DNA from: a virus | Taxonomy: Duplodnaviria > Heunggongvirae > Uroviricota > Caudoviricetes | DNA: 40,713 nt | Direction: 5' to 3' (one strand) | Virus record (IMG/VR): IMGVR_UViG_2671180360_000017 | In this document: positions 1-40,713 of the stretch, one piece after another | How positions within the stretch are numbered: the stretch's first letter is position 1 | How the letters are laid out: each line of letters opens with the position of its first letter | Program-made: the position numbers and the translations under genes | Notes under the pieces: generated by a model | Told to the model about the DNA's origin: nothing | Seen by the model: the letters and a program-made list of their open reading frames with translations, nothing else | Databases searched by the model: none

Positions 1-852
1 TTAACCCGCGTAAGCTGCCAGCATTTCCTGCGCCGCCAGTTTACCCAACGCATTCGCTGCAAAAGGACTGTCGCCGGTGAGAACTTTACGGTCCTTATGT
101 ACTCGCCCGGTGATGTCGTCATTAATAATGTTCATGCCCATTTTCTTCAGCTCTTCGCCGAAGTACCAGGTGAGATGACCCGGCATATAGCCTATCTCTG
201 GCGTTTGTTTGTCTGCGGCGTCTGGGAATGCGCAAATGGAATAACCATTCAGTGGGTTATCGCCGTGGCGAAGCGCCAGAAAAGCCGCCGGGCCGTGGCA
301 AAGGGAGATAACAAAACGGTCATTTTTGATTGCCCACTGCAAAGCAGCAGCTACGTCCTGGCTTTCTGGTAAACCAATAAGTGCGCCATGACCACCAGGA
401 ACAAAGATTGCTGCATATTCGCTATCAGCGTTGAGGCTGGCGACAACATCCGCGAGTTTCTTCGGATTGCGGAACAACGATTTATGTTGCTCAAAGAATG
501 GCATTACTTTTTCATCTTTGTGCGGCATAGCCCAGTATTCAAACTTGGTCATCAGACCGGAAATGGTCGCCACTTCGAATTCGAAACCTGCAGCATGGAG
601 ATGATACAACGGCAGCAACGTTTCAATCGGATGGTTACCGGTCGAGAACAGTTTTCCGTTATCGGTTGGCAAATAACGTTCGTCCGCGGCGATCACCAGA
701 ATTTTATGCTTACCGCGATACGGTTTTGGATAGTCCACGCCATCAAGATCAGAGACGGGACTGGTATATTGGCTAAGCGAATATTCTGAAGGGAAGAATG
801 CATTATCTTCAGCAATATCGACCTGCGGATTTTTACTTGTTTGAACAGTCAT
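1..852 (-). CDS. hchA: Glyoxalase III / Hsp31 chaperone (DJ-1/PfpI family)
   Basis: 283 aa ORF, complete, stop codon at window positions 1-3; sequence recognised as E. coli HchA with the catalytic Cys in the LCHGP motif; host GC content. Confidence 0.9.
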   Translation of the reverse strand: MTVQTSKNPQVDIAEDNAFFPSEYSLSQYTSPVSDLDGVDYPKPYRGKHKILVIAADERYLPTDNGKLFSTGNHPIETLLPLYHLHAAGFEFEVATISGLMTKFEYWAMPHKDEKVMPFFEQHKSLFRNPKKLADVVASLNADSEYAAIFVPGGHGALIGLPESQDVAAALQWAIKNDRFVISLCHGPAAFLALRHGDNPLNGYSICAFPDAADKQTPEIGYMPGHLTWYFGEELKKMGMNIINDDITGRVHKDRKVLTGDSPFAANALGKLAAQEMLAAYAG

Positions 853-1363
853 AGTGTATTCCTTATTGTTGCTTAGTTAGGGTAGTCACTATATTTGCGA
901 CTGAGCTGGTCGCTATTTTTAACCAGTCTGGAAAATTGAGTCAATATATCGAAAGCGGTAGTCGGCGGGTGTAAGTATGTAATGATGATGCTGCACTGGT
1001 GTTGAATATTATTCACGCCAAATTTTCCTTATTGAGCAACGTCGTCGCAAGTGGCCTCAATGATTTTAGACCATTATCAAAGGTACGGGGCGGCGGGGAG
1101 AGATTTAGTGCTGTGAAATATTGTGGTACTGATGAATATTTATATCGCGGATTGGTAGAGAAAAGATTATTTCATGCACTATTTTTGCAAATATTTCTAT
1201 ATGGGAAGCGTGTTTGTTACGGGGTAATTCATCAGAATGTGCATTTGGGGTGTTGGCTGGAAGAGTCGCTGGTAGATGTTATTGCGGCAGGAGGGGCAGG
1301 GTAAGGTGCTGTATCGATATGCTTTGGCAATTGCGTGTGCCGCAGATGGAGATGAAATGCCAA

Positions 1364-1401
1364 TAAAAAAAGCCTGAGTTCGATGAGGGACGAACTCAGG
1401 C
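1364..1401 (-). terminator. Rho-independent terminator downstream of the porin fragment
   Basis: GC-rich inverted repeat gcctgagttcg / cgaactcaggc with an adjacent A/T run, located between the porin stop (1445) and hchA. Confidence 0.5.
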
Positions 1402-1444
1402 TAGTGTTATGTTTTACAGTAACACGCCGCGGCGCGTTGGCTGA

Positions 1445-2452
1445 TTAGAACTGGTAGACGATACCAACTGCAAACTGGTCATCAGTTGCGGCATCGGTAA
1501 TCGCTGCATCGTCTTTATCCAGCAGGTTAAATTTGTATGCTGTGTAGACGTTCATGTTCTTATTGAAGTAGTACCAGGTACCAACTTCGATATAATTTAC
1601 GCGGTCAGCATCAACACCTTTATGTCCATTACGAGCATAAAGATCTTTGCCTTTGGAATATACGTAGCCTAAAGACGGACGTAAACCGAAGTCGAACTGA
1701 TACTGTACAACAGCTTCAAAGTTTTGGGTTTTATTTGCAAAATGATCATTAGCCAAAACGGTCATGTTGCGGGTTTCACCGTACATCATTGCTGCATAGA
1801 TATTATTTGCATCATACTTGGCTGCTAATGACCACACTTCAGCGTTATCACCGTAGCCGTCACCAGCTTGTTCATTAGTACGATCAGATTTGCTATATGC
1901 ACCTACAAAACCAAAACCTTCGATGTTGTAGTCTACAGACAACGCATAGCCATCACCGTTTTGTTTAGTAACGCCACGATTGCTGTTCTTACCTTGATAT
2001 TGCACAGCAAAATTCAGACCATCAACCAGACCAAAGAAATCAGAGTTACGGTAGGTTGCAACACCGTTGGTACGACCGTTCATGAAGTTGTCAGCGGAAG
2101 CCCAGGAATCACCACCCCATTCAACTAACATATCGGTATAAGCTGCGGCATCATAAGCAACACCGTAGTTACGACCATAGTCGAAAGATCCTAACTCGTT
2201 ATATTTCAAACCTGCGAAGGTTAAACGGGTTTTTTCCTGATTAGAGCCTTCGGGCTTGCTGGCGTCGAGGTTGTATTCAAACTGACCAAAACCAGTCAGT
2301 TCGCTGGTGATTTGGGTTTCACCTTTAACACCGAAACGAGCATAGGAGGTATCTTCGTTTTCGCTGTTATTATCATCAGTATTTGACCAGATGCGTTCGC
2401 CAACCATCTTGCCGTAGAAATCAACTTTATTGCCATTTATGTAAACGGGTTA
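1445..2452 (-). pseudogene. yedS: OmpC/OmpF-family porin, 3' portion (mature domain) separated from its promoter and signal peptide by the prophage
   Basis: 320 aa ORF ending in the porin C-terminal motif GIVYQF; reading frame continues upstream to mature N-terminus residues [10 protein letters not shown] and then hits a stop; signal-peptide part found at 39694-39781; symbol inferred from hchA / yedR neighbourhood. Confidence 0.75.
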
Positions 2453-2528
2453 ATGAAAACAATAAGTTATAGTAAAAACAATAAGTTGGGTTGGTGGTCA
2501 GTGGTGGTTATTACGGGGTAATGCCAAC

Positions 2529-2551
2529 CGCTGCCGCCACTTTGTCGCCAT
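2529..2551 (+). repeat. 23 bp direct repeat, int-proximal copy (att core or Int arm-type site)
   Basis: cgctgccgccactttgtcgccat; matches 39609-39631 with one mismatch. Confidence 0.6.
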
Positions 2552-2585
2552 TTGGAACAACCCGGTTGTGCTGCCAATTTGCATG

Positions 2586-2918
2586 CTAACGGATAGAACC
2601 ATCAGGATATAAGTACACGCCACCCTCTAGATACATTGGCTCACCATCTTCAACTGCAATATCTTGATAAAGTTCAGCCAGTTCATTAGATTCATTTTTT
2701 ACAAGATTATATGTATCAACATCATACCCAAGGATTTTTAACTCATCATCTGAGGTTGCTCCTTGTTTTTGCTTAAGCGCAACAATATCAAAAATCCACT
2801 TTTTGCCATCTTTAACGTAGTACGCCCCAGAATCATAACCACGATCGTCAAGTACTTTTTCAAATCCCATCGATAATGCTTTTTTGACAGTATGTTTTTT
2901 TACGGTAATGATAGCCAT
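2586..2918 (-). CDS. Hypothetical protein (110 aa), AT-rich cargo gene between the prophage end and int
   Basis: Uninterrupted 110 aa ORF in AT-rich DNA, weak RBS; no recognisable motif. Confidence 0.45.
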   Translation of the reverse strand: MAIITVKKHTVKKALSMGFEKVLDDRGYDSGAYYVKDGKKWIFDIVALKQKQGATSDDELKILGYDVDTYNLVKNESNELAELYQDIAVEDGEPMYLEGGVYLYPDGSIR

Positions 2919-3026
2919 GTAATCTCTTAATATATTGAATAAAAGTGAACTTATATACTGATAAAAGTTTACTCTGACGCAATTAACTCAGCTAGTGGGG
3001 GATGATGTTATTTTTGCACCAGTAGA

Positions 3027-4043
3027 TCACACTTCTAGCGTTGCGAGGGGGTTGAATCTCAGAGCCGTCTCAAGATGATCGGGTGCTAAATGGGCATAGC
3101 GCATAGTCATTTTTATATCGTGATGTCCGAGGATTTTTTGCAAAGCAAGGATATTTCCACCCGACATCATGAAGTGCGCCGCAAACGTATGGCGCAGAAC
3201 GTGTGTCAGTTGACCGCGAGGGAGCACGATAGACGTTTTTTCCATCACGGATAAAAATTGAAAATAGCAGTCTGTAAAGAAATTGAACCCATCAAGCGCC
3301 ATGATCTCTTCGTAAAGCTCTTTACTGATAGGGATGCTTCTGTTTTTCTTCCCCTTCGTTCTTACAAAGGTAATTCGGTATTTGGTCACTTGCGAGCGGG
3401 TAAGATTTATTGCTTCTCGCCAGCGTGCGCCTGTGCTTAGGCATATCTTGACTACCAGTGCCAGAATTGGGTCCTGACGTTTGCAATCAGCCAGCAGTTC
3501 AACAATCTGCTCATGGGTAAGCCATGCCATCTCTTTTTCTGCGATGGTGAATTTTCGCATGTTCTCCAGTGGGTTCGGATACGACCATTCGCCCAGGCGG
3601 GATAGTTCGCTAAAAACACTACTTAGATAGCTTTGCTCCAGGTTAATGGTGACCGGGCTTGCTCCTTTCTTCCATTTCTCGCTGAAGTAGATCTCACCTG
3701 TCAGGCGTTTATCTCGATAGTGGGCAAACATTTTAGAGGTTAGATCAGTTGCAAGGGGATTGCCCAGAGCGTCAACCATCAACAGCAGTTTGTCATAGAC
3801 ATGCTGCCCAGCTGTCAGAGATTTACCATGTAGTTTGAACCATAGCTCAATCACGTCTTTCAATGTCCGACGATCCACTGATTCGCCCAGCCAGGGCTTT
3901 GCTTCGGTTTCTTCCATCGTGTGACGCTCAAAAGCCAGAGCTTCGCCTTTGGTGGCGAATTGTTTACGCACACGACGTCCACTACGTCCGGCGGGGTAAC
4001 ATTCGCAAAGCCATTTTCCTGTGGTGAGTTTTCGTACTGCCAT
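3027..4043 (-). CDS. int: Tyrosine integrase (P2 Int-like)
   Basis: Tyrosine-recombinase C-terminal motifs (HVLRHTFA ... RYAHL); ORF extends to 4121 but the start at MAVRKLTTGKW (4043) gives about 338 aa, matching P2 Int length; position next to the att end. Confidence 0.85.
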   Translation of the reverse strand: MAVRKLTTGKWLCECYPAGRSGRRVRKQFATKGEALAFERHTMEETEAKPWLGESVDRRTLKDVIELWFKLHGKSLTAGQHVYDKLLLMVDALGNPLATDLTSKMFAHYRDKRLTGEIYFSEKWKKGASPVTINLEQSYLSSVFSELSRLGEWSYPNPLENMRKFTIAEKEMAWLTHEQIVELLADCKRQDPILALVVKICLSTGARWREAINLTRSQVTKYRITFVRTKGKKNRSIPISKELYEEIMALDGFNFFTDCYFQFLSVMEKTSIVLPRGQLTHVLRHTFAAHFMMSGGNILALQKILGHHDIKMTMRYAHLAPDHLETALRFNPLATLEV

Positions 4044-4229
4044 AAAAAATGCCCTCCAGTAGAGAGCATTTTTACTGTATGTATAACCAGTGTCAATGTA
4101 TGAAATCCTGCGACCATACATCTCACTGAAGCCATAATGAAGTTAGCTATTTTTTGCTATGTGAGTATGTGACTTTTGCGGTTAGCCTGCGGCTCATTGT
4201 TATATTAGGCGCAGATATAAAAGCAAAAT

Positions 4230-4421
4230 TTATCGCGAGTTTTTAGTACAGATTTTTTTTGATTTACTAATAGTTCCATCATTGCAAACGAACTTTCCAT
4301 CGGAGGTACAGTGAGAGACACCTCCCTTTTTCCCAGAACAAGGATAATTTTTAGCATAGGTAGTTAGTGGGTTTAATAACAAAGAGCATGATAAAACCAC
4401 AAAAAATACCTTACCAAGCAT
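4230..4421 (-). CDS. Small secreted cysteine-rich protein (63 aa precursor) encoded between cI and int
   Basis: Strong RBS (gggaggaa) 4 nt upstream of ATG; N-terminal hydrophobic signal-like segment then about 40 residues with 4-5 Cys; AT-rich; same strand as and immediately downstream of cI. Confidence 0.5.
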
Positions 4422-4436
4422 AGTTTCCTCCCGGTA

Positions 4437-5012
4437 TTACCTAACGTACTTAATTGTTAAACTTATAATTTTCCCAATTATTTCAACATCTTCTATCTTG
4501 CACTCGAAGGCTCTGTTTCCACCCTCGACGAAGATTCTTCCACCGGGTAAACGAGTAATGTCACGGATCGTTATTTCGCCATCAATACTTATTACCCATT
4601 TACCATCACGTATATCATCAAATTCCTTATCACAAATAAATTCAGAATTATTATCTGTGATTACAAAAAGATTCTTGAATGCCGACGGTAGAAATTCTCT
4701 ATCGAAAATATAAAAACCGTCTTCACACAAGGCCCCATCAGATAATACATATTTAGCAACTTCCATAGTATTTGTATTACCTGAAGTTTGCTTTGAACCA
4801 TGCCCGGTTGTGAGCCAATTAAGCGAGGTGCCTGTTTCAAGGGCGCACTGGATTACCCATTCTGCTGGGAATGAGTCACGCATGTAGCGTGTGGCGAGTG
4901 TACTTTTAGAGATTCCTAAATGATCGCACAACGCCTGTCGAGTCTTGAATCCATAAGCTTCTACCATGCGCTCTATAGCGCCTCGTCCGCCTTTCTCCAA
5001 ATTCATGGTCAC
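4437..5012 (-). CDS. cI: Immunity repressor, phage 186 CI-like
   Basis: 191 aa (186 CI is about 192 aa), N-terminal HTH region, divergent from the apl/cII operon, upstream of int. Confidence 0.75.
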   Translation of the reverse strand: MTMNLEKGGRGAIERMVEAYGFKTRQALCDHLGISKSTLATRYMRDSFPAEWVIQCALETGTSLNWLTTGHGSKQTSGNTNTMEVAKYVLSDGALCEDGFYIFDREFLPSAFKNLFVITDNNSEFICDKEFDDIRDGKWVISIDGEITIRDITRLPGGRIFVEGGNRAFECKIEDVEIIGKIISLTIKYVR

Positions 5013-5030
5013 TCCAAGTGAACTTTTATC

Positions 5031-5059
5031 TTGACGATTTCACTGTGCGATCGTATGTT
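5031..5059 (+). promoter_or_regulatory. Candidate early lytic promoter (pR-like) in the cI / apl divergent switch region
   Basis: TTGACG, 17 bp spacer, TATGTT upstream of apl-like gene; the 5013-5131 interval is the only place for the lysis-lysogeny switch. Confidence 0.35.
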
Positions 5060-5131
5060 TATGGTGTTCACAAAATACAAACGATCCGTATTCGTCCTGA
5101 TTAATCATCATTAAACGAGGAATGTTGCATC

Positions 5132-5353
5132 ATGAGACCTAACATTTCAATCACTCTTACCACCCCTCATGTGACTATTGAACGCTATAGCGAGCTGACA
5201 GGGCTATCCATCGATACCATCAATGACATGTTGGCTGATGGACGCCTTATCCGTCACCGACTGCGCAAAGATAAAAAACGCGAAAAAGTGATGATCAACA
5301 TAGCAGCAATGACCGTTGATGCGCTTTCAGAATGCAATCTAAACCTTAATTAG
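5132..5353 (+). CDS. Apl/Cox-like excisionase / lytic switch regulator
   Basis: 73 aa ORF, first gene of the rightward early operon, HTH-like segment; position equals 186 apl / P2 cox. Confidence 0.55.
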
Positions 5354-5385
5354 TTCGATTCTGAAATACATCAGAGGCATTGACC

Positions 5386-5895
5386 ATGTTTGATTACCAA
5401 GTTTCCAAACATCCACATTTTGATGAAGCCTGTCGTGCATTCGCATTGCGCCACAACCTGGTGCAACTGGCAGAACGTGCTGGCATGAATGTGCAGATTC
5501 TGCGGAACAAGTTGAACCCAGCGCAACCTCATTTATTAACCGCACCAGAAATCTGGCTGCTTACCGATCTGACTGAAGATTCAACGCTGGTAGATGGTTT
5601 TCTGGCTCAGATTCACTGCCTGCCATGCGTACCGATTAATGAGGTGGCAAAAGAGAAACTGCCACATTACGTCATGAGTGCAACCGCAGAGATCGGGCGT
5701 GTTGCTGCAGGTGCGGTATCTGGCGATGTAAAAACCAGTGCAGGTCGTCGTGATGCTATCAGCAGCATTAACTCTGTAACACGACTGATGGCGTTGGCTG
5801 CTGTTTCATTGCAGGCCCGTTTACAGGCTAACCCTGCGATGGCGAGTGCAGTTGATACCGTGACTGGCCTCGGTGCTTCATTCGGTTTGCTGTGA
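5386..5895 (+). CDS. cII: CII-like lysogeny establishment regulator (186 CII-like)
   Basis: 169 aa, same length as 186 CII, N-terminal region recognisably similar from memory; synteny after apl. Confidence 0.65.
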
Positions 5896-5902
5896 GGTGC
5901 TT

Positions 5903-6103
5903 ATGCTGACGAAAGAACCATCATTTGCATCGCTGCTGGTAAAGCAAAGCCCGGCAATGCACTACGGTCACGGCTGGATCATGGGTGAGGATGGAAAACG
6001 CTGGCATCCGTGCCGTTCACAAGATGAATTGCTGGCAGAACTATCTACGAAAAAACGGGGGAACAAATGGCTATTGAAGGCGCTGCGGCGACTGTTCCAT
6101 TAA
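5903..6103 (+). CDS. Hypothetical early protein (66 aa; fil-like position)
   Basis: ORF with RBS tgaggtg upstream of ATG 5903; early-operon synteny. Confidence 0.4.
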   Translation: MLTKEPSFASLLVKQSPAMHYGHGWIMGEDGKRWHPCRSQDELLAELSTKKRGNKWLLKALRRLFH

Positions 6104-6408
6104 GACCCGGTGAACGCCTGAATGGACTTAATCATATTGCGGAGTTAAGGGCGAAAGTTTTTGGTTTGAATATTGAGTCAGAGCTTGAGCGGTTTATTAA
6201 AGATATGCGTGATCCACGGGATATCAATAATGAACAAAATAAACGGGCACTGGCTGCCATATTCTTTATGGCAAAAATTCCAGCTGAACGACATAGCATC
6301 AGCATTAATGAGCTGACCACTGACGAAAAGCGGGAGTTGATTAAAGCAATGAATCATTTTCGTGCAGTGGTGAGCTTATTTCCCAGACGGTTAACCATGC
6401 CGAATTAA
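6067..6408 (+). CDS. Hypothetical early protein (113 aa)
   Basis: ORF with RBS ggggg upstream; early-operon synteny. Confidence 0.45.
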   Translation: MAIEGAAATVPLRPGERLNGLNHIAELRAKVFGLNIESELERFIKDMRDPRDINNEQNKRALAAIFFMAKIPAERHSISINELTTDEKRELIKAMNHFRAVVSLFPRRLTMPN

Positions 6409-6475
6409 CCAACTAATGAAATTAATGGCGTAAACCCGCCGGGCATCCCTTTATCTAAATTCAGGAGAATTGCTT

Positions 6476-6709
6476 ATGCGTAATATTGAAACCCTCACGA
6501 CCAAAACCGGACCGGATGATGCAGGTCTTAATCTTTTACTGACAGAGGCTCGTCTGGAAGAACGCCGGGCAAGGGCTGAAGCAATGGCTGCTCGCCTCGA
6601 TAGCCTGGCGTGTCATATCACCTCCCGCCAGCTAAACCACGTCGAAGCGGCAGAACTGCTGCGTGTGACTGCTGAAGCAATCCAGAACGAAGCGCAGGAG
6701 ATCCACTGA
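6476..6709 (+). CDS. Hypothetical early protein (77 aa)
   Basis: ATG at 6476 preceded by an aggag RBS; the ORF track start at 6470 is a TTG. Confidence 0.45.
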   Translation: MRNIETLTTKTGPDDAGLNLLLTEARLEERRARAEAMAARLDSLACHITSRQLNHVEAAELLRVTAEAIQNEAQEIH

Positions 6710-6936
6710 TGGCTGATGCAATGGATCTCGTACAGCAGCGCGTTGAAGAAGAACGCCAACGCCATATCCGTGCTGCCCGTGCCAAAACGCCGGGCGTGTC
6801 CCGCGTGCTTTGCGTTGAGTGTGAAGCGCCAATTCCGCCAGCACGCCGCCGTGCCATTCCTGGAGTGCAGCTTTGCATTACCTGCCAGGAAATCGCAGAG
6901 CTGAAAGGCAAACATTACAACGGAGGTGCTGTATGA
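6709..6936 (+). CDS. TraR/DksA-family C4 zinc-finger protein
   Basis: 75 aa with CVEC...CITC four-cysteine motif typical of phage TraR/DksA-like proteins; start overlaps the previous stop. Confidence 0.65.
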   Translation: MADAMDLVQQRVEEERQRHIRAARAKTPGVSRVLCVECEAPIPPARRRAIPGVQLCITCQEIAELKGKHYNGGAV

Positions 6937-7790
6937 GCACCATCCTGAAATGGGCGGGTAATAAAACCGCCATTATGTCCGAACTGAAAAAATACCTTCC
7001 TGCTGGCCCGCGACTGGTTGAACCTTTCGCGGGTTCTTGTGCTGTGATGATGGCGACGGATTACCCCAGCTATCTGGTTGCGGATATTAATCCTGATTTA
7101 ATCAACCTCTATAAAAAGATTGCCGCTGATTGCGAAGCGTTTATATCTCGTGCCAAAGTTTTATTTGAGGAAGCAAACAGTGAGCTGGCTTATTACAACA
7201 TAAGACAGGAGTTTAATTACTCAACTGAAATTACTGATTTCATGAAAGCGGTATATTTCCTGTATCTCAATCGTCACGGTTACCGTGGTTTATGTCGCTA
7301 TAACAAGAGCGGGCATTTCAACATTCCCTACGGTAATTATAAAAATCCGTATTTCCCTGAAAAAGAAATTCGCGCATTTGCAGAAAAGGCCCAGCGAGCA
7401 ACGTTTATCTGCGCCAGCTTTGATGAAACGCTGGCGATGTTGAAGGCGGGGGATGTGGTGTATTGCGATCCGCCGTATGACGGTACGTTTTCCGGCTATC
7501 ACACTGACGGCTTCACTGAAGATGACCAGTATCACCTGGCATCTGTTCTTGAACATCGGTCATCAGAAGGACATCCGGTCATTGTTTCTAACAGTGACAC
7601 ATCCCTGATCCGTTCGCTGTATCGCAATTTTACTCACCACTACATCAAGGCAAAACGCAGCATCGGTGTGGCAGCTGGCGAGGGTAAATCAGCAACAGAA
7701 ATCATTGCTGTTTCCGGGCCGCGCTGCTGGGTGGGATTTGATTATTCGCGTGGCGTGGATAGTTCTGCCGTGTACGGAGTACGTGCATGA
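6933..7790 (+). CDS. dam: DNA adenine methyltransferase (Dam-like, orphan)
   Basis: N-terminal KWAGNK S-adenosylmethionine-binding motif and DPPY catalytic motif; start taken at [11 protein letters not shown] (6933); no adjacent restriction endonuclease gene. Confidence 0.8.
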
Positions 7791-10201
7791 GTCATGCCGA
7801 TATGAACAACTGCTGCGGCTTTAACGAAGCTGCCGCATCGTTCTCATGGAACAGCCCGAAAAAGGCCATTAACCCTTATCTGGACCCGGTGGAAGTTGCG
7901 CCGGTTTCTACGCTTTCAAACCTGATCACTCTGTACGCTGCCGATAACGAGCAGGAACAGCTGCGCCGTGAGGCGCTGAGTGATCAGGTCTGGGAGCGTT
8001 ATTTCTTTAATGAATCCCGTGATCCTGTCCAGCGCGAAATGGAACAGGATAAGCTCATTAGTCGGGCAAAGCTGGCGCATGAGCAGCAGCGTTTTAATCC
8101 GGATATGGTCATTCTGGCGGACGTCAACGCCCAGCCTTCCCATATCAGCAAGCCGCTGATGCAACGTATTGAATACTTCAGCAGCCTGGGCAGGCCAAAG
8201 GCTTATTCCCGCTATTTACGTGAGACGATTAAGCCATGTTTGGAACGACTGGAGCATGTACGCGACAGTCAGCTATCTGCATCTTTTCGCTTTATGGCAA
8301 GCCATGAAGGGCTGGACGGCCTGCTGATCCTGCCTGAAATGAGTCAGGATCAGGTGAAACGCCTGTCCACCTTGGTAGCTGCGCATATGAGTATGTGCCT
8401 TGATGCCGCTTGTGGCGATTTGTATGCCACCGATGACGTTAAGCCAGAAGAAATCCGCAATACATGGGAAAGGGTGGCAGCGGAAACCCTGCGTCTGGAT
8501 GTCATCCCGCCTGCGTTTGAGCAACTCCGTCGGAAAAGAAACCGCCGTAAACCCGTGCCCTATGAACTCATTCCGGGTTCGCTGGCGCGTATGTTGTGCG
8601 CCGACTGGTGGTATCGGAAATTATGGAAGATGCGTTGCGAATGGCGGGAAGAGCAGTTGCGTGCAGTCTGCCTTGTCAGCAAAAAAGCATCTCCTTATGT
8701 CAGCTATGAAGCCGTGATGCATAAACGTGAGCAGCGCCGTAAGTCGCTGGAGTTTTTCCGTTCTCATGAACTGGTGAACGAAGACGGCGACACGCTGGAC
8801 ATGGAGGATGTGGTAAACGCCAGCAGCAGCAACCCAGCGCATCGCCGCAATGAGATGATGGCCTGTGTTAAAGGTCTGGAGCTTATCGCGGAAATGCGCG
8901 GTGACTGCGCCGTTTTCTACACCATCACCTGTCCGTCACGTTTCCATTCCACGCTAAACAACGGCAGGCCCAACCCAACCTGGACAAATGCGACGGTAAG
9001 ACAAAGCAGTGATTATCTGGTCGGCATGTTTGCTGCATTTCGTAAGGCGATGCACAAAGCCGGATTGCGGTGGTATGGCGTGCGGGTGGCTGAGCCGCAT
9101 CATGACGGTACAGTTCACTGGCACCTGTTGTGTTTTATGCGCAAAAAAGACCGCCGCACCATCACTGCATTACTGCGTAAGTTTGCCATCCGTGAAGACC
9201 GCGAGGAGCTGGGCAATAACACTGGGCCGCGCTTTAAGTCTGAGTTGATTAACCCGCGCAAAGGTACGCCAACAAGCTACATCGCGAAATACATCAGTAA
9301 GAACATTGACGGGCGTGGTCTGGCTGGCGAGATCAGCAAGGAAACGGGGAAATCCCTGCGTGATAATGCTGAATACGTTAATGCCTGGGCGTCTCTGCAT
9401 CGTGTTCAGCAATTCCGCTTCTTTGGCATTCCGGGGCGTCAGGCTTACCGTGAACTGCGATTGCTGGCTGGTCAGGCGGCAAGGCAACAGGGGGACAAAA
9501 AAGCAGGTGCGCCGGTACTGGATAACCCGCGCCTTGATGCCATTCTGGCTGCTGCTGATGCTGGTTGTTTTGCCACCTACATCATGAAGCAGGGTGGCGT
9601 ACTGGTTCCCCGCAAATATCACCTCATCAGAACTGCTTATGAAATCAACGAAGAGCCGACCGCCTATGGCGATCACGGCATTCGTATTTATGGCATCTGG
9701 TCACCTATTGCAGAGGGCAAGATCTGCACTCATGCCGTGAAGTGGAAAATGGTTCGTAAGGCCGTTGACGTTCAGGAGGCGGCAGCCGACCAGGGCGCTT
9801 GCGCCCCTTGGACTCGTGGCAATAACTGTCCCCTTGCTGAAAATTTGAACCAACAAGGGAAAGACAAATCAGCTGATGGGGATACCAGGACGGACATTAC
9901 CCGCATGGATGACAAGGAGTTGCACGATTACCTGCACAGTATGAGCAAAAAAGAGCGCCGGGAACTGGCTGCAAGGTTACGCCTGGTGAAACCGAAACGG
10001 CGTAAAGACTACAAACAGCGAATTACAGACCATCAGCGACAGCAGCTCGTCTATGAACTGAAGTCCAGAGGATTTGATGGCAGCGAGAAAGAGGTCGATT
10101 TACTCCTTCGCGGCGGCAGTATTCCGTCAGGAGCAGGCCTGCGTATCTTCTATCGGAACCAGCGTTTGCAGGAAGATGATAAGTGGCGAAACCTGTATTA
10201 A
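7787..10201 (+). CDS. A: Replication initiation protein gpA (rolling-circle nickase)
   Basis: 804 aa ORF at the P2 gene A position; tyrosine-containing motif [12 protein letters not shown]; overlaps the dam stop. Confidence 0.85.
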
Positions 10202-10293
10202 TTACGCGGGTTAACAATTCGTGCTCTTAATAATACCAGGCATATCAGGCTGATGAACGTAAAAAAACGTTTTACATCAGTAAGATTATTATA

Positions 10294-10313
10294 TACTGTA
10301 AATATAAACAGTG
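10294..10313. promoter_or_regulatory. LexA (SOS) box
   Basis: TACTGTAAATATAAACAGTG, a perfect CTGT-N8-ACAG consensus, about 40 bp upstream of the small ORF / dinI-like pair. Confidence 0.6.
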
Positions 10314-10354
10314 GTTATGCATACAGTATTGCTTGTGGTGTCATAGGAGGAAAG

Positions 10355-10543
10355 ATGCAGGACTATTTTTTGGAGTCTTTGAAGCTCCAGCGCATTGATT
10401 TTTTTCTTAAGCTTGTAGCGGCTAGTGAGTGTAGTGATGAAGAGAAGGGGCTGGCTTTGCAGTGGGTTTCTGAACTGACAGATGAACTCATGGCAAAAAT
10501 CAGAACCCACGAATACAACCGCTCAATGGATGTCATCAGCTGA
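10355..10543 (+). CDS. Small SOS-controlled protein (62 aa), possible Tum-like antirepressor
   Basis: ATG preceded by an aggagg RBS, directly downstream of the LexA box; function inferred only from position (186 tum is LexA-controlled). Confidence 0.45.
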   Translation: MQDYFLESLKLQRIDFFLKLVAASECSDEEKGLALQWVSELTDELMAKIRTHEYNRSMDVIS

Positions 10544-10553
10544 GGTGACTTTT

Positions 10554-10787
10554 ATGCGCATTGAAATAATGATCGATAAAGAGCAGAAGATTAGCCAGTC
10601 TACCCTGGATGCCCTTGAATCCGAGCTTTACCGCAATCTGCGCCCCCTGTATCCCAAAACGGTAATTCGTATCCGCAAAGGTAGCTCTAACGGTGTGGAA
10701 CTGACCGGACTGCAACTGGACGAAGAAAGAAAACAAGTGCTGAAAATTATGCAGAAGGTGTGGGAAGACGACTGCTGGCTGCATTGA
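10554..10787 (+). CDS. DinI-family protein
   Basis: 77 aa beginning MRIEIMIDK and ending WEDDCWLH, closely resembling E. coli DinI; gaggtg RBS. Confidence 0.75.
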   Translation: MRIEIMIDKEQKISQSTLDALESELYRNLRPLYPKTVIRIRKGSSNGVELTGLQLDEERKQVLKIMQKVWEDDCWLH

Positions 10788-10923
10788 TAGGTTTCGTTTG
10801 TAATGAGTCATGTTTTTTGAGTCCGATAGTAGACAGCTAGAGGGATAAATGATTAATAGATAGATTAAACATAGTGATGGGCGTAAAATCGCGCGCATTT
10901 TATTGGCAACGGATCTGAACTCA

Positions 10924-11817
10924 ATGGCGGATAAGACTCAATCAGTAAGTATTGTGTATCAAGGCAAAGCTCTCGACGATCATAAGATGGATATTCTTTC
11001 GTTTGCGAAAAGTTTGCAGGGGCTAGGTGAGGCTATCTACTCTGCAAATGAGATTGTAAACGGAGGGCGAGACATTGAAGTTAACGTTGACGCTGAATTG
11101 ATAGCCGGTTCCTTTGGGTTTGATATTGAGGTTGTACAACATCTAGCTAATGCTAAAGATGTTGTACAAATTTTAGGTTTGTCAGCCATTCCTTTAGCCG
11201 TTGGCGGTGCTACAGTTTTAGAGGTTCTCAAGAAGCTTAACGGGCGTAAGATCGACATAGTCGAGAAAGCTAACGGTAGTGACAAAGTTAAGCTGAAAGT
11301 CGATGGTGAAGAGATTGTTTGCTCTGAAGATGTCGAAAAAATCGTTAATGCCCCAGAGATTCGTAAGGCTGTTGACGCGTTTGTCAGACAGCCTCTGTTA
11401 CAAGATGGTATCGACAATTTTGTGGTAAAAAAATCGCGCACCTCTAAGAAAGAAATCCTCAAAATTCATAAAGATGAGGCAGAAGAGTTTAAGTCGCCAA
11501 AAGTTCTCTTTGAAACCAAAGAAGAAGTTGACGAATTTGAAACAACCGTGACATTCGTTTCGGCGCATACTGACAAAAAAAGTGGCTGGCGTGTTGAGTT
11601 TGGCGGTGAAAAGCGCAATGTCAGAATGGAAGATAATGAGTTCATCAAGCTTGTTACTGGACCAGACGCCCCCAAAATTTTTGGCGAATTGTTTGCTGTG
11701 AAGATGAAGAAAATTGTGAAAGATTCCGGTGGCCAGGTAGACGAAAAGTTATCGATCATCAAAGTGGGTCGACACTTTGCCGCCAAAGATAGAAAAATAA
11801 AACCTGATGCGGATTAA
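10924..11817 (+). CDS. Hypothetical soluble protein (297 aa from ATG 10924; 304 aa if the TTG at 10903 is used), first gene of the AT-rich cargo operon
   Basis: Long uninterrupted ORF in AT-rich DNA between dinI-like gene and the cos region; highly charged K/E/D-rich; no recognisable motif. Confidence 0.6.
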   Translation: MADKTQSVSIVYQGKALDDHKMDILSFAKSLQGLGEAIYSANEIVNGGRDIEVNVDAELIAGSFGFDIEVVQHLANAKDVVQILGLSAIPLAVGGATVLEVLKKLNGRKIDIVEKANGSDKVKLKVDGEEIVCSEDVEKIVNAPEIRKAVDAFVRQPLLQDGIDNFVVKKSRTSKKEILKIHKDEAEEFKSPKVLFETKEEVDEFETTVTFVSAHTDKKSGWRVEFGGEKRNVRMEDNEFIKLVTGPDAPKIFGELFAVKMKKIVKDSGGQVDEKLSIIKVGRHFAAKDRKIKPDAD

Positions 11818-11819
11818 AA

Positions 11820-12083
11820 ATGTCTATAGATATTAGTGTGTTAGGATGGTTGGGGCTGCTTGTTGCAGCTCCAGCTATATTTATAGGTGCTAGAGTGGCT
11901 ATACGTAGCCTGCTCGATCGAGTTATTGTCGAAACAAAAGTTTCTATCACTTATACTGATGCAAACAAAAATGTCTATAAAACAAATATTTATATAAACA
12001 ATGATGATGAGTTAATAAAGCTCATCGATGATATAGCAGAGAAAAATAAGCGTGAGAGGAAGGAGTCAGCCTCTCATGCCTGA
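11820..12083 (+). CDS. Small membrane protein (87 aa, one N-terminal transmembrane helix)
   Basis: Starts 3 nt after the previous stop; hydrophobic segment VLGWLGLLVAAPAIFIGARVAI followed by a charged tail. Confidence 0.55.
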   Translation: MSIDISVLGWLGLLVAAPAIFIGARVAIRSLLDRVIVETKVSITYTDANKNVYKTNIYINNDDELIKLIDDIAEKNKRERKESASHA

Positions 12084-12492
12084 ACAAAAGAAAACAAGCG
12101 GTAAAGCAGTCGGTGTTACAGGTGGCGGCGGTGTAGGCCTTTTCCTAATAAAGCTGGCTAGCTTCATTACAGATCCAACATGGAAAGACCTTTACATTGC
12201 TTCAATACCGATGGTGTCAATTCTTTTAAGCGAAGTTTTTACTTTTGCATGGACGATTTATGCTGTTGATCCGCAAGAAATCAAACTGAAAAGGCGGTTG
12301 AAGGCTCTGAAGAAGCAAGCCGAAGCAGTTTTAAATGCACCATCGTCCCCTGTTTCTCCAGAAATGCGAGAGAAAGCGCAGGCTCGTTACGACGTGATCT
12401 GTGGAATTGAAATGGGAATTTACCCCCTCTCAATTGTAAATACGCTAGATGGAAAAGTATCCCCCACAGCGCAAACGCCGGACGTTAAATAG
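12076..12492 (+). CDS. Small membrane protein (138 aa, two predicted transmembrane helices)
   Basis: aggaagga RBS upstream of ATG 12076, overlaps the previous gene end; hydrophobic segments GVGLFLIKLASFI and IASIPMVSILLSEVFTFAWTIYAV. Confidence 0.55.
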   Translation: MPEQKKTSGKAVGVTGGGGVGLFLIKLASFITDPTWKDLYIASIPMVSILLSEVFTFAWTIYAVDPQEIKLKRRLKALKKQAEAVLNAPSSPVSPEMREKAQARYDVICGIEMGIYPLSIVNTLDGKVSPTAQTPDVK

Positions 12493-12553
12493 CAGTTTCT
12501 ACTTTGCATGACTATGCTGCATGAAATCGCATGATCGTTTGAGGATCGTTTTT

Positions 12554-12586
12554 GCAAAAGCCCGCCAGAACTGGCGGGCTTTTGCG
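12554..12586. terminator. Rho-independent terminator (possibly bidirectional) closing the three-gene cargo operon
   Basis: Perfect hairpin aaaagcccgccag / ctggcgggctttt flanked by A/T runs. Confidence 0.6.
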
Positions 12587-12628
12587 TAGAGCATGCATCT
12601 GCATGAAAACCACTACATAAAGCGGGCA

Positions 12629-12647
12629 GGCGTGGCGGGGATACGAG
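12629..12647. other. Candidate cos site (19 nt cohesive-end sequence)
   Basis: GGCGTGGCGGGGATACGAG resembles the P2/186 cohesive end as I remember it (GGCGAGGCGGGGAAAGCAC / GGCGTGGCGGGGAAAGCAT); lies on the portal side of gene A as in P2. Confidence 0.3.
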
Positions 12648-12762
12648 CGCGCGCTGGTTAATTTATATGAGAACAATCTCATATAAATATTCGAGACAAG
12701 TTGCAAAAAAACGCGGAGCATTATATGTTTAGTAGCAAATTCTGAACGTTGAGAATATTAAA

Positions 12763-14031
12763 ATGGAAATTTTTGATACGAATGATATCTTTGGGCTCTC
12801 AAGAGATTTGCCACTTAATTACATTGAAAGACCTGATGTTGATTTCAAACTTAAACAGGAATTACAAGCAAAGAAACATATTGTTATTTACGGCAGTTCA
12901 AAGCAGGGTAAGACTTGCGTAAGAAAACACTGTATTAATTCTGATGATTATATTTTGGTGCAGTGTTCGAATCGTTCTGATGTATCTGAATTGAATGCAA
13001 GTATTTTAAAAAGAGCTGGATTCGAAATAACTCAGTCTACCAAGAAAGGTATTACGGGGAAAAATAAAATAATCGCATCAATAAAAACTTCTATTTTGGG
13101 TTTTGTGGCGAGTGCCGGAGGCGAGATCGAAGATACGAAATCTCATGAACAAGTAACCGCGCCTTTAGAAATTGATGTTGATGATGTTAATGATGTTATA
13201 GCGGCTTTAAAATCTATAAATTTCAAGAAGATTATCGTTCTTGAGGATTTTCATTATATGCCTTTCGAAACTCAAAGAGATTTTTCGATCGCATTAAAAG
13301 CCTTTCATGAAACATCAAGCATTATTTTTGTAATTGTTGGAGTTTGGCTAGAAGATAATCGGCTCATTGTTTACAATGGTGACTTAACTGGCAGGATTAT
13401 TTCTGTTAACGCAGACAAATGGCAAGATTCTGAACTGGAGATGGCAATTGATAAAGGAGGTTTACTCCTTAACATTGATTTTGATCCAACTTTCAAAGCA
13501 GATGTAGTAACACACTGTCTCAATAGTATTTATTTAGTGCAAGAAGCATGTAGGCGTGCGTGTATTGAATGCGGAATATCAGAGACTCAGCAAACAAAAA
13601 GAACTATTGGAGCTGGTTTGGATGGAAAGGATATCATTGCAAAAATTGTTAATGACCAATCGGCTCGTTACAATTCTTTCCTTATTAATTTTTCAGATGG
13701 ATTTCAAGATACTGAACTTCAAATGCATAAATGGATTTTATATCCTGTCCTTTCATCAACCATTAGTGAACTTGAATTAGGTTTGAAATTTAAAGATATA
13801 AGGGCAATATTACAAAGTGTACATCCAAGAGGGGAGAAGTTAAACCTGGGTAATGTTACTCAGTCGTTACAATCAACGGCGTCTTTGCAAATAAAGAAAA
13901 ATATAATGCCTATTATTTTGGATTATGACCAAACAAATAGGAAACTGAATGTTGTTGATAAAGGCTTCCTAATATGGTTGCAACATCAAGATATCAAAGA
14001 TCTAAAGGATGATTTGGAGTTGCCAAATTAA
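12763..14031 (+). CDS. P-loop NTPase of unassigned family (422 aa), orphan cargo gene
   Basis: Walker A GSSKQGKT and Walker B-like IIVLEDFH; AT-rich; convergent with Q and separated from it by an inverted repeat. Confidence 0.7.
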   Translation: MEIFDTNDIFGLSRDLPLNYIERPDVDFKLKQELQAKKHIVIYGSSKQGKTCVRKHCINSDDYILVQCSNRSDVSELNASILKRAGFEITQSTKKGITGKNKIIASIKTSILGFVASAGGEIEDTKSHEQVTAPLEIDVDDVNDVIAALKSINFKKIIVLEDFHYMPFETQRDFSIALKAFHETSSIIFVIVGVWLEDNRLIVYNGDLTGRIISVNADKWQDSELEMAIDKGGLLLNIDFDPTFKADVVTHCLNSIYLVQEACRRACIECGISETQQTKRTIGAGLDGKDIIAKIVNDQSARYNSFLINFSDGFQDTELQMHKWILYPVLSSTISELELGLKFKDIRAILQSVHPRGEKLNLGNVTQSLQSTASLQIKKNIMPIILDYDQTNRKLNVVDKGFLIWLQHQDIKDLKDDLELPN

Positions 14032-14049
14032 TTCATGTCTTTATTATAG

Positions 14050-14078
14050 ATAATGGCGCCTATGTAGGCGCCATTATC
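14050..14078. terminator. Inverted repeat / bidirectional terminator between the NTPase gene and Q
   Basis: ataatggcgcc ... ggcgccattat palindrome between convergent genes. Confidence 0.45.
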
Positions 14079-15113
14079 TTAGAATTCAAGTGTATACGGT
14101 TTGAATTGGATTATATTCTCATTAGACCAACTATTTAATCCTTTTATTCTTTCCTGTAATGGTATTAGCTCATTCCTCACAAACACACAGCTAGCCTTTT
14201 CCACATCCCCAAATCCTCCAACATTATTAGGTATAATCCCCATCATTTGCGGTGGTACGCGGTGCGCAGCCATCATGTCATCGCGGCTGACATTTTTGAT
14301 ATTCAGAAACTCATCCTTCGCCGCAACTTCTGACAGAGGAATGATCTGAAGCCCATCCTTTTTGCCATTAGGTGAGTACATAAACAGGTTGCGGAAATTG
14401 CCTGGACCTTTGGCGCTTTTCATCGCGTTGCGGAGGTTGTTCACATCCTCCTGGTTCTGCGCCGCATCGGTCATGTACATGATGAAGCCTGCATGACTGC
14501 CGTTAATGTAATACTTGCGGCGGAACAGCGTGGCGGACTCGTTGAGCAAAGCGGATGGGATGGCAGAAAGATAGCCGGGCAGGCCGTAGATCTCCTGATT
14601 AATATCCGGTTCCATCAGATGAAAAATGCTGCCTTTCGTGAACTGATACGGCTGGGTTGTCATACCGTATTGCATAAACCAGTAGGTATCCAGGTCTAAC
14701 CCGCGTCGGGTGTATTTTGCCAGAGCAGGCTCAAGGGCTATAACTTCACCGAAGCGGTTCGTGCGTTTCTCCAGGTAGGCGTTACCAAATACCAGATAGT
14801 CCTGCACAAAACGTGAAAAAGCCTGCTGGCTGAGCAGCGGGTGAGGGATGTAGGTACTGGTCAGAATGTTGCATTTCACCGCAATTGGTGAGCTGTGATG
14901 CACGGCGGCGCGGAAGGTTCGTGCCAGTCCGTCAAAGCTGACGGGCGGCTCATACCAGCGATCCATCTGTACGCATTCCACATAGTCCAGCAGTTCACGG
15001 CGGTCCAGAACAGGAACGGGATCGCCAAAGCTGAATGCTTCGGCTGAAGTCTGGCTTTTATGCTTGAGCTGATTCGTCGCCGCAGCGCGGTTTTTCTTAC
15101 TCTTTCCCATCAA
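14079..15113 (-). CDS. Q: Portal protein gpQ
   Basis: 344 aa, same length as P2 Q as I recall it; first gene of the leftward late operon, followed by the terminase gene. Confidence 0.85.
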   Translation of the reverse strand: MMGKSKKNRAAATNQLKHKSQTSAEAFSFGDPVPVLDRRELLDYVECVQMDRWYEPPVSFDGLARTFRAAVHHSSPIAVKCNILTSTYIPHPLLSQQAFSRFVQDYLVFGNAYLEKRTNRFGEVIALEPALAKYTRRGLDLDTYWFMQYGMTTQPYQFTKGSIFHLMEPDINQEIYGLPGYLSAIPSALLNESATLFRRKYYINGSHAGFIMYMTDAAQNQEDVNNLRNAMKSAKGPGNFRNLFMYSPNGKKDGLQIIPLSEVAAKDEFLNIKNVSRDDMMAAHRVPPQMMGIIPNNVGGFGDVEKASCVFVRNELIPLQERIKGLNSWSNENIIQFKPYTLEF

Positions 15114-16876
15114 AAAATCTCCACAATATTGCTGGTATTGGCGGATTCGCCCTGCAGCGGTTCGTTAAACAGTGCGTGCATCGTTGCCCAGGCCAGATCG
15201 GCGTGGCTGGCTTCTTCGCTGCGGCTGGCTTCATAGGTCGGGCGGTTGCCGCTGGCGGTGGTGGCGCGACGGATTGCCATGAATGACTGCGCAATGTCGG
15301 TGTGCCCGGCGTCAAACTCCAGACGGCGGTGGCTGATAATGTCGTAGGCCTTGAGTACCAGGGCGTTTTTAACATTGGGGTTATAGACAAACTCCCGGAC
15401 AGCAGGAAAGAACGCTTTCACGTTCTCATAAACCCCGTGACCAACGCCGGTCGAGTCGATACCGATATAGGTCACGTTGTACTGTTCGGTCAGTTTTTTG
15501 ATGGCGTCAGCCTGGGCGCGGAAGTCCATCCCGCGCCACTGGTGACGTTCAAGAATGCGAAACTTACCGCCTGGCACGGCTGGCGGTGCCACCACCACGC
15601 ATCCGGCGCTGTCGCCGTTCTGCGTACCTTTTGCCGGGTCATAACCGATCCACACTTCGCGCCAGCCAAACGGGCGCAGGGCCAGAGCATGAAAGTCGGT
15701 CCAGACTTCCCAACTGTCCACCATGCACGCCTGCAGCTCGCTGAGCGGGAACACGGACGCGAGATCGTCCACGAACTCACACATCAGCAGGTTCTGGTAT
15801 TCGTCCGGGCTGTATTCCATGCGCAACTGGTCCAGGTCGAACAGGTTACAGCCGCCGCGCACTGCATCTTCCACGGTGACTATCTGGCGGTATTGCCCGT
15901 CTGCACACAGCAGGCCGGGAGCCAGATTGCTGTGGGACAGGTCGATGTCCACCTTATCGGCTTTGTTGCGCCCACGGTTGAACAGCGCACCGGACCAGAA
16001 CGGATAAGCACTGTGGGTCAGGCTGGATGGCGTGGAAAAATAGGTCTGTCGCCATTTCTTGTGAATAGCCATACCGGAAGCCACTTTGCGCAGCTCCTGG
16101 AATTTCGGTATCCAGAAATATTCATCCAGATACAGGTTGCCGTGATAACTCTGGGCAGTGCGGGCATTGGTGCCGAGGAAATACAGTGTGGCCCCGTTGG
16201 GAAGCACCATCGGATCGCCTTTCAGCTCCACCTCCACTTCTTTGGCAAAGTCGATGATGTACTGTTTGAAGACGTGGGCCTGTGCCTTACTGGCAGAAAG
16301 GAAAATCTGGTTACGTCCGGTAAGCAGGGCGTCAATCAGGGCTTCACGGGCAAAATAGAAGGTCGCGCCGATCTGGCGTGACTTCAGCAGGTTGCGGATG
16401 CGGTTGGTTTTTCCGGCTTCCCACCAGTGGCGCTGGTAGTTGAACATGGAGGAATGGAAAATTTCTTCCAGCTTCTCAATCTGGTCATCGGTGAAAACAT
16501 TCTTTTCAGGCTGACGGCGTGGGCCTTTGTTGCGGTTGGCGACGTTAGGGTTTAAGTCGGCTTCGTTGCCGCCATTGTTAAACTTGCCGATCCGCGCGTG
16601 GCGCTCAGACTGGCGCGCCAGCAGGTCAATCTCTTTGAAATCTTTCCCTTCTTTGTGCTCCTTCATGATGAGCTGGCAGTAGCGTGCGGCGGTGGTGAGC
16701 TGCATCTGATCCAGAGGCCCATAGTCACCCCACTTGTCGCGTTTTTTCCAGCTGTGAACGGTTGCAACTTTCTCGCCCAGCATTTCAGCAATGCGGGCTA
16801 CGCGGTATCCCTGAAAGTACAGCAGCATGGCCTGCCGACGGGGATCGAGATCTGCGGGTGTCAGTGTGGTGTTCAT
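15110..16876 (-). CDS. P: Terminase large subunit (ATPase) gpP
   Basis: 588 aa (P2 P about 590); Walker A-like KSRQIGAT; overlaps the Q start. Confidence 0.85.
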   Translation of the reverse strand: MNTTLTPADLDPRRQAMLLYFQGYRVARIAEMLGEKVATVHSWKKRDKWGDYGPLDQMQLTTAARYCQLIMKEHKEGKDFKEIDLLARQSERHARIGKFNNGGNEADLNPNVANRNKGPRRQPEKNVFTDDQIEKLEEIFHSSMFNYQRHWWEAGKTNRIRNLLKSRQIGATFYFAREALIDALLTGRNQIFLSASKAQAHVFKQYIIDFAKEVEVELKGDPMVLPNGATLYFLGTNARTAQSYHGNLYLDEYFWIPKFQELRKVASGMAIHKKWRQTYFSTPSSLTHSAYPFWSGALFNRGRNKADKVDIDLSHSNLAPGLLCADGQYRQIVTVEDAVRGGCNLFDLDQLRMEYSPDEYQNLLMCEFVDDLASVFPLSELQACMVDSWEVWTDFHALALRPFGWREVWIGYDPAKGTQNGDSAGCVVVAPPAVPGGKFRILERHQWRGMDFRAQADAIKKLTEQYNVTYIGIDSTGVGHGVYENVKAFFPAVREFVYNPNVKNALVLKAYDIISHRRLEFDAGHTDIAQSFMAIRRATTASGNRPTYEASRSEEASHADLAWATMHALFNEPLQGESANTSNIVEIF

Positions 16877-16922
16877 GGCACAAACCTACAGCCTTGAATG
16901 AAGGCTTTCCCCGCCTGCGGTT

Positions 16923-16940
16923 TGTGTGGTTGTCGGTACA
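16923..16940. promoter_or_regulatory. Ogr-type late-promoter activator site (TGT-N12-ACA) in the divergent P / O region
   Basis: tgtgtggttgtcggtaca in the 142 bp interval between divergent P and O. Confidence 0.45.
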
Positions 16941-17018
16941 AATACCGCGCATTGTTTCACTGCCCCTATCACCGCAACCATAAGGCTCCAGTAAGTTTTT
17001 TCTAACGGAGCACGGCTC

Positions 17019-17852
17019 ATGACAGTGAAAGCAAAGCGTTTTCGCATCGGGGTGGAAGGTGCCACCACCGACGGACGCGAAATCCAGCGTGAATGGCTGG
17101 AACAGATGGCAGCCAGCTATAACCCGGCGGTGTATACCGCGCTGATTAACCTTGAGCACATCAAGTCTTATCTGCCGGACAGCACCTTTAACCGCTACGG
17201 CAAGGTGACGGCGCTGTTTGCTGAAGAAATCACGGAAGGTCCGCTGGCAGGCAAGATGGCGCTGTATGCCGACGTTGAGCCAACGGAGTCCCTGGTGGAG
17301 CTGGTGAAAAAAGGCCAGAAATTATTCACCTCTATGGAAGTCAGCCCGAAGTTCGCTGATACGGGCAAAGCCTACCTGGTCGGCCTGGCTGCCACTGATG
17401 ACCCTGCCAGTCTGGGCACTGAAATGCTGACATTCAGCGCCAGTGCAGCCCATAACCCGCTGGCAAACCGCAAGCAGAATCCCGCCAATCTCTTTACCGC
17501 CGCAGAGGAAACGGTGATCGAACTGGAAGAAGTCCAGGACGACAAACCGTCCCTGTTTGCCCGCGTCACGGCGCTGTTTACCAAAAAAGAGCAGTCCGAT
17601 GACGCCCGGTTCTCTGATGTGCATAAGGCCGTGGAGCTGGTCGCCACTGAGCAGCAGAACCTGAGCGCACGCACCGAAAAATCCCTGTCTGAGCAGGAAG
17701 AACGTCTGTCTGAGCTGGAGACTGCCCTGCAGGCACAGCAGACCGCCTTTAACGAACTGGTGAATAAGCTGAGTCATGAAGACAGCCGCCAGGACTACCG
17801 CCAGCGTGCAACAGGCGGTAACGCCCCCGCTGACACTCTGACCAATTGCTGA
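17019..17852 (+). CDS. O: Capsid scaffolding protein gpO
   Basis: 277 aa (P2 O about 284), first gene of the rightward late operon, precedes the major capsid gene. Confidence 0.8.
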   Translation: MTVKAKRFRIGVEGATTDGREIQREWLEQMAASYNPAVYTALINLEHIKSYLPDSTFNRYGKVTALFAEEITEGPLAGKMALYADVEPTESLVELVKKGQKLFTSMEVSPKFADTGKAYLVGLAATDDPASLGTEMLTFSASAAHNPLANRKQNPANLFTAAEETVIELEEVQDDKPSLFARVTALFTKKEQSDDARFSDVHKAVELVATEQQNLSARTEKSLSEQEERLSELETALQAQQTAFNELVNKLSHEDSRQDYRQRATGGNAPADTLTNC

Positions 17853-17868
17853 TGGAGCACAAAACCCG

Positions 17869-18927
17869 ATGAAGAAGAATACCCGCTTTGCTTTTAACGC
17901 TTACCTGCAGCAGCTGGCGCGTCTGAACGGTGTGGCAGTTGAAGAACTGTCCAGCAAATTCACTGTGGAGCCGTCTGTGCAGCAGACGCTGGAGGACCAG
18001 ATCCAGCAGTCCGCCGCTTTCCTGACGCTGATTAACGTCACGCCAGTGACTGAGCAGTCCGGTCAGCTGCTGGGGCTGGGTGTTGGCAGCACCATTGCCG
18101 GAACCACTGACACCACCGCGAAAGAGCGTGAACCCGTCGATCCGACCCTGATGGTCGATGTGGAATATAAATGCGAGCAGACCAACTTTGACACGGTGCT
18201 GACCTACGCGAAGCTGGATCTGTGGGCGAAGTTTCAGGATTTCCAGGTGCGCATCCGTGACGCCATCGTGAAACGTCAGGCACTGGACCGCATCATGATC
18301 GGCTTTAACGGCGTGAAGCGTGCGAAAACCTCCAACCGTAGCGAAAACCCGCTGCTGCAGGATGTGAACAAAGGCTGGCTGCAGAAAATCCGTGAGGATG
18401 CACCGGATCACGTCATGGGCAGCACCACCACGGGCGGTGAAACCACTCCGGGTGCGGTGAAAGTCGGGAAAGGTGGCGAATATGCCAACCTGGACGCTGT
18501 GGTGATGGATGCCGTCAATGAGCTTATCGACGTGGTTTACCAGGACGATGACGATCTGGTGGTGATTTGCGGTCGTGAACTGTTGTCTGACAAGTATTTC
18601 CCGCTGGTCAACAAAGAGCAGGAAAACAGTGAAAAACTGGCTGCCGATATGATCATCAGCCAGAAACGCATGGGTGGCCTGCAGGCCGTGCGTGCGCCGT
18701 TCTTCCCGCCGAATGCGCTGCTGATCACCCGTCTGGATAACCTGTCCATCTACTGGCAGGAAGACACCCGCCGCCGTTCAGTTATCGACAACCCGAAACG
18801 TGACCGGATTGAAAACTTTGAATCCGTTAATGAAGCCTATGTGGTTGAGGACTACCGCTGCGCCGCACTGGTGGAAAACATCCAGATTGGTGATTTCAGC
18901 GCCGCCGCAGCCGAAACCGGAGCGTAA
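17869..18927 (+). CDS. N: Major capsid protein gpN
   Basis: 352 aa (P2 N about 357); synteny O-N-M. Confidence 0.85.
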   Translation: MKKNTRFAFNAYLQQLARLNGVAVEELSSKFTVEPSVQQTLEDQIQQSAAFLTLINVTPVTEQSGQLLGLGVGSTIAGTTDTTAKEREPVDPTLMVDVEYKCEQTNFDTVLTYAKLDLWAKFQDFQVRIRDAIVKRQALDRIMIGFNGVKRAKTSNRSENPLLQDVNKGWLQKIREDAPDHVMGSTTTGGETTPGAVKVGKGGEYANLDAVVMDAVNELIDVVYQDDDDLVVICGRELLSDKYFPLVNKEQENSEKLAADMIISQKRMGGLQAVRAPFFPPNALLITRLDNLSIYWQEDTRRRSVIDNPKRDRIENFESVNEAYVVEDYRCAALVENIQIGDFSAAAAETGA

Positions 18928-18930
18928 TCC

Positions 18931-19581
18931 ATGAGCCTGAGTCCCGCACGGCAGCATCGCCTGCGCGTTCAGGCTGAACAGGCCGCCCGCGAGGGCGGCA
19001 GTGTTCGCCACGCATCGGGCTATGACCTGATGCTGCTGCAACTGGCGGAAGACCGCCGCCGTCTCAAGGGCGTTCAGTCCACGGTCAAAAAAGCGGAAAT
19101 AAAAGTGGAGCTGCTGCCGAAGTACGCCGCCTGGGCGGAGGGTGTCCTGGCTGCCGGAGGCGCTCAACAGGATGACGTGCTGATGTACGTGATGCTGTGG
19201 CGCATTGATGCCGGAGATTATGCCGGGGCGCTGGAGATCGGGCGTCATGCCCTGCGTCATGGCTGGGTGATGCCACTGGGTAACCGCAATGTGCAGACCG
19301 TGCTGGCAGAGGAAATGGCAGACGCCGCGCAGAGCGCAATGCTTGCCGCCACCGGCTTTGATGCCGATCTGTTGTTGCAGACGCTGGAGCTGACAGACGG
19401 TCTGGATATGCCGGACCAGTCACGGGCGCGTCTGCATAAAGCGATTGGCGCTGTCCTGAGTGAAAGCAATCCGGCTTCCGCCCTTAATCATCTCAACCAT
19501 GCGTTACAGCTCGATCCCCGCTGTGGCGTGAAAAAAGACAAACAGCAGCTGGAGCGCAGACTGCGCAATGACAGCCGCTGA
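18931..19581 (+). CDS. M: Terminase small / endonuclease subunit gpM
   Basis: 216 aa; synteny after N. Confidence 0.75.
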   Translation: MSLSPARQHRLRVQAEQAAREGGSVRHASGYDLMLLQLAEDRRRLKGVQSTVKKAEIKVELLPKYAAWAEGVLAAGGAQQDDVLMYVMLWRIDAGDYAGALEIGRHALRHGWVMPLGNRNVQTVLAEEMADAAQSAMLAATGFDADLLLQTLELTDGLDMPDQSRARLHKAIGAVLSESNPASALNHLNHALQLDPRCGVKKDKQQLERRLRNDSR

Positions 19582-19676
19582 CAGAACGTGCCCCCGCGCA
19601 CGGGCGGCACGGGGTGGCGAAAGGCACTGCCACATCAAAACCCCGTCCACCGCCCTCTATTTCAGGAGAAAGCAGC

Positions 19677-20141
19677 ATGAAGTTTGTTGCGCCAGAACAG
19701 GCACCGGAACAGGCGGAAATCATCAGAAATACGCCGTTCTGGCCTGATGTGGACCTGTCGGAGTTTCGCAGTGTCATGCGCACTGACGGCACGGTGACGC
19801 AGCCGCGTTTAAAGCAGGTTGCGCTGTCGGCAATTTCGGAGGTCAACGCAGAGCTGTATGAGTTTCGCAGACGTCAGCAGATGTTGGGGTATGTGTCGCT
19901 GGCTGAGGTTCCGGCGGAACAGCTGGACGGCAAAAGTGAGCGCATTCAGCACTATTTCAACGCGGTTTACTGCTGGGCACGCGCCATGCTCAACGAACGT
20001 TACCAGGACTATGACGCCACGGCATCCGGTGCGAAGCGAGGCGAGGAACTGGCGGAAGCAAGCGGTGATTTATGGCGTGACGCCCGCTGGGCCATCAGCC
20101 GGGTGCAGGATGCGCCGCACTGCACAGTGGAGCTTATCTGA
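19677..20141 (+). CDS. L: Head completion protein gpL
   Basis: Start taken at MKFVAPEQ (154 aa); synteny. Confidence 0.7.
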   Translation: MKFVAPEQAPEQAEIIRNTPFWPDVDLSEFRSVMRTDGTVTQPRLKQVALSAISEVNAELYEFRRRQQMLGYVSLAEVPAEQLDGKSERIQHYFNAVYCWARAMLNERYQDYDATASGAKRGEELAEASGDLWRDARWAISRVQDAPHCTVELI

Positions 20142-20344
20142 TGAAAGTGCGTGCGCATCAGTATGACACGGTGGACGCACTTTGCTGGCGTCATTACGGG
20201 CGCACGCAGGGTGTCACGGAGCAGGTACTGAAGGCAAATCCGGGGCTTGCCGAATACGGCCCCTTTTTACCTCACGGGCTGCAGGTGGAGCTGCCGGACA
20301 TTCCGAGAACCACCACCGTGCAGACCGTCCAGCTATGGGACTGA
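20141..20344 (+). CDS. X: Tail protein gpX
   Basis: 67 aa, same length as P2 X; synteny. Confidence 0.7.
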   Translation: MKVRAHQYDTVDALCWRHYGRTQGVTEQVLKANPGLAEYGPFLPHGLQVELPDIPRTTTVQTVQLWD

Positions 20345-20347
20345 ATT

Positions 20348-20563
20348 ATGACGCTTGAGCGAATCAGCGCCTTTATCACGTATTGCATCGCCGTCGTGCT
20401 GGCCTGGCTGGGCGATTTGTCCATCAAGGATGCCTCAACGCTGGGCGGCCTGATGATCGGTGTGCTGATGCTGGCTATCAACTGGTACTACAAACACAAA
20501 GCCTACCAGCTTCTGCGCGACGGGCAGATCTCGCGGGAGGACTATGAATCCATCAATCGTTAA
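20348..20563 (+). CDS. Y: Holin (gpY-like)
   Basis: 71 aa with two hydrophobic helices and a charged C-terminus, immediately upstream of the endolysin. Confidence 0.65.
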   Translation: MTLERISAFITYCIAVVLAWLGDLSIKDASTLGGLMIGVLMLAINWYYKHKAYQLLRDGQISREDYESINR

Positions 20564-21056
20564 ACGCTGCCTTGTCGGGGCCGTGCTGGCTATTGCTGCC
20601 ACGCTGCCGGGGTTTCAGCAGCTTCACACCTCCGTGGAGGGACTGAAACTGATCGCCGATTACGAAGGCTGTCGTCTGCAGCCGTATCAGTGCAGCGCGG
20701 GTGTCTGGACCGACGGCATTGGTAATACGTCGGGCGTCATTCCCGGCAAAATTATTACGGAACGACAGGCAGCAGAAGGGCTGATCTCCAACGTGCTACG
20801 TGTGGAGCGGGCGCTGGAAAGGTGTGTGAAGCAACAGCCGCCGCAGAAGGTGTATGACGCTACGGTGTCGTTTGCCTTCAACGTGGGGACGGGCAATGCC
20901 TGTAGTTCCACGCTGGTGAAATTGCTCAATCAGCGGCGCTGGGCGGATGCATGCCGACAGTTGCCGCGCTGGGTTTATGTGAAAGGTGTTTTTAATCAGG
21001 GGCTGGATAACCGCCGTGCGCGGGAGATGGCCTGGTGCTTACAGGGAGCAAACTGA
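20544..21056 (+). CDS. K: Endolysin (lysozyme-like) gpK
   Basis: 170 aa with N-terminal signal-anchor-like segment; synteny between holin and lysA/lysB. Confidence 0.7.
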   Translation: MNPSIVKRCLVGAVLAIAATLPGFQQLHTSVEGLKLIADYEGCRLQPYQCSAGVWTDGIGNTSGVIPGKIITERQAAEGLISNVLRVERALERCVKQQPPQKVYDATVSFAFNVGTGNACSSTLVKLLNQRRWADACRQLPRWVYVKGVFNQGLDNRRAREMAWCLQGAN

Positions 21057-21057
21057 A

Positions 21058-21435
21058 ATGAAAAAGAAATTAATCAGCGGGCTGTTTCTGATGTTATGGA
21101 TGGCGCTGTTAATCGAAGCAATTGTGTATCCGCAGGGGATTTTTCCGGTACTGGCAGCGTCCGGCGTCTGGGTAGCCTGTCTGCTGACATGGGCGGTAAT
21201 TCCGGTAGCACTGGCTGCGTTAATTAAGAATGGCCCGCTCTGGCAGGAGTTGAGGGCATCTTTGCTGAAGACAATTACCCGAAAAGAAAACGTATTTATC
21301 AGCTGGGTGATGCGATTGCTGATTGTCGTAAGTCTCGCCTGGACGGGGTGGGCTATTACCATGGTCTTTTATCTACTGACCGTTATTGCCTTCTGGATGA
21401 CCCGTAATCAGATGGCGCAACAGGTAGCAGCATGA
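21058..21435 (+). CDS. lysA: LysA-like membrane protein (lysis timing)
   Basis: 126 aa, multiple hydrophobic helices; position after K. Confidence 0.55.
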   Translation: MKKKLISGLFLMLWMALLIEAIVYPQGIFPVLAASGVWVACLLTWAVIPVALAALIKNGPLWQELRASLLKTITRKENVFISWVMRLLIVVSLAWTGWAITMVFYLLTVIAFWMTRNQMAQQVAA

Positions 21436-21860
21436 ACCGGTTGCTGCTGGTTGTGCTGGCGTTATTACTGGCGGCGCTGGGCTGGCAGACGTGGCGGCTG
21501 GCTGATGCCAGCCAGACCATCAGCACGCAGGCAGACGAGCTGCAGAGCAAAAGCCAGGCACTGGCAAAGATCAACAGCCAGCTTATCAGCTTGTCCATTC
21601 TGACTGAAACCAATAAACGGGAGCAGGCGCGGCTCTATGCCGAAGCAGAACAGACCAGCGCGCTGCTGAGACAACGACAACACCGGATCGAGGAACTGAA
21701 ACGTGAGAACGAGGATTTACGCCGCTGGGCTGATACCCCTTTGCCTGCTGACATTATCCGGCTGCGAAAACGTCCGGCATTCACCGGAGGTGCAGCTTAC
21801 CGTCAGTGGTTGTCCGCGAGTGACGCCGTGTCGGCTGGATCAGGCCGCGCCGCACACTAA
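21432..21860 (+). CDS. lysB: LysB (Rz-like inner-membrane spanin)
   Basis: 142 aa, N-terminal transmembrane helix then coiled-coil-like region; overlaps lysC in another frame. Confidence 0.6.
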   Translation: MNRLLLVVLALLLAALGWQTWRLADASQTISTQADELQSKSQALAKINSQLISLSILTETNKREQARLYAEAEQTSALLRQRQHRIEELKRENEDLRRWADTPLPADIIRLRKRPAFTGGAAYRQWLSASDAVSAGSGRAAH

Positions 21861-21993
21861 CGGTGATCTGAGCGCATTGCTGGATGAAACGGAAGCCGCC
21901 TGGGCGGTCTGTGCAGATAAAGTGGACATGATTATTGCGTGTCAGGAGCGAAACAGTGAACAAACCACAATCCCTGCGCCACGCCCTCAATAA
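21703..21993 (+). CDS. lysC: LysC (Rz1-like outer-membrane lipoprotein spanin)
   Basis: 96 aa with lipobox LTLSGC; begins inside lysB in a different frame, the typical Rz/Rz1 arrangement. Confidence 0.6.
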   Translation: MRTRIYAAGLIPLCLLTLSGCENVRHSPEVQLTVSGCPRVTPCRLDQAAPHTNGDLSALLDETEAAWAVCADKVDMIIACQERNSEQTTIPAPRPQ

Positions 21994-22387
21994 AGCGGTG
22001 CCTTATGTCCGCAATAACCCGGACAAACTGCATCTGTTTGTGGATAACGGTTCGCTGGTTGCTACAGGGGCCAGCTCCATGTCATGGGAGTATCGTTACA
22101 CCCTGAACGTAGTGGTTGAGGATTTCAGCGGCGACCAGAATCTGTTGATGGCCCCGGTTTTGCTGTGGCTGCGGGATAACCAGCCCGATGCCATCAATAA
22201 CCCGGCGTTACGGGAAAAGTTATTCACCTTTGAGGTGGATATTCTGCGCAATGATGTCTGTGATATCAGCCTGAACCTGCAACTGACGGAGCGTGTGCTG
22301 GTCAGCACTGACGGCAGTGTGTCGAGCGTTGAAGCGATAACGGAACCCGATGAACCTGAAGAAATGTGGACGGTGAAACGTGGCTGA
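21956..22387 (+). CDS. R: Tail completion protein gpR
   Basis: N-terminus NKPQSLRHAL resembles P2 R; start uncertain (GTG at 21956 or upstream at 21935). Confidence 0.7.
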   Translation: MNKPQSLRHALNKAVPYVRNNPDKLHLFVDNGSLVATGASSMSWEYRYTLNVVVEDFSGDQNLLMAPVLLWLRDNQPDAINNPALREKLFTFEVDILRNDVCDISLNLQLTERVLVSTDGSVSSVEAITEPDEPEEMWTVKRG

Positions 22388-22823
22388 ATTGCAGAAAGTG
22401 GACGACTGGCTGAGTGCCTTACTGGCGAATCTGGAGCCAGCTGCAAGAAGTCGCATGATGCGCCAACTGGCACAGGAGCTGCGCCGGACACAGCAGCAAA
22501 ACATCAGGATGCAGCGCAATCCAGATGGCAGTAGTTATGAGCCGCGACGGGTAACAGCGCGCAGTAAAAAAGGCCGCATCAAACGTCAGATGTTTGCGAA
22601 GCTGCGCACCACAAAATACCTGAAAACTGCCGCCAGCGCCGATTCTGCCAGTGTGCAGTTTGAAGATAAGGTGCAGCGCATTGCCCGTGTTCACCATTAT
22701 GGACTGCGTGATCGTGTCAGTAAACGTGGGCCGATAGTTCATTATTCCAGACGATGCTTGCTAGGTATTAATGAGCCTATTAAAAAAGAAGTTGAGAGAT
22801 TTTTGATATATTGTATTTCATAA
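22380..22823 (+). CDS. S: Tail completion protein gpS
   Basis: 147 aa (P2 S about 150); synteny after R; C-terminal codons run into AT-rich cargo DNA. Confidence 0.7.
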   Translation: MAELQKVDDWLSALLANLEPAARSRMMRQLAQELRRTQQQNIRMQRNPDGSSYEPRRVTARSKKGRIKRQMFAKLRTTKYLKTAASADSASVQFEDKVQRIARVHHYGLRDRVSKRGPIVHYSRRCLLGINEPIKKEVERFLIYCIS

Positions 22824-22863
22824 CTTGCGTATATTGTTGCCCAGTGGCGATCTGGGCTTTATT

Positions 22864-24732
22864 TTAATTTTCAATGCTTTGCTTTAATTTATCTATTGCG
22901 GGAGTTAAACAATCATTTATGAGCTCATCGATTTGTAATGATAATATATTTGAGTTTATTTGAGTTTTCTTTTCAATTAGCTTTCTAATTAGCTCACGGT
23001 GGAAAAAACGCTCTGCAGAAAGCTCTTTTAGATAAGGGGAGTTGTTGTATCGGTTTTTTATAGCATAGCCAAAGAAATGCATCTCGGTTGAGTCTACCAG
23101 TATTTTTGTTAGTTGTTCAGCATCACCAAAATAAAGAACTGGTTTGTCGTGAAATGAATAAATATCTTTGTTGTTGAAATTTAGATGTGCGTAATATTCA
23201 TGATTTCCGGCCTGTATTAATTTGAATATCTTTTGAGCGTCTTGGCTAAGTTGATATGCAATTAACACATTTTTCTTTTGTTCTATGTAATTAACAAGCT
23301 CCTTGAATTCCCTAGTTTCTTTGCAATGAAAAGTTAATCCTCCCCATCGCTCATCCTTAATGTCTTCATCAAAAATTTCATAACTAGTTTGTATCATTCC
23401 TTTTTCTGCTAAAATATCAACAGCAGAGTGGGCTAAGTTTGTTAAATAGTGTTCGTTGATGGGTTTTATGTGTTCTCTGGATAAATGAAGTAATAATCCG
23501 TAAATATGCTTAAGAACATGCTCGTTCAATATTTCAAAATTAATAAGCGTATGAAGTGTTGAATTGTAATTTTCCTCAAATTCTGTGTATTTTAATCGAT
23601 CATAATTCCAAAGTTGTGTCCATGGCTCAATTGTTTTATTAGAAACACTGACAAATGTTATTAATTCAGATATTATTTTTTCTTGATTGATTTTCTGATT
23701 GTCAATTATATCGATCCAGGTATCCTCGTCTAAGATTAAATTTGACAAATAAGTTGTACCATATTTTTCAATTAAATTGGATGTGTATTTATTATCATCA
23801 TCTATTTTATATGTTAACAAGTCAGAAACGGTTCGTTTTATTTTATTAGATTCAAAATAGAGTATAAAATGTAATTGATATAATCTGAGTGTCAAATCTG
23901 AATTTTGCTGAAACTGTGCTGGTAATATTTTGAATATTCTTTCAAAAAAAGAAATTTGCCTTTCAATTAATCTAATGTTATTACACTCTGAAAGAGTGAG
24001 TAAGCTCTCAATATTTTTTATGTTCAGAATGGTGTTGAGTTCGCTAGTTATATTTTTTAGAAAATATTCGTAGGCGTGAGAATGTTGAGGTTGATATTTG
24101 AAAGTTATACCTATAACTTTTTCTTTTGCATCTAAATAAATACCATCATGATTTTTATTTCTAGCGGGGTTTAATATTTCTCTCTCATTGGCGATAATCA
24201 AAACCTTGCATTCTTTTTCTTCAACGAAATTATTTATATAACCAAATATAGAATTCCAATCTAATTCGCAGCGTTCAAGATCATCAAATATCAATATGGT
24301 GTTTTCTGGTGAGTAGTAAAAGTCTTTAATACTTACGTTGGGTAGTTCTGGGGAGCCCTCTACACTTGTAACGAATGAATCACTTAAATCAATCTTAAGT
24401 GTGCCTTTAATTAGTGCCTTAGTTAGTGTGCCAGCAAGCAACATGCCTTTAGATGAAAGGAAGGGATGCATTTGCTTGAAAATTATTTCGTCAATTTGTT
24501 CGGTGGATTTTATTCCATATAATGAGATCATTAATGGCTTAACTTCCCCTTTTAGTGATTCTTCATTCATTAATTTACGGACAAACCATGTTTTCCCGCT
24601 TCCCCATTCGCCGTCAATCATTACTGCGAAATTAGGGGATTTTTCAAGACCCACTAAATAATTAAGATATGAGGTTAGCTCTTCATTGTAATTCATTGGA
24701 TTGTAAGACCCTTCATACAATTTGAAAATCAC
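22864..24732 (-). CDS. KAP-family P-loop NTPase (622 aa), antisense cargo gene between S and V
   Basis: Walker A GEWGSGKT (KAP-type GxWGxGKT) and Walker B ILIFDDLE; strongly AT-rich; opposite strand to the flanking late genes; alternative start at Met 13 (24696). Confidence 0.75.
   Translation of the reverse strand: MIFKLYEGSYNPMNYNEELTSYLNYLVGLEKSPNFAVMIDGEWGSGKTWFVRKLMNEESLKGEVKPLMISLYGIKSTEQIDEIIFKQMHPFLSSKGMLLAGTLTKALIKGTLKIDLSDSFVTSVEGSPELPNVSIKDFYYSPENTILIFDDLERCELDWNSIFGYINNFVEEKECKVLIIANEREILNPARNKNHDGIYLDAKEKVIGITFKYQPQHSHAYEYFLKNITSELNTILNIKNIESLLTLSECNNIRLIERQISFFERIFKILPAQFQQNSDLTLRLYQLHFILYFESNKIKRTVSDLLTYKIDDDNKYTSNLIEKYGTTYLSNLILDEDTWIDIIDNQKINQEKIISELITFVSVSNKTIEPWTQLWNYDRLKYTEFEENYNSTLHTLINFEILNEHVLKHIYGLLLHLSREHIKPINEHYLTNLAHSAVDILAEKGMIQTSYEIFDEDIKDERWGGLTFHCKETREFKELVNYIEQKKNVLIAYQLSQDAQKIFKLIQAGNHEYYAHLNFNNKDIYSFHDKPVLYFGDAEQLTKILVDSTEMHFFGYAIKNRYNNSPYLKELSAERFFHRELIRKLIEKKTQINSNILSLQIDELINDCLTPAIDKLKQSIEN
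24702..24719. promoter_or_regulatory. Ogr-type late-promoter site (TGT-N12-ACA) for the V operon (P_V)
   Basis: tgtaagacccttcataca about 45 bp upstream of the V start; lies within the first codons of the KAP ORF if its first ATG is used. Confidence 0.45.
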
Positions 24733-24764
24733 TATTTTCTTTTGATTTCATGCAAACTGCAACC

Positions 24765-25343
24765 ATGAACGCACAACTCACAGAAATCATGCGCCTTATC
24801 ACCAACCTGATCCGCACAGGTGTAGTCACCGAAGTGGACCGGGAAAACTGGCTTTGTCGGGTGAAAACGGGCGACCTTGAAACCAACTGGATTAACTGGC
24901 TGACGCTGCGCGCGGGTAATGCCCGCACATGGTGGCGACCATCGGAAGGTGAGCAGGTGGTGCTGCTGAGTCTGGGCGGCAATCTGGAAACCGCCTTTGC
25001 GCTGCCCGCTGTCTATTCGAATCAGTTCGCACCACCGTCGGCGTCGATGGACGCCTGTGTGACAGAACATCCTGACGGTGGCTGGTTTGAATACGAACCC
25101 GCTACCGGGCGCTGGTATGTCAGGGGAATCAAATCCATGGTCATTGAAGCTGCCGACAACATCACCCTGAAAACCAGTGAGTTTGTGCTGGAGGCCGACC
25201 GCACGCGTATTAACAGCGAAATGGTAATCAATGGTGGCGTTATCCAGGGCGGCGGTGCAATGAGTTCTAACGGAATTGTGGTTGATGCACATCAGCATAC
25301 TGGCGTCCTGAAAGGCGGCGACACAACCGGAGGCCCGGTATGA
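24765..25343 (+). CDS. V: Baseplate spike / assembly protein gpV
   Basis: N-terminus aligns with P2 V (LIRTGVVTEVD ... CRVKTG); alternative start at 24750. Confidence 0.8.
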   Translation: MNAQLTEIMRLITNLIRTGVVTEVDRENWLCRVKTGDLETNWINWLTLRAGNARTWWRPSEGEQVVLLSLGGNLETAFALPAVYSNQFAPPSASMDACVTEHPDGGWFEYEPATGRWYVRGIKSMVIEAADNITLKTSEFVLEADRTRINSEMVINGGVIQGGGAMSSNGIVVDAHQHTGVLKGGDTTGGPV

Positions 25344-25699
25344 CGCTTTATAGTGGGATGAACAATACCAGCGGCAAAGCCATTACTGATATTGACCATC
25401 TGCGCCAGTCGGTGCGGGACATTCTGCTGACGCCACAGGGTAGCCGCATTGCCCGTCGTGAATATGGTTCTCTGCTGTCGGCACTGATAGACCAGCCACA
25501 AAATCCGGCATTACGCCTGCAGGTCATGTCGGCAGTGTATGTGGCGCTGAGTCGCTGGGAGCCACGGCTGACGCTGGATTCCATCACCATCAACAGCAAC
25601 TTTGACGGTTCTATGGTGGTGGAGCTGACCGGGCGGCGGAATAACGGTGTGCCTGTGTCCCTTTCCGTATCAACAGGAGCAGAGAATGGCAGTGATTGA
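25340..25699 (+). CDS. W: Baseplate protein gpW (gp25-like)
   Basis: 119 aa (P2 W about 115), overlaps the V stop. Confidence 0.75.
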   Translation: MTLYSGMNNTSGKAITDIDHLRQSVRDILLTPQGSRIARREYGSLLSALIDQPQNPALRLQVMSAVYVALSRWEPRLTLDSITINSNFDGSMVVELTGRRNNGVPVSLSVSTGAENGSD

Positions 25700-26594
25700 C
25701 CTTTCGCAGTTGCCTGCACCGCAGATTGTGGATGTGCCGGACTTTGAGACGCTGCTTGCCGAACGCAAGGCAGAATTTGTGGCGCTTCATCCGAAAGATG
25801 AGCAGGAAGCAGTGATCCGCACGCTGGAACTGGAATCTGAACCCGTCACCAAATTGTTGCAGGAGAATGCTTACCGTGAGTTGCTTCTGCGCCAGCGCAT
25901 TAACGAAGCCGCGCAGGCGGTGATGGTGGCTTACGCGATGGGCGGCGATCTTGACCAGCTCGCTGCCAACTACAACGTGAAACGCCTGACGGTGACGCCT
26001 GCTGATAATGACGCTGTTCCGCCCGTTGCAGCTGTGATGGAAAGCGATGAAGCGTTACGCCTGCGTGTGCCTGCAGCCTTTGAAGGGCTTTCAGTTGCGG
26101 GACCAACTGCAGCTTATGAATTTCATGCCCGAAGCGCCGACGGTCGGGTGGCGGATGCCAGTGCAACCAGTCCGGCACCTGCAGAGGTGGTGCTTACGGT
26201 CCTAAGCCGTGAAGGCGACGGAACAGCAGGAAAAGACTTGCTGGATGTGGTGGAAAAAGCCCTGAACAGTGAGAACGTCCGCCCGGTGGCTGACCGTCTG
26301 ACGGTTCGCAGCGCAGAAATCATCCCGTACCGGGTGGATGCCACCATTTTTCTCTATCCGGGGCCGGAAGCCGAGCCGGTAATGGCAGCGGCAAAAGCCA
26401 GCCTGCAGAAGTACATCGCCAGTCAGACGCGGCTTGGTCGGGATATTCGCCGTAGCGCCATCTTTGCCGCCCTGCATGTTGAGGGTGTTCAACGTGTGGA
26501 ACTGGCTTCGCCGCTGGCGGATGTGGTCCTGAACAAAACGCAGGCGGCATCATGTACACAGTGGAGCGTGGCCAACGGGGGAACGGATGAATAG
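25686..26594 (+). CDS. J: Baseplate protein gpJ
   Basis: Start at MAVIDLSQLP gives 302 aa, same as P2 J; synteny. Confidence 0.8.
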   Translation: MAVIDLSQLPAPQIVDVPDFETLLAERKAEFVALHPKDEQEAVIRTLELESEPVTKLLQENAYRELLLRQRINEAAQAVMVAYAMGGDLDQLAANYNVKRLTVTPADNDAVPPVAAVMESDEALRLRVPAAFEGLSVAGPTAAYEFHARSADGRVADASATSPAPAEVVLTVLSREGDGTAGKDLLDVVEKALNSENVRPVADRLTVRSAEIIPYRVDATIFLYPGPEAEPVMAAAKASLQKYIASQTRLGRDIRRSAIFAALHVEGVQRVELASPLADVVLNKTQAASCTQWSVANGGTDE

Positions 26595-27192
26595 TCTGCT
26601 GCCACCGGGTTCAACGCCACTGGAGCGCCGACTGGCGCAAACCTGCAGCGGGATTTCTGATTTGCAGGTGCCGCTGCGTGATCTGTGGGATCCGGCTACC
26701 TGTCCGGTCAGTTTCCTGCCTTATCTCGCCTGGGCGTTCTCTGTGGATCGATGGGACGAGGGCTGGACGGAAAGCGTCAAACGCCAGGTGGTGAAGGATG
26801 CTTTTTATATATATCAGCATAAAGGAACCACCAGTGCCGTGCGGCGGGTGGTGGAGCCGTTCGGCTTTCTGATCCGCATTATCGAGTGGTGGCAGACCGG
26901 AGAGACACCGGGCACGTTTCGCCTGGACATTGGTGTGCAGGACCAGGGCATCACTGAAGATACCTATCTGGAACTTGAGCGGCTGATAAGCGATGCCAAA
27001 CCATGTAGCCGTCACATGATCGGCATGTCCATCAATCTGCAGACCAGCGGCCCGCATTGGGTGGGGGCAGCCAGTTATCTTGGCGAAGAAATCACGATCT
27101 ATCCGTATATCAACGAAACAATTATTTCTGGCGGCACCGCGCATGAAGGCGGGGCAGTCCACGTTATTGACACAGTGAGAGTGAATCCATGA
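26587..27192 (+). CDS. I: Baseplate protein gpI
   Basis: 201 aa; synteny between J and H. Confidence 0.75.
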   Translation: MNSLLPPGSTPLERRLAQTCSGISDLQVPLRDLWDPATCPVSFLPYLAWAFSVDRWDEGWTESVKRQVVKDAFYIYQHKGTTSAVRRVVEPFGFLIRIIEWWQTGETPGTFRLDIGVQDQGITEDTYLELERLISDAKPCSRHMIGMSINLQTSGPHWVGAASYLGEEITIYPYINETIISGGTAHEGGAVHVIDTVRVNP

Positions 27193-28703
27193 GCACAAAA
27201 TTTTATACCCTGCTGACGGAGATTGGTGCGGCGAAACTTGCCAGCGCCACTGCACTTGGTGTGCCGCTTAAAATTACCCATATGGCGGTGGGGGATGGCG
27301 GTGGAGCATTGCCGACGCCGGACGCAAAGCAGACTGCACTGGTAAATGAGAAACGCCGGGCTGCGCTGAATATGCTCTATATCGACCCGCAGAACAGCAG
27401 TCAGATTATTGCTGAACAGGTGATCCCCGAAAACGAGGGCGGTTGGTGGATCCGTGAAGTGGGCCTGTTTGATGAATCAGGGGCATTGATTGCCGTCGGC
27501 AACTGCCCGGAAAGCTATAAGCCGCAACTGGCTGAAGGCAGCGGGCGCACCCAGACCGTGCGCATGGTGCTGATAACCAGCAGCACGGACAATATCACCC
27601 TGAAAATCGACCCTGCTGTAGTGCTGGCAACCCGCAAGTATGTGGATGACAAGGCACTGGAGCTGAAGGTGTATGTGGATGACCAAATGGCAAAACACCT
27701 TGCCGCAGCGGACCCACATTCACAGTATGCGCCAAAATCCAGCCCGACATTTACTGGAACCCCCAAAGCGCCAACGCCAGCGGAGGGGAATAACACCACG
27801 CAGATTGCGACCACCGCGTTTGTTCAGGCGGCACTGCTGGCCCTTATTAATGGTGCGCCAGCCACACTGGATACGCTGAAAGAAATTGCCGCTGCCATTA
27901 ATAATGACCCGAAATTCAGTACCACCATTAACAATGCGCTGGCACTGAAAGCGCCGCTGTCAAGTCCGGCACTCACCGGAACGCCAACAGCCCCCACTGC
28001 CGCACAGTCGGTTAACAATACACAGATTGCCACCACGGCTTTTGTGAAATCGGCAATTGCGGCAATGGTGGGGTCTGCACCTGCTGCACTGGATACACTG
28101 AACGAACTGGCTGCGGCGCTGGGGAATGACCCGAACTTTGCCACGACAATGCTTAATGCGCTGGCAGGTAAACAACCGCTGGACAATACGCTGACTAATT
28201 TGAGTGGAAAGGATGTAGCTGGTCTTCTCGCATACCTTGGTTTGGGAGAAGGTTCGGTGTTACCCGTTGGTGTGCCTGTTCCGTGGCCTGCAGCCACTCC
28301 GCCAACAGGCTGGCTGAAATGCAATGGTGCGGCTTTTTCTGCTGAAGAATACCCAGAACTGGCAAAGGCTTACCCGACAAATAAATTGCCTGATTTACGT
28401 GGTGAGTTTATGCGTGGCTGGGATGATGGAAGAGGCGTTGATAGTGGCAGGGGGATTCTCACTGCGCAATCTCATGGTATGCCGTCTATTTCAGGAACGT
28501 TTAATGGTCTTTTTGCTGTTAAACAAACAAATGGTTTAGGTGGTGTTTCTGTAGCAAAAAGTACAAATGCTGAAACTTTATCTACTTCATCTGGATCAGG
28601 TTCCGTGTTTGATTACACGTTTAATGTCAGCGGTTCGACTCCGGTATCACCAGAACTTCGTCCGCGTAATATTGCATTTAACTATATCGTGAGGGCCGCA
28701 TAA
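27189..28703 (+). CDS. H: Tail fibre protein gpH (constant N-terminal part plus variable C-terminus Hv1 as currently assembled)
   Basis: 504 aa; the C-terminal 150 aa after the crossover site show the Mu S / P1 S-type motif GWLKCNGAAFSAEEYPELAKAYPTNKLPDLRGEF. Confidence 0.85.
   Translation: MSTKFYTLLTEIGAAKLASATALGVPLKITHMAVGDGGGALPTPDAKQTALVNEKRRAALNMLYIDPQNSSQIIAEQVIPENEGGWWIREVGLFDESGALIAVGNCPESYKPQLAEGSGRTQTVRMVLITSSTDNITLKIDPAVVLATRKYVDDKALELKVYVDDQMAKHLAAADPHSQYAPKSSPTFTGTPKAPTPAEGNNTTQIATTAFVQAALLALINGAPATLDTLKEIAAAINNDPKFSTTINNALALKAPLSSPALTGTPTAPTAAQSVNNTQIATTAFVKSAIAAMVGSAPAALDTLNELAAALGNDPNFATTMLNALAGKQPLDNTLTNLSGKDVAGLLAYLGLGEGSVLPVGVPVPWPAATPPTGWLKCNGAAFSAEEYPELAKAYPTNKLPDLRGEFMRGWDDGRGVDSGRGILTAQSHGMPSISGTFNGLFAVKQTNGLGGVSVAKSTNAETLSTSSGSGSVFDYTFNVSGSTPVSPELRPRNIAFNYIVRAA
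28225..28250 (+). repeat. hix/gix-like 26 bp invertase crossover site A, inside H
   Basis: TTCTCGCATACC TT GGTTTGGGAGAA; imperfect dyad resembling hixL (TTCTTGAAAACCAAGGTTTTTGATAA); inverted-repeat identity starts at its central TT. Confidence 0.6.
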
Positions 28704-29305
28704 TGAATAATGCAGAATTAAATAGTGAATTGATTGCTACTGCGGCAGGGAATATTACCGTTTATAACTATGATTGTGAAACACGAGAATATATTTCCAC
28801 ATCAACTGAATATCTTGCTGTGGGTGTCGGTATCCCGGTATGTTCCTGTCTGGATACACCAGGTATACATAAGGCGGGTTATGCAATATGCCGCTCTGTG
28901 GATTTAAATTCATGGGAATATGTGCCAGACCATCGAGGTGAAATTGTCTATAGCACCGAAACGGGAGATACCAAAGAAATCACAGTGCCAGGCGACTATC
29001 CCGAAAATACAACCACTATCGCCCCGTTAACGCCATACGATAAATGGGATGGTGAGAAATGGGTGACCGATATTGAGGCACAGCATAGCGCCGCAGTAGA
29101 CGCGGCAGAAGCGCATCGCCAATCGCGGATTGATGCTGCAATGGCTTCCATCAGTCTGATTCAGCTGAAATTGCAGGCCGGACGTAAACTGACGCAGGCA
29201 GAAACAACCCGGCTTAACGCTGTGCTGGATTACATTGACGCGGTGGTGGCAACAGATACCAGCACCGCGCCGGATGTCATCTGGCCTGAACTACCGGAGG
29301 CGTAG
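28703..29305 (+). CDS. G: Tail fibre assembly protein (Tfa / gpG-like), copy 1
   Basis: 200 aa with the Tfa C-terminal motif DTSTAPDVIWPELP; immediately follows H. Confidence 0.8.
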   Translation: MNNAELNSELIATAAGNITVYNYDCETREYISTSTEYLAVGVGIPVCSCLDTPGIHKAGYAICRSVDLNSWEYVPDHRGEIVYSTETGDTKEITVPGDYPENTTTIAPLTPYDKWDGEKWVTDIEAQHSAAVDAAEAHRQSRIDAAMASISLIQLKLQAGRKLTQAETTRLNAVLDYIDAVVATDTSTAPDVIWPELPEA

Positions 29306-29738
29306 GCCATTCAATATCTGGAGCACTGGAAATATCGACCATTTCCAGTGCATCCAGATAATCCAGCCACAAATTATATTGTGCCAGTTCCTCACCTTTC
29401 AGACGACCGATAGCTGCTTTACCAGGCCATTGCTTACCGTTCATGTATTCGTTGGCATGGTCAATTCTCGACTTTTTCTCTGAGTCAGCCGCAGCAAGTT
29501 GTTCTTTATGCGTAGGTGACGGAAGATCTACCCAGCAAGGCAACCCATCATCACCAATGCCACGCATTTTACCCTCAGGAGCGTTTCCCATGAAAACCAG
29601 TGCATCTTCAGCATCTATATTGATGCCGTCTGACGGCCATGTGCCAGCAGTTAAATAATCATATTTCAGTGCCACAAGATAAAAAGCATTTTCCGTCGGG
29701 CTGAATACATAGTCGACCATTAATATCCCACCCCCCAT
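29277..29738 (-). CDS. Second-type tail fibre assembly protein (153 aa), inverted copy
   Basis: Tfa C-terminal motif DISSAPDIEWPTPP; identical to 30184-30645 on the other strand. Confidence 0.7.
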   Translation of the reverse strand: MGGGILMVDYVFSPTENAFYLVALKYDYLTAGTWPSDGINIDAEDALVFMGNAPEGKMRGIGDDGLPCWVDLPSPTHKEQLAAADSEKKSRIDHANEYMNGKQWPGKAAIGRLKGEELAQYNLWLDYLDALEMVDISSAPDIEWPTPPVVQAR

Positions 29739-29834
29739 ACTGCCACTGTTGAATTAGATTTCGTGTATGCGCAAGCGGCTTTGAATTTGACCCGGTCAAC
29801 AATCGCTGCGCTAACAAAAGGGGCTCCATTAGTC

Positions 29835-29860
29835 GCGTAGATCACATTGGTTTGGGAGAA
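29835..29860 (+). repeat. Crossover site B (conserved right half-site joined to non-consensus left flank)
   Basis: gcgtagatcaca TT GGTTTGGGAGAA; the right half is identical to site A, the left half is interior Hv2 sequence. Confidence 0.5.
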
Positions 29861-30202
29861 GCAGCGAAAATGCCTGCTGCGACAGCATTAGCCAGCAGTG
29901 CAGGTAACATCACTATTCCAGTATTAATTGGTGGAGTACAACGAACAGCATTGCTTCAGTGGAAGACGCTATCAGTGCCGCAATCTACCGACGGTAATAT
30001 GGTCGTTGTTGATGGCTCATGGCCGGTTGCCTTTCCTAATGCTTGCCTTTCCATCAATCCTTCGCTGGTAAATTCTGTGATCTACGCGACTAATGGAGCC
30101 CCTTTTGTTAGCGCAGCGATTGTTGACCGGGTCAAATTCAAAGCCGCTTGCGCATACACGAAATCTAATTCAACAGTGGCAGTATGGGGGGTGGGATATT
30201 AA
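29861..30202 (+). CDS. Promoterless alternative tail-fibre C-terminal cassette Hv2
   Basis: Frame is continuous with the LGLGE codons of the crossover site, so fusion to H constant would give a 111 aa alternative C-terminus; followed by its own tfa. Confidence 0.55.
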   Translation, partial: AAKMPAATALASSAGNITIPVLIGGVQRTALLQWKTLSVPQSTDGNMVVVDGSWPVAFPNACLSINPSLVNSVIYATNGAPFVSAAIVDRVKFKAACAYTKSNSTVAVWGVGY

Positions 30203-30645
30203 TGGTCGACTATGTATTCAGCCCGACGGAAAATGCTTTTTATCTTGTGGCACTGAAATATGATTATTTAACTGCTGGCACATGGCCGTCAGACGGCATC
30301 AATATAGATGCTGAAGATGCACTGGTTTTCATGGGAAACGCTCCTGAGGGTAAAATGCGTGGCATTGGTGATGATGGGTTGCCTTGCTGGGTAGATCTTC
30401 CGTCACCTACGCATAAAGAACAACTTGCTGCGGCTGACTCAGAGAAAAAGTCGAGAATTGACCATGCCAACGAATACATGAACGGTAAGCAATGGCCTGG
30501 TAAAGCAGCTATCGGTCGTCTGAAAGGTGAGGAACTGGCACAATATAATTTGTGGCTGGATTATCTGGATGCACTGGAAATGGTCGATATTTCCAGTGCT
30601 CCAGATATTGAATGGCCTACGCCTCCGGTAGTTCAGGCCAGATGA
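30184..30645 (+). CDS. Second-type tail fibre assembly protein (153 aa), partner of Hv2
   Basis: Tfa motif; overlaps the Hv2 stop. Confidence 0.7.
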   Translation: MGGGILMVDYVFSPTENAFYLVALKYDYLTAGTWPSDGINIDAEDALVFMGNAPEGKMRGIGDDGLPCWVDLPSPTHKEQLAAADSEKKSRIDHANEYMNGKQWPGKAAIGRLKGEELAQYNLWLDYLDALEMVDISSAPDIEWPTPPVVQAR

Positions 30646-31219
30646 CATCCGGCGCGGTGCTGGTATCTGTTGCCACCACCGCGTCAATGTAATCCAGCAC
30701 AGCGTTAAGCCGGGTTGTTTCTGCCTGCGTCAGTTTACGTCCGGCCTGCAATTTCAGCTGAATCAGACTGATGGAAGCCATTGCAGCATCAATCCGCGAT
30801 TGGCGATGCGCTTCTGCCGCGTCTACTGCGGCGCTATGCTGTGCCTCAATATCGGTCACCCATTTCTCACCATCCCATTTATCGTATGGCGTTAACGGGG
30901 CGATAGTGGTTGTATTTTCGGGATAGTCGCCTGGCACTGTGATTTCTTTGGTATCTCCCGTTTCGGTGCTATAGACAATTTCACCTCGATGGTCTGGCAC
31001 ATATTCCCATGAATTTAAATCCACAGAGCGGCATATTGCATAACCCGCCTTATGTATACCTGGTGTATCCAGACAGGAACATACCGGGATACCGACACCC
31101 ACAGCAAGATATTCAGTTGATGTGGAAATATATTCTCGTGTTTCACAATCATAGTTATAAACGGTAATATTCCCTGCCGCAGTAGCAATCAATTCACTAT
31201 TTAATTCTGCATTATTCAT
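30617..31219 (-). CDS. Tail fibre assembly protein (Tfa / gpG-like), copy 2 (inverted)
   Basis: Identical to the 28703-29305 product. Confidence 0.7.
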   Translation of the reverse strand: MNNAELNSELIATAAGNITVYNYDCETREYISTSTEYLAVGVGIPVCSCLDTPGIHKAGYAICRSVDLNSWEYVPDHRGEIVYSTETGDTKEITVPGDYPENTTTIAPLTPYDKWDGEKWVTDIEAQHSAAVDAAEAHRQSRIDAAMASISLIQLKLQAGRKLTQAETTRLNAVLDYIDAVVATDTSTAPDVIWPELPEA

Positions 31220-31671
31220 TATGCGGCCCTCACGATATAGTTAAATGCAATATTACGCGGACGAAGTTCTGGTGATACCGGAGTCGAACCGCTGACATTA
31301 AACGTGTAATCAAACACGGAACCTGATCCAGATGAAGTAGATAAAGTTTCAGCATTTGTACTTTTTGCTACAGAAACACCACCTAAACCATTTGTTTGTT
31401 TAACAGCAAAAAGACCATTAAACGTTCCTGAAATAGACGGCATACCATGAGATTGCGCAGTGAGAATCCCCCTGCCACTATCAACGCCTCTTCCATCATC
31501 CCAGCCACGCATAAACTCACCACGTAAATCAGGCAATTTATTTGTCGGGTAAGCCTTTGCCAGTTCTGGGTATTCTTCAGCAGAAAAAGCCGCACCATTG
31601 CATTTCAGCCAGCCTGTTGGCGGAGTGGCTGCAGGCCACGGAACAGGCACACCAACGGGTAACACCGAACC
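31219..31671 (-). CDS. Silent inverted copy of the Hv1 tail-fibre C-terminal cassette
   Basis: Identical to the H C-terminus; no constant part upstream. The ORF track extension to 31725 is read-through into unique DNA. Confidence 0.6.
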   Translation of the reverse strand, partial: GSVLPVGVPVPWPAATPPTGWLKCNGAAFSAEEYPELAKAYPTNKLPDLRGEFMRGWDDGRGVDSGRGILTAQSHGMPSISGTFNGLFAVKQTNGLGGVSVAKSTNAETLSTSSGSGSVFDYTFNVSGSTPVSPELRPRNIAFNYIVRAA

Positions 31672-31697
31672 TTCTCCCAAACCAACGTTTATGAAAA
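31672..31697 (-). repeat. Crossover site C (inverted relative to A and B), next to the invertase gene
   Basis: TTCTCCCAAACC AA CGTTTATGAAAA on the plus strand; inner half is the reverse complement of the site A right half. Confidence 0.6.
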
Positions 31698-31752
31698 TGC
31701 AGAGATAATGGCTAACTGGCATCATCCCCGGTTTTTATTCAGGGGATTGATC

Positions 31753-32319
31753 ATGCTTATTGGCTATGTACGCGTGTCAACAAATGACCAGAACACCGAT
31801 TTGCAACGTAATGCACTGAACTGCGCGGGATGTGAGCGGATTTTTGAGGATAAAATCAGTGGCACTAAGTCCGACAGACCGGGGCTGAAAAAACTGCTCA
31901 GGACACTATCGGCAGGAGACACGCTGGTTGTCTGGAAGCTGGACAGGTTGGGGCGCAGTATGCGGCATCTTGTTACGCTGATAGAAGAGTTGCGTCAGCG
32001 TGGCGTGAATTTCCGAAGCCTGACTGACAGTATTGATACCAGCACCCCAATGGGCCGTTTCTTTTTTCATGTCATGGGGGCCCTGGCTGAAATGGAACGC
32101 GAACTGATAGTTGAACGTACCAGGGCAGGGCTGGCTGCAGCTCGTGCTAAAGGCAGAGTAGGTGGACGCCGTCCTAAGTTGACTACCGAACAGTGGGCAC
32201 AGATTGGGCGTTTACTCGAGGCCGGAGAATCAAGACAGCGTATTGCACTGATTTTTGATGTAGGCGTTTCTACCATTTATAGAAAATTTCCGGCAAATAA
32301 GAGCAATGAATCCCCCTGA
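31753..32319 (+). CDS. Serine DNA invertase (Hin/Gin/Cin/Pin family)
   Basis: Start at MLIGYVRVSTNDQ (catalytic Ser motif); very close to Salmonella Hin along the whole length including the C-terminal HTH; 188 aa. Confidence 0.85.
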   Translation: MLIGYVRVSTNDQNTDLQRNALNCAGCERIFEDKISGTKSDRPGLKKLLRTLSAGDTLVVWKLDRLGRSMRHLVTLIEELRQRGVNFRSLTDSIDTSTPMGRFFFHVMGALAEMERELIVERTRAGLAAARAKGRVGGRRPKLTTEQWAQIGRLLEAGESRQRIALIFDVGVSTIYRKFPANKSNESP

Positions 32320-32367
32320 ATCAGCATTATTTTGATTATCCCTGCAAGCAGACAAATACCGTCATTT

Positions 32368-32385
32368 TGTGTGAATAACGGTACA
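32368..32385. promoter_or_regulatory. Ogr-type late-promoter site (TGT-N12-ACA) for the FI operon (P_F)
   Basis: tgtgtgaataacggtaca about 80 bp upstream of FI. Confidence 0.45.
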
Positions 32386-32461
32386 ACTGCGCTTAGCTGT
32401 TTGTCAGGCACAATCACTTCAACATAGGGCGAAACCTAATCCAATCAGGAGGTTCGCCGCT

Positions 32462-33634
32462 ATGGCTCAGGATTACCACCACGGGGTGCGCGTTGTTGAA
32501 GTCAACGAAGGCACCCGATCCATTACCACGGTGAGCACCGCCATCGTGGGTATGGTCTGCACGGGCGATGATGCCGATGCAAAAATGTTTCCTCTTAATA
32601 AACCCGTGCTGATCACTGATGTGCTGACTGCCAGCGGTAAAGCGGGTGAGTCCGGTACGCTGGCCCGTTCGCTGGACGCCATCGCTGACCAGGCAAAACC
32701 CGTGACCGTTGTTGTGCGTGTGCCGCAGGGTGAAACGGAAGAAGAAACCACGACCAATATCATCGGAGCAGTGACCGCTGAAGGTAAAAAAACAGGCATG
32801 AAAGCCCTGTTATCTGCCCAGTCACAGCTCGGCGTTAAACCGCGCATTCTCGGCGTGCCAGGTCACGATAACAAAGCCGTTGCTACTGAGTTGCTGAGTG
32901 TGGCGCAAAGCCTGCGTGGGTTTGCCTACCTGTCAGCGTATGGCTGCAAGACGGTACAGGAGGCGACCACTTACCGTGAAAACTTCAGCCAGCGCGAAGG
33001 GATGCTGATCTGGCCTGACTTTACTGGCTGGGACACGGTGCTGAACGCCGAAGCAATGGCATATGCCACCGCCCGTGCGCTTGGTCTGCGTGCCAAAATT
33101 GATGAGCAGACCGGGTGGCACAAAAGCCTGTCCAACGTGGGCGTGAACGGTGTCACCGGAATTTCTGCAGATGTGTTCTGGGATCTGCAGGACCCGGCAA
33201 CCGATGCAGGTCTGCTGAACCAGAACGACGTCACCACGCTTGTGCGTAAAGACGGTTTCCGCTTCTGGGGTTCCCGCTGCCTGAGTGATGACCCGCTCTT
33301 TGCCTTCGAAAACTACACCCGCACGGCGCAGGTGCTGATGGACACGATGGCAGAAGCACACATGTGGGCGGTGGATAAACCGCTTAACCCGTCGCTGGCC
33401 CGCGACATTATCGAAGGTATCCGCGCCAAAATGCGCAACCTGGTCAGTCAGGGCTATCTCATTGGTGGTGATTGCTGGCTGGACGAGTCGGTGAACGACA
33501 AAGACACGCTTAAAGCCGGAAAACTCACCATCGACTACGACTACACGCCAGTGCCGCCACTTGAAAATCTGATGCTGCGCCAGCGCATCACCGATCAGTA
33601 CCTGGTGAATTTTGCCAGCCAGGTCAGCGCGTAA
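32462..33634 (+). CDS. FI: Tail sheath protein gpFI
   Basis: 390 aa (P2 FI about 396); synteny with FII. Confidence 0.85.
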
Positions 33635-33643
33635 GGGGACAAC

Positions 33644-34159
33644 ATGGCTTTACCACGCAAATTAAAACACCTGAACCTGTTTAATGACGGGAACAACTGG
33701 CAGGGGATCGTAGAGTCGCTGACGCTGCCGAAATTCACCCGCAAATATGAGAAGTATCGCGGCGGCGGAATGCCGGGTGCAGTGGATGTGGATCTGGGGC
33801 TTGATGACAGTGCTCTGGACACAGAATTTTCCATTGGTGGTACTGAACTGCTGCTGTTTAAGCAGATGGGCAAAGCCACTGTGGATGGCATCCAGCTGCG
33901 CTTTACCGGCTCTATCCAGCGTGACGATACCGGGGAAGTGCAGGCTGTGGAGCTTGTGGTGCGTGGACGTCACAAAGAAGTGGATTCCGGCGAGTGGAAG
34001 ACGGGCGAAAGCAACACCACCAAAGTGACCAGTACCAACAGCTACGCGAAGCTGACCATCAATGGTGAGGTGCTCTATGAAGTGGACCTTATCAACATGG
34101 TGGAAATTGTGGACGGTGTGGACCTGATGGAAGCGCACCGCAACGCCCTCGGCCTCTGA
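33644..34159 (+). CDS. FII: Tail tube protein gpFII
   Basis: 171 aa (P2 FII about 172). Confidence 0.85.
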   Translation: MALPRKLKHLNLFNDGNNWQGIVESLTLPKFTRKYEKYRGGGMPGAVDVDLGLDDSALDTEFSIGGTELLLFKQMGKATVDGIQLRFTGSIQRDDTGEVQAVELVVRGRHKEVDSGEWKTGESNTTKVTSTNSYAKLTINGEVLYEVDLINMVEIVDGVDLMEAHRNALGL

Positions 34160-34213
34160 TATATCTGAACGGCGCGGGATACCGCGCCAGAACCCAATTT
34201 ACAGGACAGCAAA

Positions 34214-34516
34214 ATGAGCGATAAGCAGACTGAAAAGACTATTCAACTGGATACCCCCATCAAGCGCGGTAAAACAGAAATCACCGAAATTGTGCTGCGT
34301 AAACCGCAGTCCGGTGCGCTGCGCGGTACACGCCTGCAGGCCATTATGGATATGGATGTAAACGCGATGATGACCGTGATCCCCCGCATCTCCAGTCCGG
34401 CACTGACCGCACAGGAAATTGCAGAGATGGACCCGGCAGATCTCACTGCCATGTCGGTTGAGGTTGTCACTTTTTTGTTGAAGAAGTCGGTGCTTGCCGG
34501 TTTACCGACAGCCTGA
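34214..34516 (+). CDS. E: Tail assembly chaperone gpE
   Basis: 100 aa ORF upstream of the tape-measure gene; contains the slippery heptamer. Confidence 0.75.
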   Translation: MSDKQTEKTIQLDTPIKRGKTEITEIVLRKPQSGALRGTRLQAIMDMDVNAMMTVIPRISSPALTAQEIAEMDPADLTAMSVEVVTFLLKKSVLAGLPTA

Positions 34517-34650
34517 CGGTTGACGATCTGGTGGCAGATATCGCCACCATTTTTCACTGGCCGCCATCCGTTACTGACGTTATGCCGCTGACCGAAGTGC
34601 TGGAATGGCGGTATAAAGCGATTCAGAGAAGCGGGGCCAACGATGAGTGA
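34214..34650 (+). CDS. gpE+E' programmed -1 frameshift product
   Basis: Slippery T-TTT-TTG at 34471-34477; the -1 frame stays open to a TGA at 34648-34650 that overlaps the T start codon. Confidence 0.6.
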
Positions 34651-37600
34651 TAATAACCTGCGCCTTCAGGTCATTCTTAATGCGGTTGACAAGCTCACCC
34701 GCCCATTTCGATCCGCGCAGGCCAGTTCAAGAGAACTGGCTGCTGCTGTCAAAAAATCCCGCGATGCAATAAAGCAGCTTGATCAGGCCGGGAGCAGTCT
34801 GGACAGCTTCCGAAAGCTGCAGGCAGAAAATCAGAAATTAGGCGACAGGCTGAACTATGCCCGCCAGCGTGCAAATTTGCTCAGTCAGGAACTGGGAGCG
34901 ATGGGGCCGCCTTCGCAACGTCAGGTTGTTGCTCTGGGCCGTCAACGGCTGGCTGTTCAGCGCCTGGAAGAACGCCAGAAAAAGCTGCAGCAGCAGACGG
35001 CGCTTGTGCGTGCTGAACTGTACCGGGCGGGAATTTCTGCGAAAGACGATGCGGGAGCAACTGCCCGTTTAGCCCGTGAAACATCACGTTATAACCAGGA
35101 ACTTTCGAAACAGGAGGCGCGGCTGAAGCGACTGGGGGAAGCTCAGCGCAGGATGAATGCAGCGCGTGCCAGTTATGCCCGTTCGCTGGAGGTGCGTGAT
35201 CGTATTGCAGGTGCCGGAGCCACCACCACGGCTGCAGGGCTGGCAATGGGCGCACCAGTGATGGCGGCAGTAAAAAGCTATACCAGCATGGAAGATGCCA
35301 TGAAAGGTGTGGCAAAGCAGGTCAATGGTCTGCGTGACGATAATGGCAATCGCACTGCGCGTTTTTATGAAATGCAGGATGCCATCAAGGCTGCCAGCGA
35401 ACAGTTGCCGATGGAAAACGGTGCTGTGGACTTCGCCGCACTGGTTGAAGGTGGGGCGCGCATGAACGTCGCAAACCCTGACGACAGCTGGGAAGACCAG
35501 AAACGTGACCTGCTGGCCTTCGCCAGCACGGCGGCAAAGGCGGCAACAGCCTTTGAGCTGCCAGCGGATGAACTGTCAGAAAGTCTGGGGAAAATCGCCC
35601 AGCTCTACAAAATCCCCACCCGCAATATTGAACAGCTCGGTGATGCGCTGAACTATCTGGATGATAACGCCATGTCGAAAGGGGCAGACATCATTGATGT
35701 GATGCAACGTCTGGGCGGTGTGGCTGACCGTCTGGATTATCGTAAAGCGGCGGCGCTGGGTTCCACCTTCCTGACACTGGGCGCTGCGCCAGAGGTTGCA
35801 GCCAGTGCAGCAAACGCGATGGTGCGTGAATTGTCCATTGCCACCATGCAAAGCAAGAGTTTCTTTGAAGGGATGAATCTGCTGAAACTCAATCCTGAAG
35901 TGATTGAAAAGCAGATGACGAAGGATGCGATGGGAACCATCCAGCGCGTGCTGGAGAAGGTAAACGCGCTGCCGCAGGACAAGCGCCTGTCTGCCATGAC
36001 CATGTTGTTTGGTAAAGAGTTTGGCGATGACGCGGCGAAACTGGCAAATAACCTGCCGGAACTGCAGCGTCAGTTAAAACTGACAGCGGGCAATGATGCG
36101 CTCGGCTCCATGCAGAAAGAATCCGACATCAACAAGGACTCACTTTCTGCTCAGTGGTTGCTGGTCAAAACCGGGGCGCAGAACACCTTCAGCAGCCTGG
36201 GCGAAAAGCTGCGCCAGCCACTGATGGATATTCTGTACACGGTGAAAAGCATCACGGGGGCGTTGCGCCGCTGGGTGGCAGCTAACCCGGAACTGACAGG
36301 CACACTGATGAAAGTAGCAGCGGTTGTGGCTGCGGTTACCGTAGGCCTCGGCACCTTAGCGGTGGCGCTGGCTGCAGTGCTGGGGCCGCTGGCAGTGATC
36401 CGTCTGGGATTCTCTGTGCTGGGTATCAAAACGTTACCTTCCGTTACGGCAGCAGTAACTCGAACCAGCAGCGCGTTGTCCTGGCTGGCTGGCGCACCAC
36501 TGGCACTGCTGCGACGCGGGCTTGCTTTATCGGGCAACGTCGCAGGTTTACTTACTGCGCCGTTGTCGTCTTTGCGCCGCACGGCATCACTGACGGGAAA
36601 TGTCCTGAAAACTGTAGCAGGTGCGCCGGTTGCACTTTTGCGGTCTGGATTATCCGGCTTACGTGCTGTTGCTGTGATGTTTATGAATCCACTGGCAGCA
36701 CTACGCGGTGGACTGGCTGCCGCAGGCGCGGTGCTGCGTGTGCTCGCATCCGGCCCGCTGGCGATGCTGCGCGTTGCCCTGTATGCCGTATCTGGTCTGT
36801 TAGGTGCTCTGCTCAGTCCGATAGGTCTTGTGGTTACTGCACTGGCGGGCGTGGCGCTGGTTGTCTGGAAATACTGGCAACCCATCACCGCATTTCTTGG
36901 TGGCGTGGTGGAAGGATTCAAAGCGGCGGCAGGTCCCGTCAGTGCAGCATTCGAACCGCTTAAGCCCGTGTTCCAGTGGATTGGCGACAAAGTACAGGCG
37001 CTGTGGGGCTGGTTTACTGATCTGCTGACGCCCGTTAAGTCGACCTCTGCCGAACTGCAGAGTGCAGCGGCAATGGGGCGGAGATTCGGGGAGGCACTGG
37101 CGGAAGGGCTGAATATGGTCATGCATCCGCTGGACTCCCTGAAATCCGGCGTTTCCTGGTTGCTGGAGAAACTCGGCATTGTCAGTAAAGAGGCTGCAAA
37201 AGCGAAACTGCCGGAAAGCGTGACGCGTCAGCAACCTGCGACGGTGAATGCAGACGGTAAAGTGATAATGCCATCGGGTGGTTTTCCGTCATGGGGATAT
37301 GGCTTTGCGGGGATGTATGACAGCGGCGGGTATATCCCGCGCGGGCAGTTCGGCATTGTCGGTGAAAACGGGCCTGAAATTGTCAACGGTCCGGCAAACG
37401 TGACCAGCCGGAGAAATACAGCTGCACTGGCTGCGGTTGTCGCCGGAATGATGGGCGTTGCTGCCGCGCCAGCAGAGCTTCCACCGTTGCATCCTTTGGC
37501 GCTTCCCGCGAAAGGCGGCGAAGCGATGGTGAGTCGCGCAGCCACTGTGCCGCCCGTTCACCGGATTGAGGCACCGACGCAGATCATCATCCAGACGCAG

Positions 37601-37720
37601 CCAGGACAAAGTGCGCAGGATATTGCGCGGGAGGTGGCCCGCCAGCTTGATGAACGTGAACGCAGGCTGAAGGCAAAAGCCAGGAGTAACTACAGCGATC
37701 AGGGGGGATACGACGCATGA
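34643..37720 (+). CDS. T: Tail tape measure protein gpT
   Basis: 1025 aa, N-terminal coiled-coil-rich region and glycine/alanine-rich hydrophobic central repeats; position between E and U. Confidence 0.85.
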   Translation: MSDNNLRLQVILNAVDKLTRPFRSAQASSRELAAAVKKSRDAIKQLDQAGSSLDSFRKLQAENQKLGDRLNYARQRANLLSQELGAMGPPSQRQVVALGRQRLAVQRLEERQKKLQQQTALVRAELYRAGISAKDDAGATARLARETSRYNQELSKQEARLKRLGEAQRRMNAARASYARSLEVRDRIAGAGATTTAAGLAMGAPVMAAVKSYTSMEDAMKGVAKQVNGLRDDNGNRTARFYEMQDAIKAASEQLPMENGAVDFAALVEGGARMNVANPDDSWEDQKRDLLAFASTAAKAATAFELPADELSESLGKIAQLYKIPTRNIEQLGDALNYLDDNAMSKGADIIDVMQRLGGVADRLDYRKAAALGSTFLTLGAAPEVAASAANAMVRELSIATMQSKSFFEGMNLLKLNPEVIEKQMTKDAMGTIQRVLEKVNALPQDKRLSAMTMLFGKEFGDDAAKLANNLPELQRQLKLTAGNDALGSMQKESDINKDSLSAQWLLVKTGAQNTFSSLGEKLRQPLMDILYTVKSITGALRRWVAANPELTGTLMKVAAVVAAVTVGLGTLAVALAAVLGPLAVIRLGFSVLGIKTLPSVTAAVTRTSSALSWLAGAPLALLRRGLALSGNVAGLLTAPLSSLRRTASLTGNVLKTVAGAPVALLRSGLSGLRAVAVMFMNPLAALRGGLAAAGAVLRVLASGPLAMLRVALYAVSGLLGALLSPIGLVVTALAGVALVVWKYWQPITAFLGGVVEGFKAAAGPVSAAFEPLKPVFQWIGDKVQALWGWFTDLLTPVKSTSAELQSAAAMGRRFGEALAEGLNMVMHPLDSLKSGVSWLLEKLGIVSKEAAKAKLPESVTRQQPATVNADGKVIMPSGGFPSWGYGFAGMYDSGGYIPRGQFGIVGENGPEIVNGPANVTSRRNTAALAAVVAGMMGVAAAPAELPPLHPLALPAKGGEAMVSRAATVPPVHRIEAPTQIIIQTQPGQSAQDIAREVARQLDERERRLKAKARSNYSDQGGYDA

Positions 37721-38202
37721 TGATGGTGCTGGGATTGTACGTGTTTATGCTGCGCACCGTGCCGTATCAGGAGCTGCAGTATCAGCGCAGCTGGCGACAT
37801 GCGGCTAACAGCCGGGTTAACCGACGCCCGTCAACGCAGTTTCTGGGACCGGATAACGACATGCTGACGCTTTCTGGCGTTCTTATGCCGGAGATAACGG
37901 GCGGCAGGCTGTCGTTGCTGGCACTGGAGCAGATGGCAGAACAGGGGAAAGCATGGCCCCTGATTGAAGGCAGCGGCACGATTTACGGCATGTATGTGAT
38001 TGAGGGACTGAATCAGACTAAAACGGAGTTTTTCCGCGACGGTATGCCGCGCCGGATTGAGTTCACCCTGTCGCTCAAACGGGTGGATGAATCCCTGTCT
38101 GATATGTTCGGTGATCTCAGTGCGCAGCTGAATAATCTGCAGGACACGGCAACATCTGCATTAAGCGATATCAGTAAAACGGTGGGAGGGCTGCTGTCGT
38201 GA
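37717..38202 (+). CDS. U: Tail protein gpU
   Basis: 161 aa (P2 U about 159); overlaps T stop and D start. Confidence 0.8.
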   Translation: MMMVLGLYVFMLRTVPYQELQYQRSWRHAANSRVNRRPSTQFLGPDNDMLTLSGVLMPEITGGRLSLLALEQMAEQGKAWPLIEGSGTIYGMYVIEGLNQTKTEFFRDGMPRRIEFTLSLKRVDESLSDMFGDLSAQLNNLQDTATSALSDISKTVGGLLS

Positions 38203-39299
38203 ATTTCAGCTCTGAACTGCTTAACAAAGGCAACAAAACTCCGGCATTCAGCATCAGTATTGAAGGCAGGGATATCACCACTGTGCTGGACAACCGCCTG
38301 ATGGGGCTTACGCTGACGGATAACCGGGGCTTTGAAGCGGACCAGCTTGATCTGGAGCTGGACGACGCTGACGGAAAAATCGTGCTGCCGCGCCGTGGTG
38401 CGGTCATTATGCTGGCGCTGGGGTGGAAGGGGCAGCCGCTTTTCCCGAAAGGGGCATTCACGGTGGATGAAATTGAACACACTGGTGCACCGGACCGCCT
38501 GACTATCCGGGCGCGAAGTGCTGATTTTCGGGAAACGCTGAATACCCGCCGTGAAAAATCGTGGCATAACACCACCATCGGGGAAGTGGTGAAGGAAATA
38601 GCCGCGCGGCACAAGCTGAAGATGGCACTGGGTAAAGAGCTGTCGGATAAGCCCGTGGAGCATATAGACCAGACTAATGAGAGTGACGGCAGTTTTCTGA
38701 TGCGGCTGGCGCGACAGTACGGTGCTATTGCGTCGGTGAAAAATGGCAATCTGTTATTCATTCGGCAGGGACAGGGTAAAAGTGCTAGCGGTAAAGCACT
38801 GCCGGTGATCACTATCACACGTAAGGACGGCGACAGTCACCGCTTTACCCTGGCAGATCGCGGAGCTTACACGGGCGTAATTGCCAGCTGGTTGCATACC
38901 CGCGAACCCGCGAAGAAAGAAAGCACCACGGTGAAGCGTAAGCGCAGGACTAAGAAGCAGAAGAAAGAGCCGGAAGCGAAGCAGGGCGATTACCTGGTGG
39001 GTACGGATGAAAACGTGCTGGTACTTAATCGCACTTATGCCAACCGGAGCAACGCTGAACGGGCAGCGAAAATGCAGTGGGAACGCCTGCAACGCGGCGT
39101 TGCGTCATTCTCGCTACAACTGGCAGAAGGTCGGGCAGATCTCTACACGGAAATGCCTGTGAAGGTCAGTGGCTTTAAACAGCCGATAGATGATGCGGAA
39201 TGGACCATTACCACCCTGACACATACCGTCAGCCCGGATAACGGTTTTACGACCAGTTTGGAACTTGAAGTGAAGATTGATGATTTCGAAATGGAATGA
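38199..39299 (+). CDS. D: Tail protein gpD (late control D)
   Basis: 366 aa, GTG start overlapping the U stop; synteny before ogr. Confidence 0.8.
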   Translation: MNFSSELLNKGNKTPAFSISIEGRDITTVLDNRLMGLTLTDNRGFEADQLDLELDDADGKIVLPRRGAVIMLALGWKGQPLFPKGAFTVDEIEHTGAPDRLTIRARSADFRETLNTRREKSWHNTTIGEVVKEIAARHKLKMALGKELSDKPVEHIDQTNESDGSFLMRLARQYGAIASVKNGNLLFIRQGQGKSASGKALPVITITRKDGDSHRFTLADRGAYTGVIASWLHTREPAKKESTTVKRKRRTKKQKKEPEAKQGDYLVGTDENVLVLNRTYANRSNAERAAKMQWERLQRGVASFSLQLAEGRADLYTEMPVKVSGFKQPIDDAEWTITTLTHTVSPDNGFTTSLELEVKIDDFEME

Positions 39300-39389
39300 T
39301 TCTTCGCAATGGAGAACTTTTAAGTTTGCAAAATGGAATAATGCGGTATCATTATTATGAATTTAGCAAAAATGGGGAGAACTCGAAAA

Positions 39390-39608
39390 ATGATGATTTG
39401 CCCACTGTGTGGAAGTGCCGCCCATACTCGCAGCAGTTTTCAGGTATCTTCATTGACCAAAGAGCGTTACAACCAGTGCCAGAACATTAACTGCAGCCAT
39501 ACTTTTGTTACCCATGAAACTTTTGTTCGTTCGATTGCAACGCCAAAAGAGTCAAATCCGGTTCAGCCGCATCCAATGAAATCAGGACAGGTGGCGCTCT
39601 CTCTTTGA
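39390..39608 (+). CDS. ogr: Ogr zinc-finger late-gene activator
   Basis: CPLCGSAAH ... CQNINCSHTF four-cysteine motif and overall similarity to P2 Ogr; start taken at MMICPLCG. Confidence 0.8.
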   Translation: MMICPLCGSAAHTRSSFQVSSLTKERYNQCQNINCSHTFVTHETFVRSIATPKESNPVQPHPMKSGQVALSL

Positions 39609-39631
39609 CGCTGCCGCCATTTTGTCGCCAT
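39609..39631 (+). repeat. 23 bp direct repeat, ogr-proximal copy (att core or Int arm-type site)
   Basis: cgctgccgccattttgtcgccat, 1 nt after the ogr stop; matches 2529-2551. Confidence 0.6.
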
Positions 39632-39693
39632 CGTTAAAAAACAGTGCTTCTAACATCATGATTTTAAACAGCTTAAATTTCAGGCAACAAAAA

Positions 39694-39781
39694 ACCCATC
39701 TTTATTGTAAATTTCAGCCGCATTTGCTGCGCCAGCAACTAATAACGCCGGGACCAGCATTGCCAGAACTTTTCTTTTCAT
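39694..39781 (-). pseudogene. yedS: Porin 5' fragment (start codon, signal peptide, first mature residues) separated from the rest of the gene by the prophage
   Basis: Minus-strand translation [29 protein letters not shown], then divergence into prophage DNA and a stop after four codons. Confidence 0.75.
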
Positions 39782-40347
39782 TATGTATTCCCTTGTGATT
39801 ATAATCTTCATGAATATATCAATAAGTGCCGTTATCCAAAAAAAAGCACATTTGGATACTATTCTATGAAGTTCATTTTATTTTAAAGATTACATGTAAC
39901 AAATGTATTTAAAAGATTTCAAAATGTTTCTAATCTATTTAATATAATTCAGGATTATGAATTCTAAATATAAATATTCATGAAAATTATAAATGTATAT
40001 CAATATGTTATGAGTTGAGCGGAAGCATAGGGGGTATCAATGATTGTTGCGCCAAACGGCTGGTGTGATCACGCGCACATTAATGAAGGCATAAAAAAAA
40101 GCCGGCATCATGCCGGCCCAAAAAATATAAACAAGACGATAAAAGGCTAATAACGGAGGCATCATGACACAGAAAAATAAAAAGGTATAATTGTATTCAG
40201 TGCTAATATATTGATTAAATGAATTAATAAAGCCGATCTCAAAGATAAATAAAATCGCTCAAAACGATTTTTCCTGTATTCACTGCCGTTGCGCAAAAAT
40301 TATCTATTTGTTCAAAAAATGAGTGAGTCTTGACTGGCTCATCCAAT

Positions 40348-40713
40348 GTGGAAAAATGTGACTTTTATCACATAATAGTGCTAAGTCTGAATTTTCCGGG
40401 TTATCTCAAAATGGAATACGGTTCGACAAAGATGGAAGAGAGACTCTCTCGCAGCCCTGGTGGCAAACTGGCTTTGTGGGCTTTCTATACATGGTGTGGC
40501 TATTTCGTCTGGGCAATGGCGCGTTACATCTGGGTGATGAGCCGGATCCCCGATGCCCCGGTGTCGGGATTTGAAAGCGATTTAGGCTCTACCGCGGGAA
40601 AGTGGTTAGGGGCACTGGTCGGATTTTTATTTATGGCTCTGGTCGGGGCATTGTTAGGCAGCATTGCCTGGTACACCCGACCTCGTCCCGCACGTAGCAG
40701 ACGCTATGAATAA
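40348..40713 (+). CDS. yedR: Inner-membrane protein YedR
   Basis: A GTG start at 40348 gives 121 aa, the length I recall for E. coli YedR; two hydrophobic helices; stop at the window end. Confidence 0.6.
   Translation: MEKCDFYHIIVLSLNFPGYLKMEYGSTKMEERLSRSPGGKLALWAFYTWCGYFVWAMARYIWVMSRIPDAPVSGFESDLGSTAGKWLGALVGFLFMALVGALLGSIAWYTRPRPARSRRYE

Follow-up and report, generated by a model that had tools for sequence, protein, structure and literature searches.

A prophage that splits a porin gene near its start

The window, that is, the whole stretch of 40,713 nucleotides analysed here, contains a P2-like prophage of 37.3 kb (2437-39695) that interrupts a yedS-type porin gene near its start. The body of the porin lies at 1445-2436 on the minus strand; the start codon, a 21-aa signal peptide and the residues AEIYNKDG lie at 39696-39781, likewise on the minus strand. 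These split halves confirm what an earlier, sequence-only reading of this DNA had proposed, namely that the prophage lies in a porin gene, in the 5' part of its coding sequence, and that the signal peptide is found some 37 kb from the body on the same strand. Divided at the four bases common to both junctions, the gene supplies the B arm of attL (1445-2432, minus strand, from the last base of the Gly29 codon to the stop) and the B' arm of attR (39700-39781, minus strand, comprising the start codon, the signal peptide, AEIYNK and the first base of Asp28), both assigned by translation and by comparison with intact loci.

Joining 1445-2436 to 39700-39781 in silico yields a 357-aa ORF that is identical to WP_000824362.1 (strain 2011C-4251) at 358 of 358 positions, the stop counted; precise in-silico excision thus restores a porin that matches an intact allele at 100%, and the gene is otherwise intact. 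Alignment of the junctions with an uninterrupted porin locus, the check that the sequence-only reading had called for, was carried out by composite searches: at least 1638 E. coli genomes carry the porin as window 1900-2432 followed by 39696-40100, with the intervening 183 bp absent, and the best of these uninterrupted loci match the composite in two pieces with a span of exactly 938 bp. The insertion is conservative, with 0 host bases gained and 0 lost.

As found, the 5' porin ORF runs into phage DNA and terminates in DGFFVA and a stop. The insertion leaves a promoter, a signal peptide and eight residues ending FFVA and a stop, together with a promoterless body, so that the lysogen is null for this porin. 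Disruption of the gene is certain; inactivation of a surface receptor, as put forward in the sequence-only reading, is a possible consequence. Excision by Int and Cox would rebuild the gene exactly. We have not filed the element under active lysogeny (phage regulatory switches).

The integrase gene (3027-4043, minus strand) encodes a 338-aa tyrosine integrase of the 186 type that begins MAVRK and matches PF24624 (E = 2.5e-32), PF00589 (E = 6e-22) and phrog_1 (integrase). The protein is approximately 99% identical in amino acids to Int of the Klebsiella phage KP12 (OM835953) and 57% identical to Int of coliphage 186, the N-terminal arm-binding region being near-identical. Nilsson et al. (PMC3448106) distinguish 186-type from P2-type arm recognition by the N-terminal residues W/E/Y as against Y/D/R; GKWLCECYP in the window Int aligns with GGWICELYP of 186, and the W/E/Y discriminators are present. 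The C-terminal 14 aa have been replaced by EV and a stop. Comparison with int of KP12 and of a second Klebsiella phage, 4LV2017 (KY271398; Elveevirus), locates the last 14 codons and stop of the ancestral frame (ending PSGDKVAAAVGITP and a stop) at 2511-2555 on the minus strand, where they hold the P' arm-type sites described below. An inserted cargo module (2556-3035, minus strand) divides int from this former 3' end; homology to KP12 stops at 2555 and resumes at about 3036. The single ORF of the module (2586-2918, 110 aa) has no Pfam, PADLOC or PHROG match, and an identical module is present in the E. coli B prophage.

A Cox/Apl-like excisionase and repressor, a recombination directionality factor (RDF), lies at 5132-5353 on the plus strand (phrog_575, E = 6e-31). 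Its gene opens the early operon, and a 186-type cI (4437-5012; PF07022 and PF16452) lies on the other strand. The late-gene activator ogr (39357-39608, plus strand), recognised by translation, homologue annotation and phrog_603, is the last phage gene ahead of attP.

The regular site and the porin sites

The phage sequence that begins at the left junction (the P' arm of attP, 2437-2553, whose first bases, 2437-2446, are TTATGTAAAC) recurs, with full or near-full identity, in 1120 of 5426 E. coli genomes, in the rcdA-ybjL prophage of E. coli B and in the free phage KP12. In 1114 of the 1120 it lies at rcdA-ybjL, in the ybjL terminator. The sequence-only reading had regarded integration into a porin gene as characteristic of P2-type integrases; this does not hold, for the integrase is of the 186 type and its regular site is intergenic. 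Two matches that looked non-canonical, in Z226-5 and CRE10, turned out to occupy rcdA as well, with different cargo.

Four genomes other than that of the window carry the P' arm at the same nucleotide of a porin gene: yedS in OkiPb01675 and 2012C-4502, and ompF in ST131 4224 and HZ13. Every porin junction reads TTGCCAT followed directly by TTATGTAAA. On the gene strand the context of the site is AAAG-ATGG-CAAYAAA-GT(T/A)G, within which ATGG spans the codons for Asp28 and Gly29; ompC, phoE and ompN carry ACGG where yedS and ompF have ATGG. The blood isolate ST131 4224 contains two copies of its prophage, one at rcdA-ybjL and one in ompF, which agree over 33,424 bp with 0 mismatches and share the same Int accession. 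No second copy of the queried phage arm(s) was found in the other three porin lysogens, and occupancy of the regular site by this phage family therefore cannot explain those insertions. On the count of the genome census, in which porins account for 4 insertions and the primary site for 1114, porin insertion is best taken as rare, recurrent secondary-site integration.

Searches beyond these genomes were negative. A 20-mer of the porin-type attL, sought in one genome per species, gave three matches, all of them unrelated chance matches in MAGs; an attL 26-mer and an attR 22-mer had no matches in JGI metagenome contigs; and a literature search for P2-like prophages in yedS, in ompF or beside ybjL found no paper describing them in the library searched. 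The k-mers TTGCCATTTATGTAAA and AAAACCCATCTTTRTT are suited to a wider census of assemblies.

The number of independent events depends on whether the yedS junctions of the window were inherited, or acquired by recombination, from the same ancestral event as those of OkiPb01675, with the interior of the prophage later replaced, in which case there would be fewer than five. The host flanks of the two are 99.8% identical and their junctions are identical, as this would predict; however, along their whole length the prophage backbones are 3-5% apart, and cargo and int 3' ends also differ. We consider shared ancestry unlikely, although it retains an appreciable share of the probability. The yedS allele of 2012C-4502 is itself diverged (approximately 86% identity) and the insertions into ompF must be events of their own, so that shared ancestry would still leave a minimum of three or four events and would not alter the mechanism.

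Organization of attP and position of the crossover

The 23-bp near-perfect direct repeats recognised in the sequence-only reading are present at 2529-2551 (CGCTGCCGCCACTTTGTCGCCAT) and 39609-39631 (CGCTGCCGCCATTTTGTCGCCAT) and match at 22 of 23 positions. Apart from one 9-mer they are the sole shared stretch of nine or more bases between the junction regions; by our own arithmetic, chance would produce about 1e-8 such matches in a comparison of two stretches of roughly 100 bp. They lie inside the outer sequences of the junctions, by 82 bp on the left and 64 bp on the right. Each 23-mer consists of two tandem 11-bp repeats homologous to the annotated Int arm-type sites of coliphage 186, for which the consensus is YAYCGCCAYTY from the 186 annotation (GenBank U32222) and tgccGCCActt as published for the 186 type.

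Most of the left 23-mer is made up of the predicted sites P'1 (TGCCGCCACTT, 2532-2542) and P'2 (TGTCGCCATTT, 2543-2553), both on the plus strand and both matching tgccGCCActt; by hand count they are identical at 19 of 22 positions to the annotated 186 P' arm sites TACCGCCACTT and TATCGCCATTC. They are unchanged in all ten P' arms compared, diverged ones included, and homology stops straight after them. Most of the right 23-mer is likewise made up of the predicted plus-strand sites P1 (TGCCGCCATTT, 39612-39622), an exact match to the pattern, and P2 (TGTCGCCATCG, 39623-39633), which parallel the tandem sites CACCGCCATTC and TATCGCCACTC of the 186 P arm and are kept in all relatives. Each side of the core thus has at least two direct arm-type repeats of the 186-type consensus, the P2 repeat departing from it in the last bases. 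The 11-mer pattern alone is not rare, occurring 10 times in the window at up to one mismatch where 3.9 occurrences are expected; it is the tandem arrangement, the position and the conservation that carry weight. The suggestion that the 23-mers are Int arm-type sites is supported: the tandem 11-mers match those of 186, and on the side of int their distance from the crossover is as in that phage (96-117 bp in the window, 97-118 bp in 186). The N-terminal domain of the heterobivalent tyrosine integrase would bind these arm sites, and its core-binding and catalytic domains would act at the core.

Between core and arm sites are three matches to the IHF consensus, each with one mismatch, and a GGTGGT pair, in positions that parallel the footprints of 186. 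Two of the IHF-like sites (AAACAATAAGTTA, 2457-2469, and AAACAATAAGTTG, 2476-2488, both on the plus strand and each one mismatch from WATCARNNNNTTR) correspond to the 'aaaacaataagtt' direct repeats, GAAAACAATAAGTT (2455-2468) and AAAAACAATAAGTT (2474-2487), whose starts are 19 bp apart. The sequence-only reading had placed two direct repeats at 2455-2500; the repeats exist, and they end at 2488. It had also suggested that these AAACAATAAGTT repeats might be additional arm-type sites for Int. They are direct repeats in the P' arm and are conserved among close relatives, as such sites would be; they are, however, unlike both YAYCGCCAYTY and tgccGCCActt, they fit the IHF consensus, every one of the ten P' arms keeps the second unit, which in the diverged arms of 2012C-4502 and HZ13 equals the consensus exactly (AATCAATAAGTTA), and 186 has an IHF footprint at the equivalent relative position. 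A role as arm sites is accordingly improbable. The third IHF-like site, in the P arm (AATCATGATGTTA, 39651-39663, minus strand), is again one mismatch from WATCARNNNNTTR, and the 186 P arm too has an IHF footprint; the sites of both arms may bind IHF. The GGTGGT pair (2493-2498 and 2503-2508, plus strand, a direct repeat with 10-bp spacing) is tentatively proposed as a set of Cox/Apl-type excisionase operators: a GTGRY repeat with the same spacing is retained in diverged P' arms, and the five Apl sites of 186 fall in the corresponding interval. Words common to the cI-cox switch region and the att arms, sought as Cox operators, were just 7-8-mers, none convincing. For this phage, the assignments of arm, IHF and Cox sites draw on homology and consensus.

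The reconstructed attP, of approximately 208 bp, reads from the ogr stop through two arm sites, an IHF-like site and the core (ending CAACAAAAAACCCAT) to the crossover, and from there through TTATGTAAAC, two IHF-like sites, the GGTGGT pair and two arm sites to the cargo ORF and int. KP12 matches window 39300-39712 plus 2447-2555 as a single piece at 97.3%, with both 23-mers contiguous around the crossover; because a free phage carries them in this way, the 23-mers are phage DNA.

The crossover was located by a four-way comparison of attL and attR of the window, attB of strain 2011C-4251 and attP of KP12. The only block common to attP and the porin at this point is CCAT (ATGG on the gene strand, across Asp28 and Gly29), present at 2433-2436 in attL and at 39696-39699 in attR; the four other porin insertions have the identical junction. 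The borders of the prophage can thus be settled for annotation at 2437 and 39695, with CCAT common to both junctions. By hand count the porin site matches attP at CCAT and at 10 of 19 scattered core positions. The regular partner, the ybjL terminator between rcdA and ybjL, shares with attP a block ending CCCAT, which ranges from 14 bp (E. coli B) to 27 bp (ST131), the Klebsiella length being 19-20 bp. Comparisons of attL and attR in BLR(DE3), 4LV2017 and ST131 4224, together with folding, define this attP core as CAGGCAACAAAAAACCCAT (39681-39699). Folding further indicates that on the minus strand the core constitutes the 3' stem and T-run of a terminator-like hairpin, whose complete form is confined to attP and the regular site and which loses its T-run at attL; a scan of 2300-3100 for terminators found none. 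The attL and attR annotated in 4LV2017 put the common core to the left of CCCAT, and all junctions sit at the right-hand end of the common core, the normal position in attP.

Excision would be expected to leave an attP of AAAAAACCCAT joined to TTATGTAAACGGG (in longer form, CAGGCAACAAAAAACCCAT joined to TTATGTAAACGGGTTAATG) and an attB of ACTTTATTGCCAT joined to CTTTATTGTAAAT (longer, AACTTTATTGCCAT joined to CTTTATTGTAAATTTCAGC) with the yedS ORF intact. The 7-bp overlap may be approximately AACCCAT. First strand exchange would then need only three or four matching bases beside the cleavage site, and the heterology beyond the match (AAC in attP against TTG in the porin) would fix every junction at CCAT. 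We infer the overlap position and the order of exchange from 186, in which crossover is predicted at the int-proximal end of the common core, and from the strand-swap rule of lambda. An overlap of 7 bp between CAAC and CCAT (an A6C spacer) also fits, provided that Holliday junctions resolve without a second exchange. In attR of 2012C-4502 a T replaces the C beside CCAT, which the simple crossover model does not predict and which may reflect later mutation or mismatch repair.

With only 4 bp of contiguous identity at the junction, an origin without Int has to be weighed, in which microhomology would have linked the circular genome of the phage to the host chromosome. Such joining would not be expected to produce five insertions in two genes at the same host nucleotide, each with the phage broken at the end of its attP core and no bases lost or gained. 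Precise, recurrent breakpoints are the signature of a site-specific recombinase, and paralogues lacking ATGG were not struck in this sample. We regard illegitimate recombination as very unlikely.

Equally hard to sustain is the view that the outer sequences (2433-2446, CCATTTATGTAAAC; 39696-39712, CCATCTTTATTGTAAAT), aligned as CCAT(C)TTTAT(T)GTAAA, form a real core of 14-17 bp and that the phage has a dedicated primary site in the sequence coding for the porin N-terminus, for which TTATTGTAAA in yedS would have to serve as the core-type Int site. The yedS sequence to the right of CCAT does resemble phage P' sequence, given three gaps, and the same nucleotide has been hit repeatedly in two porin genes. 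Without gaps, however, identity to the right of CCAT falls to 3 of 10 positions in yedS and 5 of 10 in ompF (hand counts). The left sequence, which the sequence-only reading took for an imperfect copy of porin codons, is for the most part TTATGTAAAC: from 2437 rightward it is phage P'-arm DNA, invariant at any host site and identical in attP of KP12 and in prophages at another chromosomal site. A crossover within the GTAAA similarity was considered and rejected, as it would give junctions other than those observed. Moreover, 1114 of the 1120 P' arms are at rcdA-ybjL, and one identical phage uses both sites. What stands of the outer repeat as core is the position of the crossover; in place of a common core of 14-17 bp, only CCAT is shared.

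That the 23-mers, as the longest direct repeat flanking the prophage, are the true core, the intervening phage-side DNA (about 183 bp, 2433-2528 and 39632-39695; put at about 135 bp in the sequence-only reading) having pre-existed in the porin gene, can be dismissed, since no E. coli genome has that DNA in the gene, the uninterrupted loci matching in two pieces as described, KP12 carries both 23-mers and all DNA between them contiguously, and the same DNA also flanks prophages at rcdA-ybjL and in ompF. To take arm sites for an attachment core is a common trap where the longest flanking direct repeat is used to set prophage borders.

Together these data favor the reading, to which we assign a probability of roughly 0.88, that the window holds a complete P2-like prophage (Peduoviridae, Fels-2/PhiECO1 group) with a 186-type site-specific recombination module, that attL lies at approximately 2433-2553 and attR at approximately 39609-39699, and that the porin gene is a secondary site.

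Related systems and significance

The recombination module, its IHF and RDF sites being putative, has the order found in coliphage 186 (GenBank U32222; Nilsson et al. 2011, PMC3448106; Cutts et al. 2020, PMC7498355): late activator (B or ogr), tandem arm sites, IHF site, core, IHF site, RDF sites, tandem arm sites, small ORF and int. The arm 11-mers are near-identical, and Int, at 57% identity, is accompanied in both by a 186-type CI and a Cox/Apl-like RDF. In 186, IHF footprints occur in the P arm and at the P'-side position, and five Apl sites lie between the core and the P' arm sites. The two systems differ in that 186 enters the 3' end of a tRNA-Ile gene through a 36-bp common core that rebuilds the tRNA, whereas here the partner is the ybjL terminator and the shared block is 14-27 bp. 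The P arm sites are approximately 42 bp nearer the core here, two having been found compared with three in 186, and the core-binding region of Int differs.

Prophages of the PhiECO1 group and the defective P2-like prophage of E. coli B are also among the closest known systems. They share with the window its attP and its int, the 110-aa ORF module included, and over window 2433-5722 identity to BLR(DE3) is 99.9%. According to Nilsson et al. (PMC3448106), PhiECO1, 2 and 3 and PhiSEN1 share one integration site. Those prophages are at rcdA (ybjK)-ybjL, whereas that of the window is in yedS and, unlike the deleted E. coli B prophage, has a full P2-type late gene set. The Klebsiella phages KP12 and 4LV2017 likewise share attP and Int (approximately 99% in amino acids), and most late and replication genes of the 4LV2017 backbone show 94-98% identity to the window. 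In both, unlike the window prophage, Int is full-length and no cargo ORF separates its gene from the arm sites. The prophage 4LV2017 sits at the Klebsiella counterpart of the ybjL-terminator site.

Secondary attachment is familiar from lambda and P2, where the same recombinase and attP act on sites of reduced core identity, far more rarely than at the primary site, with crossover at the normal attP position and the possibility of gene disruption. The present case differs from those in that the target is a conserved coding motif, two paralogous porins are both targets and contiguous identity is 4 bp.

A very common E. coli prophage family thus occasionally enters the same codon pair of ompF and yedS by way of 4 bp of identity. 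Loss of OmpF lowers the entry of beta-lactams. That ompF in the ST131 blood isolate has been knocked out by an exact copy of the isolate's own prophage makes a jump to a secondary site a plausible route to porin loss, and one that, unlike IS insertion or frameshift, would reverse exactly by excision. More speculative, and in our judgment doubtful at present, is the idea that the conserved Asp-Gly (GAT GGC) motif at the N-terminus of the general porins OmpF and YedS is a built-in secondary target of this widespread E. coli/Klebsiella phage family, found in approximately one in five complete E. coli genomes, which would make resident prophages a recurrent, precisely reversible source of porin-null variants. 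If so, antibiotics, colicins or phages that depend on porins would select for such variants, and the ST131 bloodstream isolate, with its exact second prophage copy in ompF, would be one example.

Porin junctions and the point of crossover

The window carries hchA (1-852, minus strand), a porin ORF that has neither start codon nor signal peptide (1445-2436, minus) and the int gene of a P2-type prophage (3027-4043, minus), which is followed by CI, a Cox-like gene, CII, replication gene A, the P2-type late genes, gpD and ogr (39357-39608). Beyond ogr are the start codon, signal peptide and AEIYNKDG segment missing from the porin body (39696-39781, minus), with drpB to the right. In translation the 5' fragment terminates as DGFFVA followed by a stop codon and the body has no start; the split porin is null. 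Both fragments are otherwise undamaged and precise excision would therefore restore the gene: in silico removal of 2437-39699 gave a 357-aa porin identical to WP_000824362.1.

All four sequence features reported in the sequence-only reading of this locus are present where it placed them. The two 23-mers (2529-2551 and 39609-39631) match at 22 of 23 positions – by our own arithmetic the chance expectation is ~1e-8 – and together with one 9-mer are the only stretches of nine or more bases shared by the junction regions. Direct repeats are found at 2455-2468 (GAAAACAATAAGTT) and 2474-2487 (AAAAACAATAAGTT). That reading offered two alternatives: either an outer imperfect repeat (2433-2446 and 39696-39712) is the core, or the 23-mer is the core and foreign DNA pre-existed in the porin gene. 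To locate the crossover, two empty sites and two attP sequences were built in silico, and used to search 5426 complete E. coli genomes and phage records. The uninterrupted locus joins window position 2432 to 39696 (a span of 938 bp) and lacks all of the 183 bp that separate porin sequence from the inner ends of the 23-mers; this allele type occurs in at least 1638 of the 5426 genomes (strain 2011C-4251, for example), contrary to the second alternative. Window 39300-39712 joined to 2447-2555 matches the Klebsiella phage KP12 in one piece (97.3%), which means that the phage attP takes in both 23-mers together with all intervening sequence, and which refutes that alternative. The first alternative is close to correct. 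The left "imperfect porin copy", however, belongs to the P' sequence of the phage itself; the likeness to yedS, seen with gaps, is largely coincidental, and the likeness to ompF is weaker still.

In a four-way comparison attP reads CAGGCAACAAAAAACCCAT then TTATGTAAACGGG across the switch point, attB AACTTTATTGCCAT then CTTTATTGTAAAT, attL AACTTTATTGCCAT then TTATGTAAACGGG, and attR AAAAAACCCAT then CTTTATTGTAAAT; CCAT alone is common to all. In phage 186 a 7-bp crossover is predicted at the end of the common core nearest int, and an analogous overlap in the window would be approximately AACCCAT. Porins would then supply four contiguous matching bases beside one cleavage site, followed by heterology: the matching bases would permit the first strand swap, and the heterology would pin the junctions at CCAT, where the junction falls in all five porin cases. 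An alternative model takes the A6C spacer as the overlap in place of AACCCAT.

Arm-type sites and the layout of attP

Each 23-mer comprises two tandem 11-mers, TGCCGCCACTT and TGTCGCCATTT in the P' arm (int side), TGCCGCCATTT and TGTCGCCATCG in the P arm (ogr side). Phage 186 has Int arm-type sites annotated in its GenBank record (consensus YAYCGCCAYTY), and these too are tandem 11-mers: CACCGCCATTC TATCGCCACTC in the P arm and TACCGCCACTT TATCGCCATTC in the P' arm. By our count the P' pairs of window and 186 are identical at 19/22 positions; they lie 96-117 bp and 97-118 bp, respectively, from the predicted crossover. The two integrases share 57% identity, with the N-terminal arm-binding segment almost unchanged, and the window Int has the 186-type W/E/Y discriminators. 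The block GCCAACCGCTGCCGCCACTTTGTCGCCA is invariant across ten E. coli and Klebsiella P' arms, two of them diverged, and homology ends just past it. These comparisons lead us to identify the 23-mers as Int arm-type sites, to which Int would bind.

Every AAACAATAAGTTR unit is one mismatch from the IHF consensus WATCARNNNNTTR, and the second unit is a perfect match in the diverged arms of strains 2012C-4502 and HZ13. A further IHF-like consensus match lies in the P arm (39651-39663). In phage 186, IHF footprints flank the core on both sides and the stretch from core to P' arm sites holds five Apl (excisionase) sites; in the window the equivalent position has two GGTGGT units spaced by 10 bp (2493-2508). 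As consensus matches, these IHF and Cox sites are putative; their placement as in 186 indicates that the window layout is that of the 186 attP. A 186-type attP has been split here by secondary-site integration, a mechanism of known kind.

The integrase and prophage cargo

The window Int lacks its last 14 residues, which are stranded at 2511-2555, because, immediately upstream of the arm sites, a 480-bp module (2556-3035, containing an ORF at 2586-2918) has been inserted. In E. coli B the regular site shows the same arrangement, and the truncated Int evidently still integrates. Cargo varies in the interval between P' arm sites and int, which holds unrelated ORFs in different strains (window 2556-3035; comparison loci L011 3115-4343, L012 3074-3796 and L016 2751-3020; a 486-bp ORF after int in 2012C-4502, locus L006): the 110-aa ORF of the window, a SocA-antitoxin pair and several hypothetical ORFs. 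The length to which the Int C-terminus is cut differs with each insertion; in phage 186, orf69 occupies the equivalent place. The 110-aa ORF had no match in Pfam, PADLOC or PHROG. Between window int (3027-4043) and that of KP12 (L001 2975-4027) 41 codons differ, with just two amino-acid changes, and the divergence clusters in the final ~150 nt ahead of the cargo insertion. Such a pattern suggests that Int is under strong purifying selection in both E. coli and Klebsiella hosts.

PADLOC matched three cargo genes, all lying in P2-type variable regions, to candidate families for anti-phage defence: 10903-11817 (PDC-S42, E = 8e-44), 12763-14031 (PDC-S59, an AAA-type ATPase, E = 5e-72) and 22864-24732 (PDC-S49, a KAP-family NTPase, E = 4e-135). 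In related prophages these positions are taken by retrons, a TIR protein or a DprA/PRTase pair. Minus-strand ORFs of ~150-200 aa (29277-29738, 30617-31219 and 31219-31725) adjoin an oppositely oriented 203-aa ORF (31708-32319, plus). In related prophages this region contains opposed tail-fibre and tail-fibre-assembly genes beside an annotated "recombinase family protein"; ORF layout and annotations suggest that 29277-32319 may be an invertible host-range segment.

The regular site and recurrent porin insertion

The P' arm is present in 1120 of the 5426 genomes, and 1114 of these 1120 have the rcdA junction. In E. coli B (BLR(DE3)) int and the 110-aa ORF module lie between rcdA and ybjL, 99.9% identical to window 2433-5722, with AACAAAAAACCCAT common to attL and attR; in Klebsiella the common block at this site measures 19-20 bp, and in ST131 27 bp. 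The site is the counterpart of the PhiECO1 site group of Nilsson et al. (PMC3448106). Folding shows that regular attB consists of the 3' stem plus T-run from the intrinsic terminator of ybjL, and that a hairpin in attP (AACCCGTTTACATAAATGGGTT, -9.2 kcal/mol) precedes the same T-run (window 39681-39699 with 2437-2462; comparison locus L004 about 23370-23440). Because the phage brings its own hairpin, ybjL and the int operon each keep a terminator at the regular site. At the yedS attL the T-run is gone, and int transcription might therefore run into the porin body.

The yedS attL junction was found in one other genome, OkiPb01675, and the attR junction in OkiPb01675 and 2012C-4502. The attR search also matched ST131 strain 4224, which has the prophage inserted in ompF, and a search with the 4224 ompF attL recovered a second ompF case, HZ13. 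All porin attL junctions read TT(A/G)TTGCCAT followed by TTATGTAAA, and all attR junctions AAAAAACCCAT followed by (C/T)TTT(A/G)TT. The backbones of these prophages are 3-5% apart, and cargo and int 3' ends also differ, which indicates that most porin insertions are separate events. On the gene strand attP reads ATGG-GTTTTTT-GTTG, regular attB ATGG-GTTTTTT-GTT(A/G), yedS ATGG-CAATAAA-GTTG and ompF ATGG-CAACAAA-GTAG; in place of ATGG, ompC, phoE and ompN carry ACGG. In the attR of 2012C-4502 (NZ_CP027440.1) the base after CCAT is T, as in the phage, where native yedS alleles have C. On excision this would convert the Asp28 codon to Asn; it may have arisen by subsequent mutation, or it may record heteroduplex repair within the overlap.

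Strain 4224, a blood isolate from Houston, carries one prophage copy at rcdA-ybjL and another that splits ompF at Asp28-Gly29 (NZ_CP103592.1; L007, 3121359-3154782, and L015/L017, 3287131-3320554). The copies are identical over 33,424 bp (0 mismatches), and the second integration, knocking out OmpF, looks very recent. No second copy of the queried phage arms was found in the other three porin lysogens. In the literature searched we found no description of recurrent ompF/yedS targeting or of the ST131 double lysogen. Porin insertion is rare but recurrent, and in strain 4224 one Int and one attP served for both sites, with the regular site already occupied at the second integration.

Follow-up and report, generated by a model that had tools for sequence, protein, structure and literature searches.

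Evidence for a split tum operon preceded by two overlapping SOS boxes in a P2-like prophage of Escherichia coli

In phage 186, the LexA-controlled gene tum encodes the antirepressor that triggers prophage induction: Tum binds the immunity repressor CI and blocks its binding to the operators, as established by biochemistry (Shearwin et al. 1998, as described in PMC3121763). In Fels-2 and PSP3, tum comes in two pieces, of which the upstream gene of PSP3 is an antirepressor (PMC3121763), and the PSP3 record names the two genes tumA ("similar to 5' end 186 tum; UV induction of prophage") and tumB. LexA-controlled antirepressor operons have also been described in Gifsy-1, Gifsy-2 and Fels-1 (gfoA, gftA, fsoA) and in N15 (AntC) (PMC3121763). 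Genetic evidence is available for DuoHS, a prophage of E. coli HS: in-frame deletion of its tum gene (ECHS_RS04495) led to loss of induction by mitomycin C, induction was likewise abolished in a lexA(Ind-) background, and an SOS reporter was still active in the tum mutant (PMC12055606, Nat Microbiol 2025).

The DNA analyzed here (hereafter the window; 40,713 nucleotides, IMG/VR record IMGVR_UViG_2671180360_000017) contains a complete P2-like prophage with a 186-type switch, and the host is E. coli, to whose chromosome the left flank (hchA, porin) is 99.9% identical. Components of the switch in the window are CI, CII (family CP76) adjoining CI, a Dam methylase, and replication protein A (gpA), the gene for which (7787-10201) lies directly before tumA. 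The resulting order, gpA followed by tumA and then dinI, is equal to that in 186, PSP3, Fels-2, and DuoHS. Fels-2, RE2010, and many P2-like phages of Klebsiella and E. coli share 97-99% identity with the region 10150-10788; the similarity to relatives breaks off exactly at the dinI stop (10788) and returns at 12505. We are confident in reading 10294-10787 as the SOS operon of a P2-like prophage of the Fels-2/186 type, with tum split into tumA and tumB.

The split tum operon of Fels-2/186-type phages is an already known feature, since genetic tests of this gene have been published for a nearly identical prophage. DuoHS matches the window at 61 of 62 residues of TumA and 186 of 189 residues of CI (98%), with the same operator and an identical int promoter. 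The initial annotation had proposed an SOS-inducible module, of 186 type rather than P2 type, and this reading is borne out by the dependence of DuoHS induction on tum and on LexA cleavage (PMC12055606), by the 186-type CI and CII, by a promoter and box that align with p95, the tum promoter of 186, and by the 40% identity of the DinI-like open reading frame (ORF) to residues 71-145 of 186 Tum. The module was found in 1,125 of 5,426 complete E. coli genomes (21%), where its genes are annotated as "hypothetical protein" and "DinI-like family protein". Elsewhere (RefSeq, UniRef, phage records) TumA is labeled either as "hypothetical protein" or, wrongly, as "levan regulatory (domain) protein", and many gene callers lengthen tumA to 87-101 aa, such that it runs across its own promoter.

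The tum promoter has a -35 hexamer, TTTACA, at 10271-10276 (plus strand), which aligns with the annotated -35 of 186 p95 (TTCACA) and is unchanged in 59 distinct relatives. The putative -10 hexamer, TACTGT at 10294-10299 (plus strand), follows 17 nt past the -35 and doubles as the left arm of the first SOS box. This -10 is assigned by homology to p95 only, where an identical hexamer stands in identical relation to the LexA site. TACTGT matches TATAAT at just three of six positions, making it a weak -10, and a generic promoter scan consequently misses the tum promoter.

The first, distal SOS box, TACTGTAAATATAAACAGTG, occupies 10294-10313 on the plus strand, with its core, CTGT-N8-ACAG, at 10296-10311; it ends 41 nt before the tumA ATG. 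As in other tum and tumA loci, the LexA box overlaps the promoter, here by coinciding with the -10, and it has the form of an enterobacterial LexA box, a CTGT-N8-ACAG palindrome with an AT-rich center. The initial annotation had called this box perfect, which holds for the CTGT/ACAG core (8 of 8 positions) but not for the full 20-mer, which agrees with the palindromic LexA consensus TACTGTATATATATACAGTA at only 17 of 20 positions. The core occurs once in the window against 0.40 occurrences expected, and was present at least once in 36 of 100 shuffles; on its own, then, it is not significant. A 20-mer with no more than three mismatches, in contrast, occurs once in the window and in none of 100 shuffles. 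Each of the eight relatives examined has the box at the equivalent place, 186, PSP3, and ESSI-2 with their diverged flanks among them, and it is nearly invariant over 78 loci. Binding by LexA has indirect support from the lexA(Ind-) phenotype of DuoHS, whose operator is the same.

A second, proximal SOS box, missed in the initial annotation, lies immediately downstream: CAGTGGTTATGCATACAGTA at 10309-10328 on the plus strand, within which the 16-mer GTGGTTATGCATACAG (GTGG-N8-ACAG, 10311-10326) overlaps box 1 by one bp. Its left arm is poor (GTGG in place of CTGT), such that its occupation by a second LexA dimer is only inferred, by analogy with the double boxes of colicin operons, which bind two LexA dimers cooperatively and give very tight repression, with undetectable basal expression and delayed induction (PMC2994835). 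Box 2 was found in all Felsduovirus-type relatives and is absent from 186, PSP3, and ESSI-2. A comparison of 59 distinct promoter versions shows almost no variation in the -35, in box 1, or in the CAG of box 2 (10324-10326), and most variation at the center of box 2 (10319-10321), the pattern that would be expected if the arms matter. Further hypervariable positions in this otherwise almost invariant promoter (10327-10328, 10331, and 10333) fall just past box 2; they may reflect tuning of LexA affinity or of the 5' end of the mRNA.

Two 16-mers sharing one bp, the second with a degenerate left arm, constitute a double operator of the colicin type, and this is the arrangement found at 10296-10311 and 10311-10326. 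A 46-nt query comprising the Fels-2 operator returned matches in more than 1,200 plasmids, mostly mobilizable; two of these plasmids were inspected, and the gene that follows the match at about 40 nt encodes a klebicin-type tRNase bacteriocin in one and a colicin E1-like protein in the other. By-eye counts on the alignment with the operator of a Klebsiella ColRNAI plasmid gave 32 of 38 nt for the window and 35 of 38 for Fels-2. Positions 10292-10329 of the window are near-equal to the klebicin and colicin E1-like operators of small Col plasmids, including the non-consensus GTGGTTAT arm. This likeness may stem from common descent, by the transfer of a regulatory cassette, or from convergence. 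We encountered no description of a double tum operator in the tum and colicin papers examined.

The first gene behind this operator, tumA, encodes 62 aa at 10355-10543 on the plus strand, with its ATG at 10355 and its stop codon at 10541-10543. A ribosome-binding site (RBS), AGGAGG, is read from the sequence at 10345-10350 and is kept in relatives; the small ORF with a consensus RBS that the initial annotation reported is confirmed at exactly its coordinates. A longer, 96-aa reading from 10253 was rejected: it crosses the promoter, and relatives carry non-triplet indels there.

The initial annotation had also suggested that the 62-aa protein may be a different type of antirepressor from 186 Tum. 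That suggestion is overturned by profile comparisons, which identify the protein with the N-terminal half of Tum. BLASTP of the ORF against 186 Tum gave no alignment, and the ORF matched no family in Pfam or NCBIfam. The N-half of 186 Tum, however, matches phrog_698, the family of the window ORF itself, at 6e-6 and phrog_8554 at 3e-12; the window ORF in turn matches phrog_8554 at 2e-8 and phrog_1993, the family of PSP3 TumA, at 2e-3, and all of these cross-matches are in register. HHalign of a 28-sequence TumA family alignment against 186 Tum-N plus PSP3 TumA aligned residues 4-44 with residues 4-44 at a probability of 94.4% and an E-value of 9e-8. TumA, as judged by these profile methods at about 20% identity, is a homolog of the N-terminal (non-DinI) half of 186 Tum; the homologies of the N-half and the DinI half together make 186 Tum a fusion of tumA-like and dinI-like genes. 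The window protein is 98% identical to those of Fels-2 and DuoHS. An AlphaFold2 model of TumA (pLDDT 88.5) is a two-helix hairpin with helices at residues 2-23 and 28-61. Foldseek with this model returned generic helical hairpins only, none at E ≤ 0.001, and our search for a solved structure of the Tum N-domain found none.

The second gene, tumB or dinI-like, encodes 77 aa at 10554-10787 on the plus strand, as the initial annotation had it in placing a DinI homolog downstream. The protein belongs to the Pfam DinI family (E 4e-21; 75.4 bits against a cut-off of 24.2), and scores 41 bits against the NCBIfam equivalog for chromosomal DinI, for which the cut-off is 111; it is far enough below this cut-off to be considered a phage paralog rather than an ortholog of host DinI. 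Besides its relation to 186 Tum, it is 75% identical to PSP3 TumB. In 186, the DinI-like part of Tum can be produced separately from an internal GTG (186 record); in the window, 10 nt separate the tumA stop from the start of the dinI-like gene, which has an RBS of its own. A hairpin at 10532-10549, over the tumA stop and the dinI RBS, was considered as a translational coupler and rejected: its z-score of -1.3 is no better than that of shuffles, and it is missing in SopEPhi and in Yersinia and Klebsiella relatives.

Two adjacent ORFs could also be what is left of a fused tum gene after a frameshift, with SOS inducibility lost. The ORFs are indeed in different frames, and the DinI frame is open back to 10482, such that a single +1 shift would fuse them. 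However, both genes are under strong purifying selection (with dS reaching 1.6, dN/dS is 0.08-0.09 in tumA and 0.07-0.13 in dinI), an identical split layout recurs in hundreds of genomes and in four phage genera, each ORF has its own start and RBS, and DuoHS is inducible and requires the ORF for induction. A wrecked gene has next to no chance of being the explanation, and selection together with the conserved layout rules out a programmed frameshift or a pseudogene.

The repressor that TumA would act on is encoded at 4437-5006 on the minus strand. Pfam profiles identify it as a 186-type immunity repressor (Phage_CI_repr, PF07022, E 3e-33; Phage_CI_C, PF16452, E 9e-27), and its score against Peptidase_S24 is sub-threshold (16.7 bits against a cut-off of 23.3); this is a 186-type CI without a domain for RecA-dependent autocleavage. 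Physical binding of CI by TumA is suggested for the window by analogy with 186. The proposed order of events is as follows: in the lysogen, LexA would sit on the double operator, with box 1 over the -10 and the start site and box 2 just downstream, keeping the promoter shut. Following DNA damage, activated RecA would promote self-cleavage of LexA and tumA-tumB would be transcribed. Next, TumA would bind CI, which RecA cannot be expected to cleave, and remove it from its operators, allowing the lytic promoter to open. Co-transcribed TumB, meanwhile, would act on RecA filaments and tune the SOS signal. DinI homologs modulate RecA, and an effect of TumB on co-protease activity is the role this suggests.

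The assignment of the antirepressor role to TumA has to be weighed against a different division of labor, in which induction is really the work of TumB, either by itself or with TumA as an obligatory partner, through CI or RecA, and the 62-aa protein is an accessory or leader peptide. In the DuoHS deletion, the start codon of tumA is joined directly to its stop codon; such a deletion could be polar on the dinI-like gene, lowering its translation, and thus the genetics do not fully separate the roles of tumA and dinI. In addition, both parts of 186 Tum are on one polypeptide, of which only the full-length form inhibits CI (record notes), and in Felsduovirus-type phages the tumA and dinI-like genes are always adjacent. 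Yet ESSI-2 and ESSI2_ev015 keep a LexA-boxed tumA homolog without any dinI, the truncated DinI-like products of 186 are annotated as modulators rather than CI inhibitors, the dinI-like gene has translation signals of its own, and it is the upstream gene that was reported to be the antirepressor in PSP3 (PMC3121763). We consider TumB an improbable inducer and retain TumA as the antirepressor.

Downstream of dinI, the window carries a cargo cassette. The 1.7-kb region between the dinI stop and a conserved terminator block (10788-12504) holds, at 10903-12492 on the plus strand, a 304-aa ORF and ORFs of 87 and 146 aa; the 304-aa ORF corresponds to the PADLOC candidate PDC-S42 (E 7.8e-44). No terminator-like structure was found between dinI and the cassette. 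A Rho-independent terminator follows it at 12554-12585 on the plus strand (-27.9 kcal/mol, z -6.0), within the conserved block at 12505-12655. In related loci the site is either empty (a dinI-to-block distance of 81-82 nt, in 37 loci) or filled (0.7-3.4 kb, in about 45 loci). With inserts of more than 20 sizes, the site is a hotspot for cargo within a LexA-controlled unit. By analogy with orf97 of 186, the cargo probably shares the SOS transcript. This variable region has a second candidate defense gene between the terminator and the portal gene: a 422-aa AAA-type ORF (12763-14031) that corresponds to PADLOC candidate PDC-S59 (E 5e-72).

Such cargo raises the question of whether LexA control here is chiefly of use to the host or to the cargo itself, as a means of SOS-tuned expression of DinI and defense genes, with no part in induction. 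In its favor, DinI homologs are modulators of RecA, a candidate defense cassette lies ahead of the terminator, and orf97, in the same operon as tum, blocks 186 infection when expressed (186 record). Against it are the DuoHS genetics, the homology of TumA to the antirepressor domain of Tum, and the presence of the module at the 37 loci with an empty site. A unit devoted to host or cargo alone is very unlikely, and a part in prophage induction is the reading we prefer.

A further LexA box marks the integrase gene. The int gene (338 aa, 3027-4043, minus strand; Pfam Int_N and Phage_integrase) starts at an ATG at 4043, the same start as that given by PGAP for the DuoHS integrase. Its predicted promoter, at 4068-4096 on the minus strand, lies 24 nt upstream of the ATG with an RBS, GGAGGG (4052-4057), in between, and consists of a -35, TTGACA (4096-4091), and a -10, AAAAAT (4073-4068), separated by 17 nt; a promoter scan scored it 10 of 12. 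The spacer is exactly occupied by an SOS box at 4092-4073, CACTGGTTATACATACAGTA on the minus strand (given as TACTGTATGTATAACCAGTG for 4073-4092), which has one difference from box 2 of DuoHS and two from box 2 of the window. This box was present in every relative with the same type of int, including two with otherwise diverged upstream DNA, and absent where int abuts cI (186, Fels-2). A conserved, LexA-boxed promoter makes Int appear SOS-inducible in this lineage, and it is probably so in the window phage. In the literature searched, we found no mention of LexA control of int in P2-like phages. The gap between cI and int, where the genes abut in 186 and Fels-2, measures about 315 nt in the window (4122-4436), and its equivalent in E. 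coli HS carries an annotated hypothetical ORF of 63 aa (ECHS_RS23290).

TumA and CI differ in how much they vary. The best 80 of at least 593 IMG/VR loci all have a 100%-identical TumA. The pairing with CI was assessed in 69 loci, namely the window and those IMG/VR loci in which TumA is 98% identical or more and the match to CI is full-length; the 40 distinct CI proteins that these encode fall into at least 18 clusters. Identity to the CI of the window ranges from 66 to 100% in the N-terminal domains and from 25 to 100% in the C-terminal domains. Some CI variants are about 310 aa long and have an extra C-terminal extension (e.g., those of loci L032, L051, and L057). Among named phages, divergence of TumA follows divergence of the CI N-domain only coarsely. 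The pairing of one TumA with varied CI proteins fits a generalist antirepressor that would recognize the conserved DNA-binding domain; shared ancestry or modular recombination could also account for it.

Taken jointly, these observations would describe a multi-point LexA wiring in which tumA has a high damage threshold owing to its double operator, Int is made only on induction, the cargo is SOS-inducible, and TumA is a generalist. We advance this combined reading tentatively, as possible but somewhat less than an even prospect. None of its four parts was described in the literature searched. If it is true, co-resident Fels-2/186-type prophages would be induced together, one TumA neutralizing heteroimmune CI repressors through their N-terminal domain.

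The module sets the exit of the prophage from the chromosome after DNA damage, including damage caused by antibiotics, and the type of prophage that bears it is very common in E. coli, Klebsiella, and Salmonella. Its function is established, and the practical value of the module lies in annotation. To the paradigm of 186 it makes four additions: a double operator, a LexA-boxed int promoter, defense cargo in the SOS unit, and one TumA with many repressors. These are relevant to the threshold of induction, to cross-induction in polylysogens, and to the SOS-timed expression of defense genes.

How the locus compares with described systems can be stated for each in turn. The antirepressors GfoA, GftA, FsoA, and AntC are similar in kind, being small, LexA-repressed proteins that bind a non-cleavable repressor and are co-transcribed with a dinI homolog (PMC3121763); their target repressors, however, are of a family other than the 186-type CI. 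Colicin and klebicin operons likewise have two 16-mers with one common bp and a near-equal sequence, but their boxes lie just downstream of a separate -10, whereas in the window phage box 1 is itself the -10. The SOS operon of 186 (p95, LexA site, tum, orf97) is in the equal position, directly after gene A, and has the same promoter plan, the same type of repressor (186 CI family), the same N-terminal antirepressor and DinI-like parts, and a further gene in the operon; it differs in having a single SOS box in place of two overlapping ones, and in that Tum is one polypeptide of 146 aa with internal starts, where the window has two genes in different frames. PSP3, Fels-2 (STM2728/STM2726.1), and DuoHS (ECHS_RS04495) have the same split architecture as the window. 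Of these, PSP3 has a single box and a TumA of the 186-like subfamily phrog_1993 (14% identity in the alignment). The operator of the window is the same as in Fels-2 and DuoHS, and DuoHS differs from the window phage in the cargo after dinI and in its site of insertion in the chromosome.

Follow-up and report, generated by a model that had tools for sequence, protein, structure and literature searches.

The gene at positions 12763..14031 (+) of the window, by which we mean the whole 40,713-nucleotide stretch of viral DNA analysed here, encodes a stand-alone AAA+ ATPase of 422 aa that belongs to the PADLOC family PDC-S59, an assignment that draws on the open reading frame (ORF), the PADLOC profile, an AF2 model and dN/dS. 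The gene is mobile, optional cargo of P2-like prophages, and we give a probability of about 50% to what we regard as its most likely role, that of a single-protein anti-phage (or anti-mobile-element) module.

The ORF begins with ATG and is, as the earlier note had described it, a single AT-rich gene, with a GC content of 34% versus 54% in the Q-P region. Given the base composition of the gene, a run of 422 stop-free codons has a probability of 4.5e-16, and the longest ORF observed in the segment (431 aa) far exceeds the maximum of 146 aa in 500 shuffles of it. The ATG at 12763 is supported because homologues begin at nearly the same position, within a few residues of it in the alignment. The gene runs convergent with the portal gene Q, as had been claimed; Q (14079..15113, -) is a backbone gene identified from its ORF, whose counterparts at near-identical loci of E. 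coli are annotated as phage portal protein. The label of ‘orphan’ proved to be wrong, as more than 2,000 homologues, overwhelmingly with representatives of 415-450 aa, are found across nearly all prokaryotic phyla.

Both motifs behind the original call of a P-loop NTPase are present. The Walker A motif, G44-S-S-K-Q-G-K-T51 (12892..12915, +), agrees with GxxxxGK[ST] and is conserved in the alignment: G44, S46, K47, Q48, G49, K50 and T51 are invariant among 31 homologues, and Q48, G49 and K50 do not change even in members of the broad family with as little as 26% identity. The Walker B strand (157-161 in the model) and the motif that follows it, I157-I-V-L-E-D-F-H164 (13231..13254, +), carry the acidic pair ED rather than the canonical DE. 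Residues V159-Y165 are invariant in the 31 homologues, while F163 is invariant and H164 and Y165 are nearly so in the broad family. Further along, N205-G-D-L-T-G-R211 (13375..13395, +) precedes strand 5 (212-216) in the model and is a candidate arginine finger or Box VII; N205, L208 and R211 are invariant, and G206 and D207 nearly invariant, in the family down to 26% identity. From its place in the model, R211 is a candidate arginine finger that would act across a subunit interface. The invariance of Walker A, of the Walker B region and of N205-R211, together with a dN/dS of 0.03, predicts an active ATPase under selection.

The AF2 model (pLDDT 83.6, pTM 0.76) places 35 residues before the P-loop strand and about 12 after the last domain. 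Model and charge count define an insertion in the ATPase core at residues 87-137 (13021..13173, +), in which residues 87-108 form a basic beta-hairpin of net charge +4 (modeled strands 87-95 and 101-107) and residues 109-131 an acidic, disordered loop with pLDDT below 50. Its G99 and K102 are invariant in the close family, but across the broad family this insertion varies. A helical lid follows at residues about 236-339 (13468..13779, +; modeled helices 242-339) and includes the QEACRRAC helix with C263 and C267; Q260, E261, C263, C267, Q299 and R302 are invariant in the 31 homologues. As a possible metal site we considered the cysteines C57, C68, C263 and C267, all four of them invariant in the close family; in the broad one, C68 and C267 alone are nearly invariant. 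At the C terminus, model and superposition indicate a winged helix at residues about 340-410 (13780..13992, +), with modeled helices 343-353, 362-370 and 372-378 and then a hairpin (386-389 and 394-397). Across the broad family, Q376, P383 and D399 of this domain are invariant. The residues on either side of the wing hairpin are D387 and D399, and residue 400 varies (K/R/L). DNA binding by the winged helix stays putative, because the domain carries just a mild positive charge (net +4) and is invariant at Q, P and D positions rather than at K or R.

The earlier note had left the C-terminal 250 or so residues unassigned and suggested a sensor or effector domain. They are instead made up of the remainder of the ATPase core together with the AAA+ lid and the winged helix, and they superpose on small archaeal ATPases. 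In the fold comparison, 2qen and 2fna, both of which combine AAA+ with a winged helix, could be superposed over about 300 residues, followed by matches to Cdc6/Orc1 (15.0), NB-ARC (13.8), MuB (13.2), TnsC (12.7) and CED-4 (12.4), while clamp-loader-type AAA+ proteins were the sole matches in the BFVD viral fold library. Profile searching against PDB sequences gave no match at E up to 1, and the placement comes from fold comparison only. The structure prediction that had been proposed as a check assigns the P-loop family to AAA+. No nuclease or other effector fold was found in the C-terminal part or elsewhere in the protein by Pfam, PADLOC and fold comparison, and inspection of the C-terminal part by eye found no PD-(D/E)xK, HNH or similar motif. 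As modeled, the protein is a single AAA+ switch ATPase made of a core, a helical lid and a winged helix.

The candidate cos site beside the gene is real. The cos block of P2-like phages (12505..12656), directly upstream of the ATPase gene in the E. coli and Klebsiella loci, is a conserved part of the backbone rather than cargo and is common to about 1,280 E. coli and 47-88 phage records. Within it we predict a 19-nt cohesive end, GGCGTGGCGGGGATACGAG (12629..12647, +), as the equivalent of cosL: the record of Salmonella phage SEN8 terminates at window position 12628, and GGCGTGGCGGGGATACGAG shares 14 of its 19 positions with the cosL annotated in P2, with GCGCGCTG coming next in both. Exact or near-exact searching of the window for P2 cos (up to 3 mismatches) gave no match, as the site differs at 5 of 19 positions; it was located through phage record ends and alignment. 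The cos block also contains a bidirectional terminator-like hairpin (12554..12585) with a perfect, GC-rich 15-nt stem, an A-tract and a T-tract. Between cos block and gene lies a cargo-specific leader (12657..12762, +) with a 12-nt perfect AT palindrome (12661-12688), and this leader is found at 100% identity only in loci that carry the gene. A consensus scan found no sigma-70 promoter upstream of the gene. A second perfect 15-nt stem (14048..14079), equivalent in position to the P2 tQ terminator, lies between the ATPase and Q stop codons and abuts the latter, so that the gene does have hairpins on both sides. The statement that P2 has no gene in this interval also holds: in the P2 annotation the distance from cosL to Q is 167 bp, with the tQ terminator as its sole feature.

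Of 5,426 complete E. coli genomes, 11 carry the ATPase gene, compared with about 1,280 records that have the adjacent cos block, which bears out the description of the gene as optional prophage cargo. A protein-level search of 50,697 phage records found no match, and a plasmid search found eight records with a homologue, mostly distant. About 220 of 185,579 species genomes carry the gene in a pattern-limited scan, and the family spans Bacteria, CPR bacteria and haloarchaea, with 47-62% identity between the E. coli protein and copies across bacterial phyla and haloarchaea. A Klebsiella prophage copy (86% identity) occupies the same hotspot, as does a Serratia prophage copy (76%) on the opposite side of cos. 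The gene has a lower GC content than its flanks in all but one of 67 host species (66 of 67; median difference -13.7 points), and some nearest neighbours among the copies cross phyla. The gene is thus horizontally mobile. Synonymous sites between homologues are saturated already at 91% protein identity.

To search for partner genes, we clustered flanking ORFs all against all from 80 species loci and 26 viral loci. No neighbour family was found in more than nine of the 80 species loci, positions were variable, and the 26 loci of the distant viral clade likewise had no conserved partner. The recurring families (ABC transporters, histidine kinases, EAL proteins and epimerases) were dismissed as partners because they are simply common paralogues. 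No transposase stands beside the gene in any of the 80 species loci, and no fused effector was found in the homologues; the fusions seen are a second NTPase (nSTAND3) in two distant relatives and one sub-threshold hydrolase match. The ATPase is a single gene with neither a conserved partner nor a separate enzymatic effector domain.

The suggestion in the earlier note of an anti-phage function gains circumstantial support from the family profile, the hotspot and copies inside Hma systems. The match to PDC-S59 is full-length (E 4.8e-72, 241 bits; protein residues 5-411, profile positions 4-405 of 428). This family, one of 145 predicted PDC candidates, was defined in the Payne et al. 2024 preprint through guilt-by-embedding, from genes inside BREX, DISARM or type I RM loci. 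The embedding signal is reproduced in our data by two copies (L050 and L059), each of which separates hmaA from hmaB in a complete Hma system, in the order HmaA-[ATPase]-HmaB-HmaC with PADLOC Hma matches at E = 0. Mrr-like restriction enzymes, a Pycsar-type TIR and C5 methylases are among other nearest neighbour genes. The interval between gpA (7787-10201) and gpQ is a published defence hotspot of P2 (Rousset et al. 2022; NAR 2026 survey). The ATPase gene lies between gpA and gpQ, adjoins cos and is variably present, and the upstream cargo varies among the E. coli loci that carry it. In Table S5A of Rousset et al. the gene is catalogued only as ‘hypothetical’, and the co-cargo listed with it varies. 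Three of eight cloned P2-hotspot systems have been found active, as have most of nine Hma-embedded candidates. Literature searches found nothing on PDC-S59, WP_000402159 or PF01637 plus defence, those on PA1154 returned fungal gene names only, and the label PDC-S59 does not appear in the text supplements of the Payne et al. 2024 preprint.

Compared with known systems, the gene is a member of PDC-S59 by its full-length HMM match, single-gene architecture and embedding, and the defence role of that family is a prediction. Like other gpA-gpQ cargo, it is variable, AT-rich and co-resident with other candidates, yet it stands between cos and Q, an interval that in P2 holds a terminator only. In P2, tin and old occupy the gpA-cos part of the hotspot. 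Old is also a single-gene P-loop protein of this prophage hotspot and acts in exclusion, but it combines an OLD-family ABC ATPase with a TOPRIM nuclease, whereas the protein studied here is AAA+ and has no TOPRIM or any nuclease; the absence of any Old, ABC-ATPase or TOPRIM profile match upholds the earlier impression that the two do not resemble each other. The archaeal Walker-type AAA+ ATPases PABY2304 (2qen) and SSO1545 (2fna) share 11-14% sequence identity with it and lack its hairpin-plus-loop insertion (87-137). Pfam gave no PF01637 match at E up to 1, and this similarity is structural only. Orc1/Cdc6 proteins differ in their origin or replication context, the ATPase gene being accessory and horizontally mobile, and its winged helix has no conserved basic recognition surface. 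The insertion is a beta-hairpin, unlike the helical initiator-specific motif of Orc1/Cdc6. In contrast to immune STANDs (Avs, bNACHT, NB-ARC/CED-4 and nSTAND), the protein has no N-terminal effector and no C-terminal repeat sensor, carries an invariant arginine at the AAA+ arginine-finger position and is far more conserved. No STAND NTPase profile in Pfam matched it, nSTAND1 and nSTAND6 giving weak scores below threshold in distant relatives only, and neither Pfam nor PADLOC found a fused nuclease, TIR, SIR2 or protease effector. Relative to MuB, TnsC and TniB, it scores below the family thresholds, never adjoins a transposase and has an added winged helix.

If the gene protects its host, we propose that the ATPase would be made at a low level in the lysogen and would rest in a nucleotide-bound, non-assembled state. 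It would then engage an infection-associated cue by way of its winged helix, the basic hairpin of its ATPase core, or both; this cue is probably invariant, such as a nucleic-acid structure or the state of replication or of the nucleotide pool, and not a fast-evolving phage protein. Assembly would then proceed through the AAA+ interface, with R211 completing the ATP site of the adjacent subunit. The output may be the ATP-bound assembly itself, which would bind and block invader DNA or the replication or packaging machinery, or consume ATP/dATP, with no fused nuclease to be switched on. This output step is conjecture, because known AAA+/STAND defences have effector and sensor domains and the ATPase protein has neither.

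Several observations count against the defence reading. The ATPase evolves far slower than typical phage sensors, many copies stand among ordinary housekeeping genes, and no consensus promoter is seen. The slow evolution (47-62% identity between E. coli and haloarchaea, with saturated synonymous sites) fits a housekeeping-like interaction as well as defence. In four cases (P. aeruginosa, Stutzerimonas, Vogesella and a marine scaffold) the ATPase gene lies directly downstream of nrdA-nrdB on the same strand, the ribonucleotide reductase (RNR) genes, and in three Acidobacteriaceae it lies downstream of a class II RNR. The start codon falls about 18-30 bp past the nrdB terminator, and at the Vogesella nrdB site the ATPase is the sole inserted gene. 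The RNR-linked copies belong to three separate ATPase clades, which amounts to at least three independent placements where the rough chance expectation is about 0.1 events; a single inherited event was rejected on this distribution across clades. Slow evolution, a dN/dS of 0.03 and RNR-adjacent placements are unusual for a defence gene. The gene might accordingly be no immune gene at all, and instead a mobile accessory factor for DNA precursor supply or replication stress that is expressed with RNR operons, its presence in hotspots reflecting the accumulation of mobile genes. The recurrent adjacency to both RNR types in three clades, the lone insertion in Vogesella, a gap that leaves scant space for a promoter of its own and the housekeeping-like conservation all favour such a factor. 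We nevertheless consider it rather unlikely: the gene is rare in the pattern-limited scan and AT-rich relative to almost every host, and most copies, including the one described here, are far from RNR genes. The involvement of two RNR classes argues against a specific enzyme partnership, and the Pseudomonas/Stutzerimonas site, which also hosts pyocins and an Mrr-like enzyme, may be a mere insertion hotspot.

A somewhat better, though still doubtful, prospect is that the ATPase is a sensor or adaptor only, which would detect infection and act via a conserved host factor (a nuclease, protease or replication protein) encoded elsewhere. This would agree with the missing effector domain, with extreme conservation over the whole surface, as expected for docking onto universal cellular machinery, and with the way Cdc6/Orc1, clamp loaders and TnsC/MuB typically load or position other proteins; it is harder to reconcile with a family shared by Bacteria, CPR bacteria and haloarchaea, where common protein machines are few, and with about 200 loci in none of which a partner is encoded nearby. 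A remnant or solo transposition or target-selection ATPase (TniB/TnsC/MuB-like), or another selfish gene of no benefit to phage or host, is largely refuted and very improbable. Horizontal transfer is frequent, and Pfam gives weak matches to AAA_22 and TniB, but these reach only 21.3 bits against a cut-off of 27 and 17.3 against 22.4, the 80 species loci hold no transposase, and the fold agrees clearly better with PABY2304, SSO1545 and Cdc6. A dN/dS of 0.03 excludes decay, as does the fact that more than 2,000 members keep their full-length architecture intact. The position beside cos, Q and P would suit a conserved packaging or morphogenesis component of the phage lineage, which the earlier note had named beforehand as the outcome that would overturn its idea. 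We assign this a negligible chance: over 99% of the P2-like prophages of E. coli that have the same cos block lack the gene, and homologues occur in non-phage contexts in all phyla. Its rarity, its absence at the protein level from the deposited phage genomes and the P2 map, which has no gene there, refute the role.

Within the reading as an anti-phage module, a more speculative version, to which we attach a low probability, is an effector-less AAA+ surveillance switch whose self-assembly is the antiviral act and which is tuned to an invariant signal of disturbed replication or nucleotide pools. Such a switch would jointly explain the RecA-like conservation, the absence of any partner or effector and the repeated placement at RNR operons, where a position behind the RNR terminators would turn the ATPase on alongside dNTP synthesis.

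The locus reveals the cos-Q gap as a second cargo slot in P2-like phages and indicates that cos function requires at most about 28 bp toward Q. Should the gene have no phenotype, it would be another passenger of a well-known hotspot. The link to RNR operons is a concrete lead on regulation or trigger, and the extreme conservation and the spread over Bacteria and Archaea make the protein tractable for structure and biochemistry and suggest that a universal feature of infection is read. If protective, the ATPase would be among the smallest AAA+/STAND-like defences, with no nuclease, NADase, pore or protease output, and the way in which it blocks infection could expose a new effector principle.

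The 422-aa ATPase gene begins with an ATG and runs on the + strand from 12763 to 14031. The chance of 422 consecutive sense codons at its 34% GC is 4.5e-16, and 500 shuffles of the segment gave no ORF longer than 146 aa. Its Walker A motif (G44-SSKQGK-T51) and Walker B strand with extension (I157-IVLEDF-H164) are invariant or nearly so in 31 homologues. The gene converges with portal gene Q (14079-15113, - strand) and is flanked by two perfect stem-loops with 15-nt stems, one on the left at 12554-12585 and one on the right at 14048-14079, the latter occupying the tQ position of P2. The earlier note was thus accurate in describing a P-loop ORF with Walker motifs, convergent with Q and bounded by hairpins. 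A scan of the gene's cargo-specific leader gave no consensus promoter. The leader includes a 12-nt perfect AT-rich palindrome (ATTTATATGAGA / TCTCATATAAAT) at 12661-12688 and a near-palindrome at 12739-12756, which may serve as operators or have a structural role.

In the AlphaFold2 model built on the 31 homologues (pLDDT 83.6, pTM 0.76, with residues 109-131 as the sole disordered stretch), the protein is predicted to be a single AAA+ module. It comprises an N-terminal Y-x-x-R-x-x-x-D motif, a core to about residue 235 with a basic beta-hairpin and an acidic loop inserted at 87-137, a helical lid (about 236-339) and a winged helix (about 340-410). The C-terminal 250 or so residues, previously regarded as unassigned and a possible sensor or effector, belong in this model to the ATPase machine; neither there nor elsewhere in the protein did structure prediction and fold comparison find anything resembling a nuclease or other effector. 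In the fold comparison, the archaeal ATPases PABY2304 and SSO1545 were followed by Cdc6/Orc1 (up to 15.0), a wheat NB-ARC resistosome (13.8), MuB (13.2), TnsC (12.7), CED-4 (12.4) and then MalT, BrxC and Avs3, with Foldseek in agreement. Residues Y20, R23, D27, Q48-G-K50, F163, W195, N205, L208, R211, W220, L236, Q376, P383 and D399 are invariant down to 26% identity. Because R211 lies just ahead of strand 5, the usual position of the AAA+ arginine finger, we infer that ATP hydrolysis would depend on assembly.

The protein matches the PADLOC phage-defence candidate family PDC-S59 end to end (E 4.8e-72). Its only Pfam matches, AAA_22 and TniB, are both sub-threshold; NCBIfam profiles gave nothing meaningful and PHROGs only a weak match. 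The PDC systems are 145 predicted candidates, picked for members nested within BREX, DISARM or type I RM loci. A word-indexed search returned >2,300 matches, and an exhaustive search 2,116 clusters (50% identity) at E <=1e-3 and 372 at 1e-30, almost all members being 415-450 aa long. A pattern-limited scan, which gives a lower bound, located the gene in ~220 of 185,579 species genomes, with 47-62% identity to the window's protein from bacteria to haloarchaea. Homologues occur in Proteobacteria, Acidobacteria, Cyanobacteria, Firmicutes, Actinobacteria, Bacteroidota, Deinococcota, Chloroflexi and CPR bacteria as well as two haloarchaea. Two distant relatives, P0240 and P0260 (791 and 860 aa), have an extra N-terminal nSTAND3-type NTPase before the PDC-S59-like module and are tandem double ATPases, a rare long form.

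The GC content of the gene is below that of its flanks in 66 of 67 species (median difference -13.7 points; 39% versus 69% in Halorubrum). A Roizmanbacteria copy is 78% identical to one from Ferrimonas, and cyanobacterial copies are among those closest to the haloarchaeal ones. Such low GC and, in some cases, cross-phylum nearest neighbours indicate that the gene has moved horizontally many times. It is nevertheless under very strong constraint, with a dN/dS of 0.032 at dS 0.70 and synonymous sites saturated even at 91% protein identity.

The gene is present in just 11 of 5,426 complete E. coli genomes, where it is 98-99% identical at the nucleotide level. What lies to the left of cos varies among these 11 (APEC IMT5155 has a DUF4145 gene there), and some genomes with the window's left-hand cargo are without the ATPase gene. 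Homologues are absent from all deposited phage genomes. Twelve IMG/VR prophage contigs encode one, at 76-100% identity, and in most of them a P2-like cos block and/or Q adjoins the gene. P2-like prophages of Klebsiella (86% identity) and Serratia (76%) likewise have it between gpA (7787-10201 in the window) and gpQ, an interval published as a P2 defence hotspot. The listing of that hotspot enters the near-identical WP_000402159 solely as 'hypothetical', with variable co-cargo. In Serratia, the cos block is downstream of the ATPase gene and a HicAB pair occupies the cos-Q slot, so cargo has been swapped on both flanks of cos. In Burkholderia glumae, the homologue is in a different prophage, beside lysis genes. 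A conserved packaging or morphogenesis component, the alternative that the earlier note had singled out, is refuted by this rarity, the variable neighbours, the absence from deposited phage genomes and the hotspot placement; the gene is optional.

A 152-bp block at 12505-12656 is common to ~1,280 E. coli records and is also found in dozens of P2-like phages of Klebsiella, Salmonella, Yersinia and others. The end base of the Salmonella phage SEN8 record corresponds to window position 12628, and the next 19 bases (GGCGTGGCGGGGATACGAG) are identical at 14/19 to cosL, the annotated P2 cohesive end, which places cos at 12629-12647. Directly afterwards, window and P2 have GCGCGCTG in common and then diverge, so that cargo-specific sequence starts at ~12657. 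The P2 cosL-Q interval is 167 bp with the tQ terminator as its sole annotated content, in line with the earlier note, which has no P2 gene there; the window's interval is 1,431 bp and contains the ATPase gene, which would be the first gene past the left cohesive end in the mature linear genome. The conserved block extends 124 bp left of the cohesive end, compared with ~28 bp (overhang included) toward Q, and very little Q-side sequence thus seems to be required for cos function. Judging by loci L018-L021 and L112, the stretch between cos and Q is a separate cargo slot, holding the ATPase in E. coli and Klebsiella and HicAB in Serratia.

The window has further cargo. Left of cos, a 304-aa protein (10903-11817) matches a second PADLOC candidate family, PDC-S42 (E 8e-44), as well as the NCBIfam 'LAPAL motif' family and phrog_3243. 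It is preceded by a DinI-like gene (10482-10787) and followed by two small ORFs (87 aa at 11820-12083, 146 aa at 12052-12492) with no database match, with which it may form a three-gene module (10903-12492). Within the late genes, a third AT-rich island (22864-25298, 29% GC) encodes, on the - strand, a 622-aa KAP-family P-loop NTPase matching candidate family PDC-S49 (E 4e-135), and a 188-aa ORF without matches. With PDC-S59, this makes three separate candidate defence genes in one prophage. An inverted repeat with 100% identical 1,622-nt arms (28225-29846 and 30076-31697, 229 nt apart) takes in two tail-fibre assembly genes together with the tail-fibre C-terminus; beyond it, at 31708-32319, lies a gene for a Hin/Gin-type serine invertase. 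Invertible tail-fibre segments normally bear different alternative ends, so the identical arms suggest that gene conversion has recently taken place, or that a mixed-orientation population gave rise to an assembly artefact. Past the late genes (39000-40713), GC falls to 36-40%, and this right end could be a further cargo slot, attachment-site region or host DNA.

With all flanking ORFs clustered, no partner gene emerged across 80 species loci, where the most frequent neighbour family was an ABC transporter (9 loci, scattered positions); a distant viral clade (~30% identity) has no general partner either. Two Clostridia-class genomes have a homologue placed precisely between the hmaA and hmaB genes of a complete Hma defence system, co-directional and with small gaps or overlaps on both sides. 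Elsewhere, an Mrr-like enzyme, Pycsar-type TIR proteins and C5 methylases are among the nearest neighbours, many of which are commonplace housekeeping genes. In P. aeruginosa, Stutzerimonas, Vogesella and a marine scaffold, the homologue is directly downstream of the class Ia ribonucleotide reductase (RNR) genes nrdA-nrdB on the same strand, and in three Acidobacteriaceae it is downstream of a class II RNR. These copies (loci L002-L009, L024/L220, L194, L036, L065 and L069) fall in three separate ATPase clades, implying at least three independent placements, set against a rough, uncomputed chance expectation of ~0.1 events. Where nrdB precedes it, the ATPase gene has its start codon ~18-30 bp past the nrdB terminator, a gap that suggests expression by read-through. 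The ATPase gene is the sole insertion behind nrdB in Vogesella; pyocin or restriction genes share the site in Pseudomonas and Stutzerimonas.

The gene encodes an intact, strongly selected, stand-alone and mobile AAA+ ATPase found in prophage and defence-system cargo positions. We put the probability that it is a single-protein defence module at about 0.5, and hold the details of the following scheme more loosely. At rest the protein would be unassembled, and an infection cue would trigger assembly via the AAA+ interface; because the ATPase is conserved, this cue would be an invariant molecule or state, not a variable phage protein. The ATP-bound oligomer would itself be the output, either binding and blocking invader DNA or the replication or packaging machinery, or burning ATP or dATP.

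Of the rival readings, a sensor or adaptor acting via a host factor encoded elsewhere carries the most weight, though we think it unlikely; it would accommodate a protein with no effector domain. Slightly less probable is a non-immune accessory factor tied to nucleotide supply or replication stress. The RNR recurrence bears on it, and may reflect either an insertion hotspot or a link, regulatory or functional, with dNTP synthesis. A solo transposition-type ATPase is very improbable; the protein is not a member of TniB/TnsC/MuB. Packaging has a negligible share.

The ATPase belongs to PDC-S59 and is typical of the genes that occupy the P2 hotspot; since both had been catalogued before, it is not a categorically new find. 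It is not one of the STAND/Avs receptors, having neither sensor nor effector, nor by sequence a member of PF01637, and it falls outside the OLD family, in keeping with the observation that it does not resemble P2 Old; it is a stripped-down variant of known AAA+/STAND defences. As far as we found, the very slow evolution and the span of both prokaryotic domains had not been described for PDC-S59, and the lack of effector or partner and the recurrent RNR adjacency also appear to be new. High mobility combined with slow evolution is unusual in a defence sensor, and is the main ground for not treating this family as a routine case.

Follow-up and report, generated by a model that had tools for sequence, protein, structure and literature searches.

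An antisense KAP-family NTPase gene in an exchangeable cassette between tail genes S and V of an E. coli P2-like prophage, a candidate anti-phage protein

Here we present an analysis of an antisense gene that lies on the minus strand between the tail genes S and V of an E. coli P2-like prophage. The gene encodes a KAP-family P-loop NTPase of 610 aa and is the single cargo of one exchangeable cassette, 22720-24764, within the S-V (P2 'orf30') hotspot. With modest confidence we favour the reading that its product is a soluble, single-gene, NTP-driven anti-phage protein, made in the lysogen under a cassette control region that it shares with the late promoter pV. The protein would be present in the lysogen, expressed from this shared region, with its helical C-terminal region acting as the sensor for a component of the infecting phage. 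NTP binding and hydrolysis in the P-loop module would then power a change of conformation or oligomeric state, and this switch may itself block phage development, with no separate enzymatic effector. Both the KAP family and the S-V hotspot have already been catalogued.

The window, that is, the whole stretch of 40,713 nucleotides that was analysed, contains the following features that bear on the locus:

22380..22823, plus strand: tail completion gene S, 147 aa (Pfam Phage_tail_S, 9.4e-37)
22839..22867, plus strand: intrinsic terminator-like hairpin GCCCAG-N7-CTGGGC with a T-run, after S (terminator scan)
22864..24696, minus strand: KAP-family P-loop NTPase gene, 610 aa plus stop (Pfam, PDC-S49, phrog_4740, PGAP)
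24697..24764, unstranded: divergent control region, from the cargo ATG to the V ATG, 68 bp (conservation)
24702..24719, unstranded: predicted Ogr/Delta-type activator dyad TGTAAGACCCTTCATACA of the late promoter pV (geometry, P2 annotation)
24765..25343, plus strand: baseplate gene V, 192 aa, first gene of the V operon (Pfam Phage_base_V, Apex, PGAP)
39357..39608, plus strand: Ogr/Delta zinc-finger late activator, the expected binder of the dyad (Pfam Ogr_Delta, 6.7e-22)

The longest reading of the cargo ORF extends from 22864 to 24732 on the minus strand and gives 622 aa from a GTG, which is how an earlier note on this DNA had described it. The ORF is indeed present in the S-V gap, antisense and AT-rich (26-34% GC over 23001-24500, against 54-59% in the late genes on either side), but its start is the ATG at 24696, Met13 of the 622-aa ORF, which yields the 610-aa protein. 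We rejected the GTG at 24732 because both of the 60-61% homologues have in-frame stop codons 5' of the Met13 equivalent, because the first residue aligned by PADLOC and Pfam is residue 14 or later of the 622-aa ORF, and because PGAP calls a 610-aa protein from the Met13 start in other E. coli genomes. With this start, the ORF no longer takes in the dyad, which lies 5 nt upstream of the start codon; of the two placements that the note had allowed for the Ogr-type site, the one within the first codons is thereby lost and the one just upstream of Met13 is retained, at the coordinates originally given. At the other end of the gene, the cargo stop codon is overlapped by the terminator-like hairpin.

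Profile searches bore out the earlier assignment to the KAP NTPases. The Pfam model PF07693 (KAP_NTPase) scores 59 bits, above its cut-off of 20, with an E value of 5.9e-16, and aligns residues 20-240 with profile positions 6-253 of 293; AAA_22 is a further Pfam hit. Three PADLOC models of the candidate family PDC-S49 match with E values of 4.1e-135, 4.2e-133 and 4.5e-74, each profile being nearly fully covered and the best alignment spanning residues 14-618 of the 622-aa ORF; phrog_4740 matches at 4.4e-61. By sequence the protein is a member of PDC-S49, from which it shows no structural difference, and the single gene between S and V agrees with the single-gene architecture of that family (~610-650 aa). 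Conservation extends over the full length of 554 homologues. The Walker A signature GEWGSGKT that the note had picked out is encoded at 24589-24612, and together with Walker B it satisfies the KAP motif forms GxWGxGK[ST] and hhhhDDL[DE]R. In a set of 54 homologues, with identity down to 25%, full-length conservation is accompanied by invariance of the Walker residues G29, W31, G32, G34 and K35, and F137, D138, D139, E141 and R142. The protein elements referred to here and below are:

24589..24612, minus strand: Walker A GEWGSGKT, residues 29-36 of the 610-aa protein (read from sequence)
24307..24468, minus strand: 54-residue insert between beta2 and beta3, residues 77-130 (conservation, model)
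24271..24297, minus strand: Walker B ILIFDDLER, residues 134-142 (conservation)
22867..24084, minus strand: all-helical C-terminal region, residues 205-610, comprising the NTPase lid and an alpha-solenoid

Within E. coli the gene is rare, at 10 of 5426 complete genomes, and its family is distributed over many phyla and many non-P2 contexts. A homologue occupies the S-V slot of another P2-like phage, and another E. coli P2-like prophage carries a PDC-S49 member with 28% identity (E 3e-156) in its gpA-portal hotspot. Elsewhere, the Vibrio cholerae homologue is a one-gene cassette between repeats, in an integron-like cassette array; the Pseudomonas homologue sits inside a serine-recombinase island; and the cyanobacterial homologue is chromosomal and adjoins toxin-antitoxin genes. 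The neighbours differ in every context examined, and no conserved partner gene was found. PDC families have been described as mostly unvalidated, PDC-S49 being a 'guilt-by-embedding' candidate, and no published test of its members was found in the literature searched.

Structural modelling predicts an AAA+ module of the ORC/Cdc6 type that leads into an alpha-solenoid of 360 residues. No domain precedes the NTPase, which starts at residue ~20, and the helical region that follows the NTPase domain in the KAP family is present. Transmembrane helices within the P-loop domain, a feature of many KAP members but not all, are absent here; the maximum Kyte-Doolittle value over a 19-residue window is 0.98 and no transmembrane segment was predicted in the protein. 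Nor was an amphipathic helix found in the insert (residues 77-130), where the hydrophobic moment is at most 0.31, and membrane anchoring through the P-loop insert was discarded on these two grounds. The protein therefore appears from its sequence to be a soluble KAP variant that is still inside the family. No enzymatic effector fold or domain was recognised in it. The insert itself is highly conserved, with the consensus HPxLSSKG...K...K...D and a length of 54 residues in nearly all of the 54 homologues.

This architecture raises the best of the alternative readings, an unlikely one in our estimate but one to be taken seriously, in which the protein acts on DNA, loading or polymerising in an ATP-dependent manner on foreign or replicating DNA and so blocking replication or packaging. 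The AAA+ module groups structurally with ORC/Cdc6/DnaA/TnsC/MuB, which assembles on DNA, the top Foldseek match is an ORC ATPase module, and the conserved, Lys-containing insert sits where those proteins carry a DNA-contacting initiator-specific motif, to which we presume it to correspond from its topology. Set against this, the insert is modelled with low confidence (pLDDT <50 at residues 79-127) and carries a net charge of only +3 over 29 residues, neither a winged-helix nor any other DNA-binding domain was detected, and NLR-type NTPases score nearly as well as the ORC module.

PifA of plasmid F is a classical KAP NTPase that excludes phage T7, and a PifA-like abortive infection, in which a phage protein is sensed and membrane or energy damage kills the cell before the phage is completed, was also considered; we judge it improbable. 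The GxWGSGKT and DDLxR motifs are common to PifA and the cargo protein. Outside such motifs the resemblance is slight: BLASTP aligns Walker A/B only and a profile comparison by hhalign aligns only 43 columns, at 79.6% probability, so orthology with PifA was rejected. A pifC-like partner is absent, and there is neither a transmembrane segment nor an amphipathic insert helix. Moreover, for the only KAP protein examined at several multiplicities of infection, abortive infection was reportedly not the mode of action (PMC12632615).

At about 22715-22725 the match of S to its empty-site relative L001 drops from >90% to 33-60% identity, and the last ~34 codons of S (from about 22720) belong to the exchanged AT-rich DNA. 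Thus the claim that the gene is inserted between S and V holds as to location, but the change is better seen as the swap of a cassette, with the 3' end of S and all of pV exchanged along with the gene. The cassette comprises an S tail re-encoded in AT-rich DNA, a terminator, a single antisense cargo gene and a private copy of the predicted Ogr-dependent pV. Using 80 phages whose V is at least 95% identical, we surveyed the interval and found 49 empty and 28 occupied loci, the latter with about 16 cargo types. The cargo is antisense in 27 of the 28 and has a GC content of 31-37%. Each cassette supplies its own terminator and pV, and each cargo type comes with its own S C-terminal tail, encoded at 27-47% GC. 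The cargoes include AriA and AriAB (PARIS-like), AbiU-like, SIR2 (ThsA/LmuA-like) and PDC-S15 genes. The comparison of the S-V interval that the earlier note had proposed therefore reveals high cargo turnover between conserved anchors, and the S-V slot is a real hotspot with defence genes among its cargo. A 2026 preprint describes a defence hotspot of P2 that lies among the late genes; Rousset et al. 2022 was dropped as a source for the S-V hotspot since orf30 is not mentioned there. The proposal of a candidate defence gene is supported both by the PDC-S49 match and by the known defence genes that sister phages carry in this slot. Location among defence genes is no proof of function; no defence model is matched by P2 orf30 or by several other S-V cargoes, and for about a third of the cargo types there is no match to any known defence model.

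The control region of the cassette was then compared with P2. PGAP places the start of V at 24765 rather than 24750, and the P2 annotation puts the transcription start of the V operon at the V ATG. The dyad, TGT-N12-ACA, is centred 54.5 nt upstream of that ATG. The bare motif occurs 11 times in the window against 10.9 expected by chance; motif enrichment was accordingly dropped as evidence for an Ogr site and positional conservation was used instead. In 80 of 80 related loci the dyad is found 54.5-57.5 nt from the V ATG, in 17 sequence versions, and this position is kept despite unrelated surrounding sequence. The conserved geometry identifies the dyad as the predicted activator site of pV, and the P2-like spacing, the positional conservation and the presence of a cognate Ogr gene all speak for the Ogr-type site that the note had assigned to the V operon. 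The 68-bp region shows no mismatch (0/68) in four other E. coli copies and 81% identity to locus L005, at which identity is 66% for the KAP gene and 49% for its third codon positions.

A dedicated promoter for the cargo gene was harder to discern. Sigma-70 promoter-like sites numbered 10, against 9.9 expected in shuffled sequence, and none was convincing for the cargo gene. The one hit near the start, with its -10 at 24705-24700, was rejected because its transcript would begin either within the ATG or at too short a distance from it, and because the -35 is not kept in L005; the sole candidate conserved there, TTGCAG-17-GAAAAT, is weak and was given no weight. Ogr is unlikely as a leftward activator of the cargo gene, as a start 55 nt to the left of the dyad centre (~24655) would be within the ORF. 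A Shine-Dalgarno-like GAAGGG lies 12 nt from the cargo ATG, and no known RNA families were found in 22300-25300. Since the cargo start codon is only 5 nt from the dyad, the cargo 5' UTR and promoter must overlap pV, and because of this overlap Ogr-activated late transcription and cargo transcription are probably mutually exclusive.

A more ambitious and quite doubtful reading joins this arrangement to the predicted fold. The S-V slot would be a 'lysogeny-on, lysis-off' expression socket, and the KAP protein would assemble in ORC/Cdc6-like, ATP-dependent fashion on foreign DNA through its insert, free of any enzymatic effector. The pV of each cassette would be so arranged that the cargo promoter and 5' UTR overlap the dyad bound by Ogr/Delta, and the defence gene would go off once the late genes are started, whether by the prophage itself or, through Delta, by a P4 satellite. 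Such a switch-off would avoid self-targeting.

The same control region can be turned in favour of a phage-serving accessory gene, one that does not defend against unrelated phages and serves instead, for example, in competition with P4-type satellites, in the exclusion of P2-like relatives only, or as a host-physiology 'moron'. P4 Delta activates pV in P2 through the same dyad, so that the cargo shares its control region with a promoter open to the satellite; P2 orf30 and several other S-V cargoes lack a defence signature; and the KAP gene is still intact in a decayed prophage, which indicates a benefit of unspecified kind. The occurrence of homologues in many phyla, in an integron-like array, in a serine-recombinase island and in cyanobacterial chromosomes argues against a role specific to P2 or P4, and its neighbours in the same slot include classical, broad defence genes; we hold this alternative to be rather improbable, a little more so than abortive infection.

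The least credible alternative, a horizontally acquired insertion that is silent or decaying and now serves no function, finds some encouragement in the AT-rich, foreign-looking DNA, the rarity of the gene in E. coli and the failure to find a clear promoter, but it is very improbable and already largely refuted, since all copies examined are intact (a cluster at 98% identity holds 279 sequences of 610 aa), the catalytic residues are invariant in the 54 homologues, and the codon-position identities of 0.69/0.80/0.49 against the 61% homologue in the same slot indicate purifying selection. Frameshifts in close relatives, which the note had named as the mark of a decayed insertion, were seen in none of the close copies checked. 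Near-identical copies differ by similar numbers of synonymous and non-synonymous changes, the counts being small.

If the gene protects, as the favoured anti-phage reading would have it, then PDC-S49, a family of soluble KAP NTPases with hundreds of homologues in several bacterial phyla and with no effector that can be recognised, would be validated, and the case for KAP NTPases as a general anti-phage class would be strengthened. The overlap of cargo control with an activator-dependent late promoter also offers a simple model for the timing of prophage defence. Furthermore, the S-V junction is a compact, precisely bounded hotspot that can be mined from short contigs, using as anchors the 'LLG...stop' of S and the 'dyad + ~46 nt + ATGAAYGCACA' of V.

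The P2 orf30 locus is among the closest known systems. The P2 record has the identical order, which sustains the earlier identification of the site as the orf30 position: S, a terminator, an antisense, non-essential, AT-rich gene, the pV activator site and V. A 'putative rho-independent terminator for O operon' is annotated at the same relative position, and the activator site is likewise centred ~55 nt upstream of the V ATG, the transcription start of the P2 record. P2 orf30 differs in being 261 aa long, unrelated to the KAP protein and without a PADLOC match, and its ATG lies about 16-19 nt from the dyad, compared with 5 nt here. PifA shares Walker A GxWGSGKT, Walker B DDLxR (DDLDR in PifA) and a subsequent long helical C-terminus; unlike the cargo protein, it is 741 aa long and has pifC, the gene of the repressor PifC, directly upstream in F.

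The STAND/NLR proteins (Avs, bNACHT) resemble the cargo protein only in their NTPase-plus-helical-repeat part. It does not belong at the sequence level to these or to the ORC/Cdc6-type AAA+ proteins, and has neither a winged-helix nor an N-terminal effector domain. The NACHT profile reaches 14.7 bits, short of its cut-off of 26.7, the 21 residues aligned are those of the P-loop only, and no Avs or NLR models are among the PADLOC matches. With an NTPase that starts at residue ~20 and no effector fold found, the tripartite build of effector, NTPase and repeat sensor was rejected for this protein.

Within the KAP NTPases, Tmn is a transmembrane member with anti-phage activity that synergises with Gabija and that also has alpha-superhelical regions; it carries two transmembrane helices in the P-loop domain, where the cargo protein has its soluble 54-residue insert. 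A RADS study of EF_KAP and three metagenomic proteins showed phage protection by KAP NTPases with uncharacterised C-termini, the activity of EF_KAP depending on Walker B (PMC12632615). Compared by description, EF_KAP is likewise a single protein with a KAP NTPase and a C-terminal region of unknown fold, but it has two N-terminal transmembrane helices and the cargo protein has none. Finally, 'Reve' is a P4-borne, single-gene KAP system that protects E. coli (preprint 10.64898/2026.02.27.708500). By description, it shares with the cargo protein both the KAP and AAA_22 Pfam hits and an ORC ATPase module as the top Foldseek match, and its carrier is a P2-dependent satellite.

The late genes of the P2-like prophage that makes up the window run in the usual order; the features that matter here are:

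7787-10201, gpA, left bound of the main P2 hotspot (GC 34-44%)
14079-15113, portal gene, right bound of the same hotspot
21935-22387, tail gene R (Pfam)
22380-22823, tail gene S (Pfam)
22839-22857, terminator-like hairpin plus T-run (terminator scan)
22864-24732, minus strand, ORF with the KAP gene, between S and V
24765-25343, gene V (Pfam)
39357-39608, Ogr/Delta zinc-finger protein encoded by the phage

GC content falls to 26-34% over 23001-24500, against 54-59% in the late genes on either side. The earlier note was right about the minus-strand ORF, which it ran to 24732 (a GTG) with Met 13 as an alternative start; this Met13, the ATG at 24696, is the true start of the KAP gene (610 aa), because PGAP annotates it there, the Pfam and PADLOC alignments open no earlier than residue 14, family members measure about 610-650 aa, and in-frame stop codons precede the equivalent Met in two loci with 60-61% identical homologues. 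Given this start, the TGT-N12-ACA dyad at 24702-24719, present where that note had placed it, lies outside the ORF. For V, an alternative start at the ATG at 24750 was rejected. Of 5426 complete E. coli genomes, 10 contain DNA 99.2-99.9% identical to the KAP gene, and in all four whose neighbourhood was inspected the S-V slot again holds the gene, annotated as 'P-loop NTPase fold protein'.

The S-V interval undergoes real turnover. Among 80 IMG/VR loci with V at least 95% identical, 49 have an empty 68-bp junction and 28 are occupied. The inserts have 31-37% GC in every case and come in about 16 sizes between 550 and 2229 bp, with the cargo ORF antisense in 27; the KAP gene recurs only in L014, identical to the window. 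The sole cassette with its cargo on the late-gene strand (L055 3645-5000) encodes a 401-aa SIR2-like protein. Cargoes other than the KAP gene include matches to AriA and AriAB (PARIS-like ATPase and ATPase-Toprim), AbiU, PDC-S15 and a ThsA/LmuA-type SIR2 protein. No PADLOC model matches the cargo of L024, L041, L057 or L066, or P2 orf30 (L004 440-1225), five types of 189-449 aa, and the cargoes of L015, L016, L022 and L027 look by eye like small membrane proteins; the PADLOC-negative and membrane-like cargoes are candidates for new functions in a defence hotspot. In L057 (3767-5000) the S gene is truncated beside the cargo, so that this prophage may be defective.

Compared with empty-site relatives, similarity in the window stops at about 22720 inside S and restarts exactly at the V ATG, and each cargo type codes for the last ~20 S residues in AT-rich DNA of its own and brings a separate pV region. 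What is exchanged is therefore the S tail, terminator-like hairpin, antisense cargo and pV together, presumably by homologous recombination within S and V. Thus the cargo does sit in the S-V gap, as a swapped cassette rather than the simple insertion first described; save for two corrections, the observation and interpretation in the earlier note were essentially right. According to a 2026 preprint, which also cites earlier accounts of accessory genes among P2 tail genes, 16% of P2 systems lie in a defence hotspot among the late genes; Rousset et al. 2022 do not mention orf30. The gpA-portal hotspot of the window holds matches to two further PADLOC candidates, PDC-S42 (7.8e-44) and PDC-S59 (4.8e-72), at 10903-11817 and 12763-14031, which together with the KAP gene makes three candidate defence genes across two hotspots.

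The bare TGT-N12-ACA motif is no proof of a promoter, since 11 copies were found in the window against 10.9 expected. Three independent lines nevertheless identify 24702-24719 as the pV activator site. First, the P2 record shows the layout of the window, in the order S, terminator, antisense non-essential orf30, 'activator binding site, activation of pV promoter' and V; its V-operon transcription start is the A of the V ATG, which puts the activator-site centre about 55 nt upstream, and the window dyad is centred 54.5 nt from the V ATG. Second, close insert-free relatives, including Klebsiella phage 4LV2017 and an E. coli phage-plasmid, read S, 4 nt, the perfect dyad TGTATCAGCACTGATACA, 46 nt and the V ATG. 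Third, one dyad is centred 54.5-57.5 nt upstream of V in 80/80 loci, in 17 sequence versions and otherwise unrelated surroundings; with an estimated chance of about 0.001 per independent sequence for a dyad within this four-position range, and about 15 independent cassette types, coincidence is ruled out.

Further dyads lie at 16865-16882 and 16923-16940 in the divergent P/O region, where late promoters are expected, and at 32368-32385, ahead of the probable sheath gene (32462), the expected place of the F late promoter. The P ATG (16876) lies 55.5 nt from the centre of the 16923-16940 dyad, a spacing that matches pV, whose transcription start the P2 record sets on the ATG. Two chance matches in the tail-fibre region, 28841-28858 (TGTTCCTGTCTGGATACA) and 31064-31081 (TGTATCCAGACAGGAACA), are exact reverse complements about 2.2 kb apart and look like crossover sites of a Cin/Hin-type invertible tail-fibre segment, of which the 203-aa ORF at 31708-32319 may be the recombinase.

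A different P2-like prophage, L005, has a homologue with 61% identity, likewise antisense between S and V, and was used for comparison.

Nucleotide identity between the window and L005
Phage backbone (S 5' part, V, V-J): 79-84%
KAP gene: 66%
KAP codon positions 1/2/3: 69/80/49%
68-bp control region, cargo ATG to V ATG: 81%
S 3' end: 51%

The codon-position identities indicate purifying selection on the KAP protein, and the control region is conserved far better than synonymous sites. The possibility of a decayed insertion is answered by the four other E. coli copies, in which the KAP gene is intact and the control regions are identical. A decayed P2-like remnant of about 10 kb between chromosomal transporter genes (L008-L010, about 2800-12500) comprises integrase, CI repressor, an S fragment, W/J/I pieces and Ogr. 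Its KAP homologue (618 aa, 60% identity) is intact and has the same control region, which suggests that the KAP gene is kept while the surrounding phage decays.

The cargo ATG and the dyad are 5 nt apart, and the purine-rich GAAGGG of the cargo gene falls inside the dyad spacer; the cargo 5' UTR must therefore cross the dyad, and the cargo promoter has to overlap either the pV core or the start of V. Roughly half of the remaining cargo types, with their ATG less than about 30 nt from the dyad, are under the same constraint. With the activator on the dyad and RNA polymerase at pV, leftward initiation should be excluded, predicting that the cargo is expressed in the lysogen and shut off late in the lytic cycle. 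Neither a promoter scan nor comparison with L005 identified a leftward cargo promoter with confidence, so this regulation stays a model.

The family proposed at the outset was borne out by Pfam KAP_NTPase (59 bits, cut-off 20). All three PADLOC models of PDC-S49, a phage-defence candidate family, match over nearly the whole length (best E 4.1e-135); the PHROGs match is phrog_4740, labelled function unknown, and an NCBIfam search gave nothing useful. A search of a large protein collection returned 554 homologues, nearly all full length, from a cluster of 279 sequences at 98% identity whose names come from Salmonella and E. coli, to members with 25-30% identity in Vibrio, Pseudomonas, Flavobacterium and many cyanobacteria. 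Across 54 aligned homologues, Walker A (G29, W31, G32, G34, K35), Walker B (F137, D138, D139, E141, R142), N170/E171 and R242 are invariant, as are C-terminal residues including W359, R549 and Y550. The AlphaFold2 model built on this alignment (mean pLDDT 83) has a P-loop alpha/beta domain at residues 1-200 and is all helical over 205-609, predicting an AAA+/STAND-like NTPase followed by an alpha-solenoid. Its beta2-beta3 insert, of which residues 79-127 are modelled at pLDDT <50, is 54 residues long in nearly all members and strongly conserved in sequence; no amphipathic helix was found in it. Nor did we find a transmembrane segment or an enzyme fold (nuclease, TIR, SIR2, protease or other) in the protein.

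No neighbour gene was conserved across the homologue contexts compared. A 647-aa PDC-S49 member, 28% identical and in + orientation (L102 8947-10890), sits in the hotspot between gpA and the portal gene of a further E. coli P2-like prophage and precedes a 384-aa ORF that is unclassified, so that both P2 hotspots are used by the family. The V. cholerae homologue (L011 1558-3734) is a single gene flanked by ~160-nt repeat copies amid an array of small DUF645/DUF3709 cassettes, a context we take to be superintegron-like. Two Pseudomonas homologues (L095 6240-14557; L096) are part of an island that encodes large serine recombinases and interrupts a gene of the Mg-chelatase family, probably comM; the L096 island also holds HigB/antitoxin and an N6/N4 methyltransferase. 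Serine recombinases have been linked to defence genes (PMC12632615), and this island fits. One cyanobacterial homologue adjoins MazE/PemK, and one Flavobacterium homologue has no telling neighbours.

The candidate family was already catalogued in PADLOC and the hotspot known in outline; added here are the exact make-up of the cassette, including a pV of its own at a conserved position, and a structural account of what is predicted to be a soluble KAP NTPase without detectable effector. Starting from the gene, its family and modelled fold, its single-gene mobility, its slot, which elsewhere holds recognised defence genes, and the pV geometry, we propose that the KAP protein would be an anti-phage protein produced in the lysogen, whose solenoid may bind a phage component and whose NTPase may act as a switch. 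The leading alternative mechanism has the protein assemble on DNA, dependent on ATP, through its conserved insert; the insert probably sits where ORC/Cdc6/DnaA-type ATPases have the initiator-specific motif. Tmn and EF_KAP are membrane-inserted KAP proteins, whereas the window protein lacks a transmembrane segment, and PifA of plasmid F has nothing but the two Walker motifs in common with it. The switch/sensor proposal follows the KAP proteins of RADS, whose activity requires Walker B (PMC12632615), and Reve, a P4-borne KAP system described with KAP and AAA_22 hits and ORC as top Foldseek hit (preprint 10.64898/2026.02.27.708500), a description with which the window KAP protein agrees on each point.

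Follow-up and report, generated by a model that had tools for sequence, protein, structure and literature searches.

The closest described counterparts of this locus are the invertible tail-fibre segments of phage Mu (G segment, invertase Gin), phage P1 (C segment, Cin) and e14 (P segment, Pin). In each of these, a serine invertase gene lies directly beside the segment, two inverted 26-bp crossover sites with a 12 + 2 + 12 layout flank it, and two alternative fibre C termini are encoded on opposite strands, each with an assembly gene. The Mu G segment is approximately 3 kb, and the Fis-dependent enhancer of such systems usually lies inside the 5' part of the invertase gene. Similar switches operate in P2-like prophages, whose tail-fibre segments flip constantly in clonal cultures of E. 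coli such as EPEC E2348/69; read mapping and PCR revealed that both orientations coexist in these cultures (Goldberg et al. 2014, PMC4272514). A genuine system of three repeats, with four variants and three different C termini, was described in the same study.

All three properties of the Mu, P1 and e14 systems recur in the window analysed here, which is the whole 40,713-nucleotide stretch of IMG/VR virus record IMGVR_UViG_2671180360_000017. The source record of the window is CYDK01000014.1 of draft assembly GCA_001285005.1 (locus L085). The relevant features are as follows.

27189-28703, plus strand: H, the tail fibre gene, with a tail-collar fibre N terminus and a Collar domain
27189-28236, plus strand: Hc, the constant part of H up to the crossover (Pfam Phage_tail_fib, residues 1-150)
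28225-28250, plus strand: site A, the fibre-proximal crossover site, 26 bp (12 + 2 + 12), TTCTCGCATACC TT GGTTTGGGAGAA
28237-29845, plus strand: left piece, the segment in orientation 1, ending 230 nt early; exact reverse complement of 30077-31685
28703-29305, in the left piece: tfa1 (Caudo_TAP)
29277-29738, in the left piece: inverted tfa2 (Caudo_TAP)
29835-29860, plus strand: "site B", an apparent third site, with the left half GCGTAGATCAC-N and then TT GGTTTGGGAGAA
29846, no strand: a single N, shown as "A" in the window
29847-31685, plus strand: right piece, the complete 1,839-bp segment in orientation 2, from crossover TT to crossover AA
29852-30202, in the right piece: Hv2, a gp53-like C terminus
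31672-31697, minus strand: site C, the invertase-proximal crossover site, 26 bp, reverse complement TTTTCATAAACG TT GGTTTGGGAGAA
31753-32319, plus strand: serine DNA invertase of the Gin/Hin/Cin/Pin group, 188 aa, N terminus MLIGYVRVSTNDQ

The real element at this locus is a canonical 1,839-bp invertible tail-fibre segment of the Gin/Cin/Pin type, carried by a P2-like prophage, and belongs to a known kind. Pfam domain analysis of the invertase revealed a Resolvase domain (2.9e-53) and an HTH_7 domain (1.7e-15); the scan used a 203-aa open reading frame from 31708, the gene as called being 188 aa. Residues 1-184 aligned with the phage Mu Gin structures 3UJ3 and 4M6F (E = 8e-93). The protein carries the motif YVRVSTNDQ, and the crystal protein has A at the serine position. 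By similarity to Gin, a Fis-dependent recombinational enhancer would be expected in cis. Sites A and C are inverted, and both contain TT followed by GGTTTGGGAGAA; their outer halves agree with the inner half at 10 of 12 (A) and 8 of 12 (C) positions. Joined to Hc, Hv1 gives a protein of 504 aa and Hv2 one of 467 aa, each with a single terminal stop and with the first 354 residues in common, and each cassette has its own Caudo_TAP gene. Opposite orientations are found in different records, with Hc followed by Hv2 in L104 and by Hv1 in L083, L084, L089 and L003. Thus, the marks of a Gin/Hin/Cin/Pin-type switch (invertase domains, two inverted sites, an in-frame swap of the C terminus and both orientations in nature) were all found.

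What sets the window apart is a large inverted repeat. The initial annotation had reported that positions 28237-29846 are the exact reverse complement of 30076-31685, a perfect repeat of 1,610 nt around a 229-nt centre, and these coordinates are correct, with 0 mismatches in the window as supplied. A repeat finder gave arms of 1,622 nt at "100%", but these arms include an outer stretch of 12 bases in which only 7 pair; the shorter coordinates are therefore correct. The length of the repeat is far beyond chance. Open reading frames and Pfam domains also bore out the cassette map proposed at that stage. The left piece holds Hv1 (to 28703), tfa1, inverted tfa2 and the last ~42 codons of an inverted Hv2, and the right piece holds Hv2 (to 30202), tfa2 (30202-30645), inverted tfa1 (30617-31219) and inverted Hv1 (31219-31671). 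The region had been described as orientation 1, cut 229 bp early, followed by a complete orientation 2. This is exactly what is present, the join between the two being a single N. Both ends of the perfect repeat, outer and inner, fall exactly on crossover dinucleotides.

The window gives "A" at position 29846, whereas the source record has "N" at this point (approximately record position 35720), and this is the sole difference between the two over window positions 20189-35703 (15,515 nt). The N is the innermost base of the left arm and is followed at once by the TT of "site B"; the repeat that was actually sequenced consists of 1,609 nt and one undetermined base. The claimed junction runs from GCGTAGATCACA into TTGGTTTGGGAGAAGCAGCG. 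Because the record has an N here, the one junction on which the duplication depends was never sequenced. The novel junction falls on the gap character of the deposited record, as a false join predicts, and the piece to the right of the N begins exactly at the crossover TT. The likeliest origin of the N is scaffolding, with two assembled pieces joined at this base. The 32-nt junction was absent from viral, species-representative genome and metagenome collections, a weak result in that the record's own N could not match.

Inspection of the crossover sites pointed in the same direction. The conserved inner half-site GGTTTGGGAGAA (a2) occurs exactly three times in the window, at 28239 (plus), 29849 (plus) and 31672 (minus). 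Among the fetched loci, the outer half of site A precedes TT-a2-Hv1 in 9 and that of site C precedes TT-a2-Hv2 in 13. The right half and centre of "site B" are the true segment start, and its left half is internal Hv2 sequence from the other piece. This left half agrees with natural half-sites at 3 to 4 of 12 positions, compared with 7 to 10 of 12 among the natural half-sites themselves. An equal or higher score against them is reached by 57% of all 12-mers in the segment, and the left half is indistinguishable from random sequence. Its parental sequence has the centre GA and not TT, and the left flank of "site B" was found in L085 only among all fetched loci. The initial annotation had proposed a real, invertase-made partial duplication that yields a three-site multiple-inversion system. 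That proposal is not borne out: an N lies at the join, and "site B" is half real and half arbitrary Hv2 sequence. We did not recognize a third functional crossover site, since the half-site of "site B" is random-like and spans the N of the source record.

The sequence was then compared with other assemblies and genomes. Collapsed to orientation 1, the window is 39,103 nt; it matched the same-series assembly L089 over 16,071 nt and the IMG/VR provirus L003, itself 39,103 nt, over 16,609 nt, both with 0 mismatches. With the join removed, the sequence is thus identical to these independent records, as expected of a false join, and the closest relatives are exactly 1,610 bp shorter. The left piece runs on from the left flank and is 100% identical to L089; the right piece is 99.7 to 99.9% identical to the single segment of L002, L083, L084 and L089. 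A flank contig from ERR178186, a data set that may or may not belong to this sample, was 100% identical. In an independent assembly (L104; GCA_000617365.2), a 1,833-bp segment piece, from TT-a2 to a2'-AA, lies between runs of 82 N and 80 N, and several short-read contigs stop at site C or beside it. The window itself holds the left junction of orientation 1 (a1-TT-a2-Hv1) together with the right junction of orientation 2 (Hv1'-a2'-AA-c1'), where a1 and c1 are the outer contexts at sites A and C. Junctions of both states are what would be expected if reads from both orientations were present.

The duplication was not found in 33 complete E. coli genomes with the cassette, in which the query was always split at 200/201, and no analogous duplication was found beside related invertases in 80 IMG/VR loci. 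Assemblies with an identical H protein and 10 places with the exact Hv2 protein showed the canonical arrangement and no duplication, and the junction was not found in any other genome, phage record or contig examined. Neither of the two other properties that characterize the multiple-inversion type (p15B Min and the EPEC three-repeat system) was seen: recurrence in related genomes was absent across the complete genomes, the IMG/VR loci and the identical-H and identical-Hv2 assemblies, and instead of extra distinct cassettes there are only Hv1/tfa1 and Hv2/tfa2, the extra DNA being a base-perfect copy. One IMG/VR contig, 2695420821_000010 (L059/L060), was considered as an analogous duplication and rejected, as it contains only two-orientation junctions and a hairpin inside the sheath gene. 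This contig is a palindromic walk through a related segment and looks like a different assembly artefact.

Taken together, the 1,610-bp duplication is very probably an assembly artefact in which the two orientations were laid end to end across a one-base gap. The initial annotation had offered, as its other option, a chimeric assembly from a culture that contained both orientations. Three observations support it: an N lies at the join, the collapsed sequence is identical to other records, and contigs end at TT. According to this explanation, the phage would have one invertible segment, 1,839 bp from TT to AA, between the inverted 26-bp sites A and C and adjoining the Gin-like serine invertase. 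In one orientation, Hc would be fused to Hv1 and followed by tfa1, giving the 504-aa fibre, and in the other, Hc-Hv2 would be followed by tfa2, giving the 467-aa fibre, so that each switch would alter the receptor-binding tip. The sequenced culture would have held both orientations, and the segment apparently was flipping in it; coexistence of the orientations in clonal cultures (PMC4272514) is the condition that a two-orientation artefact needs. The two possible upstream contexts, a1 (ending in ACC, the outer half of site A) and c1 (ending in ACG, at site C), differ right up to the TT; therefore, when both orientations are present, the segment node of an assembly graph starts at TT. Two pieces would have come out of the assembly, one that ran from the left flank on into the orientation-1 segment and one that comprised the whole orientation-2 segment and the right flank, and a scaffolding or gap-filling step may then have joined the two with a single N. 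The palindrome, its 229-bp centre and "site B" would all result from this join.

A simple graph-walk artefact was considered and rejected, as a pure de Bruijn walk cannot produce the join: two orientations supply no edge from the Hv2-internal left flank (X) to the centre. A scaffolding or gap-filling step is therefore needed, and the N fits with this. Counting against a false join, graph assemblers normally emit each node once, so the second 1,609-nt copy would need an extension or gap-filling step. A real duplication also would break contigs nearby, but one would then expect either upstream "x" context on the centre contig or a merged overlap with no N. SSPACE and GapFiller may put a single N at zero, negative or unclosed gaps. 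In PMC5320598, the pipeline authors describe these programs as greedy and capable of false joins; N gaps mark the joins, and extension ran for 120 iterations. The main text of the GapFiller paper makes no statement on the fate of unclosable gaps.

It is highly unlikely that the palindrome is real, with a Gin-like invertase, or the repair of its abortive break, having joined an arbitrary Hv2 point to a true site and the N being an unlucky call. The cell would then hold a near-perfect palindrome of 3.4 kb, and its three-site switch would allow Hv2 to be expressed only after two successive inversions. In its invertase-made form, unequal exchange between opposite-orientation prophage copies on sister chromosomes would have joined an Hv2-internal secondary site to site A. 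Inversion between A and C would flip only the 229-nt centre of the resulting three-site system; for Hv2 to be exposed, a second inversion (A x B') would have to follow. By our own derivation, this exchange yields the order of the window exactly, the repeat ends lie at the crossover dinucleotides, and real three-repeat inversion systems occur in P2-like prophages (PMC4272514). We nevertheless give it very little credence, as the junction is an N in the record, the secondary site resembles a half-site at only 3 to 4 of 12 positions and has the centre GA, and a same-series assembly that is identical at every base lacks the duplication. With serine invertases, a mismatched centre (GA versus TT) blocks normal religation, and intermolecular events, such as the exchange required here, are strongly disfavoured. 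The TT boundary is equally well explained by contig ends, as in L104. The inner repeat end at TT was dropped as a recombinase signature on account of the N, the L104 contig ends, the random-like half-site and the GA centre.

Repair of an abortive invertase break from an opposite-orientation sister, or a fold-back event, is extremely unlikely to have generated the duplication. Fold-back repair is known to give inverted duplications with short spacers, and one end of the extra copy does lie at the crossover point. However, the N at the junction and the identical same-series assembly without the duplication count equally against this origin, no second instance was found in the 33 complete genomes, the 80 IMG/VR loci or the fetched loci, and the junction lacks microhomology (ACA then TTGG, versus ACA then GAAT in the parental sequence). 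Finally, although some pipelines give a single N for an ambiguous consensus call, it is scarcely credible that this N is a mere low-confidence call in truly contiguous sequence and silent on any join, since no other N occurs in 15.5 kb and this one sits on the final base of the left arm (a coincidence of about 1 in 15,000), and a real flipping centre would give heterogeneity from 29847 and not from 29846, which is common to both states.

With a false join of two orientations as the preferred explanation, the palindrome would be absent from the cell, and the concern raised initially about an instability hotspot would fall away. The import for biology is small: invertible tail-fibre switches of this textbook kind have been seen to flip before in P2-like prophages of E. 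coli. The finding indicates, rather, that draft assemblies can write actively inverting segments as both orientations in tandem. Where gap characters are replaced by bases, as in the window, such joins mimic seamless kilobase palindromes or multi-site shufflons. Ns should be retained in any scan for palindromes, invertons or "new" multiple-inversion systems, and each candidate junction should be compared with their positions. The artefact also provides indirect evidence of an active invertase in the sequenced culture.

In comparison with the known systems, the locus shares its general plan with Mu G, P1 C and e14 P but belongs to a P2-like phage rather than to Mu or P1, its cassettes encode a Collar-domain tip and a gp53-like tip, and its segment is shorter, at 1.84 kb, than that of Mu. 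The P2-like prophages of EPEC E2348/69 match this one in phage type, and their segments switch in the same way. Unlike the EPEC three-repeat locus, the apparent third site here borders only a duplicate of existing cassettes, across an unsequenced junction. The join itself resembles other short-read false joins and gaps at invertible segments, such as the L104 segment, which is isolated between N gaps at TT and AA; unlike those gaps, the one here has shrunk to a single N, and one piece has been extended 1.6 kb into the segment. Substituting a base for that N makes the product look like an uninterrupted palindrome.

The repeat lies exactly where the initial annotation had placed it: positions 28237-29846 and 30076-31685 are reverse complements over all 1,610 nt without a mismatch, and a 229-nt center separates them. 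A repeat finder reported arms of 1,622 nt at "100%" (a rounded value), but only 7 of the 12 added outer bases pair, so that these longer arms take in imperfect outer sequence. Gene calls and domain matches also bore out the gene map proposed for the region (Hv1 and Hv2 are alternative fiber C termini, and tfa1 and tfa2 are their assembly genes). A complete P2-like prophage and the chromosomal DNA flanking it make up the window.

27189-28703: H, tail-collar fiber N terminus and Collar domain
28703-29305: tfa1, Caudo_TAP
29277-29738: tfa2, inverted, Caudo_TAP
29852-30202: Hv2, gp53-like C terminus
Right side of the repeat: mirror copies of tfa2, tfa1, and Hv1
31753-32319: serine invertase, 188 amino acids as called; Resolvase and HTH_7, scanned on the 203-amino-acid open reading frame (ORF) starting at 31708 rather than on the 188-amino-acid call

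An exact look-up of the H protein led to the source record (CYDK01000014.1 in draft assembly GCA_001285005.1), the only match listed in which the gene order is duplicated; other assemblies encode the identical H protein in the canonical order. The record equals the window across 15,515 nt bar one position: 29846 is A in the window and N in the record (around 35720 of CYDK01000014.1). This is the final base of the left arm, directly before the TT of site B. An uncalled base thus lies on the one junction by which a three-site duplication could be told apart from two successive orientations. Gap characters evidently were turned into ordinary bases during preparation of the window, and scaffold joins elsewhere may be hidden likewise.

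Relatives and sister records were then compared with the window. A 400-nt query centered on the junction matched 33 of 5,426 complete Escherichia coli genomes; the match was split at 200/201 in all 33, and no complete genome covered 80% of the query. The query was split likewise in the phage collection. When a 7.2-kb query was used, its counterpart in the closest relatives measured approximately 5,590 bp, shorter by one arm (1,610 bp), and an annotated relative (L002) has the canonical order H, tfa1, inverted tfa2, inverted Hv2, invertase. Among 80 IMG/VR loci with an invertase 83 to 100% identical, two sites 1.5 to 2.8 kb apart were the norm, and neither a third site nor a comparable long repeat was seen in any of them. 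We also built a collapsed orientation 1 window of 39,103 nt (1-29846, the reverse complement of 29847-30075, and 31686 to the end). It matched GCA_001284965.2, which shares its accession series and chromosomal neighbors with the source record, exactly over 16,071 nt, chromosomal flank included. The 16,609-nt IMG/VR locus L003 is contained exactly in it, and the contig of that locus is 39,103 nt, the length of the window minus 1,610. Two further loci, L083 and L084, differed from it at 8 and 6 positions, respectively, over 15.5 kb.

The window has exactly three copies of the 12-mer GGTTTGGGAGAA, the common inner half-site (a2), and each adjoins a TT/AA dinucleotide.

28225-28250: site A, 12+2+12, TTCTCGCATACC TT GGTTTGGGAGAA
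29835-29860: site B, 12+2+12, GCGTAGATCACA TT GGTTTGGGAGAA
31672-31697: site C, reverse complement, 12+2+12, TTTTCATAAACG TT GGTTTGGGAGAA

One arm of the perfect repeat starts at the central TT of A and ends on the base preceding the central TT of B; the other arm extends to the central AA of site C. The natural half-sites agree with one another at 7 to 10 of 12 positions, whereas the left half of site B (x) agrees with them at only 4, a score that at least 57% of the 12-mers contained in the segment would match or better if drawn alike: 57% of them score as high or higher. The parental Hv2 sequence has GA at this position, versus TT in the site.

Why the right-hand piece begins at TT can be read from the sites. 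The possible upstream contexts of the segment are the outer halves of A (ending ACC) and C (ending ACG), which are unlike right up to the TT; therefore, with both orientations in the culture, the longest unambiguous stretch is exactly TT to AA. In an independent draft (L104; GCA_000617365.2, JHNM01000003.1), the same segment is a 1,833-bp island that starts TTGGTTTGGGAGAAG and ends CTTCTCCCAAACCAA, bounded by 82 N (locus positions 2896-2977) and 80 N (4811-4890). The same 15-nt site sequence stands on both sides of each gap, closing the neighboring contigs too, the clear trace that a culture of mixed orientation leaves in short-read assembly. Across all fetched loci, the sequence upstream of TT-a2-Hv2 was the invertase-side half-site (n = 13), variants of it (n = 5), or the Ns of L104; x was found there only in the source record. 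Short-read contigs of other samples stop at or adjoining site C.

We conclude that the palindrome is almost certainly not a real feature. Of the two origins initially offered for it, the N at the junction and the match of the collapsed form to sister records support an assembly chimera of both orientations and argue against a real three-site duplication. Contig-joining and gap-filling tools may leave one N at such a join. One Illumina pipeline in wide use links contigs by read pairs, leaving N gaps, and follows this with 120 iterations of GapFiller; its authors describe both tools as greedy and liable to false joins (PMC5320598). If such a pipeline made the source record, the left contig may have grown one base at a time into the majority orientation, without ever being able to meet a right contig starting with the segment in the opposite orientation; the outcome would be a fill carried too far and a gap of minimal size. 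The main text of the GapFiller paper does not describe a single-N outcome.

A real duplication too would break contigs near these points. However, its center contig would be expected to carry the upstream x context, or the overlap to be merged without an N, and its left piece to end at 29846 rather than 29845; all such readings jointly are very improbable. Unequal exchange between opposite-orientation sister copies yields the exact order of the window, but it was rejected on the poor B half-site and the parental GA. A recombinase signature, suggested by repeat ends at crossover dinucleotides, is weakened by the random-like left half of B and the same GA.

A related P2-like record (IMGVR_UViG_2695420821_000010, contig positions 7249-16577) also has a palindromic layout: inverted invertase, site, segment, inverted site, invertase, part of the sheath gene, mirror image, inverted segment, and inverted H, with 8958-11695 100% reverse-complementary to 13840-16577. 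Apart from a hairpin within the sheath gene, the junctions seen on either side of its center (11696-13120) are all ones that two orientations would give, so that it looks like another assembly artifact at an invertible segment. The lesson is methodological: gap characters should be kept when draft assemblies are scanned.

Elsewhere in the prophage, a 622-amino-acid KAP-family P-loop NTPase (22864-24732, minus strand; PADLOC candidate defense family PDC-S49, E = 4e-135) and an adjacent 188-amino-acid ORF (24732-25298, minus strand) with no Pfam or PADLOC match are inserted between the tail genes S and V and read from the opposite strand. They look like defense cargo. Bounded by the replication gene/DinI on one side and the portal gene on the other, the region at approximately 10500-14031 behaves like a hotspot for variable cargo: close relatives (L106 to L113) carry GmrSD, AIPR, AAA plus S8 peptidase, or SieB, and the window and L113 have a 422-amino-acid protein (window 12763-14031) with no Pfam match on record. 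In L110 (GCA_023787755.1, locus approximately 16700-22415), the late genes past the GmrSD cargo gene (R, lysis genes, X, L, M, N, and O) are reversed in order and strand relative to all other relatives, through either a large inversion or a draft-assembly misjoin.

The element beneath the palindrome is a canonical invertible tail-fiber switch of the known Gin/Cin/Pin type in a P2-like prophage. The invertase contains the YVRVSTNDQ motif, and its residues 1-184 align to phage Mu Gin structures 3UJ3 and 4M6F (E = 8e-93). Recombination between A and C inverts 1,839 bp. The 354-residue constant part of H is joined to Hv1 in state 1 (504 amino acids, followed by tfa1) and to Hv2 in state 2 (467 amino acids, followed by tfa2), and both states were found among public assemblies. 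In several relatives (L002, locus 3869-4436; L096, L099, and L103, locus 2343-2702; and L101), the invertase gene is frameshifted or shortened (119 or 157 amino acids) or annotated as a pseudogene, which would fix the fiber in one orientation. An identical 110-amino-acid Hv2 product with tfa2 lies beside invertases in L098, L101, L102, and L001, which comprise prophages of a different baseplate type (Mu Gp48/GP46-like or Phage_Wedge1) and a dusA-integrated element. The exact Hv2 protein occurred in 282 blocks of the collection, the longest carrying contig being under 2 kb in 105 of them. The Hv2-tfa2 cassette appears to have been exchanged between unrelated phage types.

The window holds the state 1 left junction and the state 2 right junction, which implies that reads of both states were present and that the invertase probably was active in the sequenced culture. 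Such flipping agrees with direct evidence, by mapping and PCR, that tail-fiber segments of P2-like prophages are constantly inverting in clonal cultures of E. coli (PMC4272514). The multiple-inversion systems of p15B (Min) and of EPEC (three-repeat) differ from the element described here, which is without a functional third site, an extra cassette, or recurrence.

Follow-up and report, generated by a model that had tools for sequence, protein, structure and literature searches.

The locus described here raises two questions: whether a short open reading frame (ORF) and the gene directly behind it form the silent half of a tail-fibre host-range switch, and why the DNA around them is present twice, as an inverted repeat. 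The window, by which we mean the whole 40,713-nt stretch that was analysed (IMG/VR record IMGVR_UViG_2671180360_000017), is a region of an E. coli chromosome. It has a porin gene and hchA at its left end and, to the right of these, a P2/186-like prophage with an integrase, a CI-type repressor, a Dam methylase, gpA and gpD. A preliminary description, made from the letters of the DNA, had proposed a host-range switch around the short tip Hv2 and its chaperone Tfa2, and contained no mention of the palindromic duplication around them.

The model that we propose is as follows. Positions 29849-30645 would be one of the two C-terminal cassettes, Hv2 with Tfa2, of an ordinary Gin/Hin-type switch in a P2/186-like E. 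coli prophage. The serine invertase encoded just downstream would recombine two inverted 26-bp sites, one in gene H and one before the invertase gene. Each 1851-nt flip would exchange the C-terminus that continues the constant 349 residues of H in frame: in one orientation this is Hv1 with Tfa1 behind it, in the other Hv2 with Tfa2 behind it, and receptor specificity would change with the tip. The features of the locus are collected in Table 1.

Table 1. Features of the tail-fibre locus and of the inverted repeat around it, in coordinates of the window.
Feature	Position	Strand	Description
Gene H as currently expressed	27189..28703	+	504 aa; constant part aa 1-349, Hv1 aa 350-504
Crossover site L, inside H	28225..28250	+	26 bp; TTCTCGCATACC TT GGTTTGGGAGAA
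Tfa1 copy 1, chaperone partner of Hv1	28703..29305	+	200 aa; PF02413 7e-31; phrog_105 2e-94
Tfa2 copy 1, left arm of the palindrome	29277..29720	-	147 aa; maximal ORF to 29738; reverse complement of 30202-30645
Dead Hv2 fragment	29720..29846	-	last 41 codons plus stop; reverse complement of 30076-30202
Hybrid site M, Hv2-proximal	29835..29860	+	GCGTAGATCACA TT GGTTTGGGAGAA; direct repeat of L
Unique centre of the palindrome	29847..30075	+	229 nt; central TT, inner half-site and N-terminal 75 codons of Hv2
Hv2, silent alternative tail-fibre C-terminus	29849..30202	+	117 aa from the site; predicted gp53-like/R-pyocin-foot-like tip
Tfa2 copy 2, partner of Hv2	30202..30645	+	147 aa; maximal ORF from 30184, 153 aa
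Tfa1 copy 2	30617..31219	-	exact reverse complement of 28703-29305
Hv1 copy 2, silent, adjoining the invertase	31219..31683	-	exact reverse complement of 28239-28703
Crossover site R, in front of the invertase	31672..31697	-	minus strand: TTTTCATAAACG TT GGTTTGGGAGAA
Gin/Hin-family serine DNA invertase	31753..32319	+	188 aa, intact
Predicted recombinational (Fis) enhancer, inside the invertase gene	31771..31842	+	predicted from position and homology

Hv2 and Tfa2 form an intact, silent tail-fibre cassette

The reading frame of Hv2 opens at the inner half-site GGTTTGGGAGAA (29849-29860) and runs intact to the stop codon at 30200-30202, which bears out the earlier claim of a silent alternative tip with an in-frame link to the crossover site. 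The length of 111 aa given for it was less exact: the ORF lies where it had been placed, but it counts 117 aa if read from the crossover site, 113 aa with 29861 as the start and 110 aa when the first ATG is used. Since the same frame has a stop 35 codons upstream and no ATG between, Hv2 is fused to nothing here and is silent as it stands. No promoter-like site was found upstream on the plus strand (29660-29850).

An internal ATG lies at 29870, and a 110-aa ORF is sometimes called there (L004; P0016), which could be taken to mean that Hv2 and Tfa2 are now expressed alone, as a free lectin-like protein with its chaperone and not as an exchangeable fibre end. The upstream stop, the absence of a start codon with upstream context and the empty promoter search all speak against this. 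The ORF also starts within the recombination site. All relatives share this arrangement, and in them Hv2 continues H. Of the explanations that we considered, independent expression is the least probable.

Hv2 scored 24.7 bits against PF21882 (Gp53-like_C), 0.2 under the cutoff of 24.9, and its close homologues carry a precomputed PF21882 match. It has no significant similarity to Hv1 (BLASTP E 3.5), as had been described. The best matches by both sequence and fold are the R-type pyocin foot and the AP22 gp53 tip (6cxb, 6cl5, 6ct8 and 4mtm). In the PDB sequence search the match was the R1 pyocin fibre 6cxb (E 0.06), and a Foldseek search with an AF2 model of moderate confidence (pLDDT 65) placed 6cxb first (3e-4), with 6cl5, 4mtm and 6ct8 also at the top. 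These proteins share the motif P(V/I)AFP(N/S)ACL with Hv2 and likewise have a tip that is paired with a downstream chaperone gene. They differ from it in overall sequence (only about 18% identity) and align with a TM of about 0.48, a value that comes from the medium-confidence model. The structure prediction of the tip that had been suggested as a check thus returned R1/R2 pyocin feet and AP22 gp53, tempered by that pLDDT and TM, and Hv2 looks like a predicted tip of the gp53/R-pyocin-foot type. In some E. coli genomes (proteins P0020-P0022) the Hv2 cassette is cut after ...DGSW or ...VAFP and continues into unrelated sequence, which suggests insertions or rearrangements inside the silent Hv2 copy.

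Tfa2 matched PF02413 (Caudo_TAP) at 2e-29, with 102.6 bits against a gathering cutoff of 22.1, and phrog_188 at 1e-55, and its gene lies directly downstream of its tip. Its start overlaps the stop codon of Hv2 as TAATG, and H and Tfa1 are coupled in the same manner at 28703. The dedicated chaperone partner that had been proposed for Hv2 is therefore present as a tail-fibre assembly protein coupled to the Hv2 stop. Its reported length of 153 aa corresponds to the maximal ORF (30184-30645), whereas the RefSeq relatives start with MVDYVF at 30202 and have 147 aa, and on this comparison 30202 is likely the start here as well. Tfa1 and Tfa2 are alike only at the C-terminus, also in agreement with the earlier claim; the alignment covers the C-terminal 80 residues with 35% identity (E 4e-12). 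Neither Tfa1 nor Tfa2 gave a match in a PDB sequence search. The two genes are convergent and their 3′ ends overlap by 29 nt. Across this overlap the C-terminal Tfa motif (LDYIDA/LDYLDA) forms a 23-nt imperfect inverted repeat (74%) at 29224-29246 and 29345-29367, with a mirror pair at 30555-30577 and 30676-30698.

Crossover sites and invertase

Gene H carries the P2-type tail-collar fibre N-terminus PF12571 (2e-65) and, at aa 361-408 and thus within Hv1, the Collar domain PF07484. Its 504-aa product has an identical copy on 7 public contigs. Site L, inside this ORF, fits the 26-bp invertase site pattern tabulated in PMC4134206. It is identical in a public draft genome that is referred to below as L005 (GCA_001284965.2), and one base of the outer half differs (TTCTCACATACC) in E. 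coli EC361 (L001), in TUM13936 (L002) and in L008 and L009. Site R is identical in L001, L002 and L005. The two sites have inverted orientation, a shared TT centre and an identical inner half. The 14-mer TTGGTTTGGGAGAA has exactly three copies in the window, at 28237 (+), 29847 (+) and 31672 (-); a search that tolerates two mismatches would by chance still yield only about 0.36 matches.

The constant part of H was joined in silico to Hv2 at the central TT, and this gave a 467-aa ORF that agrees with the H protein of EC361 at 454 of 467 positions and is identical to it over the whole Hv2 part. The crossover therefore lies inside the fibre ORF and swaps in-frame C-termini, each of which is then followed by a PF02413 gene.

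The invertase encoded beside the segment is a small serine recombinase with an N-terminal resolvase domain (PF00239, 2e-53) and a C-terminal helix-turn-helix (PF02796, 1e-15). It also matched phrog_125 (9e-101) and, over residues 1-184, the structures of Mu Gin (3uj3/4m6f, 8e-93). The combination of a Hin-like invertase with a P2-type fibre gene, as it had been put earlier, is accordingly borne out by a Gin-like serine invertase (3uj3) next to an H gene with PF12571. The interval of the predicted enhancer aligns with the annotated P1 cin enhancer (nt 19-90 of cin). Identity to cin is 56/72 (78%) in this interval versus 79/118 (67%) downstream, a difference for which coding constraint could account. 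In L001 and L002 the invertase gene (4455-5022) is annotated as frameshifted, yet the two strains have opposite orientations. Either the inversion is older than the frameshift or another invertase acted in trans, as was suggested for the EC958 prophage Phi4 by Forde et al. (PMC4134206).

The segment occurs in both orientations in relatives

Relatives of the prophage have one 1851-nt invertible segment between sites L and R, and in all relatives inspected there are exactly two crossover sites. The Hv2/Tfa2 cassette is 99.6-99.8% identical, at the DNA level, to that in dozens of E. coli genomes. In the annotation of the best 25 E. coli matches, 12 include the cassette in a tail protein and 13 list it as an ORF of its own. 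EC361 carries it fused to H, and in TUM13936 it lies silent, in the opposite orientation of the same element. A second pair consists of the sibling wastewater isolates SW071619 and SW071611, whose genome lengths differ by 2 bp. At this locus the inversion is their only difference: the flanks agree at 100% of positions, and the 1878 nt between the two 26-bp sites form an exactly inverted segment. Both orientations are thus found in relatives twice over, in EC361 versus TUM13936 and in SW071619 versus SW071611.

Judged from these sequences, the host-range-switch reading of the preliminary description is right in kind, and the two tips presumably recognise different receptors. Its comparison with the Mu G and P1 C switches holds for the parts, the frame and the inversion in relatives. 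It does not extend to the arrangement in the window, where M repeats L in direct orientation and part of the segment is present twice.

The cassette could also be a decaying remnant that has no working tip, in a locus that only resembles a switch. The silent copy is annotated merely as a hypothetical protein, and some genomes have the cassette truncated or interrupted by an IS (P0020-P0022). Against this, the intact, in-frame ORF shows 100% identity to the tip of an H protein annotated at full length, and roughly half of the best-matching genomes have it fused to H. The Hv2 protein also keeps 67-97% identity across five enterobacterial genera (Escherichia, Salmonella, Enterobacter, Citrobacter and Cronobacter). 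We therefore regard decay as highly improbable, if slightly less so than independent expression.

A perfect inverted repeat surrounds the cassette

A perfect inverted repeat of 1610 nt (28237-29846 versus 30076-31685, with the arms identical at 1610 of 1610 positions) is the reason why Tfa2, Tfa1 and Hv1 each occur twice and why a dead Hv2 fragment is present. Read from site L, orientation A of the segment comes first; it covers 1610 nt (28237-29846) and breaks off 229 nt before the segment end. After the joint, the entire segment follows in orientation B (29847-31697), and then the invertase. The outer junctions are of the normal A type on the left and of the normal B type on the right, which would imply that both orientations were present in the source culture and that inversion occurred in the lineage. 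The palindrome does not extend into the flanks, which are the constant part of H on the left and the invertase on the right, both colinear with L005.

The novel joint between 29846 and 29847 falls directly before the central TT of the Hv2 site M, one position out of 1851. Up to 29846 the dead Hv2 fragment is colinear with L002 and L005, and there it breaks at the joint. Site M is a hybrid in which the centre and the inner half are canonical and the outer half is Hv2-internal sequence. This outer half agrees with each of the three genuine half-sites at 3-4 of 12 positions. Ranked among every 12-mer of the window it stands at the 59th percentile, a similarity at chance level. The parental sequence at the left breakpoint reads GCGTAGATCACA GA ATTTACCAGCGA, with GA and not TT at its centre.

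No mismatch separates the public draft L005 from the window, either across 8658 and 4643 nt of the two flanks or within the segment, of which L005 nevertheless has a single copy. A 34-mer across the joint was absent from the GTDB representative genomes (185,579 species), from IMG/VR and from the JGI metagenomes, and an 80-nt query across it had no full-length match in 5426 complete E. coli genomes. For the ORFs that are specific to this arrangement (a 116-aa Hv2 from TTG and a 168-aa silent Hv1), a search by exact sequence returned no record.

Origin of the duplication

The 1610-nt inverted partial copy is best explained, with a probability that we put at roughly 0.6, as an assembly artefact of a mixed-orientation culture. 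In a culture that held both orientations, a contig of one orientation would have been joined end to end with a contig, or a piece of a read, from the other, with the trimming falling exactly where both orientations stop aligning, and the true locus would be a plain two-cassette switch. An artefact is favoured because L005, which is otherwise identical, carries one copy of the segment, and because the arms are identical throughout and the joint is absent from all collections searched. The right breakpoint is the end of the alignment between the orientations and so a natural trimming point for alignment-based assemblers; trimming or splitting of reads on the basis of overlaps would cut where the orientations stop aligning. 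Forde et al. explicitly warned of artefactual duplications in phage regions when PacBio contigs of alternative orientation are merged (PMC4134206). Three findings count against an artefact. The joint lies exactly at the staggered-cut dinucleotide, as a recombinase-related event would also leave it; no obvious computational cause accounts for a left breakpoint that lies 229 nt before the end of the segment; and the remainder of the window contains no error relative to L005, which speaks for a high quality of the assembly elsewhere.

The duplication may instead be real, which we consider possible but doubtful. The interior of the reversed Hv2 on a sister chromosome in orientation A would then have been joined, by a rare illegitimate exchange, to site L, cleaved or synapsed by the invertase, on the other chromosome in orientation B. 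As a fresh, invertase-associated rearrangement, this would have converted a switch with two sites and two states into a locus with three sites, L (forward), M (forward) and R (reverse). A joint that hits the central TT out of 1851 positions is consistent with such an event, as are the intact invertase and the combination of A-type and B-type outer junctions. Hin-family invertases strongly favour intramolecular inversion, which counts against it, and so do the chance-level similarity of the partner sequence, the GA centre that cannot pair with TT, and a structure that is unique among the collections searched and absent from an identical prophage. In its favour, P2-like shufflons with three sites and four variants exist (PMC4272514), and Cin quasi-sites are documented in a study cited as reference 50 in PMC4134206.

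Several other routes to the joint were considered and rejected. Canonical serine-recombinase exchange at a quasi-site is implausible, since the parent of the left breakpoint is no crossover site, with a half-site match of 3-4/12 (59th percentile) and a GA centre. Template switching would need microhomology beside the site, and the 3′ end (...GATCACA) offers none that is usable, a lack that also weighs against a real duplication. A fold-back or a hairpin read with a missed adapter would have made the flanks palindromic too. In a random ligation or an amplification chimera, the right breakpoint would coincide with the segment boundary to the base in about 1 of 1851 cases. A conserved natural three-site architecture was rejected because only two sites are present in all relatives inspected.

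Consequences for tip exchange

No single inversion can express Hv2 from the locus as written, because M is a direct repeat of L and has an outer half at chance level. On paper, inversion between L and R, or RecA recombination between the arms, would flip only the 229-nt centre, and H would keep Hv1. Hv2 would reach H in two steps, either by L × R followed by L × M or by M × R followed by L × R. Were the duplication real and the hybrid site M usable, even weakly, these steps would belong to a cycle of four states, with Hv2 expressed in one of them. If M were unusable, the fibre would be locked on Hv1 and Hv2 would be permanently silent.

The closest published counterpart of such a cycle is the shufflon of a P2-like prophage in EPEC E2348/69, with three crossover repeats and four variants (PMC4272514). 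Provided that M works, the two would be alike in having four states, each of which can be reached from two others. They differ in that the EPEC shufflon has three different C-termini, whereas in the window chance sequence makes up half of the third site and the extra DNA duplicates what is already there. The locus does not classify as a multi-site shufflon of the p15B Min type or of the EPEC three-repeat type, which comprises at least three competent sites that serve different cassettes; here, M has only one recognisable half-site, and the extra DNA is an exact duplicate that brings no new cassette.

Comparison with known switches

Neither the kind of switch nor its cassette is new: the mechanism is textbook knowledge, and the cassette itself occurs in many E. 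coli genomes. What sets the locus apart is solely the palindromic partial duplication. The locus resembles the G segment of Mu and its invertase Gin (S-U versus S'-U') in having a Gin-type invertase, a 26-bp site in the fibre gene and two mirror-image cassettes, each of which consists of a variable C-terminus with its own Tfa-type chaperone. It differs from Mu in belonging to a P2/186-like prophage, in the P2-H-like constant part (PF12571), in tips that are unrelated to Mu S and S', and in the partial duplication of the segment in this window. With the C segment of P1 and its invertase Cin it shares the logic of the switch, an invertase gene that aligns with cin including the annotated enhancer interval, and long inverted repeats inside the invertible region. 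The P1 C repeats are about 0.6 kb long and flank a large unique part with two different cassettes. In contrast, the perfect arms in the window measure 1.6 kb and include both cassettes, and the unique part between them is only 229 nt.

Tail-fibre allele switching that is driven by an invertase at 26-bp sites has been published for E. coli prophages (PMC4134206), and inversion in P2-like prophages has been verified by PCR (PMC4272514). In E. coli EC958, the prophages Phi1, Phi2 and Phi4 have invertible fibre segments of 2-3 kb, with both orientations in one culture (PMC4134206). The Phi2 sites, TCCTCAATTACC TT GGTTTAGGAGAA and GAGAGATAAACG TT GGTTTGGGGGAA (PMC4134206), closely resemble L and R of the window. 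The EC958 prophages differ from the window in their cassettes, and there the alternative orientation was kept as separate contigs (PMC4134206).

Silent fibre ends are routinely labelled 'hypothetical protein', and the value of the present case lies in annotation and quality control. Active invertases give rise to cultures of mixed orientation and can leave duplicated palindromic mis-joins in finished genomes, and a mis-join of this kind would mislead predictions of host range or prophage completeness. If the duplication were true, it would be a small, concrete case of an invertase switch that was locked or expanded by one aberrant event, and a snapshot of how multi-site phage shufflons might arise through cassette duplication.

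Other genes of the prophage

Three further ORFs of the prophage matched candidate models for defence systems in PADLOC. A KAP-family P-loop NTPase of 622 aa (22864-24732, minus strand) lies between the tail gene S and the baseplate gene V and matched the defence-candidate model PDC-S49 (4e-135). Two cargo ORFs are located downstream of the replication gene A on the plus strand; the one at 10903-11817 matched PDC-S42 (8e-44), and the one at 12763-14031 matched PDC-S59 (5e-72) and showed a weak match to AAA_22.
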